Shown: in pieces, positions 1 to 64,000 of the stretch
How positions within the stretch are numbered: the first letter of the stretch is position 1
How the letters are laid out: the number at the start of each line of letters is the position of its first letter
NCBI RefSeq assembly: GCF_963921235.1
Contig: NC_086097.1
Span: 159,776,001-159,840,000, forward strand
Direction: 5' to 3'
DNA length: 64,000 nt
Source of the DNA: Mobula hypostoma
Lineage: Eukaryota
Translations under genes and position numbers: made by a program
The notes under the pieces: model-generated
What the model saw: the letters and a program-made list of their open reading frames with translations, nothing else
The model's database searches: none
What the model was told of the DNA's origin: nothing

Positions 1-39
1 CCAGATCATTGGGCCTTTCATAACTCTTCCTTAATAATA

Positions 40-495
40 CGGATTAGAGGGCATGTACTATAAGAAGAGATTGAACAAGCTTGGATTGTTTTCTCTGAAT
101 GACAAGGCTGAGGGGAGATGTGATAGAAGTTTATAAGATTATGGGAGGCAAAGATAGAGAGCCAGTATCTTTCTCATAGTGGTGAAATGTTTAATACTAG
201 AGGACATGCATTTAAGGTGAGAAGGGAGAAGTTCAAAGGAGGTGTATGGGACAAGGTTTTTTTTTAACCCAGTGTGAGTATTTTGGGTAGCTGCAATGCA
301 TTGCCAGGGGTGGTAGTGGAGGTCTTCAAAGCCTCTTAGATAAACACACGAATTTTCAGAAAATGAGGGATATGGAAGTTGTGTCGGCAAAAGGGTATAT
401 ATAGTTTAGTTAGGTGTTTAATTACTAGGTTAATTAATTCAGCACAACTTTGTGGAGTGAAGGACAACTTCCTGCAACTCACTGTTCAACATTTG
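40..495 (+). mobile_element. CR1 LINE 3' end fragment (end of ORF2 plus 3' UTR), decayed
   Basis: aggctgaggggagatgtgatagaagtttataagattatg (RLRGD.IEVYKIM motif), actagaggacatgcatttaaggtg; resembles other CR1 3' ends in the window (26560-26940). Confidence 0.85.
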
Positions 496-994
496 ATGCT
501 GTTAGATCTGTTCTGTTTAAGGAACTGATGGGTAAAATCAATCGGTACTGTCAAAGCTTTACTCTGGTCTCCAGAACATAAGGCTATTGGTTATATATGA
601 CTTGATAGCCCTGGGAAGATGTGCAGACTTACAGTAAATGCTGCTCAGCCCCTGGAGTTGCAGTGGCTTGATATAGGAAACCATTAATTCAAAGGAATGC
701 TGGGAGTTGACACTTGGTTCATTTAATTTCTAAATTGTAGCATCCTGTTGACCCCTGAGAATTCCTGGTCTATAACTGCTCAAAATGGAGAAGGAACACT
801 TGGGGTGCAGCAGGAAGAGTAGACCACCATACAAATAACCACTGTTTGTCCCATCCATGGAACTGTTTGCACTTTGGTCTGATTGACCATCTCAGAACTT
901 ATAAAACTAGAGGGAAACAAGTCTTCCTCGAACCCAAGGTTGTCAAAGAAACAGGCATATAGTAAGGCAATATATTTTTTCCTTCATGATATAA

Positions 995-1130
995 TGGTAC
1001 ATGGAGCTTGGAAAAATAGAGGGCTATGGGTAACCCTAGATAATTTCTAAAGTAAGTACACGTTTGCACAACATTGAGGGCCGAAGGGCCTGTATTGTGC
1101 TGTAGGTTTTCTGTGTTTTCTATATTTCTA
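995..1130 (+). mobile_element. CR1 3' UTR fragment
   Basis: gcacaacattgagggccgaagggcctgtattgtgctgtag, near-identical to the CR1 tail at 26886-26925. Confidence 0.8.
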
Positions 1131-1149
1131 TAATGCAGGCCAGTAACTG

Positions 1150-1400
1150 GTGCTGGGTTCAAACCTGCCCTCTGGAACTTTTGTTTGGAGTTTGCACATT
1201 TTCCTTATGACTGAATGTGTTTCTTTCTGGTGTCCTGGCTTCTCCCCACATCCCAATGGCCACTGCTTAATTGTCCCTAATGAGAGGTAGAATCTGAGGG
1301 TGGGGAGGGGGGTGGTGCAGAAGAAGGCACGATGAATAAAATGGTATTACTGTAGCATCACCAAAAGGCCTGTTCCCCACTTTATCCCTCTGATGCTATG
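1150..1400 (+). mobile_element. tRNA-derived V-SINE remnant
   Basis: B-box-like gggttcaaacc followed by the V-domain motif tggagtttgcacattttcc. Confidence 0.65.
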
Positions 1401-2119
1401 ATCATTGGCTTGCTCAATGTGGCAACACATTTGACCAGTGTCCAGAAACTGGACAGCAAACATATTTTTGGTGTGCGAAAACTACACTGAAGTTAGCATT
1501 AGTTCCTGATCAGAGGTCAGCAAAACAAAGGATGAGATTTGGATGCCCTTTCATGTGATTTGTAAACTTCTAAAGGTATTGAAATCAAAACTGCACATTT
1601 TGCTACTAGTCAGTTTCACAGTAGCATGGTTTTCACATACTGGCCCATGGATAAAGGATCCATTTCATTAAAGATGACTCTGATAGCATTCTGCCAAGTG
1701 GGGATGGGATATACAGGTAGAGAGAAGCGATGGAGAATGATGTGATGTGATTTAAGTATGGGCTAGACCCCCTAAACTAATAAAGAACTTGGAGCAAGTT
1801 CTGATTAATGGTGATTAAACTCTATCAGCCGGTTGTCATAACCCTACTCTGTGGTGCAGGTGGGAGAAATGCCTATTATTATGTTAAGTTTGCCCAGAAT
1901 TATGTTTTATATTATGCTGATGTTTTAAAAAATAGAACAAACAGACTTTCCCTCATCCATTTTCTGGGAACAGCTCTGTGAAGAATAAACAATTGCCGTG
2001 GTTGCATCCAAAAGATACAGATTTGCTAATGAGACTGACTTGAATGATGGTGAAGTAATGGTTCAGCAGCATAATAGTGGTGCTCATAGCAAAGAGGGGT
2101 CAGATGTTGGTGTAAGGAT

Positions 2120-2520
2120 AATTCCAGTCCTGAGCAACCGTCTTGGCCAAAAACGTCAAATGTTCATTCATTTCTATGGATGTTGCCTGACCTGAGAAGT
2201 TGCTCCAGCGTTTTGTGTTGCCTGTGGTAATTCCAGGCCCAGATTCATGCAAAATGCCAAGAAAATCATAACCTTAAACTAAAAGACAGAACGCTGGCAG
2301 AAGTCAGCAGGTCAAGCAGTATCTGAAGAGGCAAGAGTGGGTCAATGGTTCAGGGTGAGATGCTGTCGTAGAAGGTGGAAGAAGGAAGATTGCTAAAATA
2401 TAGCAGTCAGGAGGGTGGGATGGAGGATAGTAGATGATAGGTGGAATGAGAAGGGGAGGGTATGATGTATAGATGGAACATGTGATGGAAGTGATCAATT
2501 GAATGAAACACAAAAGACCC
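2120..2520. mobile_element. Two decayed Penelope-like 3' end pieces (+ at about 2120-2225, - at about 2280-2520)
   Basis: atggatgttgcctgacctgagaagttgctccagcgttttgtgt and the reverse-orientation acgctggcagaagtcagcaggtcaagcagtatctg match the PLE tail at 46490-46540. Confidence 0.65.
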
Positions 2521-3554
2521 AACCTCAACCACACTGAGAACTGATGGAATTTTGTTATGTTATCACACTTGGACCTTCCAAACTCGGGGTCCAGATACAA
2601 CTTGATGCAATCACACTCAAAGGCAGTCAAGCGGATGGCGTAAGCTGCGTATAATTCCCTGCCTATCCTCCCACCACTGTCGCCTCCGCTCTCATTCTCT
2701 GCTTCCCTGGAGATTTGCGCATTGCCTCTGCAGACACAGTGCATGTTCACTCTCTGGATCAGAGGGACGATGAGTCAAGTGACTGCCACAGTGCAAAAGC
2801 TCTGTGGGCATCACAAACAGCAGCTTTGGAAATGGTTAGTCAAACTTCCTCGACATTTCACACTCAAGCTCTGCCCACAGCTGGCAACAACTCTGCCAAA
2901 TGCTTCTCAGTCACCTTAGTCACAAGGAATTCACTGACTGCAAAGACAGAACTATAACGTCACTAATTCTCATTGAAATATACGTAAACAGAGGCCCTCA
3001 GAACTGTGAACATAGGAATAGGAGTACATAGGTCGCACAGTCTCAATTCTGTTCTGCCATTCAGTTTAACCATAACCAACTCTTCCAAAATGACAACGTT
3101 GTTCCTTTTAACTTACAGAAATAAAAATAAATGTTCCTAAATATATAGTTCATGCTTTAAATATCAATACAGAGCAGAAGGATGTTGATATATTCTGTAG
3201 TGCTCAGCTGTAGGTGGAAAGCCACATTTGAAGCAATTGCAGAGTGGAAGCACAACAGTAGCACCTGCACTTTATCTAAGCTACCAGGAGTGATTGCTAA
3301 ATTGAGCTGATAGATTAATAAAATATTACAGCAAAGAGATGGGCCCTTTTTGTCTAAGCTGGCATCTCTCTCTACAGGAGCTTTTTGACATAATTTCACA
3401 CTGTAACTTGATTTCTACACAGGTTTACTTTCCTCTTTTTATTAAGGAACAGAATAGTTCAATTTTTGAAAGTTTGTGGAGTCGACTTCAACTGTAGCTT
3501 GAGATGAGAAATTCCCAATCAGGCCACCCGTCCAAGTAAAGAATTTCTCAGTAA

Positions 3555-3577
3555 ACAACAGGAATTCTGCAGATGCT
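3555..3577 (-). mobile_element. 23-bp Penelope-like 3'-terminal micro-insertion with 15-bp TSD
   Basis: acaacaggaattctgcagatgct is flanked by the perfect direct repeat agaatttctcagtaa (3540-3554, 3578-3592); the insert resembles PLE termini at 3748-3775 and 10131-10155. Confidence 0.75.
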
Positions 3578-3745
3578 AGAATTTCTCAGTAATGCCTTTG
3601 AACTATCTTAAGTTTGTTCTCTTTCTACTTTATCTTAATGACCATCTAAATTCATCTTATGTCATTGGTCCTAGCATAAACCCATCTAATTATTTTAGTA
3701 CATCATTCTGCATCCATATTAGGAAAAAGGTAAGGAATGTTTGTC

Positions 3746-4359
3746 GCAAACAAGAGAAAATCTGCAGATACTGGAAATTTGAGCAACACACACAGAATGC
3801 TGGAGGAACTTAGAGGACCAGCAGCATCAATGGAAAAAAGCACAGTAGTCATTTTGGGCCAAAACTCTTCGACAGGAATGGAGAAAAAAAATCTGAGGAG
3901 TAGAATTGAAACGTGGGGAGAGGGGAAAGAGAAACATCAGGTGATAGGTGAAACCTGGAGCGGAAGGGATGAAGCTCAGAGCTGGGAATTTGATTGGTGA
4001 AAGAGACAGAAGGCCATGGAAGAAAGAAGAGGGGCGGGGAGGAGCACCAGAAGGAAGTGATGGGCGGGCAAGGAGATAAGGTGAGAGAGGGACAAGGGGA
4101 TGGGAAATGGTGAATGGGGAGTGGGGGGCAAGCATTGCTGGAAGTTTGAGAAATTGATGTTCATATCATCAAGTTGGAGACCACCCAAGCAGAATATAAA
4201 GTTCTGTTCCTCCGAACTAAGTGTGGCCTTATCTCTGCAGTGGAGGAGGCCGTGGATGGACATATCAGAATGGGAATGGGAAGTGGAATTAAAATGACCA
4301 GCCACTGGGAGATCCTGCTTGTTCTGGCAGACGGAGCATAGGTGCTCGGCGAAGCAGTG
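3746..4359 (-). mobile_element. 5'-truncated Penelope-like element (GIY-YIG C-terminus plus 3' tail)
   Basis: ORF 3976-4374 reads FAEHLCSVCQNKQDLPVAGHFNSTSHSHSDMS; 13-bp TSD aggaatgtttgtc at 3733-3745 and 4360-4372. Confidence 0.9.
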
Positions 4360-4984
4360 AGGAATGTTTGTCATATTGTAGTTAAGTTTACAATATATAC
4401 GATATTTATATGTAATAATGAAAAGATTTTTACTCCCTCACGTTGTGGGATAGATGTAAGATTTAAATAAAATAAATAAGTAAATGCGGATTGAATGCTA
4501 AAACTGCCTCTTATATCCTTAAACCTTGGGCACAGAAAAGCATGTCTTCAATTTACTAAAGCCATCATTTTTGTTCTAAGCAATGAGGTCATAAAACAAG
4601 CTGTAAAAACGAAAAGTGGTCATAATATTCAAGGTGACTGGGTGTCATTAATAATTCAAATCAGTTTTACAACATTTTTAACAATGGTTATGTAAAAGAC
4701 AACAGGGTCATGTGGGAGAGGCACTTCTATTTGCTTATCCATTAGTACTTCCCTTGCATAATTATTCACCTACAACTTAAACTTTCTTCATCTGATTTGA
4801 AGCCTGTGAATAGAAAATAATATATATTGAATAATTATATATTTAATAAGGCTGTCTGAGTTGTTTGCAGAAATTGTGAGGTTAATTAAGATGAAAATAT
4901 TTCTTCTGATTCTAATTCCAAATCCAGTACAGTTGATGAACTCGCCTCTGAAGTGTTCAGTGATATTGAGACTTAAGCTGTACG

Positions 4985-5320
4985 GGATCAGAATAGGTGC
5001 ATGCAGTGTAAACAAAGAGACCTTTCGCATTGGTGGATGCTTCATCAATGACAGGACGTGGTTAAAATGAAGGGCTGAAGGATAGTGAATATGTGAGGTA
5101 AAGCTTTGTGATGAGCTAGAGGTCACTACCTGTAAGTGTGATGGAAGCAGAGTCCATTAAGGCTTTTGAAAAGGAACTATTCAGGCATTTGAGAGAAAAT
5201 TTAAAGGACTCTGGAGAAGGGATAGGGGAATGGAATTTACAGGAGTTGGCACTGACTGACTGAATAGGCCTCCTTCTGTGTCACAAAGCTTCTTCAGTTC
5301 TCTGATTGTATAATAGAATT
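4985..5320 (+). mobile_element. Old CR1 3' end
   Basis: gtgatggaagcagagtccattaaggcttttgaaaaggaact and gactgaataggcctccttctgtg are typical CR1 tail motifs. Confidence 0.65.
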
Positions 5321-7289
5321 GTCAGCTTACCATATTGAATGCTTCACCATCCTGAAGGCATTACCCTTATTATTCTGTGTTATCCCTAGTATACTCATTA
5401 CCCTTGACTGTGATGGTCAGACAGGGAATTGGGAAGTGTTCATTGTTTTGTGAGAGAGTAAAGTTTGCTGGGAAATTTGTGAAGGAATGGAAATGGTGTG
5501 ATTGTTTTGAGAGCCAGCAGAAATTCAATGGGCTGAACAGTTTCCTTCCCACCCTATAAGGAAATATGAATGTATCATAAACTGACACTGTCAACCCCAG
5601 TTGAGGTCATGGTCTGAGATAGATAGGCGAGCATATTATCTGAGAGAGATGTTGGTTTCAAATTTAAAAATGTCCTGATAAATACATACCAGCCTTTGCA
5701 GCTCATTGATAACGGATAGGCTTTGGAAGGAAGAACCCAGACTCGATAGCACATACTTAGAGGTATCCAGGAATGGAGTCCCACTGATTCTGACGTAACA
5801 AATGTTCTTTGGCCTTCACAGTGAGCTCTGACAATTACAATCAAGGGTAAAGAGCATTGTTCCCAAAATGTCCATGATAATGAGATATTTAGGAAAATAG
5901 TTAAAGAAATTTAAATAATTCAAACAATGAAAATTATGAGATGGTTTATTGCTTGTGTTTTACTCTCCATTACACACCAAACCATTTATTGAAGTACAAA
6001 AATTAGAAGAAATTCTCTTGAAACACACTTAATGGATGAAAAATTATTTAAATATTACTTAAAGATTTTTTTAAAGGACCAGTTCTATATAATAAAAGTC
6101 AGCAGACCCTATTCATGGCTGATCTCCGATTGAGGGTTCCAATGTAAATTGTCTCTGGTCCCTCAGTTTGATGACTTAGAAAATGCCACTGGTGAGATGT
6201 TGTTGTGTCAATGATGAATCTAGGGCAAAGTGAGTGGTAGAATGTGCCAATATCTGACTTACAGTACATTTTGTACTTGAAAATAGCTAACAAGGTTTCC
6301 ACACAAGGTTTTAAAAAAAACTGTAGTCATGCAATCGTATTTTACTTATAGTTATTTGATAACCAATGGTCAAATAGTAGTTCTCATGTTATATTAATAT
6401 TTAATTATGTGAGAAAGTAAAAAACATAATTTTTGAAAGTCCTTTACCCTGCTGTCTCCAATTTTTGGAAACTAGGATGTTTAGTGTAATTGAACATTAG
6501 ATGAATACCTTAACTTCTTTTACCTTGATATTTAGTCAGTCTTTGGCAGCTACATGGAAAGTAAATGATGGTCAAGGTGCCCTTCAATTGACCAATCTAC
6601 AAAGACAATTATATTAAAAGGTATTATATTTAATCCGTGCAATGTTATTTATTAAATAGAACATTTCACCTTTGAGATAATCCTATTTACCTGAAAAAAA
6701 TATTTCTGACTTCCGTTTCACAAGATCAGTAAAACTTAACTACTGATAAAGAACTTATTTCCATGTGATTTATAAGTAGTGCAATATGAAGTTTGGCTGC
6801 ATTTGTCCTGTACATAAGGGTGTAGCTTGGATCATGCTGATGTTAATGGGGAAGTTAATAATCATCTATGGATGGGTTGGTTATTTCATTAACTACAGTG
6901 TGCTCTATCCATCAAACCTTAATTATCATAGATATTAAAAGATGACCATAATTGACTTTCTCCTATGAAATCACAAAGCATTGCAAGAGATTTAATGTGA
7001 ACTTTAAATTCACTTTCTCCTGTTAAACCTTTCATACCACAAGACCACATTTTCTTCTCAATTTTCAAATTTCCTTTTCAAGTTGGGAATGGAAAGTGAT
7101 TCACACAAGGATAAAGAAAGTTAGCAATCTCAGAGTCCAGAATATTTTCAGCACAGGTTTATCACAACACAAAATTGTAACAATAGTTGAGGGGGTGAGT
7201 CATAGAGGTCAGCTGTTTTCAGATTGAATACCTTTGAGTCAAGTTTCCAATTTAGTGATCAGATTCTGAGATCCCAGGAATGTATAGAA

Positions 7290-7368
7290 CAGGGGAGTTC
7301 AACCTGTTTTGTGCCATGGACCAATACTATTTAGCATGGCTTCCATGGACTCCAGGTTGGGAGCCCTG
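7290..7368. mobile_element. 79-bp hAT (Charlie/Buster-type) MITE
   Basis: Imperfect TIRs caggggagttcaacc / ggttgggagccctg; 8-bp TSD gtatagaa (7282-7289) / gtatggaa (7369-7376). Confidence 0.8.
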
Positions 7369-7385
7369 GTATGGAAGGTCTAATG

Positions 7386-7637
7386 TTTTTTTTAGCATGT
7401 CGCACCAGACAAGAATGGCTGACTGTCTGGTGCGTGGTGTCTCCTTTCGATTAACCGGGTCACGATATGAACGTTCTTGACTCGACCCATTTGTTTTTAC
7501 GAGGCCAAGTGGCTAGCTCGACGCTCAACCTGGCACGGATGGAAAGTGTGCTTGGGGGGATGACCCGACTTGGATTCGAACACGTGAGCCTTCAATCCAG
7601 AGTCCGGCACTGATGACATTGCGCCACCAGCCGGCCT
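7386..7637 (-). mobile_element. Full-length tRNA-derived SINE with poly(A) tail and TSD
   Basis: Minus strand has A box tggcgcaatg and B box gttcgaatcc, a 3' hairpin gcaccagaca...tgtctggtgc and an A8 tail; TSD gtctaatg at 7378-7385 and 7638-7645. Confidence 0.85.
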
Positions 7638-7754
7638 GTCTAATGGATTAGTAAACAGAAAGCCTCCAGTTCTTAGGTTACAGAAAAACAGCTCTTATAT
7701 CACAACCTGGAGGTGTGGACAGAGAAACATCATTTTATTACATCTTCTGAGCAT

Positions 7755-8250
7755 CATAGAACATACTGTAGAATATAGAATAGTACAGCACAGGAATAGG
7801 CCCTTCGTCCCAACTTTAGGCCGAACCAAATAAATTAGTAATCAAATGACAAACTAAACTAATGCCTTCTGGCTACACACTATTAATATCCTTCCATTTC
7901 CTTCACATTCGTGTGCCTATTTAAACACCTCTAAAAAATCCCTAATATATCTCCGTCTATTACCACCCCAGGCAGTACATTCCATACCCTTCATATCTCC
8001 TTTGAAGTTACTCCTTCTCACCCTAAATGCATCAGGTCTAGATTTAAACATTTCAGCCATGGGGAAAATATACTCTCTCTCTACTCTACCTATGCCTCTC
8101 ATCATCTTATAAACTTCTATCAGATCTCCCCTTAGCTCCCCCATTCCAGAGAAAACAACTCAAGTTTGTCCAACCTCTTGTTATAGCACATGATCTCTAA
8201 TCCAGGCACCATTCTGTTAAACCTCTTCTGCATCCCCTACAAAGCCTCAA
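7755..8250 (-). mobile_element. CR1 3' end
   Basis: ORF 7917-8144 reads LRGDLIEVYKMMRGIGRV; (tagaa)n-like tail at about 7755-7782. Confidence 0.9.
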
Positions 8251-8319
8251 AATCTTTTTTTTTCAATCTCAGATGAACATGCTTGTCCTGAATATGAATC
8301 AACTGACCTCTGATTTCAT

Positions 8320-8880
8320 ATTCGTTTATGTTGTTTCTGAAAATCCTCTAAACTCACTGGAAACATTAGCAAACCAATGTCAGTGTTCTCTCCCAGTCCC
8401 ACACCCTTAGCATTGAAACCCCAACTACATTCAGAAAGCAATTTTGGAAAAATCACTTCATTCACATGCCTGACACTAGAATGCCAAAACAACACTCTAT
8501 ATGAACTCTATCCTGGAAAGAGATTTCTAGGCAGACGATAGAAAAGTTAAGAAGAGGTTCTGAAAGTCTACTTGAAAAAAAAATGAAGCATCTGCACTGG
8601 ATCTTGTGAGTCTCTGGACCAAGAATCACTTAAAGCAAAGAAGAAACATTCAGATTGATTCTGAGAACACTGGGACCACATTGAGGAAATATATAAAAGA
8701 CCTGCTTGCCTGACGGAACAGATGTGCCCAATTTAGCACATCCCGTCTCATTTCCGGAAGAATTTGCAATTTGCACATTGGCCTCACAAAACCAGAGTTG
8801 AAGCGAGTAACCCTCAGTCCTGAGGGACTAGCAAAGAAGATGTACTTGAAACGTTTAAAAGGCCTACAGAAAACATTGCT
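8320..8880 (+). mobile_element. RTE-clade LINE 3' remnant
   Basis: Frameshifted motifs KIL..HW....TNVSVLSQ...LSIE and HMPDTRMPKQ.LY.EL, typical of the RTE ORF C-terminus. Confidence 0.7.
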
Positions 8881-9239
8881 CCCACTGCCATTATATGTCA
8901 TCATGCTCTTCCCTATAAGCTTAAGATGCTCTCATCACTGATGTTCCATGCACTCCTGCTAATCTAATCGTAGTCTATTTTGGAACATTGGATTCAAACA
9001 GCATAATTGCTCTGAAAGAAAATCAGAAAACACTGGAGACACATCAGAATCTCTTGAGAGAGCATAAATCAGTTACCATTTCCTATATAAATCATTGCTT
9101 ACAATTGTCACTGACAAGCAAAACAGGAATTGCTTGAGCTATGCAATAGGTCAGGCAACATCTACAGAGAGAGAAACAGAATTAATGTTTCAGCTTAATG
9201 AATTTCCATCATGTTCCACTTGTCATGTAATGTTGAATC

Positions 9240-9410
9240 ATATTTCTCAGTAAGTAATTGAACAAGTAAAATAATTTTTGTGTTATTTATTTAATTGGGT
9301 TCTCTTTATCTAGTTTTAGGACTTACTTGATGATCTGATCGCATTTTAGGTCGTATTTATGCAGAAATAGAGAAAATCGTACAGGGTTCACAAACGTTCT
9401 AGCACCTCTG
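9240..9410. mobile_element. Tc1/mariner terminal inverted repeat remnant (one end only)
   Basis: Ends gggttcacaaacgttctagcacctctg followed by TA (9411-9412), i.e. a reverse TA-CAGNGG...GAACCC Tc1-type terminus. Confidence 0.7.
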
Positions 9411-10130
9411 TAGGAAGGATGTTTCAGAACATTAAATAAAAATACAACAAAAATATGAAGCTTATTGTGGTGAGCATTTGGTCCATGATGACAAATGAGA
9501 AAAGTATGTTTATCTCAACTGCCACTTTAATTGCGACAAGTACAATAACAGACAGAGTGCAATAACTTGGTGAGAACTAACTCAGTCACATGCAGACGGG
9601 TGCGGGAGGCGATTATCATTTCAGTTACATTCCGGTTGACACACAAACACACAAGCGACAACTGTATAACTTGAGCTAAAATAAATGAACCTGGACATCT
9701 CACCATAATTCTACTGAACATGCACACTACAAACACATTTAAAACAAGAACAGTAAGACACACTGGCTGCTAGGAATGCTGGGGTGAGTTGTCACCCACA
9801 CTCACGGAGTGCAACAATATTATTTTCTCTCAGCGTTTTACTCACGTGCCCATTTCCCGAGATTTCTTTGGACACCACCTCATGTCCACATCAAACATTT
9901 GTAAACACCTTTAACTATTACTTAATTTCTGTGATCATTGCCCAGTGCCTCTGATCATTAGTGTATGCCTGAGAACATTCTGCTGTGGTACTAATCGATG
10001 CCGAATAAGACCCTGTCCTGAGGAGATCCTGCAGTGATATCCTTGGGCTGGGCTTATTGATCCCCAACAACCATAAACATCTTCCTTTGTGCCAGGTAAG
10101 TTTTCCAGCAACAGAACTCTTATCTCTCTG

Positions 10131-10592
10131 AACACGCAGAATTCTGCAGAGGCTGGAAATCCAAGCAACACACATCAAAGTTGCTGGTGAACGCAGCAGG
10201 CCAGGCAGCATCTCTAGGAAGAGGTACAGTCGACGTTTCAGGCCGAGACCCTACGTCAGGACTAACTGAAGGAAGAGCTAGTAAGAGAATTGAAAGTGGT
10301 AGGGGGAGGGGGAGATCTAAAATGATAGGAGAAGACAGGAGGGGGAGGGATGGAGCCAAGAGCTGGACAGGTGATTGGCAAAAGGGATATGAGAGGATCA
10401 TGGGACAGGAGGCCCAGGGAGAAGGAACAGGGGGAGGGAAGGAAAAACCCAGAGGATGGGCAAGGGGTATAGTCAGAGGGACAGAGGGAGAAAAAGGAGA
10501 GAGAGAGAAAGAATGTGTGTATGAAAATAAATAACGGATGGGATACGAGGGGGAAGTGGGGCATTAGCGGAAGATAGAGAAGTCAATGTTCA
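10131..10592 (-). mobile_element. Young Penelope-like 3' region copy (last codons of the endonuclease plus tail)
   Basis: Reverse complement closely matches 36205-36620 and 46120-46540; its hammerhead motif at 10228-10263 has CTGACGT in place of CTGACGA. Confidence 0.95.
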
Positions 10593-11279
10593 CAAAATCC
10601 ACAAAAAGAATTCTCATTGTAGTTGTTCTATAGAGGATTTCCTCTGACATCAGATGACAATGTTCATTTTTTTTCTTCAGAGCTCACAAGGTTATTATAA
10701 CATTCTGCTAATCTTGCCAATCTGACCTGTTTTTCCTTTGAGTACTTTTTTAATGTTTTAATTAGCACAGTATATGTTTCAGTTCAGCTCAGCTTTACAA
10801 AATGCCCTATCCTACTTTCTTGTAAGAGCCTGGAAATTTTTCACAAATTAAATGCAGGACTTCAATGATGAGTGGATGTGTCCCAACTGTCACTTTTGTC
10901 TGCCTACATTACATTTTTGGAAGTCAGAGCTAGCTTTAAGTAATAAAATTATGTTAAATAAATACAGACTATGACTAAGGATTAAATGAGCTGTCGGAAA
11001 ATTAAGCATTTTTGATGATGTCCCATTTGAAATTGTCCAAATGGCAAGACAATTTGGCAAGGTACTATGTTTGCTGACTAAAGTGACTAATTATTGGCTT
11101 TGCAGCTTGTTTGGTATATTTTCTGCAATCCATCAAATAAAATGATCTGTGATCTCACCTGACCCAAAATAAACCTCTGCTACCATTTGCAGTCATAGCA
11201 AAAGGATCAGCACATGTCCAATAGGTAGAAGTGAAGAAGGAAGCATAATTTTTGTTTATTTTTGTAACTACAGTATAAA

Positions 11280-11810
11280 ATTGGTAAATTGGTTTATTAT
11301 TGTCACATGTATTGATGCAGAGTGAAAAACGTTGCTTTGCCTGCAATAGCAGAATGCAGAATAAAGTGTTAGCATTACAGAGAAAGTGCAGTACAAGTTG
11401 AAAGGCTAAAATGAGGTGGGCTGTGGGGTCAAGAATCCATCCTACCTTACTAGAGACCATAATAGCAAGATAGAAGCTGTCCTTGAGCCTAATGGTAGCC
11501 ATTCAGATACTCGGGCTTTTGAATCTACTGCCAATGGGAAAGGCTATAGAAGAGGGGACATTGCACATGATCCTTTTTATGTTAATGGTACTGAGGTCAA
11601 GAGGGTTGAAAATTTCAAAGTCCAGACGATAAACATAACCAGTAGTCTGTTCTGCTCCAACCACATAGAAACAATGGCCAAGGAAGTTCACTGGAACCTC
11701 TAGCTCCTCAGGATTCTAAAGAAAACCTGCGTGTCTGTTCACTAATTTTTCATCGATGTACCATAGGAAACATACTATCCCGATGCATCATGGCTTGGTA
11801 TGGAAAGGGG
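11280..11810. mobile_element. Rex1/Babar LINE remnants (3' UTR on - at about 11280-11560; ORF piece on + at about 11570-11810)
   Basis: PFYVNGTEVKRVENFK..INITSSL..SNHIETMAK; tttattattgtcacatg tail motif. Confidence 0.7.
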
Positions 11811-12209
11811 TCTGCCCTTTTATGTATACATTGGAATGATACAGTCAAACAAACTAACATGACTTCTCAGCCATCAAGTTTCTATCGATCTAAAAAGATT
11901 TTCCAGTCCTCAACCCTTAGCTTTTCATGTATTTTGAATGTTCCTCTAAATATTTCAATTCATTATAGAAAAGAATGGAATATTTAAAATTCTATTTGGT
12001 TTGGTATGCATTGTGTCAGGTTTTGAGCATTGGACCTGTGCATTAGGCGCTATGAAACACTAACTCAAACAACAACTGGAAGGTGACAACTCTGATTTTG
12101 TTCCTGTTTGCTTTCTATATTTCAGCAGTTGGACATGTAGCTTAACTTTTCAAGTTGCTATCAGCTGAACCTGCAGTGATGAACTGCCTTTATTCTACTC
12201 ACTTTACAC

Positions 12210-12495
12210 CGCACACTGTCGGAGCAGTGCTGCCTGGATAATTAAGGACACGACCCACCCAGCCAACACAATTTTCATCCCTCTTCCCTCCGGGAGAAGG
12301 CTCAGGAGCTTGAAGACTCATACGGCCAGATTTGGGAACAGCTTCTTTCCAACTGTGATAAGACTGCTGAATGGATCCTGACCCGGATCTGGGCCGTACG
12401 CTCCAAATATCCGGACTCGTTTTTTTTGCACTACCTTACTTTTCCTTTTCTAATTGTTTGGCGACAATAAAGTAAAGTAAAGTAAAGTAAATAAA
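12210..12495 (+). mobile_element. Rex1/Babar LINE 3' end with (AAAGT)n tail
   Basis: IIKDTTHPANTIFIPLPSGRRLRSLKT..RFGNSFFPTVIRLLN, then aataaa(gtaaa)n. Confidence 0.85.
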
Positions 12496-12514
12496 GACAC
12501 AAGAGATTATAAAA

Positions 12515-12760
12515 CAACACGTACAAACAGCTGGAGGAACTCAGTAGGTCAGGCAGCAGCTATGGAAATGAATGAGTAGTCGGTGTTTCGCTCTGAGACC
12601 CTTCTTCAGGACTGGTAAGGAAGGGGGAAAATGCCATAGACAAAGTCAGGTTGGTGGGAAAGATAAAGGGCTGGAATGAAAGAATCTGATAGGAGAGAAG
12701 AGTGGATAGTGGAGAGTTATAGGAGAGATTATCACAAAAAATCTGAGAAGAAATTAGGTC
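12515..12760 (-). mobile_element. Penelope-like 3' tail fragment
   Basis: gctggaggaactcagtaggtcaggcagcagctatgg and ctgagacccttcttcaggactgg. Confidence 0.8.
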
Positions 12761-12784
12761 AGATGACAAATCCTGGCCTGGTGC

Positions 12785-13060
12785 ATGGGTTTTTAGGAGC
12801 ACTTTAAAAGTGGAAGGATTTAACTTTAAGAGAAAATTGTTCAGCAGAGGGTTTGTCAGCTGAAGAGTTATTGCCTCAGTGGTGGAGAGATTAAAATCAG
12901 GATTTCAAAGGAGTCCATCATTAAAACATTGTGGGTTCCTAGATGATTGTAAAATTGGAGGCAGTGACACCAACAGAGAGGGCTGAGATCGTGAAGGCGA
13001 TGTGAAAACATGGACTGAAATCTTCAACTAAAGACCTCAGGTGCTGAGTAAGCTCAGAGC
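12785..13060 (-). mobile_element. Old L2 LINE 3' remnant
   Basis: cagctgaag...gtggtggagagattaaaatcagg...gatgtgaaaacatggactgaaatc resembles the 3' region of chondrichthyan L2 elements as I recall it. Confidence 0.55.
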
Positions 13061-13329
13061 AAGGATATGTCAGTCAACCGCATCGAACTGCCACCTTTCC
13101 TCTGCTGCTCCTGTGTGTTTGTATCGGAAGTGACAGCCAGTCGTGAATAGCTGCAACTATGCCTGCTTATTCGTGACACGCTTCCTCTCATTAACACCTT
13201 AACAATGCAGTGAGTCAAGAATGTGTTTGCATTCTGAATTTCAGTGCTGCTAAATCACAAGAGGTTAAGGAGGAGGCGTTAAAAATGAAGAGTCACTTTA
13301 TCTAATACAGTGTGACCGATGGAGTTGTG

Positions 13330-13760
13330 TACATACATCTATTGATGCTTCTGGACACATCTTCAGTGATGTTCCTGGAATCATCGGGTGTTTTGGGTCT
13401 TTCAACATCTTACAACCTCCTCCAGGTGACCCAGCCGGGTCTGATCAGACCCCAGCTTGTGTCCAGATGGCTAGCTACTTATGGCTCCATGGCTCCCCTC
13501 TTTTGAGCCACAGCCATCTTGAGGCCCTCTCTGCCGCATCGGTGGTACTGCGGATGGCTCTCCTCTTCCTCTCTCCCTCGACGCCCAAAATGCTGAAGGC
13601 TCTAACTAAAGAACGGACTACGAATCCCCTACAACCAACCTCCACTGGGAGACACCTCGCTCTCCATTCAGCCTGCTGACAGTTGCTGACCAGTCCTGCG
13701 TACTTGGAGAGCTTCCTTTCAAAGGCCTCTTCCAAGCTATCTTCCCATGGGACTGTCAGC
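13330..13760 (-). mobile_element. Hero-clade (restriction-like endonuclease) non-LTR retrotransposon, 3' end
   Basis: LTVPWED.LEEAFERKLSKYAGLVSNCQQAEWRARCLPVEVGCRGF...ASRWLWLKR, then a short 3' UTR. Confidence 0.85.
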
Positions 13761-13974
13761 TAAATAACACAGATGATTTTTCTATGAAGGAAAAGTGCTA
13801 GTGACAGGTAATAGTGTTTTTTACACACTGTGGGCCTTCCTTCATTTTAGTCCTCCTTGCTCAGCTGTAATGTCTCTACAAAAAACACACCAGAGGGGAG
13901 CTAGTCAACAGTTGCCTCATCACCTCAGTGCACATTCTGTGCAGTGGACCAGCAAATGATAAATCCTCCAGTTC

Positions 13975-14670
13975 TGATGGAAGGATTGAAGGATCCGAAA
14001 GAAACTGCAAAGGATTGTAGATTTAGTTGGCTCCATCTTGGGTACTAGCTTACAAAATACCCAGGACATCTTCAAGGAGCAGTGTCTCAGAAAGTTAGCA
14101 TCCATTATTATGGACTTCAGCACCCAGGGCATGCACTTTCCACACTGTTACCATCGGGTAGGAGGTACAGAAGCCTGAAGGCACACACTCAGTGTTTCAG
14201 GAACAGCTTCTTCCCCTCTGCCATCTTATTCCTAAATGGACTTTGAACCCTTGGGCACTACCTCACTTTTTTAATATGTAGTATTTCTGTTTTTCGCACA
14301 ATTTTTAATCTATTCACTATGTGACACTGCTGAACCTCTCATCACAGCGCTAAGCAGTATTGCATCCATATTGTACTGTCTCAGTATTTTTATATTTGTG
14401 TGCTGTTGCACTTTTTTTATTCAGAGCTATTTTGTAAATAACACTATTCTTTGCATTTCTGGTCAGATGCTAAATGCATTTTAACTGTACTCGGCACAAT
14501 GACAATAAAGTTGAATCTAATCTAATCTAATCTAATAAGTATACTGTAATTGATTTAGTTATTTATTTATTATTATTATTTTATTTTGTGTTCTTTTTTC
14601 TTCTATATTATGCATTGCATTGTAGTGCTGCTGTTAAGTTAACAAATTTCATGTCACATGTGATTCTGAT
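13975..14670 (+). mobile_element. Rex1/Babar 3' fragments, including a nested tail with (AATCT)n
   Basis: cacccagggcatgcacttttccacactgttaccatcgggtaggaggtacagaagcctgaag; gacaataaagttgaatct(aatct)n at 14500-14535. Confidence 0.8.
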
Positions 14671-15796
14671 TGAGATTTTGACCTAAAGCATTCACTCGGT
14701 TTCTCTTTCCACAGGTTCTACCTGACTGCTAAGTGTGTCCCACAACTGCTATGCTTGTTTTACATTTCCAGCATCTATAATGAACAGCAGAAAATAGGAG
14801 CAGGAGTAGGCCAATCAGACTCTCAGACCTGCCCTGCTTTTCAATTGATCATGGCTAATTTATGCTGGCCTCAACTCCATTTCCGTAGCAGTTCTATCAA
14901 ATATTTATCCACCCTCACATTAAATACATCTAATGGTTTGGCCTCCACCACTGAAGTGGGAGAAGTGGATTTGGGTTTCAGAGTTTATTGCAAATTTAAG
15001 TCTGATGTTACATGACCTGCTAGTTTGAAAGCAGACCTTCCTCCTCATAAACACAAGATATTTGCCATTGCTGGAGACCTGGAGCAACACATACAAAATG
15101 CTAGAGGAATTCAGCTAGTCGGGCAGCATCAATGGAATTCAATAAACAGTCAACATTTTGGGCTGAGACCCTTCTTCAGGTTTGGAAAGGAAAGGGAAAG
15201 AAGCCAGAATAAAAAGGTGGGGGAAGGGGAAAGAGTTAATCAGTGAAGCTAGGTGGGTGGGAAAGGTAAAGAGCTGGCGAAGAAGTATCTGATAGGAGAG
15301 CAGAGTGGGCCATTGCAGAAAGAGAAGGAAGAGGGGGTCCAGCGGGATGTGATAGTCAGGTGAGGAGAAGAGGTAAGAGGCAAGAGTGTGGAATGGAAGA
15401 TGGGGATGCAGGGAATTATCAGAAGGAGAAATTGACGATCATGCCATCAGGATGGAGGCTAACTAGCTGGAATATGTGGTGTTGCTCCTGCAACCTGAGA
15501 GACGCATGATCTTGGCAAAAGAGGGGGCCGTGGACAAACATGTCGGAACAGGAATGGGGATAGGAATTAAAATGTCTTTGGCCACTGGGAAATTTTGGTT
15601 TTGGTCAATAGAGCAGAGGCAGTCGACAAAGTGGTGCCTAATTTACATCGGCTCTTACCAATGTAAAGGAGGCAGCATCAGGAGCACTGGATACAATAGA
15701 TAATCCCAACAGATTCGCATCTGAAGTGTTGCCTCACTTGGAAAGACTATTTGGGCTGCTGAATGGAGGTGAGGGAGGAGGTGAATGAGCAGGTGT

Positions 15797-17035
15797 TGTC
15801 ACAGTGGCGGGGCATTGGGAGCTAGGGTATGGACTCCGAGCCCGAGACTGGGCAAGGACCCAGTACCTGGGTCTTGCCTCGGGCTTCCAGTACCTGGGTC
15901 TTGCCTCGGGCTTGGACCCCAGAACCAGACATGGACATGACATGGGCTAGGGAGAGGAGGAACATGGAAAACAGAGCCTCGGTCTCGGGAGAGCAGGTAC
16001 ATGGAACCATGGACACATACACAGAACAGAGAGCTGGGACCGCTCCTTGGGTACAGGACATAGGGCCGGGACTCACACACAGAACAGAGAGCCGGGACTC
16101 CTCCTTGGGTACAGGACATAGGGCCGGGACTCATGACCCTCCGCGGGGCAACAGCAGGACGTCCTGACTTACCCCACGGAGGCAAGGACAAGACAAGACA
16201 TGACTCCCCACGGGGCAACGGCAAGGCGGCCTGACTTACCCCACGGAGGCGAGGACAGGACAAGACAAGACCAACACGAATGGACACCAGACAGTACCTC
16301 TCTAGCTCCGGTGATGGAACTAGACCGAAGTGCAGGCGGGGGCTGCAGACGAGGGCTAGAGGTGAGAGGGGCAGAGAAGGGATTCAGACAAAGGGGTAGG
16401 ACAGGAATCACAGACCGCCAGGGCCAGGACATGACTCAGAACTGGGAAGCCGCCAGGGCCAGGACATGACATGGTACTTGAACGCCGACAGGGACAGGAC
16501 TTGACATGGTACTTGAATGCTGCCGGAGCCAGGATGTGGACATGGTACTTGCATGCTGCCGGAGCCAGGACGTGGACGTGGTACTTGGATGCCGCCGGAG
16601 CCAGGACGTGGTGCTTGGGACCTCCGGGTAGTGCCGAGCTCTCGACTCGGCCCGGGAACAGTAGACAGCGGCTCTTGATTCTCTCTGGCGGGTTAACTGA
16701 TGGACCCATCTTGATGAGGAAACTTTGCAGGCTCGCTTTGGCGAGGTAACTGGACAGGGTTACTCCGGTGAGGAAAGGCGAATTACCGGCACTCGCTTCG
16801 GGTGGAGACAAGGCTTGCTCCGGCCAGATGACATTGGCACGCCGTGACCTTGCAGACTTTGCAGATGCTCCCGCACCAAACAGCTGAAAGCTGGAGACTA
16901 TAAACTATTGGTTCAGCTGAGAGTTAATTGCCTCTAATCACCAAAGTCGAGGGACACGGGAAAATAGGGAATCAACGATCCGGATCGTAACATAAACAAG
17001 CTAAATTTAAAGGGACCCCGATCCGGACCCTGACA
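15797..17035 (-). mobile_element. 1239-bp solo LTR (Gypsy-type) rich in internal tandem repeats
   Basis: Termini TGTCA...TGACA; 5-bp TSD ggtgt at 15792-15796 and 17036-17040; removing it restores the PLE sequence; orientation inferred from CCAAT and TATA-like motifs near 16899-16911. Confidence 0.8.
16460..16615. repeat. Tandem repeat, about 36-bp unit, 4 copies, inside the solo LTR
   Basis: Unit ggacgtggacatggtacttgcatgctgccggagcca; further duplications of 27 bp (15860-15915), about 60 bp (16013-16132) and about 68 bp (16133-16268). Confidence 0.9.
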
Positions 17036-17400
17036 GGTGTAGCACTTTGGCTGCTTGCAGGGATATGTGCCTGGTGGGAAATTAGTAGGGAGGGATGAAT
17101 AGACTGGAGGAATCATGGAGGGAGTGACACCTGCAAAAAGCAGGCGATGGGGGGGAAGGTAAAGATGTGTTTGTTAGTAGGTTCCCTTTGAAGCTGGCAG
17201 AAGTTACGGAGAGTGATGTGTTGAATGTAAAGGCTTATGGGGTGGTAGGTGTGGGCAAGAGAAAATCTAGCTCTTTTAAGGCAGTGGAAAAATTGAGTGT
17301 GTGCAAATGACCAGGAAATGGAAGAGATTCGGGTCAGGGCAGCATTAATGGTGGAGGAAGAGATACCCTGTTCTTTGAAGAAGGGGGACATCTCTGATGG

Positions 17401-17645
17401 AGCGAGATTTGCAATTTTCCAGTCCTCTGGCACCATGCCAGAATCTAATGATTTTTGAAGGTCTAATGCCTCCACAATCTCTACTGCTACATCTTTTAGA
17501 ACCCAGGGGTGCAGTTCATCTGGTGCAGGCGATTTATGCACCCTTAGGTCTTTCAGCTTTTTAAGCACCTTCTCTCTTGTAACTGCACCCACTTCTCTTC
17601 TCTGGCACACTGCTAGTATCTTCCACAGTGAAGACTGATGCACAG
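17401..17645 (-). mobile_element. Internal CR1 ORF2 fragment nested in the old PLE
   Basis: LKKLKDLRVHKSPAPDELHPWVLKDVAVEIVEAL...SLDSGMVPEDWKIAN. Confidence 0.85.
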
Positions 17646-18515
17646 TAAGAGGAAAGCTTTATCTTGGGAACAAATGCAGCAGAGACAAAGGAGCTGAGAA
17701 AAGGCATTCGTGTTTTTACAGGAAACTGGGAAAAGTTATAATCAAGATAGTCATGGGAACCAGTATATAAGATTTATAAAAGATGTTAGTAATCAGTTTG
17801 TTTCCAGACATAGAGACAGAGATTGTGAAAGGGAAGAGAGAAATGTCAGAAATAGACCAAGTGATCTTAAGGGCAGGGAATAAATTGGATGCAAAGTTGA
17901 TGAAATTGACAAGCTCAACAGGGATGCATGAAGTCATTAATGTAGCATAGGACGATTTGGGGAGCATTGCCAGGAAAGGCTTGGAACATGGACTGATCTA
18001 TATAGCCATCAAAAAGGCAGGCTTTGCTGGAGTTTATGAGGGTACCGATAGCTATCCCATGAGATTAGGGAAAGTAGGAGGAGCCAATTAAGAAATTGTT
18101 TAAGGTGAGGACAAGTTCGGCTAGATAGAGGAAAGTGGTGGTGGAGGGGAACTATTTGAGTCTTTTCTTAAAAAATAAGCGGAGAGCTTTAATGCCCTCT
18201 TGATGGGCGAAGAGATGCATATGGACTCGACATCCATGGTGAAAGTGAGGCAATCAGGGCCATGGAATTGAAAGTTGTTGAGGAGACCATGAGTGTCCCG
18301 AATTTAGGTGGTTAGGGACTGAACCAAGGGGGATAGAATGGAGCTAATCTATGTAGACACGAGTTCAACGGGGCAGGAGTAGGTAGAGACAATGGGCCTA
18401 TCTAGATAGTCAGGTTTGTGGATCTTGGGTAGGAGGTAGAAGTGAGCAATGAGCAATGGGAACTACAGTATGAGTTCCATGACAGTGGATGGGAGTTCTC
18501 TCACATTGATGTGTA

Positions 18516-19808
18516 ATGTATTGTGTGAGTATTCGTAGCATCAGAGTGCATATGACGTCCGGATGTGGAAAAGTGCAATGTGCTACGTTTCTGCACGTAG
18601 TGGGAGAAGAGGCAATAAAGGTTTGCAACACGTTTGTCTTCCAAGATGATGAGCAAGAAAAAATTGAAGTGTTGAAAAGGAAGTTTCAAGATTACTGTGA
18701 ACCGAGAAAAAACTTACCGTTCATCCGACACCGGTTTTTCACGAGGGCTCAAGGACCAACGGAGACCGCAGACACCTACATAACAGATTTAAAGAGCAAG
18801 GCAAAAGCCTGTGCGTTCGGACAACTGCATGATTCTTTAATACGTGACAGGATTGTATGCGGCATACGAGATCATCAAGTGAGAGGCAGGCTATTGAGAG
18901 AGGCAGATCTTACATTAGAAAAGGCGATTGATGTTTGCCGTGCCAGCGAGATCACGTCAAGTCAGGTCAAAGTGCTCAATGAAGAGGTTGAAGTGCACAA
19001 AGTAAAAACTGTGAAAACTAACAAGAGTAGGATAAAGCCAGCTCCACAGGATGATCAAAAGGAAGTTAATTGCAACAGGTGTGGTTATAAACATGGATAC
19101 AGAAAATGTCCAGCCTTTGGTCAGACATGCAAGTTATGCCAGAAAAGAAATCACTTTGCAAAGATGTGCAAATCAAAGGAGCACGCAAGGAAAATGCATG
19201 CTGTGGAAAAGAGTGAGGGCAACAGTGACATATTCATTGGCACAGTTGAAGTGGAACAGGAGGTATGCATCAAGAATATTGACAATGCAGAGATGAAGCA
19301 TGAAGATGATTGGACCCAAGATCCGATAATAAACAGGAGGAAGGTGACATTTAAGCTTGACACTGGGGCAAAATGCAATGTAATGTCGGCAGAAATATTC
19401 AACTCACTGGACATCAGAGGAAGACTGGAAAAATCCACCTGCAAGCTTGTTGCATATTTCGGCCACAAGTCGGCGCCACTGGGCAAAAAAGCACTCACTT
19501 GTGTGTACAAAGGTCAACAATACAAGATCGAGTTTGAAATAGTGCAGCAACATGTTTCAGCAATACTGGGCAAAGCAACATACACAAAGCTAGGCCTGGT
19601 GAAGCGAATCTATGGTGTTGAAAAAGAAAATGACATTCTCAAAGACTTTGATGATTTGTTTTCTGGATTAGGATGTTTACCAGGGAAACACCATATCAAG
19701 ATTGATCCAACTATTGCACCAGTCGTGCATGCCCCAAGAAAGATTCCAGTAGCTCTCAGGGATCGAGTAGTGGAGGAGCTACACAGAATGGAACAGAGGG
19801 GGTCATAA
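18516..19808 (+). pseudogene. Gypsy Gag-protease ORF (430 aa) whose first ~20 codons come from the LTR
   Basis: Gag DSLIRDRIVCGI..RLLREADLTLEKAID, zinc knuckles CNRCGYKH and CKLCQKRNHFAKMC, protease FKLDTGAKCNV; 1-nt frameshift into RT near 19800. Confidence 0.9.
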
Positions 19809-19834
19809 CAAGACAAATAGAACCGACCGACTGG

Positions 19835-20623
19835 GTGAATAGTGTGGTGACAGTGGTCACAGAAAAAAAGATGAGGATTTGCATGGATCCACAAGATCTC
19901 AACCAAGCCATCAAAAGAGAGCACTATCCGCTGCTCACAGTTGAAGAGGTTGTCTCCTGCATGCCTAATACAAAATACTTTTCAGTATTAGATGCAAATC
20001 AAGGCTTCTGGCAGATCAAGCTGGATGAAGAAAGTTCCAAATTATGTACTTTCAACACGCCCATTGGGAGATATCGTTTCCTGCGTCTACCCTCTGGGAT
20101 TTCTTCTGCATCAGAGGTATTCCAGAGATCCGTGGCACAAATGATTGAAGGCCTGGACGGAGTGGTCAACATCATTGATGATTTGCTGATATGGGGTGAC
20201 ACAATTGAGGAACATGATCAGAGACGGAGGAAGCTCCTGGAGAGAGCACGTGAGTACAACCTAAAACTGAACAAAGGTAAATGTAATGTCAGAATACAGA
20301 GAGGGGACACTTGGCAACCAGCTGTGGTCGTGAACAGACATCAGCAACCAAGATCCTTCATAGTTCGCACACCGGATGGAAGAGTCTACAGGAGGAACAG
20401 GAAGCATCTGCTGAAGACAGGCGAGAATGAGTTTCCACGTACAGATGCACAGGACATTTCCACAGATACAGATATGGAAACAAACGACACCAAGAGTGTT
20501 GCAGACCCCAAAGACACAGGGGTCACTCGAGAGACTGACACGGATGAAGGTCAAGCACAGTCACAGTTGTATCACACACGGTCTGGGAGACAAGTCAAAC
20601 TTCCAGCTAGATACAGAGACTAG
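19835..20623 (+). pseudogene. Gypsy RT joined in frame to the integrase C-terminal tail (RNase H and integrase core missing)
   Basis: RICMDPQDLNQAI, FSVLDANQGFWQI, CTFNTPIGRYRFLRLP, NIIDDLLI, LKLNKGKC then directly VRIQRGDTWQPA..PRSFIV..YRRNRKHL. Confidence 0.9.
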
Positions 20624-21122
20624 ACATACAGTTTGAGGCAAAGTCACACATGTCATAAGTTCCAAGGTGTGAAATAAAAGGTTTATTAGTCTATGTTAGT
20701 AAAAGAAAATACACTGCTGTTAGTATTGTAAAATACAATGCAGAATACAGTACAAGAAGGTAAGATTTTTTTAGTTTATGTCAGAGTTGTTGCACTGTAA
20801 GAAGGACATACCTAGAGGCATTGTTTTGGTAATTCACAGTGTTGTAAAAAAAATCTTGAGAAGGGGGATGTAATGTATTGTGTGAGTATTCGTAGCATCA
20901 GAGTGCGTATGATGTCAGGACGTGGAAAAGGGTTTAAAAAAAAATGGAAGTCTGGTGAATAAAGGTTGGTTGTTCAATCTACACCGGTGTCCGAGTCACA
21001 TAAATATTACAGATGAAGTTAGTGATGTTGTTGGAAACGATTTGTTGATAATCTGGAGTGGGGTCATTTCAAGAGGCAAGTAAGAGGAGGTGTCTGAGAG
21101 TTGGTGCCTGGCCAAAGCAAGG

Positions 21123-21390
21123 TAAATTTCAAAGTAAAATTTATTATCAGAGTACATACATCTTATCACATACAACCCTGAGATTCTTTTTCCAGCTGGC
21201 ATACTCAGCATATCTATAGAACAGTAGCTGTATCCATGATCAATGACCAACAAACTGGGCAAATGCAAATATAAATAAATAGTAATAAATAATAAGAGTA
21301 TGAAATAACAAGATAAAGAGTCCTTAAAGTGAGGTCATTGGTTGTGGGAGCGCCAGAAATTGAATGAGTGTGGTTATCCTCTTTTGTTCA
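21123..21390 (-). mobile_element. Rex1/Babar 3' UTR nested in the old PLE
   Basis: Reverse complement of the tail at 51960-52065 (ctcagggttgtat...aataaatttactttgaa). Confidence 0.8.
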
Positions 21391-21949
21391 GTCTGCCACC
21401 ACTACAACAGCACCCATTTTGTCTGTGTTTCCAGAATGGGATCCTTCTTCCTCATTCTGATCATCTTCTTTCTCTCTTTCTCTGCCTTCTCCTCTCCTTC
21501 CCTCTCCTTCCTCTTTTTTTCCCTTTTCCCATAGCCTCCTTTGCCTAATGCCGAATATCAGCTGCTCAAATAGTCCTGTGCAAAGTTGAGGATGTGTTGC
21601 TCACACTGCTCAGAAAGTCAAGCGCGGAATGCTATTTGCCGGCATCAAATCAGCACAAGGCAACTGATGTCAATCTTTTGGAAGATACTTTATTATTTGT
21701 TGATTTATTTATGGTAATATTATTTTACGTGTGGTGTGTGAGTTATATGGACTGTATTGTTTCGTTTGGCAGTATACATGCATGTGGTCAAATGACAATC
21801 AATGAACTTGAACTTGATCATCATCACCCACCCACAGTGTAAGTTGTTAGCATGTGCATACACCACCTACCCTGCTAAACCAGCATGTATAGTACCTGCA
21901 TAGGAAGTACCAAGAATATCCAGTCAACTAATTAATACCTAATTGATAC

Positions 21950-23000
21950 CTCAAGATTCAAGATTGTACAGTATCATTTCCAGTACACAAGTGTAAAGGA
22001 GAACAAAATAATTGTTAATAATCCTTAATAAATTCAGGATTCAGTGCAGCATTTAAAAAACACACTGAGACAAAGAACACAATAATAAAAAACACAATAA
22101 ATATAAATATTTATATAATAATAATAATAGCTTACATACAAGTACATAATGTGATGCTAAGTAGAGGAGTGTCTGTACATAAGGTGACTGACAGGAAATG
22201 ATAAAATAGTGGTGGTGGGACGTGTGGTGGGGTGGGTTAGTCAGTGTGGGTATTGATCAACCTCACTGCTTGGGGAAAGTAACTGTTTTGTGCCTGGGTT
22301 CTGACATGGATGCTACGTAGCCTCCTCCCTGGTGGGAGTGGGATAAAGTGTCCATAAGCAGGGTGGGTGAGATCCTGCATGAGTTTGCCGGCCCTTTTCC
22401 AGCACTTTTCTGAATACACAGTATATCCTTGAGGGCAGGCAGGCTGATGCACGTGGGAGGGGGGAACTGGGGGGACTTTGGGGTTCTCATGTTTTACTGG
22501 GGTTCATTCTTTGGGGCATTTCTCTGTTTTCATGAATGGTTTGTGAAGAAAAAGCATTTCAGGATGTATATTGCATACAGTTCTCTGACATTAAACTTGA
22601 CCTTTCAAAGTTTGAACCATTGTAAAGCCTTCCTGTCTGCCGCACTCAGTTTGCAGCATGTTAGGATGCTCGCTACTGAGCATCTGTAGGAAGTTGTGAG
22701 TATAGATGTGCATAGTCCATCTCTCTTCAGCCTCCTCAGAAAATACTAGCATTGGTGATTGTGTACGATGTGTTCTGGGACCATGAGAGTTTGTGTGAGG
22801 TCAACACTCCCAGGAGTTTGAAACTATTCATAGTTTCTGCTGCTGTGCCACCAATACAAAGAGGCATGTGAGTGGTGTGTGTTCTCCTGAAGTTGATAAC
22901 CATCTTCTTTGTCCTGATAACATAGAGGAAGACATTATTTGTTCGGCACCAGGCCTCGAGCTCGTCCACCTCCTCTCTGTAGGCCGTCTTATTGTTGTTG
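21950..23000 (-). mobile_element. Rex1/Babar LINE 3' part, with a short + strand repeat tail nested at about 22455-22610
   Basis: LEAWCRTNN...TKKMVINFRR..FKLLGV and QDLTHPAYGHFIPLPPGRRLRSI..NSYFPQAVRLIN; the nested piece matches 44430-44585. Confidence 0.85.
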
Positions 23001-24704
23001 CTATGAGCTCATTATGTGAAGAGCCAATTATTATAAGCTCATTATCGAGGGCCCACTTCATGGTCAGTGAGTGTAAAGGCAGAGGATACTTTCCCACCAC
23101 TAAATGGGTCAGCTAAAAATGCTGATTGATAGTAATTGGCAAACAAGCCAAAAACAAGACTTTCATTTATGTAGCATGTCATTGTAATCAGTGATAATAA
23201 TAAATAATAATAATAATAAACTGACTTTACATTTGGCAAAAGCAGATTCAACATTAACTTTCAAAGGGGATTTGGGAAAATACTTGAATAATGTAGATTA
23301 TGTGGGAAGACTGGGACTAATTGGATAGCTCTCTTAAAGCTCACAAGGTTATGATATAGTTTCCAACTGTCCTGTATATTCAATGATTCACAGTAATACT
23401 TCTGTTAGAATTATTACTGTTATTTGAGCCAAATTACATTTGTATGTGAGACAGGAAATACGGATCAAATGCATACGTTATCACAGCTATTCTTTACCTA
23501 ATTTTACATCTACTCATGGAACTGCCTCTTGAGCCCCTTCATATAGCAGGTAAAAAAAGTCCTGTGCTCTCAAGTCCTATTTTTATCTGATTCTGTATAG
23601 AAAATAAGGTAAACTCATGTTTACATTTGCAAAATCAGTTGATATATTCGTTAAATCAGAGAGAGAGGAGTATTGTGCAGGTACATTAATTGAATGGGTG
23701 TGTGTATTTACAGGAAATCTTGATCATTGCAGGTTCTTGCTGCCTGTTACTTTTCTGACCGCAATGAAAAGCAACTTCTAGGTTCAATATGCAGACATGA
23801 TGTCACATGGCAAACACAGTTCTCTTGCTAAATGCTAATCGTTAAATGCACGAAAAGATTCAGTCCACAATGAAAAATGAAGTTACACAGCACAGGCTAA
23901 AACTAGACTTCAGAAAAGAAATATAATTATAATGATAAAGAAGGACTTGCAAATATTTAATAATTGAGATGGATTTACTTTGCAACAGTTAATAACAAAA
24001 TGGCTTAATTAAAGCAAAAAGTAAGGTTTTTTTATTTATCCCAGATGTGAGTAAGCAAGATGAATATGACTTCTTAATCATATTGTTGAATTAATGTCTT
24101 CTGAAGTGACCTGCATCCAAGGTAGTTCTAGAATAGTAATTAAATACCAAAAAAATCTGCTTCCTATCAATACTTTAAAAAACTTGCTTCTTGTTCTTCA
24201 TTTACAGCCTTACAACAGGTCAGAATCTCCCAAAGCAATGAGGTAATCTCGCTGTGAATTCAGAGAAGGAGAGAGAGGAAATAGTTGGGTGTTTTCTTGT
24301 CAAAGGTAGCTGTATTTTGGGAAATGTTTCTGAGCAAAAGTTGCAAGTTCAACCAAAAGGAATGAAGATTGTTCCATTCAAGTAGAAATGGCAGAACATC
24401 ACATAACAGTGCTGACCCAAAGAAGCTGAAAATAAACATTTGGCCATCTTACTTTGTTGAGAGTCTTCACTTCTGTTCTGCAATGAATTGCTTTGCCTCT
24501 AGGATAACCCCAAGTGTATAAAAACTGAAATGACCACACCGGAGCTTGAAGTATCTGATTTACAGTGGAGTAAGTTACGTCCTGGGCTCCACAATTCACA
24601 AAAATACTTCTCTCTCTCTCCACAATTAAATACATAATCAACTCAGTTAAATGCCATTTATTTTCACAAAGGCAATGGCATATTTTGAAAACCAAACTTA
24701 CCAA

Positions 24705-26945
24705 AAAACACGTGGAGAACAGAAGGATGACAAGAATGAAGGTGGGGCCACTAAAGGATAAAGAAGGCAACATGTTCTTGGAGGTGGAGGAGATTGGGGA
24801 GGTCCTAAATGAATACTTTGCTTCAGTATTCACAAGTGAAAAGGATCTTGATAGGGTGAGGCTGAAATAGAACAGACCTGTGTGTTGGACAATGTGGAGA
24901 TTAAGGAAGAAGAAGTGTTGGATCTTCTTAAAAACATCAAGATTGATAAGTCCCCAGGGCTGGATGTTATATACCCCAGGTTGCTGTGGGAAGTGAGAGA
25001 AGAGATTGCTGTAGCAGTAGCTATGATCTTTGAATTGTCTTTGGCTGTAGGGAAGGTGTCGGAAGTTCCCTTGTTTAAAAAAGGTAATAGGGAGAATCCT
25101 GGAAACTATAGACCAGTGAGTCTTATGTTGGTGGTCTACAAACTATTGGAATGGATTCTTAAGAGTAGGATCTACGAGCACTTGGAGAACTACAGTCTAC
25201 TCAAGGATAGTCAACATGGCTTTGTGAAGGGAAGGTCCAGCCTCACGAGCCTAATTGAGTTTTTTGAAGAGGTAACAACAGAAATTGATGAGGGTGGGGC
25301 GGTAGTTGTGGTCTACATGGATCTTAGCAAGGCACTTGACAAGGTCCCCCACAAGAGATTCATCCAGAAAGTCATGAGGAATGGGATCAGTGAAACCTTG
25401 GCTGTTTGGATAAAAAATTGGCCTACAGGAAGAAAGCAGAGAGTAGCAGTGGAAGGAAAGTATTCTGCCTGGAGGTTGGTGACTAGTGGAGTGCCGCAAG
25501 GATCTGTCTTGGGACCCCTGCTCTTTGTGATACAAAGATTGGAGGAGTTGTGGAAGGAGCTGTAGGTTGTCAAAGTTTACAAGAGGATATCGACAGGATG
25601 CAGAGTTGGGCAGAAAAGTGGCAGATGGAGTTCAATCCGGATAAGTGTGAGGTGATGCATTTTGGAAGAACAAACCAGAAGGCTGAGTGCAGGATTAATG
25701 GTCGGTTACTTAAGAGTGTGGATGAACGGAGGGACCTTGTGGTTCAAATCCATACATCCCCCAAGGTCGCTGCACAGGTTGATAGGATAGTTAACTGCGT
25801 AAATAAACTCCATACCTCTACATAAATGAAAAGAAACTTGCAATGCAGGGAATACTCAGGTCTGGAATTTATCATCAACAATCTTACAGTGGAGACCACA
25901 AGTTATTGATGGTTATCACAAAAAGTAAAACTAGAAAGTATTTAAAGTCTGATTCTGTCACTTTCTTGTTGAGTTTGTTTGGGAGTGAAAACATCCTGAT
26001 GAAGTGCCTGATCTGTAATTGGCTTTCATTAGATAAGATTAGGAACTGACGTTGCTTGAACAACACTAGTTGATTTTGTATCTCTGCTATTTCACACGTT
26101 AAGAGGCATTCAGAACACATAAAGCTATGGGTAGAAATAACAGTTAACAGCTGAAAAAATGGATTTGACAGACAAACACACACAAAATGCTGGAGGAACT
26201 CAGCAGTCCAAGCAGCATCTCTGGAAAAGAGAACGGTCGACATTTCAGGCCGAAACTTTTCAGCAGGACTCTTTCCATAGATGCTGCCTGGCCTGAATAG
26301 TTAAGAAGGCCTGTAAGATGCTAAGCTTTATTAATAGGGGGATTGAGTTCAAGAGTAGAGAGGTCATGTTGCAACTCTACAAATCTCTGGTGAGACCACA
26401 CTTAGAGTATTGTGTTCAGTTCTGGTCACCTCATTATAGGTAGGATGTGGAAGCTATGGAGAGTGGGCAGAGGAGATTTACCAGGACGTTGCCTGGATTG
26501 GAAAACAAGTCTTATGAAGCAAGGTTAGCAGAGCTGAGGTTTTTCTCTTTGGAGCATAGAAGGATGAGAGGGGACTTAATAGAGGTCTACAAGATTATGA
26601 GAGGCATAGATAGGGTGGATAGCCACTGTTTCCCAGGGCACGAATAGCAAACACCAGAGGGCATATGTACAAAGATAAGAGAGGGAAGTTTAGGGGAAAC
26701 ATCAGGGGTAAGTTTTTTACACAGAGAGTTGTGGGTGTCTGGAATGATTTGCCAGGGATGGTGGTGGAGGCTAAATCATTAGGAGTATTTAAGAGTCTCT
26801 TGGACAGGCACATGGATGAAAGAAAAATAGAGGGTTACGGGGTAGTGTGGGTTCAGTACGTCTTTTATAAGGAATATATGGGCCAGCACAACATTGAGGG
26901 CCGAAGGGTCTGTACTGTGCTGTAGTATTCTAGTGTCTAGTGTCT
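24705..26945 (+). mobile_element. 5'-truncated CR1 (ORF2 RT to 3' tail), interrupted at 25795-26296
   Basis: [41 protein letters not shown]; a deletion near 25528 removes the FADD motif; tail (tctagtg)n. Confidence 0.95.
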
Positions 26946-27554
26946 AATAATAAATCATGATTTGTAAGTGTAATATATTATGATCGTGTTTATCAAGAAT
27001 ATTATTTTCTTTGTCTATAGGTGGAATTTCATCTTCTAATTCAATAATGATGTTTTTCACAATGGCTTAAGAGTGTATCAAACTGTAATAACATCTTAAA
27101 ATATATAGAGGTTTTTGGTATTGTTATACTAAATTAAAACAAAACACTAAGGACTTTAGTTATAACAGATGCAAATTTAGATGGTTGTTGCTTTTCTAAG
27201 TCATTCTTCACAAACCTAGGGCAGGGACACATTATATTAACTAGGATACAAATACAGTATACTCTCAGCCATTAGGTATCCATGGGGATTGTACACATCA
27301 TCACATAAAGTGTCACATGTTCAAAGAGGACATTGCTGTTAATCAACCTATAATTACACTGTGCTTCTGCAGAAGGGCAACTGAGCCAAAAATGTCTTTT
27401 CACAATGATTTTGCATAACTCCTGAAATTAAATCCACTGTTTGAGCTTATTTTTTTGAATGTTTGCTAGTTCTGGATGTACAGGTTATCAGAAAAGCAAG
27501 AATTTACTGTAAGCTGATTTATGAAATTAACTGTTCTCCTTAATACATTAATGT

Positions 27555-28240
27555 TAAAGTTTTAGATTACGAGAACACTCAGTCCTCGTTTATTGTCATT
27601 TAGAAATGCATGCATGCATTAAGAAATGATACAATGTTCCTCCAGAGTGATATCACAGAAAAACAGGACAAAACAAAGACTGACACTGACAGAACCACAT
27701 AATTATACCATATAGTTACAGCAGTGCAAACCAATATGATAATTTGATAAAGAATAGACCATGGGCAAGGTAAAAAAAGTCTCAAAGTCCCGAGTCGATT
27801 GACTCCCGAGTCCCCGATAGCAGGCGGCAAAGGGAGGAACTCCCTGCCAGAAACCTCCAGGCATCAACAACTGCTGATGCATTGGAAGCACCCGACCACA
27901 GCCAACGCTGAGTCCGTCCATCTGAAAACTTCGAGCCTCCGACCAGCCCCTCCGATACAGTCTCCCAAGCATCATCCTCTGCCGATCACTTTTGACTTTG
28001 CCCGGCTGCCGAAACAAGCAAAGCCGAGAATTCGGGGCCTTCTCCTCCGGAGATTCTGGACCACACAGTAACAGCAGCAGCGAAGTGGGCATTTCAGAAG
28101 TTTCTCCAGATGTTCCTCCATACTCTCACATCTGCCTCCATCAAATCAGAATTGTGCACTGTCCCCTACTTGACAGATAACAGACATCACCACCGAAGTG
28201 GCCGCGCGCGCTGCGTCGCGCCGCCATCTTCTCCTCCTCC
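27555..28240 (-). mobile_element. Non-autonomous LINE-derived element (about 690 bp), CpG-rich head and Rex1-like tail
   Basis: 5' end ggaggaggagaagatggcggcgcgacgcagcgcgcgcggcc; 3' end aaatgacaataaacgagg like Rex1/Babar tails; no coding homology recognised. Confidence 0.7.
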
Positions 28241-28852
28241 TGATTCCACTCCTGTTATTGCTATCCAAAATACAAGAGTTGTGTTGCACTCTTGGTTTGA
28301 AGCTTACAAATAATGAAAAGGTTTCAAGCAGTGATGAAGCAAACCATTCTTAGGAGTGCACCCAGCCTTGACTCTCACAAATACAATTGGTAAAGTCTTA
28401 ATCAATGGTCACCCTGCAGGAAATTGGTAATCAGGGAATTTCTATTGATGGCACTACTGGAGAACAGGGTTTGAAAAACAGAACGGATTGTGTGAGATGA
28501 TCATTACCTGTCACTTAGATTGGGCAAGTAGTACCTGCCAATTTTCAATTTGATTAAATGTTAGTCAAGTGCTGCCTTAGGCTGGAGAATGCAACAATCG
28601 AGGAAGCTGTTTCATATGGGGAAGTTCCTGGCAAGCCTGTGTAAAATAGAGCAGGCTCAGGAAGGAAATAGTCAAAAAGTGCATTAGAGTTTGTTTTGGG
28701 CAGCCAGTGTTGAAATGACAAAGGTGAACAAAAGAGGAATGCTTAGAAAATTCCAGATCATATTACTAGAAACTGTTCTCCATCAGGAGGAAGAGGACAA
28801 CAAAGAGGTGGCTGTGGGAGGCTAGGGGATTGCTTTGAGTCAGTAAACTAAG

Positions 28853-31152
28853 TTCAAGGACTCATCATAGGATCTGAATGAATACATCATGGCCATATGG
28901 ACTTTATTAAAACAATCAGTGATGAGTATGCCCCACAAAACCTTTCAGTCTTCCCTAACCAGAGGTCCTAGATGAACCATGAGATCCACAATCTGCTGAG
29001 GGTCAGATCAGTGGCATTCCGTGCACGAAAAGAATGTGGAACCTTGCCTCAATAACTGTACATGCACAGTGATGAAGTGCTTCGAGAGGCTGGTGACGAA
29101 ACATGTCAACTCCTGCCTATGAAACAATTTGGATCTGCTCCAATTTGCCTAACAGCACAAAAGGTCCACCAGCAGATGATATCTCAATGTCCCTTCACCC
29201 AACTCTGGAACATCTGGACAGCAAAGATGCATACATCAGGATGATCTTTTGCAACTATAGCTCGGCATGCAATACCACCATCCCCTCAAAATTAATCATT
29301 AAGCTTCAGGTCCTAGGCCTCAATACTTCCTTGTATAGCTGGATGCTTGATTTTCTCATTTGCAGACCCCAGTCAGTTGGCAACAACATCTCCTCCACAA
29401 TGACCATCAGTACCAGTGCGCCACAAGGTTGTGTGCTTAGCCCCCTGCTCTGCTTGCGTTATACTGATGACTGTGAGGCTCAGCACAGCTCCAACACCAT
29501 ATTCAAGTTTGTGGATGACACCACTGTTGTTGGCCGAATCAAAGATGGTGACGAATCTGCATATAGGAGGAAGATTGAAAATCTGGCTGAGTGGCGCCAC
29601 AGCATCAACCTCTCACTCAGTGTCAGCAAGACCAATGAGCTGTTTATTGACTTCAGGAGGAGGAAACAGAGGGCCAAGAGCAGTCCTCACTGGGGGATCA
29701 GAGGTGGAGCGGGTTAGTAACTTTAAATTCCTCATTGTTATTACTTCAGAGAATCCATCCCGGGTCCAGTATGCAAGTGCGATTATAAAGAAAGCATGGC
29801 AACACCTCTACTTTCTTAAAAGTTTGCCAAGATCTGGCATGTCATCTAAAACATTGACAAACTTCTACAGATGTGTGGTGGAGAGTATATTGATGGTTGC
29901 ATCACAGCCTAGTATGGAAACACTAATGTCTTTGTATGGAAAGACAAAGAAGTAGTGGATACAGCTGATCCATCACGGGCAAAGCCCTCCCCTCCATTAA
30001 GCACATCTATATAGAACGCTGTCATAGGAAAGCAGCATCCATCATCAAGGACCCCATCATCCAAGCCATACAATCTTCTCACTGCTGCCATCAGGAAGAT
30101 GGTACAGGAGCCTCAGAACCCGCACCAAGAGGTTCAGGAACAGTTATTACCCCTCAACCATCATGCTCTTGAAGCAAAGGTGCTAACTTCACTGAACTTC
30201 ACTTGCCCCATCATTGAACTGTTCCCACAGCCTATAGACTCACTTTCAAGGACTCTTCATCCTCATGCTCTTGATATTTATTGTGTATTTATTTATTATA
30301 ATTTATTCTTTTTCTTGTGGTATTTGCAGTTTGTTGTTTTGTTTTTGCATCTCAGTTGTCTGTCCTGTTGGGTGCGATCTTTCATTGATCCTGTTGTGTT
30401 CAGGGTTGAGTATAGCGACATACACTTGGGAGTCCTCATGCAGGATACCCTTAAGGTTAACCTCCAGGTTGAGTCGGTGGTGAAGAAGGCGAATGCAATG
30501 TTGGCATTCATTTCTAGAGGAATACAGTATAGGAGCAGGGATGTGATGTTGAGGTTCTATAAGGCACTGGTAAGACCTCACTTGGAGTACTGTGGGCAGT
30601 TTGGGGCTCCTTATTTAAGAAGGGATGTACTGACATTGGAGAGGGTTCAGAGAAGATTCACTAGAATGATTCCAGGAATGAGAGGGTTAACATATGAGGA
30701 ACGTTTGACCGCTCTTAGACTGTGCTCCTTGGAGTTTAGAAGAATGAGGGGGGACCTCATAGAATGTTGAAAGGCATGGACAGAGTGGATGTGGCAAAGT
30801 TGTTTCCCATGCTGGGGGAGTCTAGTACGAGAGGGCATGACTTAAGGATTGAAGGGCTCCCATTCAGAACAGAGATGCGAAGAAATTTTTTAGTCAGAGG
30901 GTGGTGAATATGTGGAATTTGTTGTGGAGGCCAAGTCATTGGGTGTATTTAAGGCAGAGATTGAGTAGCGAGGGCATCAAAGGTTATGGTGAGAAGGCGG
31001 GGGAGTGGGACCTAATGGGAGAATAGATCAGCTCATGATAAAATGGCAGAGCGGACTTGATGGGCTGAATGGCCAACTTCTGCTCCTTTGTCTTATGGTC
31101 TTATGGTCTTAAAATGCACTTTGCTAATAACTTTACTTTGAACTTTGAACTT
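28853..31152 (+). mobile_element. Rex1/Babar LINE (RT to 3' tail) with a CR1 nested in its 3' UTR
   Basis: [40 protein letters not shown]; tail (actttga)n at 31133-31152. Confidence 0.9.
30427..31110 (+). mobile_element. CR1 3' part nested in Rex1
   Basis: VVKKANAMLAFISRGIQYRSRDVMLRFYKALVRPHLEYC; tail (tcttatgg)n. Confidence 0.95.
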
Positions 31153-32693
31153 TGTGCTAACTAATCATCACTAGTCTGGTCATCAATGTGACCTCTCCTC
31201 AGGAAGTGTTCCATGGACACATTGGAATATATTTGGTCCACCTGAATTGCACCTAGGGAAGCTGAACATCTTCATCCGGCTATTAGCAAACTCTGGTTCA
31301 TTATGCTGCCACTGGTACAGCATCTGATACTAATCAAATCAACTGTGATGGAAATAAAATACATCTTCCTCAAGCTAATAACTGATTCTCTGCCTCTTCT
31401 TTTCTCTTGTTCAAACCACATAACCCTTGAATATCTAGTTCAAAAACCAACAGGTCTCTGATTTGAGTATATTCAATGACCAAGTATTTAAAATCTTCTG
31501 AGCAAAGCATGACAAACATTTGGAGCCATCATCTCAGTCCTGCCTTGTATATTTCTTACCTATAATTTATGCCCTCCATCCAGAGGGACCAACCTTTCAG
31601 TATCTGCTCATCAAAGCAGAATGCTATATGTTTCAGTGCAAATACAATTTACTCTTCTAAACTCCAGAGAACTTAGGCAATCTTAATTAGCTTCAGCCCT
31701 CATCACAAGATGCAATCTGCTGAACACATTTGGAAATCTAAAAATGAAGTATTCTTTAGATACGAAGACTAATCTGCCCATTTCTCCATATCTGGTCTCA
31801 TCTCAGTTCTGTGAGATTACAAGAAAACTTTCTTAGCACTAGTCCCTTGCCATGAAGACCAAAGTACTTATTTGCTTCTTAATTTTTTGCTGTACATACA
31901 TTCATTTACTGAATCAATAGTGCAAGACCCTACTGTACACCAACATTTATCAGTTCTCATTTGTATCATATCTGAGTAGTTCTGGTGTAAGGTTATCCAT
32001 CCACAATATTAACTCAAAGTTACTCTTTCCATGGACAATATCTGATATGCTGGGTACTTCCAATCTTCACTTTTTGTTTTTGTTTTTGTTTTTAGAATTC
32101 AACAATAACTCTGACCTCTATTTGCACTATCATTTTTTTTTACTGTTCAGCAGAAGCTTCGTAAAATGGACAAACCTTGATCCCACCCTATCCTAGACTT
32201 TCTCTTTGTCCTACCCATCCCTCCACACCTCTCTTTGCAAGTTAAAACTAGAACATGTTTTTATTTTCCCAGTTCTGATAAGTGTTTTGGTCTGAAATGT
32301 AAAGTGTTGACCTGCGGAGGGTTTTCAACACTTTCTTTTGCTACAGATTCCCAACAGTTGTTTTTTGATTTTCATTTACGAGCTTCTTGCTATTAATATA
32401 AAACTATATTTCTATTCTTCTTACCAAAATGAAAAACAGCATTTTTATCCAAATTACAAATCATGGGTCACAATTTACCCATTGATCTAGTCTGTCTACA
32501 TATCTTTAAAGAATATTTGCAGCTTGTTGGAGATCAGTGCTCCACCCAACTTTGTAAAATCATTGTTAGTTCCAGAAAGTGCATTTATGAAAGGCACAGC
32601 AAAAGACAGTTTGAGTGTGTAAATATGGTCAAAAATCTAGTGTTTGATTTCAAAGAATGATTACCATAAACCACTTAGATGGTACCTTATAGC

Positions 32694-32938
32694 CAATGTT
32701 CCCTCTAAGGTGTGCATGATTGTACACAATCACATTTCTCTCCCCGGTTTCAGATGTGGACAGTGTTGATAACATGGAGTTTGTGATAATTTGTCTGCAG
32801 ATTTTAGAGCTAGCTTGTTAATACTGTTTTTTTATTGAAGAAATTATACAGTGTGCACACGTTGTTGTCACTGAGCAAAGAATTGCACAGCACACAATTT
32901 TTGCACATGCTGGTCATTACAAATTAGAGGGAACATTG
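32694..32938. mobile_element. 245-bp hAT-type MITE
   Basis: Perfect 15-bp TIR caatgttccctctaa / ttagagggaacattg; 8-bp TSD cttatagc (32686-32693) / cttgtagc (32939-32946). Confidence 0.9.
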
Positions 32939-34900
32939 CTTGTAGCAGTGACATTTAAAGCTGAGAAAAAAGTCATGCGTTTCTTGAACACCATTTTGCT
33001 GTATCCATTTGAATCATCCTGAACCCTAACTGCAGAAAATTTCCTTTACTCAAGTACACTGCTTAATACAATTTGTAACTCTTGACAAACTTAGTTTCTA
33101 TGTGAACAGTCCCTTTAGCACAATCTTTAAAACTGCCTGTTAAAAATGTTATTCATGACCCAAGGCATGACAGACAGCCCTGTCAAAAATGTTAAAACCT
33201 AAAAGAATTATAAGTCATTACCAAACAATGAGTGACAACTTATTAGTAATTTTGAATCATGAATTATGGAAATAAGAAAGAGTTGACAGCTTTCACTGTG
33301 GTGCTTTGTACAGACCATTTCAGTAACACCAGTAATGGACTCATTGCAGTCAGCCAAGCGAGAGGAAAAGATCTAATTTAGTGACCCCTGAGGGATATAT
33401 TTTTACAAGTAGTTTACTCCCAGCAGACAATACTGATACACAGCTTCAGTAAGAACACTGCATACCTAGCAGGATTTTAGGAACGAGAGTTCATAAAATC
33501 ACAGAAATGTATGGCAATGAAGGAAAGCCATTCAGCCTACTGTATCCAAATCAGGCAATAGTCATTGTTCGAGGAGTTGGTCCTTCTAACCACTGGTGCT
33601 GCAAACCTGTCTGATAAAATTACATTTTCTCCTTTCACCACTAATACTTTAGCTAACAATTAAAAGACATACAGAATGCTTTCTGTAGATTGGCTTCATA
33701 AGAATTTTGTAGGGCCAATTGTCTCAGTGACAAAATAACAAGACATTTAAGCCAAAGGTCTGCAAAAACCGTGAATATTTTCACCTGAACTAGCCATCAA
33801 CATAGAAGGTAAGATTGTGAGATAAATGAATTAGATATTCAAATACTCATCTTATTAGGATGAATTCTTGGGTTGTTGGCCTTAAACACTATACTTAATT
33901 TACCTAGCAAATTCAAAATGACATTGGAAAACTGTTGAATTGATAACTTTAAATCAGAGCTTTGCATATAAATCAAAAGCAACATAATGGCAATGCTGGA
34001 AATCCAAACTAAAACAGAAAATCTTGGAAATATAGAGAAGGCAGGGCAGCATTTGTGATGAGAGGGTTTATTAGAATTTTAATTGCAGAGCAAACAATTC
34101 AAATAAATGTTAATTTTTATTTATTTTTAAATACACCTTTTCCTAGTGATTAGATTAAATAATAGTTTAAGAATTTGCATTATCAATAGTTATAAAGTGA
34201 ATACTTAACTTGGTTACATAACTTTCTGATTCTCATGAAAGCATTAACACTTGGAAAATATAATAGATTAAGGGAGTCAATAAAATAATGGATTGTAATT
34301 TGATATATTTGACATAAATAACCCAGTCTTTTCCTCTTGGCCCATTTTCAAAATAAAATGGACCAAACCTTATACATATGGCTTAAAGAAATACACTAAA
34401 AACAGAAATAACATTACGCAGAGCCTCATCCTCCTTGCAGAAAAATAATTACTTTTGAAGATGCACGCATATACTGCTGACTTTGTTGTGTTAGAATCCT
34501 ACAATAGTGTTTTCTGAAATTCTGCATTTATTGTTCCATGTTTTAGTCATGTTGTTTTACACACAATATACATCTATGCCATACAGAACTGAAGCAGTGT
34601 TGAGGTCATAATTAACCATTAATGTATCTTTCTTAATTTCTCTATAAATCTGTCATAAGGGGTCTGCATTCCCCATGCTCATGAATTCAGGCATACTTAT
34701 CATATCATATTTCAATACTATGTGCAGTGGTAGTTGGATTTGCATTTTTAGCTGTTACCACTATAGAGTCCGTGTAAAATTGTTACTACATGCACCCAAC
34801 TGCAGCATCTTCCAGGGTTTAGACGTTCTAACTCTCTGGAATATGGATGGCTGGTGTGGCCGTAATAGATACAGAACCATCCTGCTAGAAAGTTTTTTTA

Positions 34901-35359
34901 GTCAGTAGGCTTATAGTAGACATCAGTGGATAAGCTGTCTCCAGAGACAGAGACAGAAAGATCTAGAAAGGGGAGGGAGGTGTCGGAAATGGACCAGGTA
35001 AACTTGAGGGCAGGGTGAAAGTTGGAGGCAAAGTTAATAAAGTCAACGAGTTCTGCACGCGTGCAGGAAGCAGCGCCAACACAGTCGTCGATGTAGCGAA
35101 GGAAAAGTGGGGGACAGATACCAGAATAGGCACGGAACATAGATTGTTCCAGAAACCCAACAAAAAGGCAGGTATAGCTAGGACCCATACGGGTGCCCAT
35201 AGCTACACCTTTAGTTTGGAGGAAGTGGGAGGAGCCAAAGGAGAAATTATTAAGAGTAAGGACTAATTTCGCTAGACAGAGCAGAGTGGTGGTAGAGGGG
35301 AACTGATTAGGTCTGGAATCCAAAAAGAAGCGTAGAGCTTTGAGACCTTCCTGATGGGG
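34901..35359 (-). pseudogene. PLE reverse transcriptase core (inverted segment, no stop codons)
   Basis: PHQEGLKALRFFLDSRPNQ...RYIDDCVG...DVYYKPTD. Confidence 0.95.
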
Positions 35360-35364
35360 GACCT

Positions 35365-36231
35365 TCTCACAGCTATCTGGACTATTCCTCTTCTCGCCCT
35401 GTCTCTTGCAAAAACGCCATCCCCTTCTCGCAATTCCTCCGTCTCCGCCGCATCTGCTCTCAGGATGAGGCTTTTCATTCTAGGACAAGGGAGATGTCTT
35501 CCGTTTTTAAAGAAAGGGGCTTCCCTTCCTCCCCTATCAACTCTGATCTTAAATGCATCTCCCCCATTTCACATACATCTGCTCTCACTCCATCCTCCCG
35601 CCACCCCACTAGGAATAGGGTTCTCCTGGTCCTCACCTACCACCCCACCAGCCTCCGGGTCCAACATATTATTCTCCGTAACTTCCACCTCCTCCAACGG
35701 GATCCCACCACTAAGCACATCTTTCCCCCCCCCCCTGCATTCCGCAGGGATCGCTCCCTACACAACTCCCTTGTCCATTCGTCCCCCCCATCCCTCCCCA
35801 CTGATCTCCCTCCTGGCACTTATCCGTGTAAGCGGAACAAGTGCTACACATGCCCTTACACTTCCTCCCTTACCACCATTCAGGGCCCCAAACAGTCCTT
35901 CCAGGTGAGGCAACACTTCACCTGTGAGTTGACTAGGGTGATATACTGCGTCCGGTGCTCCCGATGTGGCCTTTTATATATTGGCGAGACCCGACGCAGA
36001 CTGGGAGACCGCTTTGCTGAACATCTACGCTCTGTCCGCCAGAGAAAGCAGGATCTCCCAGTGGCCACACATTTTAATTCCACATCCCATTCCCATTCTG
36101 ACATGTCTATCCACGGCCTCCTCTACTGTAAAGATGAAGCCACACTCAGGTTGGAGGAACAACACCTTATATTCCGTCTGGGTAGCCTCCAACCTGATGG
36201 CATGAACATTGACTTCTCTAACTTTCGCTAG
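35365..36231 (+). pseudogene. PLE RT thumb, Cys linker and GIY-YIG endonuclease (no stop codons)
   Basis: The frame is open from SHSYLDYSSS at 35365 into the listed 245-aa ORF, ending QPDGMNIDFSNFR. Confidence 0.95.
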
Positions 36232-36524
36232 GCCCCACCTCCCCCTCGTACCCCATCTGTTACTTATTTTTATGCACACATTCTTTCTCTCACTCTCCTT
36301 TTTCTCCCTCTGTCCCTCTGAATATACCTCTTGCCCATCCTCTGGGTTCCCCCCTCCTTGTCTTTCTTCCCGGACCTCCTGTCCCATGATCCTCTCGTAT
36401 CCCCTTTTGCCTATCACCTGTCCAGCTCTTGGCTCTATCCCTCCCCCTCCTGTCTTCTCCTATCATTTTGGATCTTCCTCCCCCCCTCCAACTTTCAAAT
36501 CCCTTACTCACTCTTCCTTCAGTT

Positions 36525-36560
36525 AGTCCTGACGAAAGGTCTCGGCCTGAAACGTCGACT
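36525..36560 (+). ncRNA. Minimal type I hammerhead ribozyme motif in the PLE 3' region
   Basis: AGTC-CTGACGA-A-AGG-tctcgg-CCT-GAAAC-GTC-GACT: helix I AGTC/GACT, core CUGANGA and GAAA, helix II AGG/CCT, palindromic ACGT helix III, GUC cleavage triplet. Confidence 0.8.
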
Positions 36561-36629
36561 GTACCTCTTCCTAGAGATGCTGCTTGGCCTGCTGCGTTCA
36601 CCAGCAACTTTGATGTGTGCTGCTAGTTA

Positions 36630-39600
36630 AATATTGGGTGCCAAAAGCTGAGTATTTGAAGAGCATGTGAATAGAACCTGTGTGTTCAACCAGAGATATC
36701 ATCTGGTGTTTTGCTTTGTGGTCTGATCTTGATCCAGTTTCATTCCATATCTTGATCCAAGACTCGGACACTCCAGTACTTGGGTCCAAAGCATCCTCGT
36801 TAAGGACTCTAGTCACAGTATGATTGAACAAGTATGAACCCAGTGGGATATCAGAGTCTTTCATCTGCTGTGACCAGCCACAGCAAGAAGATTTCTAGAC
36901 ACAGCCTGAATATTTTATGACCTCCAAGTAGCTGTTTGCCAAGTTTTGCAAGGAGGAAGTCAGAGTCGTTTGGGAGAGCCAGTCAGTCACTGTGCGGAAC
37001 CAGTACATCTTTCAATCCTGATGAGATCTGATGGTGACCAGGCTCTTGCTGCAGCTTTCTCAATCAATGCTCATTAGAGTTCAAACTCCACCATCCCAGT
37101 TCCCTTTGGAGTGTGGAAAGGTGGCCTTCATTATCTCTCTTCTGACTGGGAGAGCCCTGGCATGAGCCAATGCGCTTTGGGAAAGAAGGTTGGAGGCTTG
37201 TTTGGATTCAGAGGATTTCATGGCTGCCATGAGGAAGGTGTTCCACCACCCTGCCAGAGCCATCTGAGCTTCAGACCGTCTGATGAAGTTTCAATAGGGC
37301 AGACGGTCAGCGGTCAACTATGCCATCGAGTTTCAGACATTGGCCCAAGAGAGTGGCAGGAACAGGAAGGCCTTGGCCACTGTATACCGCCATGGACTCC
37401 TAGATGAACTGAAGGTTGCTCTCGGCTGGGAGAGCCAGCAGAGGAGTTAGAGGTTCTGATTGACCAATCCATTCGTCTCCATAATCATCAGGCAGAGCGT
37501 AAGTGGGACTACATCAAGAGGTCAAAGAGGGTTAGCCCGAGCCTGGCCTTAATACATTGTAGTTCCACTCCCTGATCTCAGATGACGACCAACCAGTTTC
37601 CTGCTCAGAATCCTGTCGAGACCATGCAAATTGGCCACATAAGAATCTCTGCCAATGAGAGGTTCCAGCGTTGGAGTCAATGTTGCTTCTCTTGCTGTGG
37701 GGAAGCAGGTCACCAGCAGGCTGATGTCCTGAAGCTGCAGCCATCAGGGGAACTGTTAAGACCATCCAGTTTTGAGAGGACTGTGATGGTAGCAGTGACT
37801 ATTCCCAACCTCATGGATTTTGATATGAAGCTTAGAGCAGACATCTCCTGGGGTTTGAACCAACGAGAGGTGAATGCCTTTTTGGGCTCTGAGGCAGCTG
37901 AAAATTTCCTGGACATGGGAACTGCCCATCAGCTCAACGTGGGATGCAGGAGCTGAGCCAGCCCATGCCCGCAATTGTCTTGGATGGCCGTCCACTTGGT
38001 TCCAGACAGATCTAGCAACAGACGTTGGTCTTGTGGATGAGGATAATACAAAGGACATTAGTTTCTATACCATTCAATCTCCTCAGAGACCCCTGGTCCT
38101 CGGGCACCTTTGACAGTCCCAACATAACCCTTCTATGAACTGGATCATTGCATGGTCCCGTCACTGCAAGAATGTATGTTTTCGGCTTGGTGTTCCAACA
38201 CCCAGACTCTCCTAAGTCCAGCAGCTGATGAGGGGCAGTCTTCAGTTCGGGGTAACCTGGAGTCTTTAGGAAACCCAGATCTGCCTTCAAGGGCACACAA
38301 GCTGGCACCAGCCAACAGACCCGCGTGATTTCCAACCCTGTTCTGTCAGGGGTGCACTGGAACTAGTTCTCCAGTTCAGGAGCATAACAGGGAGGTGCCC
38401 AGGCAGTCAGGAACTCTAGCAGCTAAGCCATAGGGCTCCAGTTGCCAGGGGAAGGCTCCAAAACAGAGAACCTTGGATCCTAGTCCCAGGAGCAGAAGGA
38501 CAATTTGTTGTGCTGCACGACCGATGTTTGAGAATATGGATGAGTGTTTGGACTGTGATTTGACCTTTATTTTCACTAAAGACTCTTGAGAACCTATGGA
38601 GGAGACTCTGGGGTCTGCCAAATCATCACCTCAACCTAAGGAGCCTCAGGAGTCATCCTTGGAGGAAGATTTGGGGGTAATTGCAGCAACCAAGCCAGTA
38701 GAAAACCATTCTATCTATAAGGATCTACAAGGATTTGGAAGAAGTCTTCAGCAAGGGAAAGTCCTTGACTCTTCCACTGCACTGACCCTACAACTGTGCT
38801 ATATATCTACTGCCTGATAATTGTCTTCCACGGGGTCAAATATATACACTCTCAGGCCCAAAGAGAAGCACAATGGAGGAGTATATAAAGGAGGCTCTTG
38901 TCCTGGGGTTCATTTGGCCCTCCACCTCGCTAGTCAGTGCTGGCTTCTTCTTCGTACAGAAAAAGGATGGGAGCCTGCGGCCATGCAATGATTATAGAGC
39001 ACTGAATTGCACAATGATCAAGAATTGTTACTCTCTTCAACTCCTGAATACTGTCTTTGAGATTTTCCAAGGAGCAAGAGTATTCTCAAAGCTAGACTTG
39101 CGGAGTGCATACAGTATGGTTCGCATAAAGGAGGGTGATGAGTGGAAGATGGCATTCAACACACCAACAAGACACTATGAGTACCTGGTCATGCACTTCA
39201 GCCTTGTGAATGTGCCAGCACTTTTCCAGACCTTTTAAATGACGTGCTCCAGGATGCTCTCTATAAGTATGCCTTCGTGCAACATCCTAATTTTCTTGAA
39301 GTCCATGGAGGAACATGTCACTTACATCAGAGATATCCTAAAGAGGCTTCTTGATCATGGACTTTACATCAAGCTGGAGAAGTCCATATTTCAGGATAGG
39401 CCTCTCCAGAGTTGAGGAAATTAGCATACAAATTCATTGGACCCTCAATACTCTCAGGAAAGTAAACCTGGTAGCTCTCATTTTGCAGCTCCCTAATACC
39501 CTCAAGATCAACCCCACTTTCCACGTTTCCAAATTAAAACCTGTGAACACCAGCCCTTTAGCCCCACCACCATCAGTTCCGTGACCACCCAGCTTGTCGA

Positions 39601-39780
39601 TGGGGAGCAAGTCTCCACCAAGAGAAGAATTTTGGATTCATGAACTATTAGGGATGTTCGGCAGTTCCTCGTGGACTGGAAAGGATTTGGACCCAAGGAA
39701 TGGTGTTAGGTTCCTGCAAGACACGTCTTGGATCCAGCCCTCATCTACAACTACCATCACCATCTCTCCAAGCAGCCTCA
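36630..39780 (+). mobile_element. Decayed Sushi-like chromoviral Gypsy element (gag, protease, RT, integrase C-terminus, chromodomain)
   Basis: Gag SFLNQCSLEF..KVAFIISLLTGRALA, knuckle CGEAGH, protease [65 protein letters not shown], chromodomain QFLVDWKGFGP; putative LTR end at about 36817 and ATG at 36834. Confidence 0.9.
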
Positions 39781-39782
39781 TG

Positions 39783-40300
39783 AGCTCATTGAAACTTATC
39801 GAATGGTGAAAGGCCTTGATAGGGCTTGTTGGCAGAGGATATAGCCTCAGGATAAAGGAGCATCCTTTTAGAACAGAGATGAAGAGGAATTTCTTTAGCC
39901 GGAGAGTTCTGAATCTATGGAATTCATTGCCACAGGTAGCTGTGAAGGCCAAGTCTGCATGCATATTTAAAGCAGAGATTAATAGATTAATAGATTGGTC
40001 AGGGTATGAAGGGATACAGGGAAAAGGTAGGAGAGAAAAACTGGATTAGCCATGATTTAATGGTGGAGCAGACTCAACGGGATAAATGGCCTAATTCTGC
40101 TGCTATATTTATTGTCTTACATCATTATGATGCATGGTATAGATAGAGTAAACAAATAGTATCTTTTTCCCTGGGTTGAAATGTGTAATACCAGAAAGCA
40201 TGCACTTAAGGTAAGAGGAAATTGTTTCGAAGGCCATGTGAGGGGTAGGTTTTTACACGCAGAGTGGTAGGTAACTGGGATGTTGGTAGAGGAAGAGATG
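39783..40300 (+). mobile_element. Two adjacent CR1 3' end fragments
   Basis: RGYSLRIKEHPFRTEMKRNFFSRRVLNLWNSLPQ; a second piece starts at about 40125. Confidence 0.85.
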
Positions 40301-40619
40301 ATGCTTCATAATTCTAACATTTTGTGGTTTTGTTCTTTTGTTTCCTCTGACTGGGCTGTCCAGAGCCTTAAAATTAAACACATGATGAGAAGAAAATTTC
40401 TAAACCTACAGGATAGTGCACCTAAGGAGTCCTCAACACAAGAGGACAATGTATATTGTGTATATTCAAAAGAGGGGTCAAGTTTTTGGATCAAAAGGGA
40501 TTCAATGAGTATAGGGTCAGGAAACGAATGTGGTGTTTGGCTGGAAGATTAGGTACTTCTGAAATCTCAGAGCAGTCATGAGTGGCCAAATTACCCTCTC
40601 CTGCTTTTATTTATGTTCT

Positions 40620-40870
40620 TCAGCTTTAATGTGGGAGACCACACAGCCAATGTCTGTAAAACTATCTACTGCAAACAACAATTTGGTAATAATCAGATAA
40701 GTTGTTTTGTGATTTGGTTGCAGGTCAAGTATTGTCCAGAAAACTGGGGAAATATCCCGGCTGTTTCTTGCAACAGCGTTAGGAATCACAGAAAGGGATC
40801 ATCTGAAGCCTTGGTTATATTTTTCATCGTGAAAAATGATAGCTCCAACCAAGTCCTTCCAGTGCATTTT
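40620..40870 (-). mobile_element. Deu-domain SINE remnant (AmnSINE1/SacSINE1-like)
   Basis: cagccaat...aaacaacaatttggtaataatcagataagttgttttgtgatttggttg...tattgtccagaaaactggggaaata resembles the Deu domain as I recall it. Confidence 0.65.
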
Positions 40871-41789
40871 TCCAAATAAGTAGATTTTGAAAATATAATT
40901 AATTGGTATACCTTCAAAAAAGGAAACAAAGTGATTAAAAGAAGAAAGAAAACTATTGGCAACACAGTTCATTTCATCTGTTACCATTTTCATAGGATCA
41001 GCTGCATTGTTTCACATTGGAGGCCTCAATAATGCAACAGAACTTTGATAACAAGCTACTAATTAGGATTTATTTTTCAGACCGGCACAAGGAAAAACTC
41101 CAGGTGTAAGTCATTCAGAATAGCAGGAAGCCAAAATATAAGCAAGAAAAAGACTATAAGACCTTCCAACGCTCGATTAGACACTGCAGCAATCATCAAT
41201 AACACAGAGAGGGAAATGTTCGATGTTAAGGAGAAATCTGAAATGCCTATCTTCGTTTTGGCAGTTAAACTATTACTGGAAAACTATGACCACCAACAAT
41301 TTGAAGGAAAATGAAAAATAGAATGATTTGGGGTTTCATTAAATAATAAAAGCAATGCTTCGTAAATAAAGTCTAACTGAATGATCGGTTTTGTTGCAAG
41401 GATAGAATTTAATTGGCAAGATATAATGCTAAATCTATATAAAACCTTCATAAATCCATTGCTGAAGTACTGTGAGCAGAGCTGACCTCCCTGCAATAAG
41501 AAGGATGTTAAGAACAAATGGAAATATAGAGCAGATTTACCTGGATCTGGTGCACTACATGATATGTAAGTAAAAAAGCTCTTGAACAGAAGAGATATAG
41601 AACCAGTTATGTTTCAACCTTCGATTGCTGTGAAAATTCTTTTGCAAAGTAATGATCTTACTGTTGGCCATAACCAGACCCTAGAATTTTCTCAAGGGCT
41701 TCAGTGGAAGATTGGCAAAAAACTGCTTTATGCATTAATCATGATTTTCACCAGTTGTAACTGTGGCAGATAAAGCAACTTAAAATGCA

Positions 41790-43430
41790 AGTTCCCTGCC
41801 CCGACTGTTTCCTTTTCACTATGGATGTCCAGTCCCTGTACCCTTCTACCCTCCATCATGAAGTCTTTAAATTTCTTCAAAAGATCCAACCAGATCTCCT
41901 ACACCACTACCCTCCTCCATCCGGAAGAACCGATCCTCACCCTCAACAATTTTTCCTTCAGCTCCTCCCACTTACTCCAAATTCAAAAGGTAGCCATGGC
42001 CATCCACTTGTGCCCTAGCATGCCTGCATTTTCATTGGCTATGTAGAACAGTCCATGTTCCAAGCCTTCCCCAGGAATGCTCTGCAACTCTTTGCCTCCA
42101 ACTTCCATCCTGTCCTTAAATTCACTTGACCCATTTCTGACACCTCTCTCCCCTTCCTCAGTTTCTCTGTTTCCATCTCTGGAGACAAACTGTCTACTGA
42201 TATATTTTAGAAACCTACTGATTCCCACAGCTATCTTGACCATACTTCTCCCTGCCCTGTCTCCTGTAAAAAGGCTATTCTCTTTTCTCAGTTCCTTCAT
42301 CTTTGCTGCATCTATTCCCAGAATGAGCCTTTCATTTCCAGGACATCAAATATGTCCTCCTTCTTTAAAGAATGGGGATTTCCTTTTTCCACAACTAATA
42401 CTGTTCTTATCCTCATCTCTTCCATTTCCCAGGCATCTATGCTTCCCATCGCCTTAACAAGGACAGAGTTCCTCTTGTCTTTCCCTAGCACTTCATGAGC
42501 CCCAGATCCAACACATCATTCTCCTCATCTTCTGCCATCTTCAACAGGATCCTACCACCAAACCCAGCTTTATCTCCCCACACTCTCTGCTTTCTGCAAG
42601 CGTCACTCCTTCCGTGATTCACTTGTCCATTTGATCCCCACCACTCTAATTTCCCACCTGTCACATACTCCTGCATGCAACAGAAATGCTACACCTGCCC
42701 ATTCACCTCCTCTGTTGCCTCCATTCAGGGCCCCAAATAGCCCTTCCAGGTGAAACAACATTTCACTTGTGAGTCTGTGTGCCATATCTGGCACTCCTGA
42801 TATGGCCTCTTCTATGTTGGTGATCGCTGATATAAATTGGGGGACTGCTTTGTTGAGAACCTCCACTCCATGTGTCAAAATTGGAATTTCCCAGTAGCCA
42901 ACCATTTTAATTCCTGTACCGATATGTTGGTCAATGGCGTTCTCTTCTGCCTTGATGAGGCCACTTTCAGAGTGGATGTGCAACACCTCATATTCTGTGT
43001 AGGTAGCCTCCAACCTCATGACATGAACATCAATTTCTCCCTCCAGAAATAGTTCTCCCTTCCCTCTTCCCTCTTCTTTTATTTCCTATTCTGGCCTCAT
43101 TACTCTTCTCCTCATCTGCCTATCACCTCTCTCAGTGCCCCACCTTCTTCCCTTTCTTCCATAGTTCACTCTCCTCTCCTATTAGATTCCTTCTTCTCTA
43201 GCCCTTTACCTTTAACACCTACCTATCATCTTCCAGCTATTCCTACTTCCCCCCGCCCACTTTTTTATTCTGGCATCTTCCCCTGCCTATCCAATCCTGA
43301 AGAAGCGTCTCAGTCCAAAATGTTGCCTGTTTATTCATTTCCATAGATGCTGCTGGATCTTCCGAGTTCCTCCAATGTTCTGTGTGTATTTCTCTGGATT
43401 TCCAGCACGCGCAGAATCTGTTGTGTTTAT
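41790..43430 (+). mobile_element. Older Penelope-like element (RT, GIY-YIG, tail), frameshifted
   Basis: FTMDVQSLY, ILTLNNFSFSSSHLLQ, GDCFVENLHS..PVANHFNS; degenerate hammerhead at about 43293-43330. Confidence 0.9.
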
Positions 43431-44099
43431 GAGAAAACAAGTTGGAAAATTGTGTAATTACATTTGTGTGAACGTCTGAATCAGACGAAAAGGACAAAAT
43501 AAATCACTATATGTTTTGGAGCTTATGCCCACTCAAAGTCAATTCTTGTGGCTTGTCTCTCCTGTAGTAGGTTGTTAGCTGTAAAACTTTCCTTTTGGAA
43601 GACTGAAATATGCCCACTGCCATATTTTCTGTCTGCACATGGATCCCTGTACTCATATTGAAACATGGTTGATTTTTTTTCTTGGAGAGGGCAGAACTAT
43701 GATGACACACAACAGCGACTCCTTCGAGCTCATCTGCGGAAATAGCATAATTTCTACCTTTGATGTCTGTTTCTTTCGTTATCAGTGTGTGTGCGGTTCT
43801 GTCGATGACCTTGACCTGGAGTTACACTCAGACTTCAATTCTTTTTTCTGGTGGGACACGCTCCTGGGGGCTCACGTCCAGCCACTTTTCTAAATCCCAG
43901 GGATGCAGCCGAGAAGACGAGTGCATCTTTGGGGTTCCAAGGCTTCACGGCCCTGGGGATGAGCTGTCTCTAAGCTGGTGCTGCTGAATGAAGTGTCATG
44001 GGAGAAAATGGAACATCAAGAACAATGGATCGGTTGTGGGGGAGGGGCTCTGTACTGGCTGAATCGTGTGCTTGCTCTTTCTCATTGGTGGGGGAGAGT

Positions 44100-44585
44100 T
44101 TGTTCCCAATTCTTGAGTTGGAGAACACATAAAAAAGTGATGCGACAGACTTTCTTATCACAATATCAGCGAGTTGTTTTTTTTATCTCTCCCCTCTCGT
44201 GAAAGGGGATACCTCTTTGTCCCTTTATTGGGGAGAGAGAGAAAGAGCCAGTGGTATGTTAAATTGTTAACTGAATGATTAGTTGTTGTTGCAATGCAGA
44301 TCATGGCCCCTCTTGGGGAGCTTTGCTCTTGCTTGCTTGGTGGTGGAAGATGCTGATGCCTTTTTGTTGAAGTAAGCAGGGAACGGGGAGGCTTGATACT
44401 TTACTGCTGTTTGTGCATGGGAGGGGGGAGTAGGGGGAGCTTTCGGGTTCTAATATTTTTACTGTCACTTACCCTTTGGTGCACTCCTCTGTTTTCATGG
44501 ACGTCTGCAAAGAACAAGAATTTCAGGATGTATATTGTATATATTTCTCTGCTATTAAGTGCAACTATTGAACTATCGAACGATA
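44100..44585 (+). mobile_element. Non-autonomous retroposon 3' part (same family as 22455-22610)
   Basis: ctctgttttcatggacgtctgcaaagaacaagaatttcaggatgtatattgtatatatttctctg is shared with 22520-22590; 5' boundary uncertain. Confidence 0.6.
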
Positions 44586-44634
44586 CTTGGTCAGTTTATA
44601 GATGGATGTTTCTTGTGAAGTTTCTTGCACAGAT

Positions 44635-44848
44635 TGATGCACTGTCAATTACTCCAAAAGACTGGAAGTAGAGTAAATACTGAAAGGCCTTTATTAACAG
44701 TAAAAGGACCAACGTCCATGCTGAGTATCTGTCCTGGACTGAGGGAGGAGCAGTGACACAATTGCCTTTATTCAGGGATCTGTGGGAGGAGCCACAGGAG
44801 CAGTCAGCAGAGGGGCATGTGCAGACAGGTAACCCAGCTACAACATAC

Positions 44849-44904
<56 letters not shown>

Positions 44905-44927
44905 ATATACATATATGGTTTACCACA
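44635..44927 (-). mobile_element. 293-bp solo LTR containing a microsatellite
   Basis: TG...CA termini (tgatgcac...ttaccaca); 5-bp TSD cagat at 44630-44634 and 44928-44932; AATAAA on the - strand. Confidence 0.85.
44845..44916. repeat. Compound (AT)n(GT)n microsatellite
   Basis: Directly visible. Confidence 0.95.
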
Positions 44928-45361
44928 CAGATTACCTTTCTTATGAACTTCCAAAGTTTATTTTGCAGTTATATTTCCTATTGGTACATGCTAGATATCA
45001 CTATCAGCAAACTGAAAGCAAGAAGAATTTTTTTTTATTTTCCATAGTTTTTGTCTTCTCTCTTTTCCAGCTAGTTTATTACACATGTAATCATTAGACT
45101 GAGCGAGGGTAAAATAATACATCATGGCACAATTATTTTAAATAGGTTGAACAGATGAATGTCAAAAATCTAGATATTACATTGCAGTCCGGATATAAAT
45201 CCACTTGATTGATAAGCCCACCCACCACCCGAAACATTCATTTTGATGCTGTCTATGTCATGATTTATGCTATCATGTTTAATGAGATGAGAACTAGAGG
45301 ACACAGCCTCAAGATTCAAGATTTGGGATGAAGATGAGGAGAAACTGCTTTTTTCCAGACA

Positions 45362-46542
45362 TCTGCTCTCAGGATGAGGCTTTTCATTCTAGGACGAGGT
45401 AGTTGTCTTCATTTTTTAAAGAAAGGGGCTTCCCTTCCTCCACTATCAACTCTGCTCTTAAACGCATCTCCCCCATTTCACGTACATCTGCTCTCACTCC
45501 ATCCTCCCACCACCCCACTAGGAATAGGGTTCCCCTGGTCCTCACCTACCACCCCACCAGCCTCCGGGTCCAACATATTATTCTCCGTAACTTCCGCCAC
45601 CTCCAACGGGATCCCACCACTAAGCACATCTTTCCCTCCCCCCCCCTCTCTGCATTCCGCAGGGATCGCTCCCTACACAACTCCCTTGTCCATTCGTCCC
45701 CCCCATCCCTCCCCACTGATCTCCCTCCTGGCACTTATCCGTGTAAGCGGAACAAGTGCTACACATGCCCTTACACTTCCTCCCTTACCACCATTCAGGG
45801 CCCCAAACAGTCCTTCCAGGTGAGGCATCACTTCACCTGTGAGTCGACTGGGGTGATATACTGCGTCCGGTGCTCCCGATGTGGCCTTTTATATATTGGT
45901 GAGACCCGACGCAGACTGGGAGACCGCTTTGCTGAACATCTACGCTCTGTCCGCCAGAGAAAGCAGGATCTCCCAGTGGCCACACATTTTAATTCCACAT
46001 CCCATTCCCATTCTGACATGTCTATCCACGGCCTCCTCTACTGTAAAGATGAAGCCACACTCAGGTTGGAGGAACAACACCTTATATTCCGTCTGGGTAG
46101 CCTCCAACCTGATGGCATGAACGTTGACTTCTCTAACTTCCGCTAGGCCCCACCTCCCCCTCATACCCCAGCTGTTACTCATTTTTATGCACACATTCTT
46201 TCTCTCACTCTCCTTTTTCTCCCTCTGTCCCTCTGAATATACCTCTTGCCCATCCTCTGGGTCACCCCCCCCTCCGTCTTTCTTCCCGGACCTCCTGTCC
46301 CATGATCCTCTCGTATCTCCTTTTGCCTATCACCTGTCCAGCTCTCGGCTCTATCCCTCCCCCTCCTGTCTTCTCCTATCATTTTGCATCTCCCCCTCCC
46401 TCTCCAGCTTTCAAATCCCTTACTCACTCTTCCTTCAGTTAGTCCTGACGAAGGGTCTCGGCCTGAAACGTCGACTGCGCCTCTTCCTATAGATGCTGCT
46501 TGGCCTGCTGCGTTCACCAGCAACTTTGATGTATGTTGCTTG
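45362..46542 (+). mobile_element. Young 5'-truncated Neptune-type Penelope-like element
   Basis: Stop-free ORF 45403-46146 (GIY-YIG), nearly identical to 35494-36231; 12-bp TSD tttttccagaca at 45350-45361 and 46543-46554. Confidence 0.95.
46441..46476 (+). ncRNA. Minimal type I hammerhead ribozyme motif in the PLE 3' region
   Basis: AGTC-CTGACGA-A-GGG-tctcgg-CCT-GAAAC-GTC-GACT with all core positions intact. Confidence 0.8.
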
Positions 46543-47319
46543 TTTTTCCAGACAGTAGTGAATTTATGAAATTCTCTGATCAGGAAAGCAATGGAGGTTA
46601 CCTTTACATATTTAAGACACAGTTAGAATTTTGCATAGCAGGGTAATTAAGGGTTATGGTAAGAAGGCATGCAGATGGAACTGAGTTCATAGCCAGATCA
46701 GCAATGATTATGAATGGCAGATCAAGTTTGATGGGCCAGATGGCCGACATCTTCTCCTCATTCTTATGTTCTTATGACCAAAACCCACTGCCGTTACTTA
46801 CCAAGACTACTCTGACAAAATCTACCTCTAAGTGTAAGCATTAGCATGTCACTTTCAAGTCACACACAGTTTTGCTGTGGAAACACTTTGTTAATCAAAC
46901 CCTGGAACCTACACTATATGTACAATAAGTTAACCATCATTGGCAAACAAAGATGATCTTCCCATTATCAATGCCAATAAATGTTGACTTCTTAGTAAAT
47001 TAATTTAAAGAAGTTCAGGGTTTGCCATTGGAGGCCTTTATTGTTGACATATCTTAATGCAATTCTCTTCAAGCCATACAGGGTTGCAACAGAAATTTGC
47101 ATTTCTCTTACATGCCTTCTATCTATCTATCTGTTTGCTTAACCATCTGTCTAAGCATTTGTCTATTTATCTGTCTTTCTGTTTCTGTTTGTTTTCCTGT
47201 TAGACAGTCAGAAGCAAAGATTACAACCAGAAGAACCTAACCATATAACGTTTATGAATTGAAGAGGATGTGTGATAACATTGTTTTTTGCTCTTTCTTA
47301 TTTATGATGCTCTTTATAG

Positions 47320-49380
47320 TGAGGAAGGTGGTCTTAGGCCACAGAATGATTTTGGTTGGCTGAGCATCAGCAGATAACATTTAATTCTGATGAAAGTGAG
47401 GTGGTGAATTAAGAAAAGGAGTTTGATTATGCAGGTTAGAGCCCTAGGGAGCAATGCAGATTAGAGAAACAAGGCTATAGATAACCAAAGATGGCAGCAA
47501 AAGTAGATAAGCTGGTGAAGAGACTTATGATATGCTTGCCTTCTTCAGCCAGGATACAGAAATCACAGAGGTCATGGTAACATTATAAACCTTGGTTTGG
47601 CTACATCTAGGGTATGTGTGTGTTACTGGTAATCACATTCTAAGGAGAAAATGATTACACTGCATGCAGAGAAGATTTACCAGAATGTTGACTGTGATTG
47701 AATAGTTAGGCTGACCTCAGTGGTTGGGAAGATGTTGGAGTCAGTCATTAAGAATGAGATTATGGAGTGGTTGGTGACACAGGACAAGATAGGACAAAGT
47801 CAGCGTGGTTTCCTTGAGGGAAAATCTTGCCTGACAAACCTGTTGGAATTCTTTAAGGAGATTTCAAGTAGGATAGATAAAAGGGGTGTAGTGGATGTTG
47901 TACATTTGGACTTGCAGAAGGCCTTTGATAAGGTGACACACATAAGACTACAGAGCCAAGCTAAGAGCCCATGGTATTACAGGAAAGTTTCTAGCATGGT
48001 TAGATCATGGGCTGATTGGTAGGAGGCAGCCTTTTCTGGTTATCTACCAGTGGCTAGTGGTGTACTACAGGGGTCAGTGTTGGGATCACATCTTTTTATG
48101 CTGTATATCAGTGATTAAGATGATGAATTGGATGGCTTTGTTGTCAAGTTTGTTGCTGATACAAAGATTGGTGGAGGGGCAGGTAGTGTTGAGGAAACAG
48201 ATAGGCTGCAAAAGGACTTAGACAGATTAGGAGAATGGGCAAGAGTGTGGCAACTGAAATCCAATGTGGGAAAATGCATGATCATACACTGTGATAATAG
48301 AAATAAATATGCAGACTACTTTCTAAATGTGGAGAAAATCCAAAAATCTGAGATGCAAAGGGTCTTGGAAGTCCTTGTACAGAACACCCTAAAGATTACT
48401 TTGCAGGTAGAGTCGGGGGAGAGGAGGACAAATGCAATGTTAGCATTCACTTCAAGAGGTCTAGAATACAGGAGCAGGGATGTGGTGCTGAGGCTTTATA
48501 AGGCACTGGTGAGGTCTCTCCTTGAGGATTGTGAACAGTTTTGGGCCCTTCATCGAAGAAAAGATCTGCTGGCATTGGATGGGGTTGAGAGGAGGTTCAC
48601 AAGGATGATTCTGGGAATGAAAGGGTTATCTTGCAAGGAACATATGATAGCTTTGTGTCTGTACTCGCTGGAATTTAGAAGGATGAGGGGGATTCTCATT
48701 GAAACCTTTCGAATGTCAAAAGGCCTAGACAGAGTAGACGTGGAAAGGATGTTTCCCATGGTGGGAGAGTCTAGGACAAGAGGGCACAGCCTCAGGATAG
48801 AGGGACATCCATTTAAAAGATGCAATGAAATTTATTTAGCCAGAGGGTGGTGAATTTGTGGAATTTATTACCACAGGAGGCCGTGGAGGCCAGGTCACTG
48901 GGTGTATTTAAGGCAGATATAGACAGATTCTTGATTGGACGTGGCATCAACAGTTATGGAGAGAAGGCCGGGGAGTGAGGCTGAGGAGGGGAAATAAGAA
49001 TCAGCCATGATTGAATGGTGGAGCAGACTCGATAGGCCAAATAGCCTATTTCTACTCCTATGTCTTATGGTCTTATATCTATTATTAGGAGAATCTAAAT
49101 AGGCTGTTTTGTTTTCTTTGGAGCAGAGGAGACTGAGGGAGGTTGTGGAGTAGGGGTTAATCAAGTTGCACAAATAATGAAGGGTATAGGTACTGTTGAT
49201 AATGGTAATATCTAAAACCAAAGGACCAAGATTTAATCTAAGCAGTGAAAGGGTTAAAGGGGATATGAGGAAAAAAAAACACCAAATTGGTGATAACGAA
49301 GTACAACATACTGCCTGAGAAGACGGTGAAGGTAAGTACTCTCACGTTGAAATAGTACCTGAGCAAACACTTGAATCACA
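47320..49380 (+). mobile_element. CR1 (47710-49080, RT to tail) nested in an older CR1 3' part
   Basis: SQRGFLEGKSCLTNLLEFF, KFVADTKIGG, LRLYKALVR; tail tcttatggtctt; older pieces at 47320-47705 and 49085-49380. Confidence 0.9.
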
Positions 49381-50534
49381 AAATTAAATTTTTCCTTTTC
49401 CTTCTCTCGCTGTATTTTCAAAATTAATTTAATAAATTTCATATTATTTGCAGATGTGAATGCTAGACATTATATATTATCTAGACTGTAAAAAAATTGT
49501 ATTTACTTAAATCTATTTGATAGCATTGACATGTTACAGCAGATTTGATACAATATCAGACACCTTATAAATAACGTTACCGTTCTGATGTTGTCTGTTC
49601 AACTACAATGTTAGAAGATCAAAATTTAATTTATTGCTTGATAAGTACACTTTAATCTCTTCATTATTCCAACACATATAGCTAGAATGTACACCTCTTG
49701 CATTTTGAGCTGTTTAAAACTGCTGTACCTGCTTTTCTAAAGATTCAATTAATAACTGAATAACCATGTTTAATTTTATCAATGCACCATTGGCAAACCC
49801 AGCTCTTCTAGATAAGACTTCAAGTCAAGGACCCCTTTTCTTTTCCAGATAAGTTATATCTGAGGAAGGCAGAATGTTACACCCTCAGCCAAGATTATAA
49901 GACAAATTATACAGTATGTCACCCTTTCATTGCCGTTTATTGCAGCTACCATGCCAGCACAGCATTTTGGATTTTCATTGTACTTCATCAGTTGCAAGTT
50001 GACTTAAGTTGCCCTGAAGTCATGAAACATACCGCAAAAATTCATTTTGGAGCTCATTTCTTCTCTTACTCCTATCATCATCTTCTTTTATATGAACCTC
50101 AATGTCTATTTCCCTCCCTTCTTAATTTTCCTTCTTAATTTTTAGTCTTATGTCTGGGCACTCACAATGTGTTCCTTCTTTGTAGAAAGGTGGAAGGGTA
50201 CCTTTAAGAATTGGTTTATGTCAACCTTGACAGGTTGTTGTATCAAGCCGCTGCGGTTTTAATTGACATCTACAGGTTTCCAAAGGATAATCTGTTAATA
50301 ACTCAATTTACTTCTGAGATCCAACTCACAAAGGGACATGTGGAAACTACACTTTTCATCTTTCTTTATCTCTTACTTTTTCCAGTCTTTGTTTCTTCAT
50401 TTATTAATTTCTTCCTAACTATCTTCCTTCTTTTCTTGACTGTTTCCTGCCTTCCTAAATATATATTCATTGAAAAAAATTAATATTTGAGCATCCTACT
50501 GAAAGTAGCAATGGTGGTGCTTCTTCAATTCACT

Positions 50535-52065
50535 TAAATTCAGCAGTCTGAGGTACTCATCTGCTTCAGGAAGGCTTCAATTATACTGGCACCCAAAAAG
50601 AATGTGGTGACCTAACTGAATGACTATTGTCCAGTAGCACTTAGATCCACAGTGATGAATTGTTTTGAGAGGTTGGTGATGAAACATATCAACTCCTGAC
50701 TGACTAAGAAGCAACTTAGATCCACTGCAACTTCCCTTCTGAAGCAACAGGTCCACAACAGATGTCATCTCATTGGGTCTCACTCAAAATCTGGACTATC
50801 TGGACAGCAAAGATGTCTACATTAGGATGTTCCTTATCGACTACAACTCAGCATTCAATACCATCATTCCCTCAGAACTAATCAATGATCTCCTAGCCCT
50901 TGACTTCAATGCCTCCTTGTGCAATTGGATCCTCTATTTCCTCATTTCCCAGTCACTTTGGATTGGCAACATCTCCTGCATGATCGCCATCAGCACAGTT
51001 GCACCACAAGGCTGTGTGCTTAGCCCCCACTCTACTCATTTTACACTTATGACTGTGTAGCTAAGCACAGCTCCAATGCCATATTCAATTTTGCTGATGA
51101 CACTACTGTCATACTCCAGATCAAATGTGGCGATGAATCAGATATAACAGAAAGACTGAAAATCTGGCTGAGTGGTGGCAAATCAACAATCTCTTACTCA
51201 AGGTCAGCAAGACCAATGAATTGATTATTGACTTCAGGAGAAGGAAACCAGAGATCCATGAGCCAGCCTTCATCAGAAGATCAGAAGTGAAGAGGGTCAG
51301 CAACTTTAAGTTCCTCGGTGTGATTATTTCAGAAGACCTGTCCTAGACCGAGCACATAAGTACAATTATGAAGAAAGCACGGCAGTGCCTCTACTTCATT
51401 AGGAGAGTGTGAAGATTCAGCATGACGCCTAAAACTTTGACAAATATCTATAGATGTGTAGTAGAGAGTATATTGACTGGCTGCATCACAGCCTGGTATG
51501 GAAACACTAAAGCCGTTGAACAAAAAAATCCTACAAAAGTAGTGGATTCAGCCAAATCCATCATGGGTAAAGCCCTCCCCACCATTGTGTACATCTACAT
51601 GAAACACTGTTGCAGGAAGGTAGCATTCATCATCAGGGACCCCCACCATCCAGGACATGCTCTCTTCTCGCTGCTGCCATCAGGAAGATTGTATAGGAGC
51701 CTCGGAACTACACCACCAACTACCCCTCAACTGTCAGGCTCTTGAATCAAAGGGGATAACTTCACTTGTCCATCATTGAAATGCTTCCACAACCAATGGA
51801 CTCACTTTCAAGGACTCATTATCTCATGTTCTCGATATTTATTGCTTACTTATTTAATATTATTATTTCTTCCTTTCTGTATTTGCACAGTTTGTTGTCA
51901 TTTGCACACTGGTTGAATGCTGAAGCTGGTGTGGTCTTTCATTGATTCTGTTATGGCTATTATTCTATAGATTTATTGAGTATGCTCACAAGAAAATGAA
52001 TCTCAGGGTTGTATATGGTGATATACAGTATATGAACTTTGATAATAAATTTACTTTGAACTTTG
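50535..52065 (+). mobile_element. Rex1/Babar LINE (RT to 3' tail)
   Basis: [33 protein letters not shown], tttgctgatgac (FADD), CVVESILTGCITAWYG; tail actttgaactttg. Confidence 0.9.
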
Positions 52066-52109
52066 TGTTGAATAAAATTTTTCAAATATCTTTGGCTATC
52101 ATCAGGGGC

Positions 52110-53070
52110 AGGTTTGTTTAAATGACCTCTCTCCCCAGCTTTCATCATTCTGAAGAGATTATTTCTTCTGGTTCATCCTTCCATTTCTCCACCACTCCAC
52201 ATCTCTTGGCATCTTCCAATACAAGTGCAACCTCTGCCATTTTATCTCCTCCCTTCTCACTATCTGGGATTTAAACCCTCTGTCCAAATTAGTGACTTAA
52301 TTGCACCTCTTCCAATTTTACACTCTGTATTCAGTGCCCATTCTGTTTCAGGAAGGCTAAGTGTTGTTTGAGCACTTCTCGGAACATCACCATTTAGTCA
52401 GCAAAGGTAATCCCAGGCTGCCACTTGATTATCATTTTAATTCCTCAGCCCACTGTCACACTGATCTCACTGTCTTTGTCCTCTTGAAGCAGCCCAGTGT
52501 CAGCTCCATGAACATCACGATTCTCCATACCCAATATTGAATTCATCAGTTTTAACAGGACCGTGTAAGAAGCCAAAAGACTGATCCTTACAGTTTGTGT
52601 CAGATTTGTCAGTTCTGTTGAAGGTTTGAAAAATTAATTGTTTCTCTTTCTATTGATTTTGCCTGATTTGCTAAATATATCAAGCATTCTCTATTTTTTA
52701 TTTCAGTTTCCCAGAACCTTCAGGGTTTCACTTCTCCGATGTGTATCTTAACTCTCAGTAAGTTTTTTAAAATATTTTTTCTTGCTTCTCAGTTTTTATT
52801 TTCTCCTTTTCATCATTTTTGGCAAGTCATCTATGATTTACAAATTTCAGAATCTTCTCCTAGCCAGCATCATTGCCTCTTGTGTAATTCAGTCCCTCTT
52901 AGTTTTCTTCCAATCACAGATATTCTCCTTGTTTCCTCTTCTCTCTCCATTTACTGCAATTTAAAACATGTTGATTTTCTATATTTTCTCAACACTGGTG
53001 AAATGCCATCAACCTGAAGCATAACCTCAGTTTATCTCTCCACAAACCCTGTCTGACTATTTCCAACATT
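52110..53070 (+). mobile_element. Very old Penelope-like endonuclease and tail remnants
   Basis: cacttctcggaacatcaccatttagtcagcaaaggtaatcccaggctgccacttgattatcattttaattc (degenerate F.EH...LP...HFNS); tail-like pieces at 52610-52720 and 52990-53070. Confidence 0.55.
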
Positions 53071-53698
53071 TCATAGAATATAGAAATCTACAGCACATTA
53101 CAGACCCTTCTGCCTATAATGTTGTGGCAACCATCTCTAATGTTGTGGCAACCTACTCTACAAACTGCCTAGAACTTCCCCCTCTATGTTCCTAAGTTCC
53201 ATGTACCTATCTAAGAGTCTCTTAAAAGACCCTGTTGTATCTGCCTCTACCACCGTCGCTGGCAGTGCATTCCACACACCCACCATTCTCTGTGTGAAAA
53301 ACTTATCTCTGACATCTCCACTGTACCTACTTCTAAGCACCTTAAAACTATGCCCCATCATGTTAGCTATTTCAGCCTGGGATCTGGCTATCCACACAAT
53401 CAATGCCTCTCATCATCTTATCCACTTCTATTAGGTCACCTCTCATGCTCCGTCGCTCCAAGGAGAAAAGGCCAAGTTCATTCAACCTGTTCTCATAAGG
53501 TACACTCTCTAACCAAGGCAACATCCTTGTAAATCTCCTCTGTACTTTCTCTATAGTATCCACATCCTTCCTGTGGTGAGGTGACCAGAACTGAACACAG
53601 TACTCCAAGTGGGGTCTGACCAAGGTCTTCTATAGCTGTAACATTACCTGGCTCTTGAACTCAATCCCTCAGTTGACGAATGCCAACACACCATACAC

Positions 53699-54901
53699 CA
53701 GCGGTCCCCAACCACCGGGCCGCGGACCGGTACCGGGCCGCAGAGCATTTGCTACCAGGCCGCGAGGAAACTATATGATTTGGCGATATGAGTCAGCTGC
53801 ACCTTTCCTCATTCCCTGTCACGTCCACTGTTGAGCTTGAACACATGCGAGGTCATTAACAACGCGTCATCCATGTCAGCGCAGGAAGAAGATCAACTCC
53901 TCAAGCTTGCAAATGATGGTGAGCTGAAAAGTATGTTTGACATAACATCTCTGCCGGCATTCTGGATCAAAGTCAAGGCTAAATATCCTGAGGTAGCCAC
54001 GAAAGAACTGAAAACGTTGCTTCCATTTCCAACATATCTCTGCAATGAATGCAACTAAATAGACTGGACATAAGGAAACTCCTTCGAGTATCGCTGTCTC
54101 CCACCACCCCTCGATGGCACCGTCTTGTTGCAGGGAAACAAGCCCAGGGCTCCCACTGATTCAGCGATACTGGTGTGTTGCAATGATTTTATATGTTCAT
54201 ACGGGGAAAATATGTGCTGTGTCTTTAATATCCAAACATTACTTAAAATGTTATGATGCTATTGACTGATAAGTGACTTATATAACCATGTAACAATTAC
54301 AGCATGGAAATAGGCGATCTCAGCCCTCCTAGTCCGTGCCGAAAGCTACTCTCACCCTAGTCCCACCGACCTGCACTCAGCCCATAACCCTCCATTCCTT
54401 TCCTGTCCATATACCTATCCAAGTTTTCTTTAAATAATATCGAACCTGCCTCTACCACTTATACTGGAAAACCTTTCAGCACTTACTTCAAGCTCCCCGT
54501 CCTCCCCTGATGATTGACTTATCACTATATTCATGCGATGAAAATATGCGCTGTGCGTTTAATATTAAATTTGTTAGATAAACCCTTTTAGAAACGAAAT
54601 TGAGTGTATTAGCCCCTTATTACCAATATTCTGGTCGTGATGAACACCCCCCCCCCCGCACCCCCGAACAGAATCACCAAAAACGCTTTGCAGAGAATAA
54701 TATTGGCAGGTACATGCATGCGCAGGTCATGCATGGGCACTGGTGCCCGCGCAAGGCTTCATGGTCATTGTAGTCTTCTTTTGACTGCTACTCTTGTCCA
54801 TTGGCAACCCTACCTTCCCCCCCCCCCCCGGGCTGGCCGGTCCGCAAGAATATTGTCAATATTAAACTGGTCTGCAGCGCAAAAAAGGTTGGGGACCCCT
54901 G
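53699..54901 (+). mobile_element. Non-autonomous hAT (Charlie/Buster-type) DNA transposon, 1203 bp, nested in CR1
   Basis: TIRs cagcggtccccaacc / ggttggggacccctg; perfect 8-bp TSD ccatacac (53691-53698, 54902-54909) with central TA; transposase dimerisation-domain remnant SLPAFWIKVKAKYPEVATK.LKTLLPFPTYLC. Confidence 0.95.
54281..54470 (-). mobile_element. CR1 3' tail inside the hAT element
   Basis: taaccatgtaacaattacagcatggaaataggc...ccataaccctccattcctttcctgtccatatacctatcc...cctgcctctaccact. Confidence 0.75.
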
Positions 54902-57900
54902 CCATACACCTTCTTAACAACACTGTCAACCTGCACAGCAGCTTTGAGTGTCCTATTGACACGTACCCCAAGATCTGTCAGATCATCCATACTGCCAAGA
55001 GTCTTACCATTCTGTCATTATATTCTGTCTTCAAATTTGACCTACTGAAATGAACCACTTCACATTTATCTGGGTTGAACTCCATTTGCCACTTCTCAGC
55101 CCAGTTCTGCATCCTATCAATGTCCTGCTGTAACCTTTGACTACCATCCGAACTATCCACAACACCCCCAACTTTTGTATCATTAGGAATCTTACATACC
55201 ACCCTTTTACTTCCACATCAAGGGCATTTATAAAAATCATAAAGAGGAGGGTTCCCAGAACAGATCCCTGTGGAACACCAGAGGTTACTGACCTCCATAC
55301 AGAATATGAACCATTTACAACTACCCTTTACCTAATGTGGGCAAGTCAATTCTGGATCCAAAATGAAAGATTTCCCTGGATCCCATACCTCCGTACTCTG
55401 CATGGGCTACCTTATCAAATGCCTTACTGAAATCCATATACACTACATCCACTATTCTACCTTCATCAATGTGTTTTGTTACATCTTCAAAGAATTCCAT
55501 CAGGCTCATAAGGCACGACCTGCCCTTGACAAAGTCATGCTGACAATCCCTAATTAGATTATGTCTCTCCAAATGCTCATAAATCCTGCATCTGAGGATC
55601 TTCTCCAACAACCTGCCCACCACTGAAGTAAGACTCACTGGTCTATAATTTCCTGTGTTATCTCTACTCCCTTTCTTGAACAAGGGAACAGCATTTGCAA
55701 CCCTCCAATCCTCTGGTATTTCTTCCGTCCCTATTGATGATGTGAAGATCATCGCCAGATGCTCAGCAATCTCCTCCCTCACTTCCCACAGTAGCCTGGG
55801 GTATATCTTGTCTGGTCCCAGTGACTTATTTAACTCAATGCTTTTCAAACGTGCCAGCACATCCTCTTTCTTAATGTCTACAGTATATGCTCAAGCGTTT
55901 CAGTTCACTGTATGTCATCCTCACAATTGCTAAGGTCTTTTTCCCTGGTGAATACTGAAGCAAAGTATTCATTAAGTACCTCCGCTACCTTCTCCAATTC
56001 CATGCACATTTTTCTACTCTCACACCAGAATGGTCCTATTCTCACCCTCTTGCTCTTCACCCACTTGCAGAATGCCTTGGTGCTTTCCTTAATCCTGCTT
56101 GCCAAGGCTTTCTCATGGCCCCTTCTGGCTCTCCTAATTCCATCCTTAACCTCCTTTCTGGTAACCCTGTAATTTTCTAGAGTTCTATCAGTGCCTACAA
56201 ACGTAGTTTGTAGTTTCTTAAACCTTTCATACGTTTTCCTTTTCTTTTTAACTTTCCACATCCTTTGTGCACCATGTTTCTTTTACCCTACCATCCTTTC
56301 CCTGCTCAATGGAACATACCTATGCAGAACACCATGCAAATGTTCCCTGAATATATGACACATTTCTGCTGTGCATTTCCCTGAGAACATCTACTCCGAA
56401 TTAATACTCCCATGTTTTAGCATAATAGCATCTTATTTCCCCCACTCCTAATTAAATGTTTCCCAAATTATCTGCTCTAATTGCTCTCCAGCACGACAGT
56501 AAAGGAGATAGAGTTGTGGTCACTACCTCCAAAATGCTCTCCCACTGAGATCTGACACCTGACCAGGTTCATTTCCCAAAACCAGATCAAGTACAGCCTC
56601 TCCTCTAGTTGGCTTACCTACATATTATGTCAGGAAACTTTCCTGAACATACCTAACAAACTCCACCCCATCCAAATCCCTTACTTTAAGGAGATGCCAG
56701 TCAATATTAGGAAAGTTAAAATCACCCATCACAACAACCCTATTATTATTGCACCATTCCCAGATCTGCCTCCCCATCTGCTCCTCGATATCTCTGTTAC
56801 TATTGGAGAAGTCTATGAAAAAAACACCCAGTAGAGTTATTGGCCCCTTCCTGTTTCTGACTTCCACCCACACTGACTCAGTAGACAATTCCTCTATGAC
56901 TTCCTTCTTTTCTGCAGCCTTGACACTATCCCTGATTAGCAATATCACACCCCCATCTTTTTTGCCTCCCTCCCTGTCCTTTATGAAGCACCTAAAGCCC
57001 GGCACACTCAGCAGCCATTCCTGCCCTGGGACATCCAAGTCTGTGTAATGGTCACAATATCATAGTTCCACTATTGATCCACGCTTTAAGTTCATCCACC
57101 TTGTTTAGGATGCTCCTTGCATTAAAATAGGCACATCTCAAACCATCTGGTTGAGCGCATCTTTGCTTTATTATCTGCATATTCTTTCTCACGAACTCTC
57201 TACAAGCTGTCTCTACTTGTGCGTCAACTGCCCCATCCTCTGCCTCTTCACTTCAGTTCCCCCCCGCCGCAAATCTAGTTTAACCCCTCCCCAATCGTAT
57301 GAGCAAACCTCCCTCCCAGGATATTGGTTCCCCTCCGGTTCAGCTGCAACCTATCCCATTTGTACAGTCACCCCTTCCCCAGCAAAAGTTCCAATGATCC
57401 AAGAACTTGAAACCCTGCCTGCTGCACCATCTCCTCAGCCACTGACTTAGCTGTGCTGTCTTCCTGTTCTGACCTTCCCTGGCTCATTGCACCGGGAGTA
57501 ATCCAGAGATTACCACCTTGGAGGTCCTGCATTTCAGCCTCCTTCCTAACTCCCTAATCTTACTGCGCAGAACCTCTACCCCTCTCCTGCCTATGTCATC
57601 GGTACCAATATGTACTACGACCTCTGGCTGCTCACCCTTCCCTTCAAGAATATTCTGCAACTGCTCAGAGACATCCAGGACCCTAGCACCCAGGAGACAA
57701 CACATTACCCTGGTGTCTCCTTTGCTGCAGCAGAGTCTCCTATCTGTCCCCCTAACTATCAAGTGCCCTATGACTATTGCTCCGCCTGACTTCACCCTAC
57801 CCTTCTGAGGCTCAGAGCTGACCATTATGCTATTAGTCTGGCAGTTGCTGCCCTGCCCAGAAAGGTCATATCCCTCATCAGTATCCAAAGGGGTATACCT

Positions 57901-58639
57901 GTTGCTGAGGGGATTGGCCACAAGGGGACCTTGCACTGACTTCTTTCTCCCCTTACCTCTCTTGGTGTTCACCCATCTACTCCCTGAATTCTGCACTCTG
58001 TGTGTAACCACCTGCTCAAAAGTCTTATCTGTCTATTTCTCTGCCCCCTGGACGATCCTTAGTTCGTCCGACTCCTGCTCCAACTCCTTAATGTGATCTT
58101 ACAGGAGCTGGGGTTGGCTGCACTTCCCGCAGGTGCAGTCATCAGGAGGACCATCAGGTTCCCTGAATTTCCACATCCTACAGGAGAAGCATTCCACTGC
58201 CATATCTGCTGTCCTGCACTGTACTATGGGCAACCAAGACCGAATTAGCAACAGCCAAAGGAAAAACCTACCCTTCTTACCTGTTTCTTTGGCCTCAGTC
58301 TGTTGAGTCAAAGCCTCTAAGTTCCCACTCTGACTCTAGCTCTCACTCCGATGATGAACACTCCGCTAGACCCTATCCCTCTTTTATGGTTTAAAAAATA
58401 AGAAAATCTCCCATGCAAAGAGGAAGAACTCATTGTGTTTGGTGGCGCTCCACCTGCCTTCTGCTGCCGCTGATGCCGTTGACACTTCCCATGCTTGCAG
58501 GAATTTTGTTTCGGATTTCCATCATCTGCTAACTTATGCTTTTGTATTACAGTTTAAACCTTGTTCTGTTTTCCATTTCAGTCATTTTATATGTATGTAA
58601 TAAAACATCAGGTGATAATAGGAGCTGAATTTAGATACA

Positions 58640-58870
58640 GGAAAATGCTGCAGCAGTTAATACTGATGCCTCCCAGATCTGGGTTCGATACTGACTTTGG
58701 ACACTGGCTATGTGGAGTTTGCCCACTCACCCCATAACAGCACATTTTCCTTTCAGGTGTTCTGCTTTCTTTCAGCATCCTACTGAGCTACAGTAAGCCA
58801 CCACTTTGTGCAGCTTATTGGCAGAAAGAATCAAATAGGTTAATGGTGTCTGGGAGAGAGAATAAGGTGA
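58640..58870 (+). mobile_element. tRNA-derived V-SINE remnant
   Basis: B box gggttcgatac, V-domain tgtggagtttgccc. Confidence 0.7.
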
Positions 58871-59597
58871 AGGAATAAAAAGCACATTGCTGGAGGAGCT
58901 CAGTTAGTCAGGCAGCATCCAAGGGTTGAAAGGAATTGTTGAAGTTTTAGGTCAAGACCATGCATCTGGACATAGTTGGAGTCTAATCGTGTCTCTTGTG
59001 TGTTCTTCATGAAGTTTATTTTTTCTTAGTTGAAGGAGTATTAGGAAAGAAGAAAGAGGGAATGGGACAAGTGGAACTGCTCTCCTGGGATCCTGCACGG
59101 CCCAAATAATGTCCTTCCGCACCACTTATAAAGAATGTGATAGTTCAATGACACTGATTTCTAATCAAATAAGAATTAAGAGCAAGGCGAGGCCATGAGA
59201 TCACGACTGACCTGACTGTAACCTTTTAACTAGCAGTATGTTTCCCCCTGCACTAGAAGCTTATTTTATACAATAACTTTTGATGCATCACCTAATGAAG
59301 TGCTTTTTGGAAACCCAAGTGCATCCAGCTGTTCCTCTTTATCCACAGCACATGTTACTTTGTCAAAGAGCTCCAATAAATTGGTTGACATAGTTTAATC
59401 AGGCTGACTGTACCTGATTACTTTGAAATTTACTATGCATCTGGTATAAGGATTTTAATAACAGTTTCTAACATTTTCCTTTGCTGATGTTAAGCCACTT
59501 TTCCTCCTTTTTATGAATAAATGTGTTATATTTACTTGCTTTAATTTTTATGTCATTTTCCATGAATATAAAAATTTTTAGCAATTAAAACCATTGC

Positions 59598-60038
59598 AAC
59601 ACACACAAATTTCTGGGGAAACTCAGCAAGTCAGGCAGCATCTGTGGAAATGAATGAACAGTCGATACTTCAGTCTGAGACCCCTCTTCAGGACTGGAAT
59701 TGACAGGGGAAGACGCCAGAATAAAATAGTGGAGAGAGGGAAAGGAGGATAGCTAGAAGGTGATAGGTGAAGCCAGGTGGGTAGGAAAGAGACCCTACCT
59801 AGAGGGGAAGGAATCTGAAAGAGAGTGGACCCCAGGAGAAAAAGAAGGAGGAGCAGACCCAGGAGGAGATGATAGGCAGGTGAGAAGAGGAATGTGGCCA
59901 GAGTGGAGAATACAAGAAGAGGGGCGGGGGAGAGAACATTTTTAACCGGATGGAGAAATTGATAGTCATGCCATCAGGTTGGAGACTCTCCAAAAAGAAT
60001 ACAAGGTGGTTCTGTCCACCCTGAGGGTGGCCTCATCC
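59598..60038 (-). mobile_element. Penelope-like 3' region nested in an old - strand CR1 fragment (about 59280-60400)
   Basis: ESLQPDGMTINFS; ggaaactcagcaagtcaggcagcatctgtgg; flanks encode the CR1 motif NKEKANELSRHLASIFTV. Confidence 0.85.
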
Positions 60039-62149
60039 ATTACTTCAACTATCTCTCTGTCACCCACTTGACAACCCATAGCTCCAACAACTTGCTCAGC
60101 TTCATTTCTCTGATGATTCTGATTATCCTGAGTCTCTCTCTCAATCCAATTCCCCATTAAATTGTATTTGTTGATATTCCCTGTATCTCCTACAGTGAAG
60201 ATTGATGCCAAATGCCTGCTTAATTCATTTGCCTTCTCTTTATTTTCCATTAATAATTCTCAAATCTCACTTTCTATGGGACTTGAGTTCATTTTTGTTA
60301 ATTCCCTTTTTAAATGTCTATAGAAACTCATATTATTTGTCTTACATTTCTGGCTAGCTTTATATCATATGCTAATTTTTGGTTCCTTATTAATTTTTCA
60401 TTACATCATGTTCTAATTCAATATCCAACCACTGAAACACTGTAATTGTCCTAATTGAATAGGAGAGGACTGTAGTGAAGATATCATAAAGGACTGCTTT
60501 TAAATCAACCACTGTAGTGTCTCAACATAGCCGCAGAAGGACTGAATCAAGGTGAATTCTTCGGCCACAAATGAACAGTAAGGTCTACGATGATTATATT
60601 GAGGTAACATACTGTTATATTTTGCTTCTCCATATGTTAAAAAATAAACATAAAAACCCATAACTAATGGTTATTGCATGTACTTGGGATTGGCGTAGAT
60701 AGATGATCAACACAGATTTGATGCAGCTAGGGGTCTGTATCTATGTCATACAATTCTATGTCAAACATCGGGACACATGGTACCAAATCTAATCTTCTTT
60801 TACCTTGCTCTGGGTATTGTTTATCCTGATACAAGGGCAGATCACAGTCGGCTGGAGAAGATTGCCAAAAATTGCTTTTCATCAAAGACAATTAAACATC
60901 AAATTTTATGTCTACCAGCTGAAGTTACTTTGGTAGGAAATCTCAAGTAATTTTCTGGAAATAATATTCCAAGACTAACATTAGTCTGACTTCATGCTCT
61001 CCATTTTAAATACACAACTGGCAAACTATGATATAAAGTTAGTACGAAAGGTGACAGAAGGAAACAATGTTTGCAAAAGAATATAGACAGATTATGTAAG
61101 TGAGTGATGGAGTACAAAGGGAAAAATCTGAGAGTATTTAGATAAACAGAAAATATTTTTAAAGTATGAGAAACTTGTAAATTCTAGTAGACCGGGCACA
61201 ATCAAAGAAGGCAAAAAAAAAATCAGTGTTAAAGAGCAATTAGAAAATAGGAAGGCAGAGGATCTTTTAGTCTTTACTGTTTGGTGCAAAAGCAGAAAAT
61301 GCTGAAATGTTTGGCAAGTCAAGCAGTGTTTATGAGCAGTTAGCTGAAGATGTGAGAAAACAATTAAATAGATTATGAAGGAAGGATTGCTGGCCAAATG
61401 AAATACAAGCCTTACAAGCCTGTATATTACCTTTGTCTATCCACTCCTCCCACCTCCCCCACTCCACCACCAATCTTCTCTGCAACTTAACATTGACTTG
61501 TTTTCTCAATTCTTCCGTTCTGATGAAGAATTATTGATCTGACATATAAATTCTGCTTTAGTTTTACACTTGCCTTTTGACATACTGAACATTTCCACCA
61601 TATTCTTAATTTATCGTAGACTTCCAGCATCCACAAGTTTTTACTTTCATTTGTTGCTTGGAGGTTGAAGTACAAGAGTAAAGAGGCTTTGCTGCAAATG
61701 TTCAGGGTTTGACGGGATGACATCTTGATGCGTGTGTGCAGATTTAGAGTCTGTGCCTCTGGAAGAAAAATAGCAGCATTGCAATCAAAATCTATCATAT
61801 TAATTCTGGGCTTGTGGGAGCTGTCCTCAGTGGAGAGATTAAGTAAAATTAATTATACACTAGAAAAAAATAACTTTTTAGAAATATTTAGCATTCTGCG
61901 AGGGATTATGAGAAAAAAGCTTGTTTGACTTGGGTGGAAAATCCACAAAGAGCGTTGTAGTCTGCATCTAGGAACATCTAGGAATGAGAGGATCATGAAT
62001 TGGAATCTAGAATTTTAAGGAATCTCTTCTATGATAATTTTGTTAGTTTCCAATTGCACAAATTCTTATGGAGTATTGCTTGTAGCAGAAAGCATCCTTT
62101 AATCCAGACGTGATGGGATTGCTTGGGGTATTGTCTTCTTCATTTGTTA

Positions 62150-62430
62150 TTTGTATGTACTTATTAATTTAGAGATGCTATGTGGAACGGGTCAATGAGC
62201 TGCACCATTCAGCAGCCCACCTATTTAAACCTTACAGTGACCAATTAACCTACTAACCAGAATGTCTTTGAAATGTGGGAGGAGACCGGAGCATCCTAAG
62301 GAAACCCATCTGTTCATGGACATACAAACTCCTTACAGATGGCACATGAATTGAACGCTGAACTCCAAACTCCGACACCCTGAGCTGCAATAGCATTGAA
62401 CTAACCATTACACTACCATAGCAACCCATG
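62150..62430 (-). mobile_element. tRNA-derived V-SINE
   Basis: gaccaattaacctactaacc...gtctttgaaatgtgggaggagaccggagca...tacaaactccttacag...ctaaccattacactacc. Confidence 0.8.
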
Positions 62431-64000
62431 GTATGTGAGATGACTAATTTTAACAAATAAAGTATGATATACACTGTAAGATAACCCCAACAATATTTTT
62501 GAATCAATAATCAATGCCATTTTTAGCCAGCTACTGATTCATTTTTGACTAAATGGTTCTCTGGGGGAAGGTAGTAGACCATATAATTACGATGCATTCT
62601 AGAATACAAGTGACCCTGCATTGCAGTCATTCAGATTACAGAAATTTGCTCTTACTAAATTCACAAATCATTACTCAAATACTTCTGATATGGAATAAAA
62701 TTTGCATATACAGAATTTTTGTGAAAAAAATGAAAAGTCAACACAACATTTCCCTCTTTTCAATTTATGTTTCTTGACACATATGTAGATGTCACGTAGT
62801 TATTTTAAGGAAAAATGTAATACTGGCTGTTTCTACGAACGCCAACCTCCATAACCTGAGTGTTCTTTTAAGCCCTCTATTCAAAATCCATTGAAAAACA
62901 AGTTCATATTCTAATTAAATTGCAGCTCAGATGCATAACTAAAAAAATATAACTGGTGAGAAATAACTTGGCAATAAATTTTTTTAAAAACTTCTACTCT
63001 TTGCATGAAGCAGGATGCCTATAAACTGAAAATGGATAATTTAAATCCGCAGTGGATTAACCTCTAAGTTAAAAGACATCGTGGAGTTAAACTCATATCT
63101 TCTTACTGAAAACCTGAATACAGAAAATTCTTTTTAAAGCAGTCACTGACCCCTTGCTCCTATTTCCATGTAGTTTGAATGATCCTGAGCAAAAGGAATG
63201 AGTGCAAACAGGGAGTTTAATACAAACTGCACAAATTATTTTTACAATTCTGATTTGGATTTAGCACATCATTGGTGCCTTAGATAGTGGCTACTTCTCA
63301 TAAAAAGGCATTAAATGATTTGAACATTATCTCATTCAGGCTATTTATATGGTGAGGGCACTATGGAAATCATTACCCAGAGAGGTTGTACAAGATTCCA
63401 GCTGAGTCAGTTAATTAATAAACTTATATCTCTAATTGAAAGTTATGCTGTAGGGCACTGAGATCCCACACCAATCCTAAGCACTTTCACTAACATCACA
63501 GAGAAAAAGATAATAATGCTGCCTGGGGGACTTATTTTGATATTCAAATATACTTTCACTTTAAAGAATTAGGTTTTATGTTTGCTGACTTGACATCCCA
63601 ACGAACAATTGAAGCTTCATATAATTACACATTTAATCTCCCAAAGCAACTGAACATTGACATTATTTATTTTGTCAAAATTGTTCTTAACTGAAGCTAA
63701 ATGTGATTTTAATGAAAATTAAACTTATTAAGCTGCATTGCAGTATCCAACCTGTTATAATCAATTGCATACAGTGTATCTCCTTTTTTGTGTGTATACA
63801 TACTATACACGTACTGCATATACACAAAACAACATCTTCCAATCCATTTTCCAATTTGACCCAATCCCTTAATCTATACTGGAGCTTTGCACTTGGTACT
63901 TACCTAATCATCTTTAGAAATCTAATATTGTTCCTGTTCCCCACACACTTTCAGGAAGTGGATTCCAAATATAAAAGAGCTTGCTTATTTTGAAAGCATT

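Follow-up and report, generated by a model that had tools for sequence, protein, structure and literature searches.

Layout and identity of the insert

Within the window, by which we mean the whole 64,000-nucleotide stretch of the Mobula hypostoma genome analyzed here, the sequence reads as a 1,731-nt insert enclosed by two plus-strand copies of the 7-mer CTGCTAG, at 34882-34888 and 36620-36626. Between these target site duplications (TSDs) lie, in order, a 12-nt filler at the outer 5' junction (34889-34900, plus strand); a 461-nt piece on the minus strand, read from 35361 down to 34901; a 3-nt filler at the inner, inversion junction (35362-35364, plus strand), in keeping with the roughly 3 nt that an earlier note on this DNA had counted there; and a 1,255-nt piece on the plus strand (35365-36619). 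The minus-strand frame, which covers a reverse transcriptase (RT) core including the YIDD motif (assigned from the frame, homologues and tblastn), ends in VYYKPTD at 34901, and the plus-strand frame begins with SHSYLDY at 35365. When the inverted piece is re-turned by script, the halves form one stop-free frame of 441 codons closed by a stop at 36229-36231, reproducing the frame of about 441 codons that had been claimed for the flipped segment.

The coding part of the forward piece (35365-36231, plus strand) comprises, by frame, Pfam and homologues, the RT end and thumb, a Cys linker, a GIY-YIG endonuclease and the stop. The linker, CKRNKCYTC at 35827-35853, reads CX4CX2C, a form of the CX2-5CxxC motif of Neptune/Nematis Penelope-like elements (PLEs) as defined in PMC8557442 (published sources are cited throughout for the sections drawn on). 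The GIY-YIG domain at 35938-36159 matches Pfam PF01541 with an E of 2.8e-4 and 21.6 bits against a cut-off of 22.6, and its residues present the CCHH pattern of two Cys and two His, with CSRC between the IY and YIG words and the His residues downstream. While the Pfam RVT_1 match to the inverted piece is weak (E 0.05, under the cut-off), the homologue matches are strong, with a best E of 1e-103: the nearest named proteins for the forward piece in the homologous-protein search come from sharks (61%), and the inverted segment is 71% identical to shark protein P0031 (tblastn). The single ORF carries the RT followed at the C-terminus by the GIY-YIG endonuclease, the arrangement of EN+ PLEs. By domain order, CCHH pattern and linker, we would place the insert among the C-terminal-EN PLEs of the Neptune/Nematis type (PMC8557442).

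Downstream of the stop, the 3' untranslated/pseudo-LTR region (36232-36619, plus strand) is common to the window copies at 45.4-46.5 kb and 10.1-10.6 kb and ends in the family tail, along which copies terminate at differing points with TSDs of 7 and 12 bp, the variable tail and short TSDs being features of the class. The stretch at 36529-36553 in this region may be a hammerhead-like core, a motif looked for in the pseudo-LTR of EN+ PLEs, its words having been spotted by eye; near the tail, however, Rfam gave no hammerhead hit even with E allowed up to 10, and it returned no family at its gathering score in the window. The copy is 5'-truncated, beginning inside the RT at about residue 450 of an 889-aa homologue; since it starts there, it would have been dead on arrival, lacking its 5' half and unable to move by itself.

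Abutment of the pieces at a single target site

An older paralogue in the window (42090-43039, 69% identical) aligns gap-free across the break, and the alignment around it is likewise gap-free in 38 of 38 homologous proteins. Contigs were drawn from four public runs of the 23 listed, namely X1 and X2 from organism A, and X5 and X7 from one sample of organism B. The opposite-strand joint 34901/35365 occurs among the listed joints of family contigs in all four runs, with 10-16 contigs each, as does the joint 34900/35366 (7-14 contigs), in which one letter fits both sides; a minor joint, 34899/35367, appears in three of the four with 1-2 contigs. These figures come from the 15 rows listed of 1,381 and are not frequencies. 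Further, contigs that come loose at 34900 carry on with the opening letters of the forward piece. Hence, on the joint witness of paralogue, proteins and family contigs, the two pieces abut with no gap and an overlap of 0 or 1 nt, and the last base of the outer filler may be templated, amounting to the 1-nt overlap. The expectation that VYYKPTD should run on into SHSYLDY was thereby borne out against the family; the description of the event as base-precise stands as regards the gapless abutment but has to be loosened by the 1-nt ambiguity.

The two pieces share no duplicated sequence: self-comparison yields no internal inverted match, no inverted repeat in 34700-36800 exceeds 21 nt (that one at 71%), and among the 25 longest of 41 pairs none brackets the inverted segment. 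The insert accordingly departs, as the earlier note had held, from the usual inverted pseudo-LTR, there being no duplicated inverted arm.

The empty target is preserved in organism B, a closely related species, where one contig each in X5 and X7 (one individual) joins 34200/34208-34881 straight to 36620-36860 with no letters between and with a single CTGCTAG; the flanks of organism B disagree with the window at about 2% of letters (18 of 923 in X5, 21 of 915 in X7). Because these contigs pass from 34881 to 36620 with one CTGCTAG, the 7-bp TSD, previously a candidate, is confirmed, and both pieces belong to one insertion. The resemblance of the right-hand CTGCTAG to the family tail had raised the possibility that it was merely tail sequence; this was ruled out, as the empty site shows it to be target DNA.

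Both outer junctions are crossed by organism A contigs, which on the left extend 26-27 letters into the element in antisense (ending at 34927 and 34926) and on the right cover 22 letters of it in sense (starting at 36598). All cross with 0 differences, those on the left (X1, X2) including the 12-nt filler, which is absent from the empty site; the overlaps are shorter than the 31-letter bridging threshold, and organism A may have supplied the assembly itself. Read alongside the empty site, these contigs show that the two ends of the insert face opposite ways. They also narrow the earlier picture of a 12-nt filler between TSD and element, which holds on the left side only; on the right the element directly adjoins the TSD. 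The inner junction 35361/35365 rests on the assembly, no contig crossing it among the 32 pieces listed (489,817 more are unlisted). Because the organism A contigs run unbroken through the left junction, the insertion is suggested to be homozygous there. With both outer junctions supported by contigs and the relative showing an empty site rather than an uninverted copy, neither the assembly artefact nor the non-inverted allele against which the earlier note had warned was encountered.

As to age, of the 31 listed rows that fall inside the insert (387 rows in all are unlisted), 18 mark positions where this copy departs from 90% or more of the family depth in X1 and X5 alike: seven fall in the inverted piece (461 nt), nine in the forward ORF (867 nt) and two in the UTR, and 13 of the 16 coding ones listed are non-synonymous. 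Such a pattern amounts to neutral decay of about 1-1.5%, similar in the two halves, and agrees with the copy having landed at about the time of the split of organisms A and B or shortly afterwards.

The inference on the inversion is drawn from this one locus. A second young copy in the window (45362-46542) is a plain 5' truncation with a 12-bp TSD, and blastn and tblastn found no orientation switch in the window's other RT/EN-bearing PLE remnants (3.7-4.4, 10.1-10.6, 15.0-18.5, 41.8-43.4 and 45.4-46.5 kb). Searches for further copies with flanks gave 239 pattern matches by protein and none by a 21-nt pattern in metagenome contigs, with 0 of the former confirmed, and 0 in either viral contigs or prokaryotic genomes.

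Proposed twin priming and the competing explanations

Twin-primed 5'-inverted L1 insertions are known from human and chimpanzee (reportedly Ostertag and Kazazian, 2001; described in PMC2912911, PMC4245944 and 10.1101/2024.08.27.596794). We propose, with a probability of about 0.7, that the present insert arose in a comparable manner, by twin priming of one Penelope-like RNA by both nicked target strands, followed by host end-joining. Briefly, both target strands would be nicked 7 nt apart, the spacing being that of the TSD and the GIY-YIG endonuclease the presumptive agent, to leave two 3' overhangs. The bottom-strand end, with the right TSD copy as the putative first priming site, would prime in the 3' tail of the RNA, probably aided by a 5/7 match, and give rise to the 1,255-nt forward part. 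The top-strand 3' overhang, to which the left TSD copy would correspond as the second primer, would gain some 11-12 extra bases, prime internally on the same RNA and copy 461 nt toward the RNA 5' end. The first cDNA would then halt where the second cDNA:RNA duplex starts, which is the supposed cause of the observed abutment; alternatively, the second primer might jump onto the RNA end where the first cDNA had stopped, and either order would yield an abutment within 0-1 nt. Finally, host end-joining would link the two cDNA ends with the 3-nt filler, and the copy would thereafter decay neutrally.

We infer from the flush abutment that both cDNAs derive from one RNA molecule, a single RNA being preferred because the abutment then needs no chance agreement. 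Twelve nucleotides separate the outer break from the TSD, one TSD encloses both pieces, and the low private divergence is similar in the two halves, as expected for one young template. The forward part exceeds the inverted one by a ratio of 2.7, and the mean ratio for L1 inversions is 2.6 (10.1101/2024.08.27.596794). The earlier suggestion that a GIY-YIG element can employ both nicked strands finds support in work on a PLE protein that cuts and extends both in vitro (PMC11167929).

The first-strand site also bears on priming. Read in register, the bottom overhang agrees with the family tail at five of its seven positions here and, in the copy at 45362-46542, at 8 of 12, with chances of 0.013 and 0.003, respectively, for uniform bases and a tail taken from one paralogue. 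Since both young copies match the tail in register, it seems that first-strand priming uses pairing or that the nuclease prefers tail-like targets. On the other side, five of the seven TSD letters on the top strand agree in register with the RNA bordering the break, a score that 25 of 1,710 sites reach; this match lies behind the filler and is not directly extended, several primers and registers were tried, and it may be due to chance.

The main rival is a host repair flip during integration, an unlikely course but one with some weight, whereby a double-stranded 5'-truncated cDNA breaks once while its 5' end is still free and the 461-bp fragment is end-joined reversed, with fillers at both joints. 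Such a flip accounts for the flush break, for both fillers and for the absence of direct microhomology at the outer junction, and LINE insertions in fish often carry additional bases at the 5' end (PMC4245944). The inner filler, too, resembles a locally templated repair patch: read together with its flanks, it forms a second occurrence of a 7-mer found 16 nt upstream (35344-35350); 4 of the 64 possible 3-nt fillers match as long, and the likeness, non-significant by itself, is suggestive only. Against this, the flip calls for one more double-strand break, followed by re-ligation in reverse while the 7-nt overhang stays intact; had the element's own nuclease made a staggered cut there, 7-12 nt ought to be duplicated at the break, where 0-1 nt is seen; and extension of both strands has already been demonstrated for a PLE enzyme (PMC11167929). 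It is decidedly improbable that a plain 5'-truncated copy became inverted only once it had inserted, in the course of ordinary double-strand break repair. The sample is one individual each of organisms A and B, and the private divergence of about 1% leaves time for such an event; it requires, however, one break at most 12 nt from the insert edge, the 25 longest of 41 inverted-repeat pairs include none that flanks the segment, and no uninverted allele occurs among the pieces listed, the organism A contigs passing the left junction.

That two separate RNAs were used, one per nick, with the second primed internally (as proposed for head-to-head Penelope pairs), is very improbable. Inverted, 5'-truncated companions are indeed common in PLEs (PMC8557442), but independent templates give no reason why the second start should coincide with the first stop, and we estimate agreement within 1 nt over several kb at about 1 in 1,000. 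We accord equally little credence to a real inversion with a mis-assembled inner junction, in which the exact abutment would be artefactual: the family is extremely repetitive (290,178 contigs placed in X1) and 35361/35365 is uncrossed among the contigs listed, yet the contig-supported outer break fixes one side of the abutment and an assembler would have no reason to set a joint of this kind, 3-nt filler included, at precisely the complementary position. Least probable of all is snap-back or cDNA self-priming, as in R2 insertions and in the self-priming model for inverted pseudo-LTRs. Snap-back does yield flank-to-antisense junctions (PMC11371274), and a published model derives the inverted repeats of PLEs from self-priming (PMC3846280); however, fold-back copies existing cDNA, so that the inverted arm should recur in the forward part. 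As there is no duplicated arm, both forms are contradicted unless an exact deletion of one arm followed.

Relation to L1 and to other Penelope-like elements

The proposed twin priming is here compared with its L1 counterpart. Like twin-primed L1 insertions, the insert has one TSD, an inverted 5' piece just inside the left TSD, 5' truncation, and pieces that adjoin in the consensus (PMC2912911, PMC4245944). The precision of its junction is not in itself unusual, because about 18% of L1 inversions are flush (300 of 1,703, computed from figures in 10.1101/2024.08.27.596794). Unlike L1, it combines a Penelope-like RT with a GIY-YIG nuclease, has a tail that is not poly(A), and shows a 7-bp TSD and a 12-nt outer filler in place of direct microhomology (PMC2912911, PMC4245944). 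The insert carries no poly(A), and the priming would have occurred in a tail. The 7-bp TSD falls outside the L1 range of 10-20 bp, and short overhangs have been argued to be inadequate for second priming (PMC4245944); microhomology directly at the outer 5' junction is absent, the 12-nt filler intervening, as it is in 28 of 605 L1 5' inversions against its presence in 577 of 605, where short TSDs and extra 5' bases are seldom seen (PMC2912911). Of the L1 twin-priming geometry that the earlier note had recognized, therefore, the single TSD, the inverted 5' piece and the adjoining pieces stand, and the TSD length and outer filler are atypical; the locus resembles twin priming yet lacks some of the L1 hallmarks.

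The outer filler offers a few hints of its own. Joined to the end of the TSD, its first four bases make up an 8-mer that recurs 62 nt inside the inverted piece (34963), possibly a trace of aborted priming; matches as good arose in 290 and 488 of 5,000 null trials, and in 810 of 5,000 over the whole element (6-16%), and the match is non-significant. The best 6-7 nt matches of the filler in the element and flanks are at chance level. We also considered whether its T-run might have been copied from an oligo(A) tail of cut RNA.

Among PLEs, inverted companions are routine but repeat the 3' end (PMC8557442). The inverted pseudo-LTR or head-to-head arrangement of Pen2a_Av of Adineta vaga resembles the present locus in class, in its outward antisense 5' piece and in having one TSD of similar length, there 8-10 bp (PMC3846280, PMC8557442). 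In Pen2a_Av, however, the inverted arm repeats the 3' end, often with a palindrome at the turn, whereas here it is unique mid-ORF sequence, unduplicated and free of a palindrome (PMC3846280). The nearest precedent we found is provided by two Pen3 copies of the same species, in which the halves of a PLE ORF likewise stand in opposite orientation; these halves differ in that they overlap and lie on detached contigs with little flank, the discussion there suggesting that they may be collapsed assemblies, and the sections of PMC3846280 covered mention no TSD, empty site or twin-priming reading for them. On the biochemical side, the purified protein of PAc, the Poseidon element of Anolis carolinensis, cleaves and extends both target strands in vitro and starts internally without homology (PMC11167929). 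PAc is likewise a GIY-YIG PLE with a variable tail end, but belongs to the Poseidon clade without the Cys linker, and its initiation is non-homologous to the cut DNA, in contrast to the two TSD-flanked copies here that match the tail. By analogy, its chemistry would supply the needed activity from a related clade, different from that of the insert; the parts of PMC11167929 covered describe no inversions.

We found no report of twin priming, a known mechanism, in this class of elements: no literature linking it to Penelope or GIY-YIG elements emerged from a search with subscription and older Penelope papers outside its reach, and a term search of PMC6007223, PMC3681739 and 10.64898/2026.07.22.740005 gave nothing on the present geometry. 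One cell-culture study recorded 5' inversions for L1 in human cells and otherwise in just a single Nimb-2 insert (PMC4245944). According to PMC8557442, it is still unsettled how PLEs give rise to their tandem and inverted insertions; the explanation put forward in print for the inverted arm is self-priming on antisense RNA (PMC3846280). An unduplicated, flush inversion within one verified TSD is incompatible with fold-back and points to priming by the second nick in vivo, which would match the in vitro extension of both strands. If true, twin priming, so far mostly a matter of L1 in mammalian cells, would be extended to a telomerase-related RT with a different nuclease.

More tentatively, and with the odds somewhat against so broad a generalization, priming on sense RNA by both nicked target strands could be the general integration route of PLEs. 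The inverted pseudo-LTR would then represent twin priming at a second tail, supplied by another RNA or by the pseudo-LTR that lies upstream in a tandem transcript, rather than antisense self-priming, and the present locus would be the flush, single-template form, constituting a recurring class in cartilaginous-fish genomes. Counting copies can settle the mechanism because the family is very abundant: the contigs placed in X1 amount to a summed depth of about 10^5 times that of the flank (not a copy number), an abundance from which the mechanism should be readable statistically.

Target site duplications and the family tail

The Penelope-like element (PLE) family of the 5'-inverted focal copy has a second young member in the window, a simple 5' truncation at 45350-46554 including its target site duplications (TSDs) and with 95.9% identity to the focal copy. 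Its TSD is 12 bp long (45350-45361 and 46543-46554) and agrees in register with the family tail, namely the 3' end region, at 8/12 positions; the 7-bp TSD of the focal copy likewise agrees in register at five of seven. Taken together, these agreements at the sequence level suggest either homology-assisted priming or the choice of tail-like targets. For PAc, the Poseidon element of Anolis carolinensis, a PLE whose purified protein was tested in vitro, initiation is reported as 'not homologous' (PMC11167929), whereas here the TSDs of two copies resemble the tail.

Structural variants within the family

Among read-derived contigs of family copies, deletions of ~94-100 nt recur at 35875-35976, directly preceding the GIY-YIG domain. 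Further, in the 3' region, positions 36498 and 36566 are joined on opposite strands around the putative hammerhead-like core; this joint is represented by one contig in each of the two runs of organism A (depth 79-104) and is absent among the joints listed for organism B, a close relative. This joint is probably a short fold-back or an inverted copy at another genomic place.

Older PLE remnants and other repeats

An old, decayed minus-strand PLE copy spans 15040-18510, with its endonuclease part extending to ~15800 and its RT part starting at 17034, both in the same orientation on either side of ~1.2 kb of other sequence. Remnants at 41790-43440, 3740-4430 (minus), 10140-10592 (minus) and tail scraps near 12540-12610, 26175-26270 and 59596-60037 are of several ages; their 3' ends fall at differing points along one tail.

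Immediately to the right of the focal insertion lie decayed reading frames (~37300-39240), in which the gag, protease and RT genes of an LTR retrotransposon of Ty3/Gypsy type seem recognisable; Pfam returned no match for the two short frames scanned. Self-comparison of the window revealed several dispersed repeats of 0.6-1.4 kb (68-74% identity) common to 24770-31100 and 48360-56010, likely representing another retroelement family.

Follow-up and report, generated by a model that had tools for sequence, protein, structure and literature searches.

Minimal hammerhead ribozymes (min-HHRs) have been described in the pseudo-LTRs (pLTRs) of metazoan Penelope-like elements (PLEs), including the fish elements Xena, Poseidon and Neptune (Cervera and De la Pena 2014, PMC4209133). 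In PAc, a Poseidon element of Anolis carolinensis, two reverse transcription start sites are located 3' of the hammerhead, mutations in the ribozyme have no effect on insertion, cleavage depended on protein, and RNA-seq showed no ends at the cut (Frangieh et al. 2024, PMC11167929). Our literature search found no report of hammerheads in the PLEs of cartilaginous fishes, and the available part of the 2014 article and its supplement held no cartilaginous-fish example; a preprint on non-LTR retrozymes, which sampled one chondrichthyan, may list the present family in its supplements (Li et al. 2026, bioRxiv 10.64898/2026.07.22.740005). Here we have analysed a window of 64 kb, meaning the whole stretch of DNA, that carries two such motifs. 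Our results show that both are real minimal hammerhead ribozyme sequences, an ordinary feature of PLEs, with cleavage activity itself predicted. We consider it probable that they lie in the 3' pLTR of a Neptune-type PLE, in two independent 5'-truncated inserts, and that they were copied passively from a reverse transcription start further downstream. Little of this is new, min-HHRs of fish Neptune and Poseidon elements having been in print since 2014.

Two 36-mers on the plus strand, at 36525-36560 and 46441-46476, had been singled out in the original prediction as dimer-type hammerheads of a PLE, and they were borne out, one base apart in sequence. Both contain the catalytic core (C3-U4-G5-A6-N7-G8-A9, G12-A13-A14, A15.1, U16.1 and H17) in type I topology, with a helix I of 4-5 bp. 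Helix II had been read as 3 bp closed by a 6-nt loop; it exists, but as 4 bp including a U-G pair, with a 4-nt loop, and together with helix I it has a pairing probability of 0.94-0.97. As claimed, helix III is a loop-less palindromic ACGU (36552-36555, 46468-46471) that cannot form within a single copy, and the motif is of the dimer type, its action as a dimer being predicted from the sequence. The extra A after CUGANGA occurs in 9 of 11 copies, but it is a published feature of min-HHRs and not a new variant. A descriptor search (core, helix II of at least 3 bp, helix I of at least 4 bp) returned exactly two matches in the 64 kb, the two intact motifs, whereas 300 dinucleotide shuffles of the window averaged 0.007 matches and none held two. 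With the core-only pattern there were 3 matches in the window against 0.60 expected, and the third, at 52076-52105, was rejected on failing the helix test. A resemblance arising by chance might be argued from the Rfam scan, whose 6 matches at E<=5 include no hammerhead, and from RNAalifold, which gave no hammerhead fold and no compensatory pair for 11 mostly dead copies; this reading is nevertheless already refuted by the chance expectation and by the agreement of position and details with published PLE min-HHRs, and has practically no probability left. A pattern scan of metagenomes yielded 119 loci, and among the best 40 none was like the present family by blastn or tblastn; among the matches listed, six loci share one unrelated hammerhead-like repeat and the remainder were treated as chance, so that the scan carries no weight in what follows.

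Table 1. Copies of the family in the window and their parts (window coordinates; cuts are predicted)
Feature	Position	Strand	Remark
TSD-flanked stub of ~100 nt, decayed hammerhead and tail only	2119..2227	+	hammerhead 2126-2161; 3' end 70 nt past cut
Older copy	3745..4358	-	dead hammerhead 3879-3844; TSD sets 3' end 102 nt past cut
Third young-subfamily copy	10131..10592	-	hammerhead 10263-10228, core A9>T; long tail
Older short copy	12514..12735	-	dead hammerhead 12613-12578; probable TSD (11 bp, 1 mismatch), 69 nt past cut
Older long copy, interrupted ~15800 to 17030	15044..18260	-	dead hammerhead 15183-15148, G-C pair but G12>A
Hairpin stub	26174..26295	-	decayed hammerhead (26270-26235) + tail (26270-26174) adjoining inverted 25-nt tail piece (26271-26295, +)
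Element 1, inverted 5' segment	34901..35364	-	RT core, QTKGVAMG and YIDD motifs (translation); twin-priming-like inversion
Element 1, ORF end	35365..36231	+	RT thumb, C-x4-C-x2-C linker, GIY-YIG endonuclease, stop codon (translation)
Element 1, 3' UTR / pLTR spacer	36232..36524	+	pyrimidine-rich, ~293 nt
Element 1, minimal type I hammerhead, copy 1	36525..36560	+	helix I 36525-28/36557-60; core 36529-35; extra A 36536; helix II 36537-48; GAA 36549-51; ACGU 36552-55; cut between 36556 and 36557
Element 1, conserved tail	36561..36624	+	end 68 nt beyond cut
Older decayed copy between both intact motifs	41798..43433	+	dead hammerhead 43293-43328; long tail
Element 2, left TSD, 12 bp	45350..45361	+	
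Element 2, 5'-truncated ORF end	45362..46146	+	thumb, Cys linker, GIY-YIG
Element 2, minimal type I hammerhead, copy 2	46441..46476	+	first helix II pair G-U; cut between 46472 and 46473
Element 2, tail	46477..46542	+	end 70 nt beyond cut
Element 2, right TSD, 12 bp	46543..46554	+	
Decayed hammerhead + tail stub without upstream UTR	58876..58972	-	hammerhead 58972-58937
Older copy	59596..60037	-	dead hammerhead 59695-59660

Both intact motifs are found on the sense strand, ~293 nt 3' of the stop codon of a GIY-YIG ORF. In element 1 (34901-36624), the ORF end has 46 longer relatives, many of them carrying an RT, with a best identity of 61%; its GIY-YIG domain matches Pfam at E=2.8e-4 (21.6 bits, slightly below the 22.6 cut-off), and the inverted segment gives a weak RVT_1 match (E=0.038). 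In contigs, the inverted part with its RT motifs connects to the thumb, and the relatives carry RT and GIY-YIG together; the older copy at 41798-43433 runs collinearly through the inversion junction, and the opposite-strand joint 34901>35365 was present in contigs of 3 of the 4 sequencing runs compared, out of 24. Element 2 (45362-46542) is 96% identical to element 1 across 1185 bp (93% by tblastn), with a GIY-YIG match at E=1.3e-4. Read by eye, C-x4-C-x2-C precedes the nuclease, CxxC stands between GIY and YIG, and two His follow, in the manner of a CCHH-type endonuclease; from the linker, and from Neptune and Poseidon being the vertebrate clades, we infer a Neptune rather than a Nematis family. 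The read-through C-terminus of a zebra-shark homolog was also compared with the translated motif, and 10 of 18 residues are alike (E=0.24), no more than a hint.

The five decayed copies named earlier, and the one near 15150-15180, are all present, and three additional ones (at 2126, 3879 and 58972) bring the total to 11 motif copies, nine of them decayed. Four fainter remnants (E<=0.004; 2363-2283 and 9195-9128 on the minus strand, 14676-14760 and 52624-52690 on the plus strand) have ill-defined 5' edges. All 11 motifs are dispersed, with no tandem array of HHR units and no full-length tandem master element in the 64-kb window, nor two pLTRs around one ORF, both intact motifs lying in separate truncated inserts. 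The missing pair of flanking pLTRs lowers the case for an intact element, not that for family membership.

How were these copies inserted? It had been proposed that the two motifs act as a pair and that a cut after GUC marks the ends of the RNA used for retrotransposition. Both are indeed intact, on the same strand and self-complementary at ACGU, yet each belongs to its own 5'-truncated insertion: 9,916 nt and other repeats separate them, and a 12-bp target-site duplication (TSD) of its own flanks the second. We mapped 3' ends by TSD and dropped mapping by local alignment, which overran into AT-rich flanks. TSDs place the 3' end 70 nt past the cut in the copies at 46441 (12/12 matched) and 2126 (11/12), at +69 in the copy at 12613 (10/11) and at +102 in the copy at 3879 (15/16), defining two 3' end points ~32 nt apart; among the 11 copies no clear TSD was found for five, including element 1, and for two more there were only doubtful ones. 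For element 1, homology with the copy at 10263 stops at 36624, and loose contig ends lie behind 36619/36624. Since the TSD-defined ends are 69-70 or 102 nt beyond the cut, the 3' end of the insert is not determined by cleavage, and the proposed pairing and end definition are very unlikely, being already contradicted for that end. All 11 copies extend past the cut and none begins at it; the start of 3 of the 11 is a few bases at most from the 5' strand of helix I.

By analogy with PAc, the TSD-defined ends fit internal reverse transcription starts on uncut RNA (Frangieh 2024). Reverse transcription would likely start ~70 or ~102 nt beyond the predicted cut, with the enzyme reading through the uncut ribozyme, so that the motif is likely to be copied passively. 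The 5' truncation, the inversion (34901-35364) and the optional tail (+69/70, +102) are insertion traits of EN+ PLEs, and all of them were found here. The same genomic anatomy is predicted if the ribozymes of a tandem master cut its transcript, the unit RNA is circularised, and reverse transcription starts 70 or 102 nt past the junction, rebuilding an intact 3' hammerhead. This route was proposed by Cervera and De la Pena (2014, PMC4209133), and circles are formed by related retrozymes; in PAc, however, the main substrate is linear RNA that has not been cut, and insertion is normal in HHR mutants (PMC11167929), and we regard circles as unlikely in this family.

Identity to four older copies is 69-78% in the motif, 58-72% in the tail and 53-56% in the UTR (50-53% when shuffled). 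By this measure, motif and tail persist in subfamilies with UTRs that have drifted to background. The excess conservation of the core over the tail that had been named as a test does not reach significance (Fisher, p=0.09 for the non-CpG core and 0.54 for all of the core), although motif and tail alike are better conserved than the UTR upstream of them. Changed cells number 7/72 in the non-CpG core, the least changed, 12/56 in helix II and 72/399 in the tail. The series of A-U, G-U and G-C at the first helix II pair, on which kept pairing had been argued, is real (GC in 4 of the 11 copies, GU in 3, AU in 2, unpaired in 2), but cells changed on both sides do not exceed shuffles, at 6 against 3.9 (72/500 for these 11 mostly dead copies). 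The A-U pair (36537) is a private G>A change, G being the majority in contigs of all four sequencing runs. Of five copies, three had a tail fold no more stable than shuffles (z 0.0, 0.4 and -0.2), with z of -1.9 and -2.4 in the other two; a proposed tail hairpin was rejected, being paired in 45% of cells only.

A core no better conserved than its tail is what one would find if the motif were kept for a structural or protein-binding role within the tail signal, or were a passenger, cutting seldom or never in this family. The first helix II pair weakened to G-U or A-U, a monomer fold that sequesters the core, the absence of cleavage in 8 of 9 Xenopus retrozyme dimers, and the suggestion that HHRs may simply parasitise PLEs (Craig et al., PMC8557442) all point the same way. 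The young subfamily, however, keeps all catalytic positions, non-CpG core cells are the least changed, and the PAc min-HHR cleaves with protein, with C3/G8 rescue (PMC11167929); we judge a motif that hardly ever cuts to be quite improbable.

What may then be the role of the hammerhead, if inserts are copied passively as we favour? By analogy, it is likely to cut transcripts of tandem masters weakly, assisted by dimer formation or by protein. Selection would act on full-length tandem master elements, as inferred from published PLE work; the two ribozymes of one such transcript would pair through ACGU/ACGU, probably helped by the element's protein, and a weak cut after GUC would release unit-length RNA starting with GACUG. 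A single copy is predicted to form an inactive rod (modelled probability 0.99) in which GACG of the core pairs with CGUC. Nearest-neighbour energies, which omit Mg2+-dependent core contacts, are about -10 kcal/mol for the double hammerhead, -20 for two rods and -28 for the extended duplex; the rod and this ranking agree with published work in which min-HHRs are poorly active in vitro. Without a 5' ORF and a nearby partner, the two copies described here are most likely inert debris.

The rod may also be taken as a switch, locked by C7 in the young subfamily and opened by the element's protein or a partner RNA, with a splice acceptor at helix I. A pyrimidine tract and CAG that directly abut the 5' strand of helix I could serve as the acceptor; removal of a pLTR intron would then reshape helix I, as has been described for Drosophila Penelope, and could produce the ~100-nt stubs of hammerhead and tail. 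Among the 15 of 1,106 contig joints listed no GT..AG joint ends at helix I, the joint 36218>36525 is TA..TT with filler, and GT at the ORF stop is absent in the three young copies. The splice hypothesis is unsupported, and the switch as a whole we hold to be rather unlikely.

This young and abundant family is a convenient natural test set for what PLE hammerheads do. As in the min-HHRs of PMC4209133, we find type I topology, an intact core, a loop-less helix III with palindromic 15.2-16.2, an extra base between 9 and 10.1, a helix I of 4-5 bp, and mostly single dispersed motifs in truncated copies. In contrast to those, helix II has 4 bp here and 7-8 bp in the Schistosoma families, and in the young subfamily it opens with G-U or A-U, where the published G10.1-C11.1 is conserved, if non-obligatory in the descriptor. 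Like Neptune-clade EN+ PLEs (Craig et al. 2021, PMC8557442), the family combines an RT, a CX2-5CxxC linker, a C-terminal GIY-YIG and a 3' HHR, with 5' truncation, 5' inversion and an optional tail of 30-40 bp, although only truncated copies occur in the window. With the non-LTR retrozymes (10.64898/2026.07.22.740005), it shares a type I HHR from PLE pLTRs, and its ~100-nt stubs resemble solo monomers; unlike them, both motifs lie in ORF-bearing fragments and there are no tandem HHR units. The ORF of PAc starts inside its HHR and reverse transcription in an AC-rich stem-loop (PMC11167929), whereas the present family has a UG-rich tail end, no ATG in the motif, and a first downstream ATG whose reading frame differs between subfamilies through a 1-nt indel. 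In both, two 3' end points lie downstream of the HHR and delimit an optional tail, and inserts carry the uncut ribozyme. PAc is a Poseidon and our family Neptune-type, so its mechanism is extrapolated; judging by the TSD ends at +70 and +102, the internal initiation and tail rule of the Anolis Poseidon seems to extend to a Neptune-type family.

Our results show that the two intact hammerhead motifs of the original prediction lie where it had placed them (copy 1, 36525-36560; copy 2, 46441-46476), with a single-base difference between them. A full hammerhead descriptor matched these two sites and no other in the 64 kb; over 300 dinucleotide shuffles (the shuffled sequence sometimes being slightly shorter than full length) it matched 0.007 times on average and never twice. 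A chance likeness is thus extremely improbable, and the motifs are genuine and were rightly recognised. A core-only pattern gave three matches in the 64-kb window for 0.60 expected. At up to 11 mismatches to the motif the window holds 11 copies, three of them newly listed here, and four fainter remnants in addition. The hammerhead was absent among the six matches of an Rfam scan; miRNA and snoRNA matches at 44809-45001, a (CA)/(TA)/(TG) microsatellite, were rejected as spurious products of that repeat, under their gathering scores.

Coordinates of the hammerhead parts of copy 1, the two young elements and the short stubs
Feature	Position	Strand	Remark
Helix I, copy 1	36525-28/36557-60	+	
Core, copy 1	36529-35	+	
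Extra A, copy 1	36536	+	
Helix II, copy 1	36537-48	+	4 bp including a U-G pair, 4-nt loop
GAA, copy 1	36549-51	+	
ACGU, copy 1	36552-55	+	
Predicted cut, copy 1	between 36556 and 36557	+	
Element 1	34901-36624	+	RT core inverted relative to the rest
Element 2	45362-46542	+	own 12-bp target-site duplication (TSD)
Hammerhead-plus-tail stub, ~100 nt	2119-2227	+	
Hammerhead-plus-tail stub, ~100 nt	26270-26174	-	
Hammerhead-plus-tail stub, ~100 nt	58972-58876	-	

Both motifs lie in sense orientation ~293 nt downstream of the stop of an ORF that ends with an RT thumb, a C-x4-C-x2-C linker and a GIY-YIG nuclease. This ORF has 46 longer relatives (all E<=1e-10), many with an RT domain, the best being a zebra-shark protein with 61% identity, which makes a host among the cartilaginous fishes likely. 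Since this linker is described as defining Neptune/Nematis Penelope-like elements (PLEs) (PMC8557442), and the vertebrate PLE clades are given as Neptune and Poseidon (bioRxiv 10.64898/2026.07.22.740005), the family appears to be Neptune-type, a name taken from linker and clade range rather than from a tree. Element 2 is 96% identical to element 1 over 1185 bp. The RT motifs of element 1 are readable on the minus strand of 34901-35364, 34901 is joined to 35365 on opposite strands in contigs from three of four runs, and an older copy is collinear across the junction; the segment 34901-35365 resembles a clean twin-priming 5΄ inversion at the RT/thumb breakpoint, without sequence loss. Element 2 has its own TSD and element 1 its own inversion; the motifs thus belong to separate, independent insertions, both truncated, and the 9,916 nt from one to the other hold an RT fragment, an older family copy and the microsatellite. 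This separation, together with TSD ends past the cut, makes the two motifs very improbable as the end-defining pair originally proposed.

A shared tail beyond the predicted cut is present in all 11 copies. TSD-defined ends were usable in four, named by motif start: 46441 at +70 (nt past the cut; 12/12 bases match), 2126 at +70 (11/12), 12613 at +69 (10/11) and 3879 at +102 (15/16). The search gave doubtful candidates for two copies (26270, 58972) and no clear TSD for five of the 11, including element 1, which ends at +68 by homology. A longer tail extension occurs in four copies and as loose contig ends behind 36624. As all copies run past the cut and the TSD ends fall at +69 to +102, the cut is not what sets insert 3΄ ends, and at this site the template had either stayed uncut or been re-ligated; the claim that cleavage defines the ends of the retrotransposed RNA fails for the 3΄ end. 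The two end points, ~32 nt apart, match the optional 30-40 bp tail reported for PLEs (PMC8557442), which in the Anolis carolinensis Poseidon element PAc lies between two RT start sites, both 3΄ of the hammerhead (PMC11167929). TTCCAG occurs in both TSDs at 46543-46554 and 2119-2130, a possible target/template microhomology (two cases only), and in the element just past the short 3΄ end and just ahead of helix I.

Anatomy, ORF linkage, separate insertions, end points and retention across subfamilies are direct results; the ribozyme role is one we infer. Probably it works in transcripts of tandem masters, full-length elements with tandem hammerhead repeats, where two copies would pair via ACGU, likely helped by protein, and would cut weakly, freeing unit RNA that begins GACUG. 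RT likely begins at +70/+102 on uncut RNA, past the ribozyme, so that every dead insert would inherit the motif. For PAc, cleavage is reported to depend on protein, hammerhead mutants to insert normally in vitro, and RNA-seq ends at the cut not to be seen (PMC11167929). A circular, re-ligated template, which would also carry sequence past the cut, is rather unlikely, and a non-cutting motif, kept as structural part or passenger, is unlikely. In the fold predicted for one young motif alone, helices I and II are present and core G5-A6-C7-G8 is also paired with C15.2-G-U-C17 (probability 0.99); this inactive rod lies 4 kcal/mol lower than the open form. Predicted energies, from models that take no account of core tertiary contacts, are -9.5 to -10.7 kcal/mol for the double-hammerhead layout, whereas two rods reach -20 and an extended duplex -28.3; these values agree with the behaviour described for minimal hammerheads, whose monomers do not cleave and whose dimers cleave weakly (PMC4209133).

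Motif and tail were retained while the UTR drifted. Compared with the four of eight older copies that keep an ORF end, copy 36525 shows 67-72% identity over that end. For the UTR the value is 53-56% (50-53% after shuffling), for the motif 69-78% and for the tail 58-72% (43-47% after shuffling). The core showed no significant excess conservation over the neighbouring tail: counting changed cells, which are not independent events, non-CpG core gave 7/72 against 72/399 (p=0.09, the best value), all core 13/88 (p=0.54) and core plus helices 42/216 (p=0.67). Decay in the eight older copies is focused on CpG columns (38/80 cells versus 31/208 elsewhere), and the palindrome has decayed in 8/16 cells. 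The predicted upkeep of the first helix II pair was partly borne out: the series is seen (GC 4, GU 3, AU 2, unpaired 2), but the A-U of copy 1 is a private change, because G dominates at 36537 in contigs of four runs (depth-weighted 99%, 99.6%, 92% and 96%), and both-side changes were no more frequent than in shuffles (72/500 and 178/500). Per cent paired and covariation score were borderline (7/500 and 15/500 shuffles) and inflated by relatedness of the copies, and RNAalifold did not recover the hammerhead fold on them.

A pyrimidine tract then CAG, ending at the helix I 5΄ strand (36510-36528, 46426-46444 and equivalent sites in older copies), resembles a splice acceptor. An intron of Drosophila virilis Penelope is reported to end at this place (PMC4209133); no spliced joint at the CAG was found among the contig joints listed. 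The three stubs start a few bases from the motif 5΄ edge, without the pyrimidine-rich UTR (upstream pyrimidine fraction 0.37-0.50 versus 0.77-0.87), which could reflect a favoured truncation point or detection bias. Past the 2126 stub, ~60 nt further downstream, 2283-2363(-) holds a degenerate tail copy in inverted orientation. Elsewhere, fragments of an aspartyl protease and of an RT, in two frames, make 18510-20623(+) a probable decayed LTR retrotransposon; other retroelements have left RT fragments at 24855-25565, 29097-29955, 38786-39238 and 55321-55890, and 29059-30398 is repeated at 50642-51955 (74%).

No paper on hammerheads of cartilaginous-fish PLEs was found in our literature search; the supplements of bioRxiv 10.64898/2026.07.22.740005 may cover one. 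The annotated zebra-shark protein P0002 reads through its UTR, and its C-terminal residues 502-519 resemble the translated hammerhead (10/18, E=0.24), a hint of the same motif in that shark element. An unrelated repeat in metagenome contigs L010, L033, L049, L055 and L056, with no similarity to the Mobula family, carries a complete minimal hammerhead with 4-bp helices, ACGU palindrome and extra A, and is likely a PLE of another animal. The extra A, proposed as a family-wide variant, was already listed: a nucleotide between 9 and 10.1 and a palindromic 15.2-16.2 are consistent traits of minimal hammerheads (Cervera and De la Pena, PMC4209133), present in fish Xena, Poseidon and Neptune. From the hammerheads described there the Mobula family differs only in detail, with a helix II of 4 bp and, in the young subfamily, G-U at 10.1-11.1.
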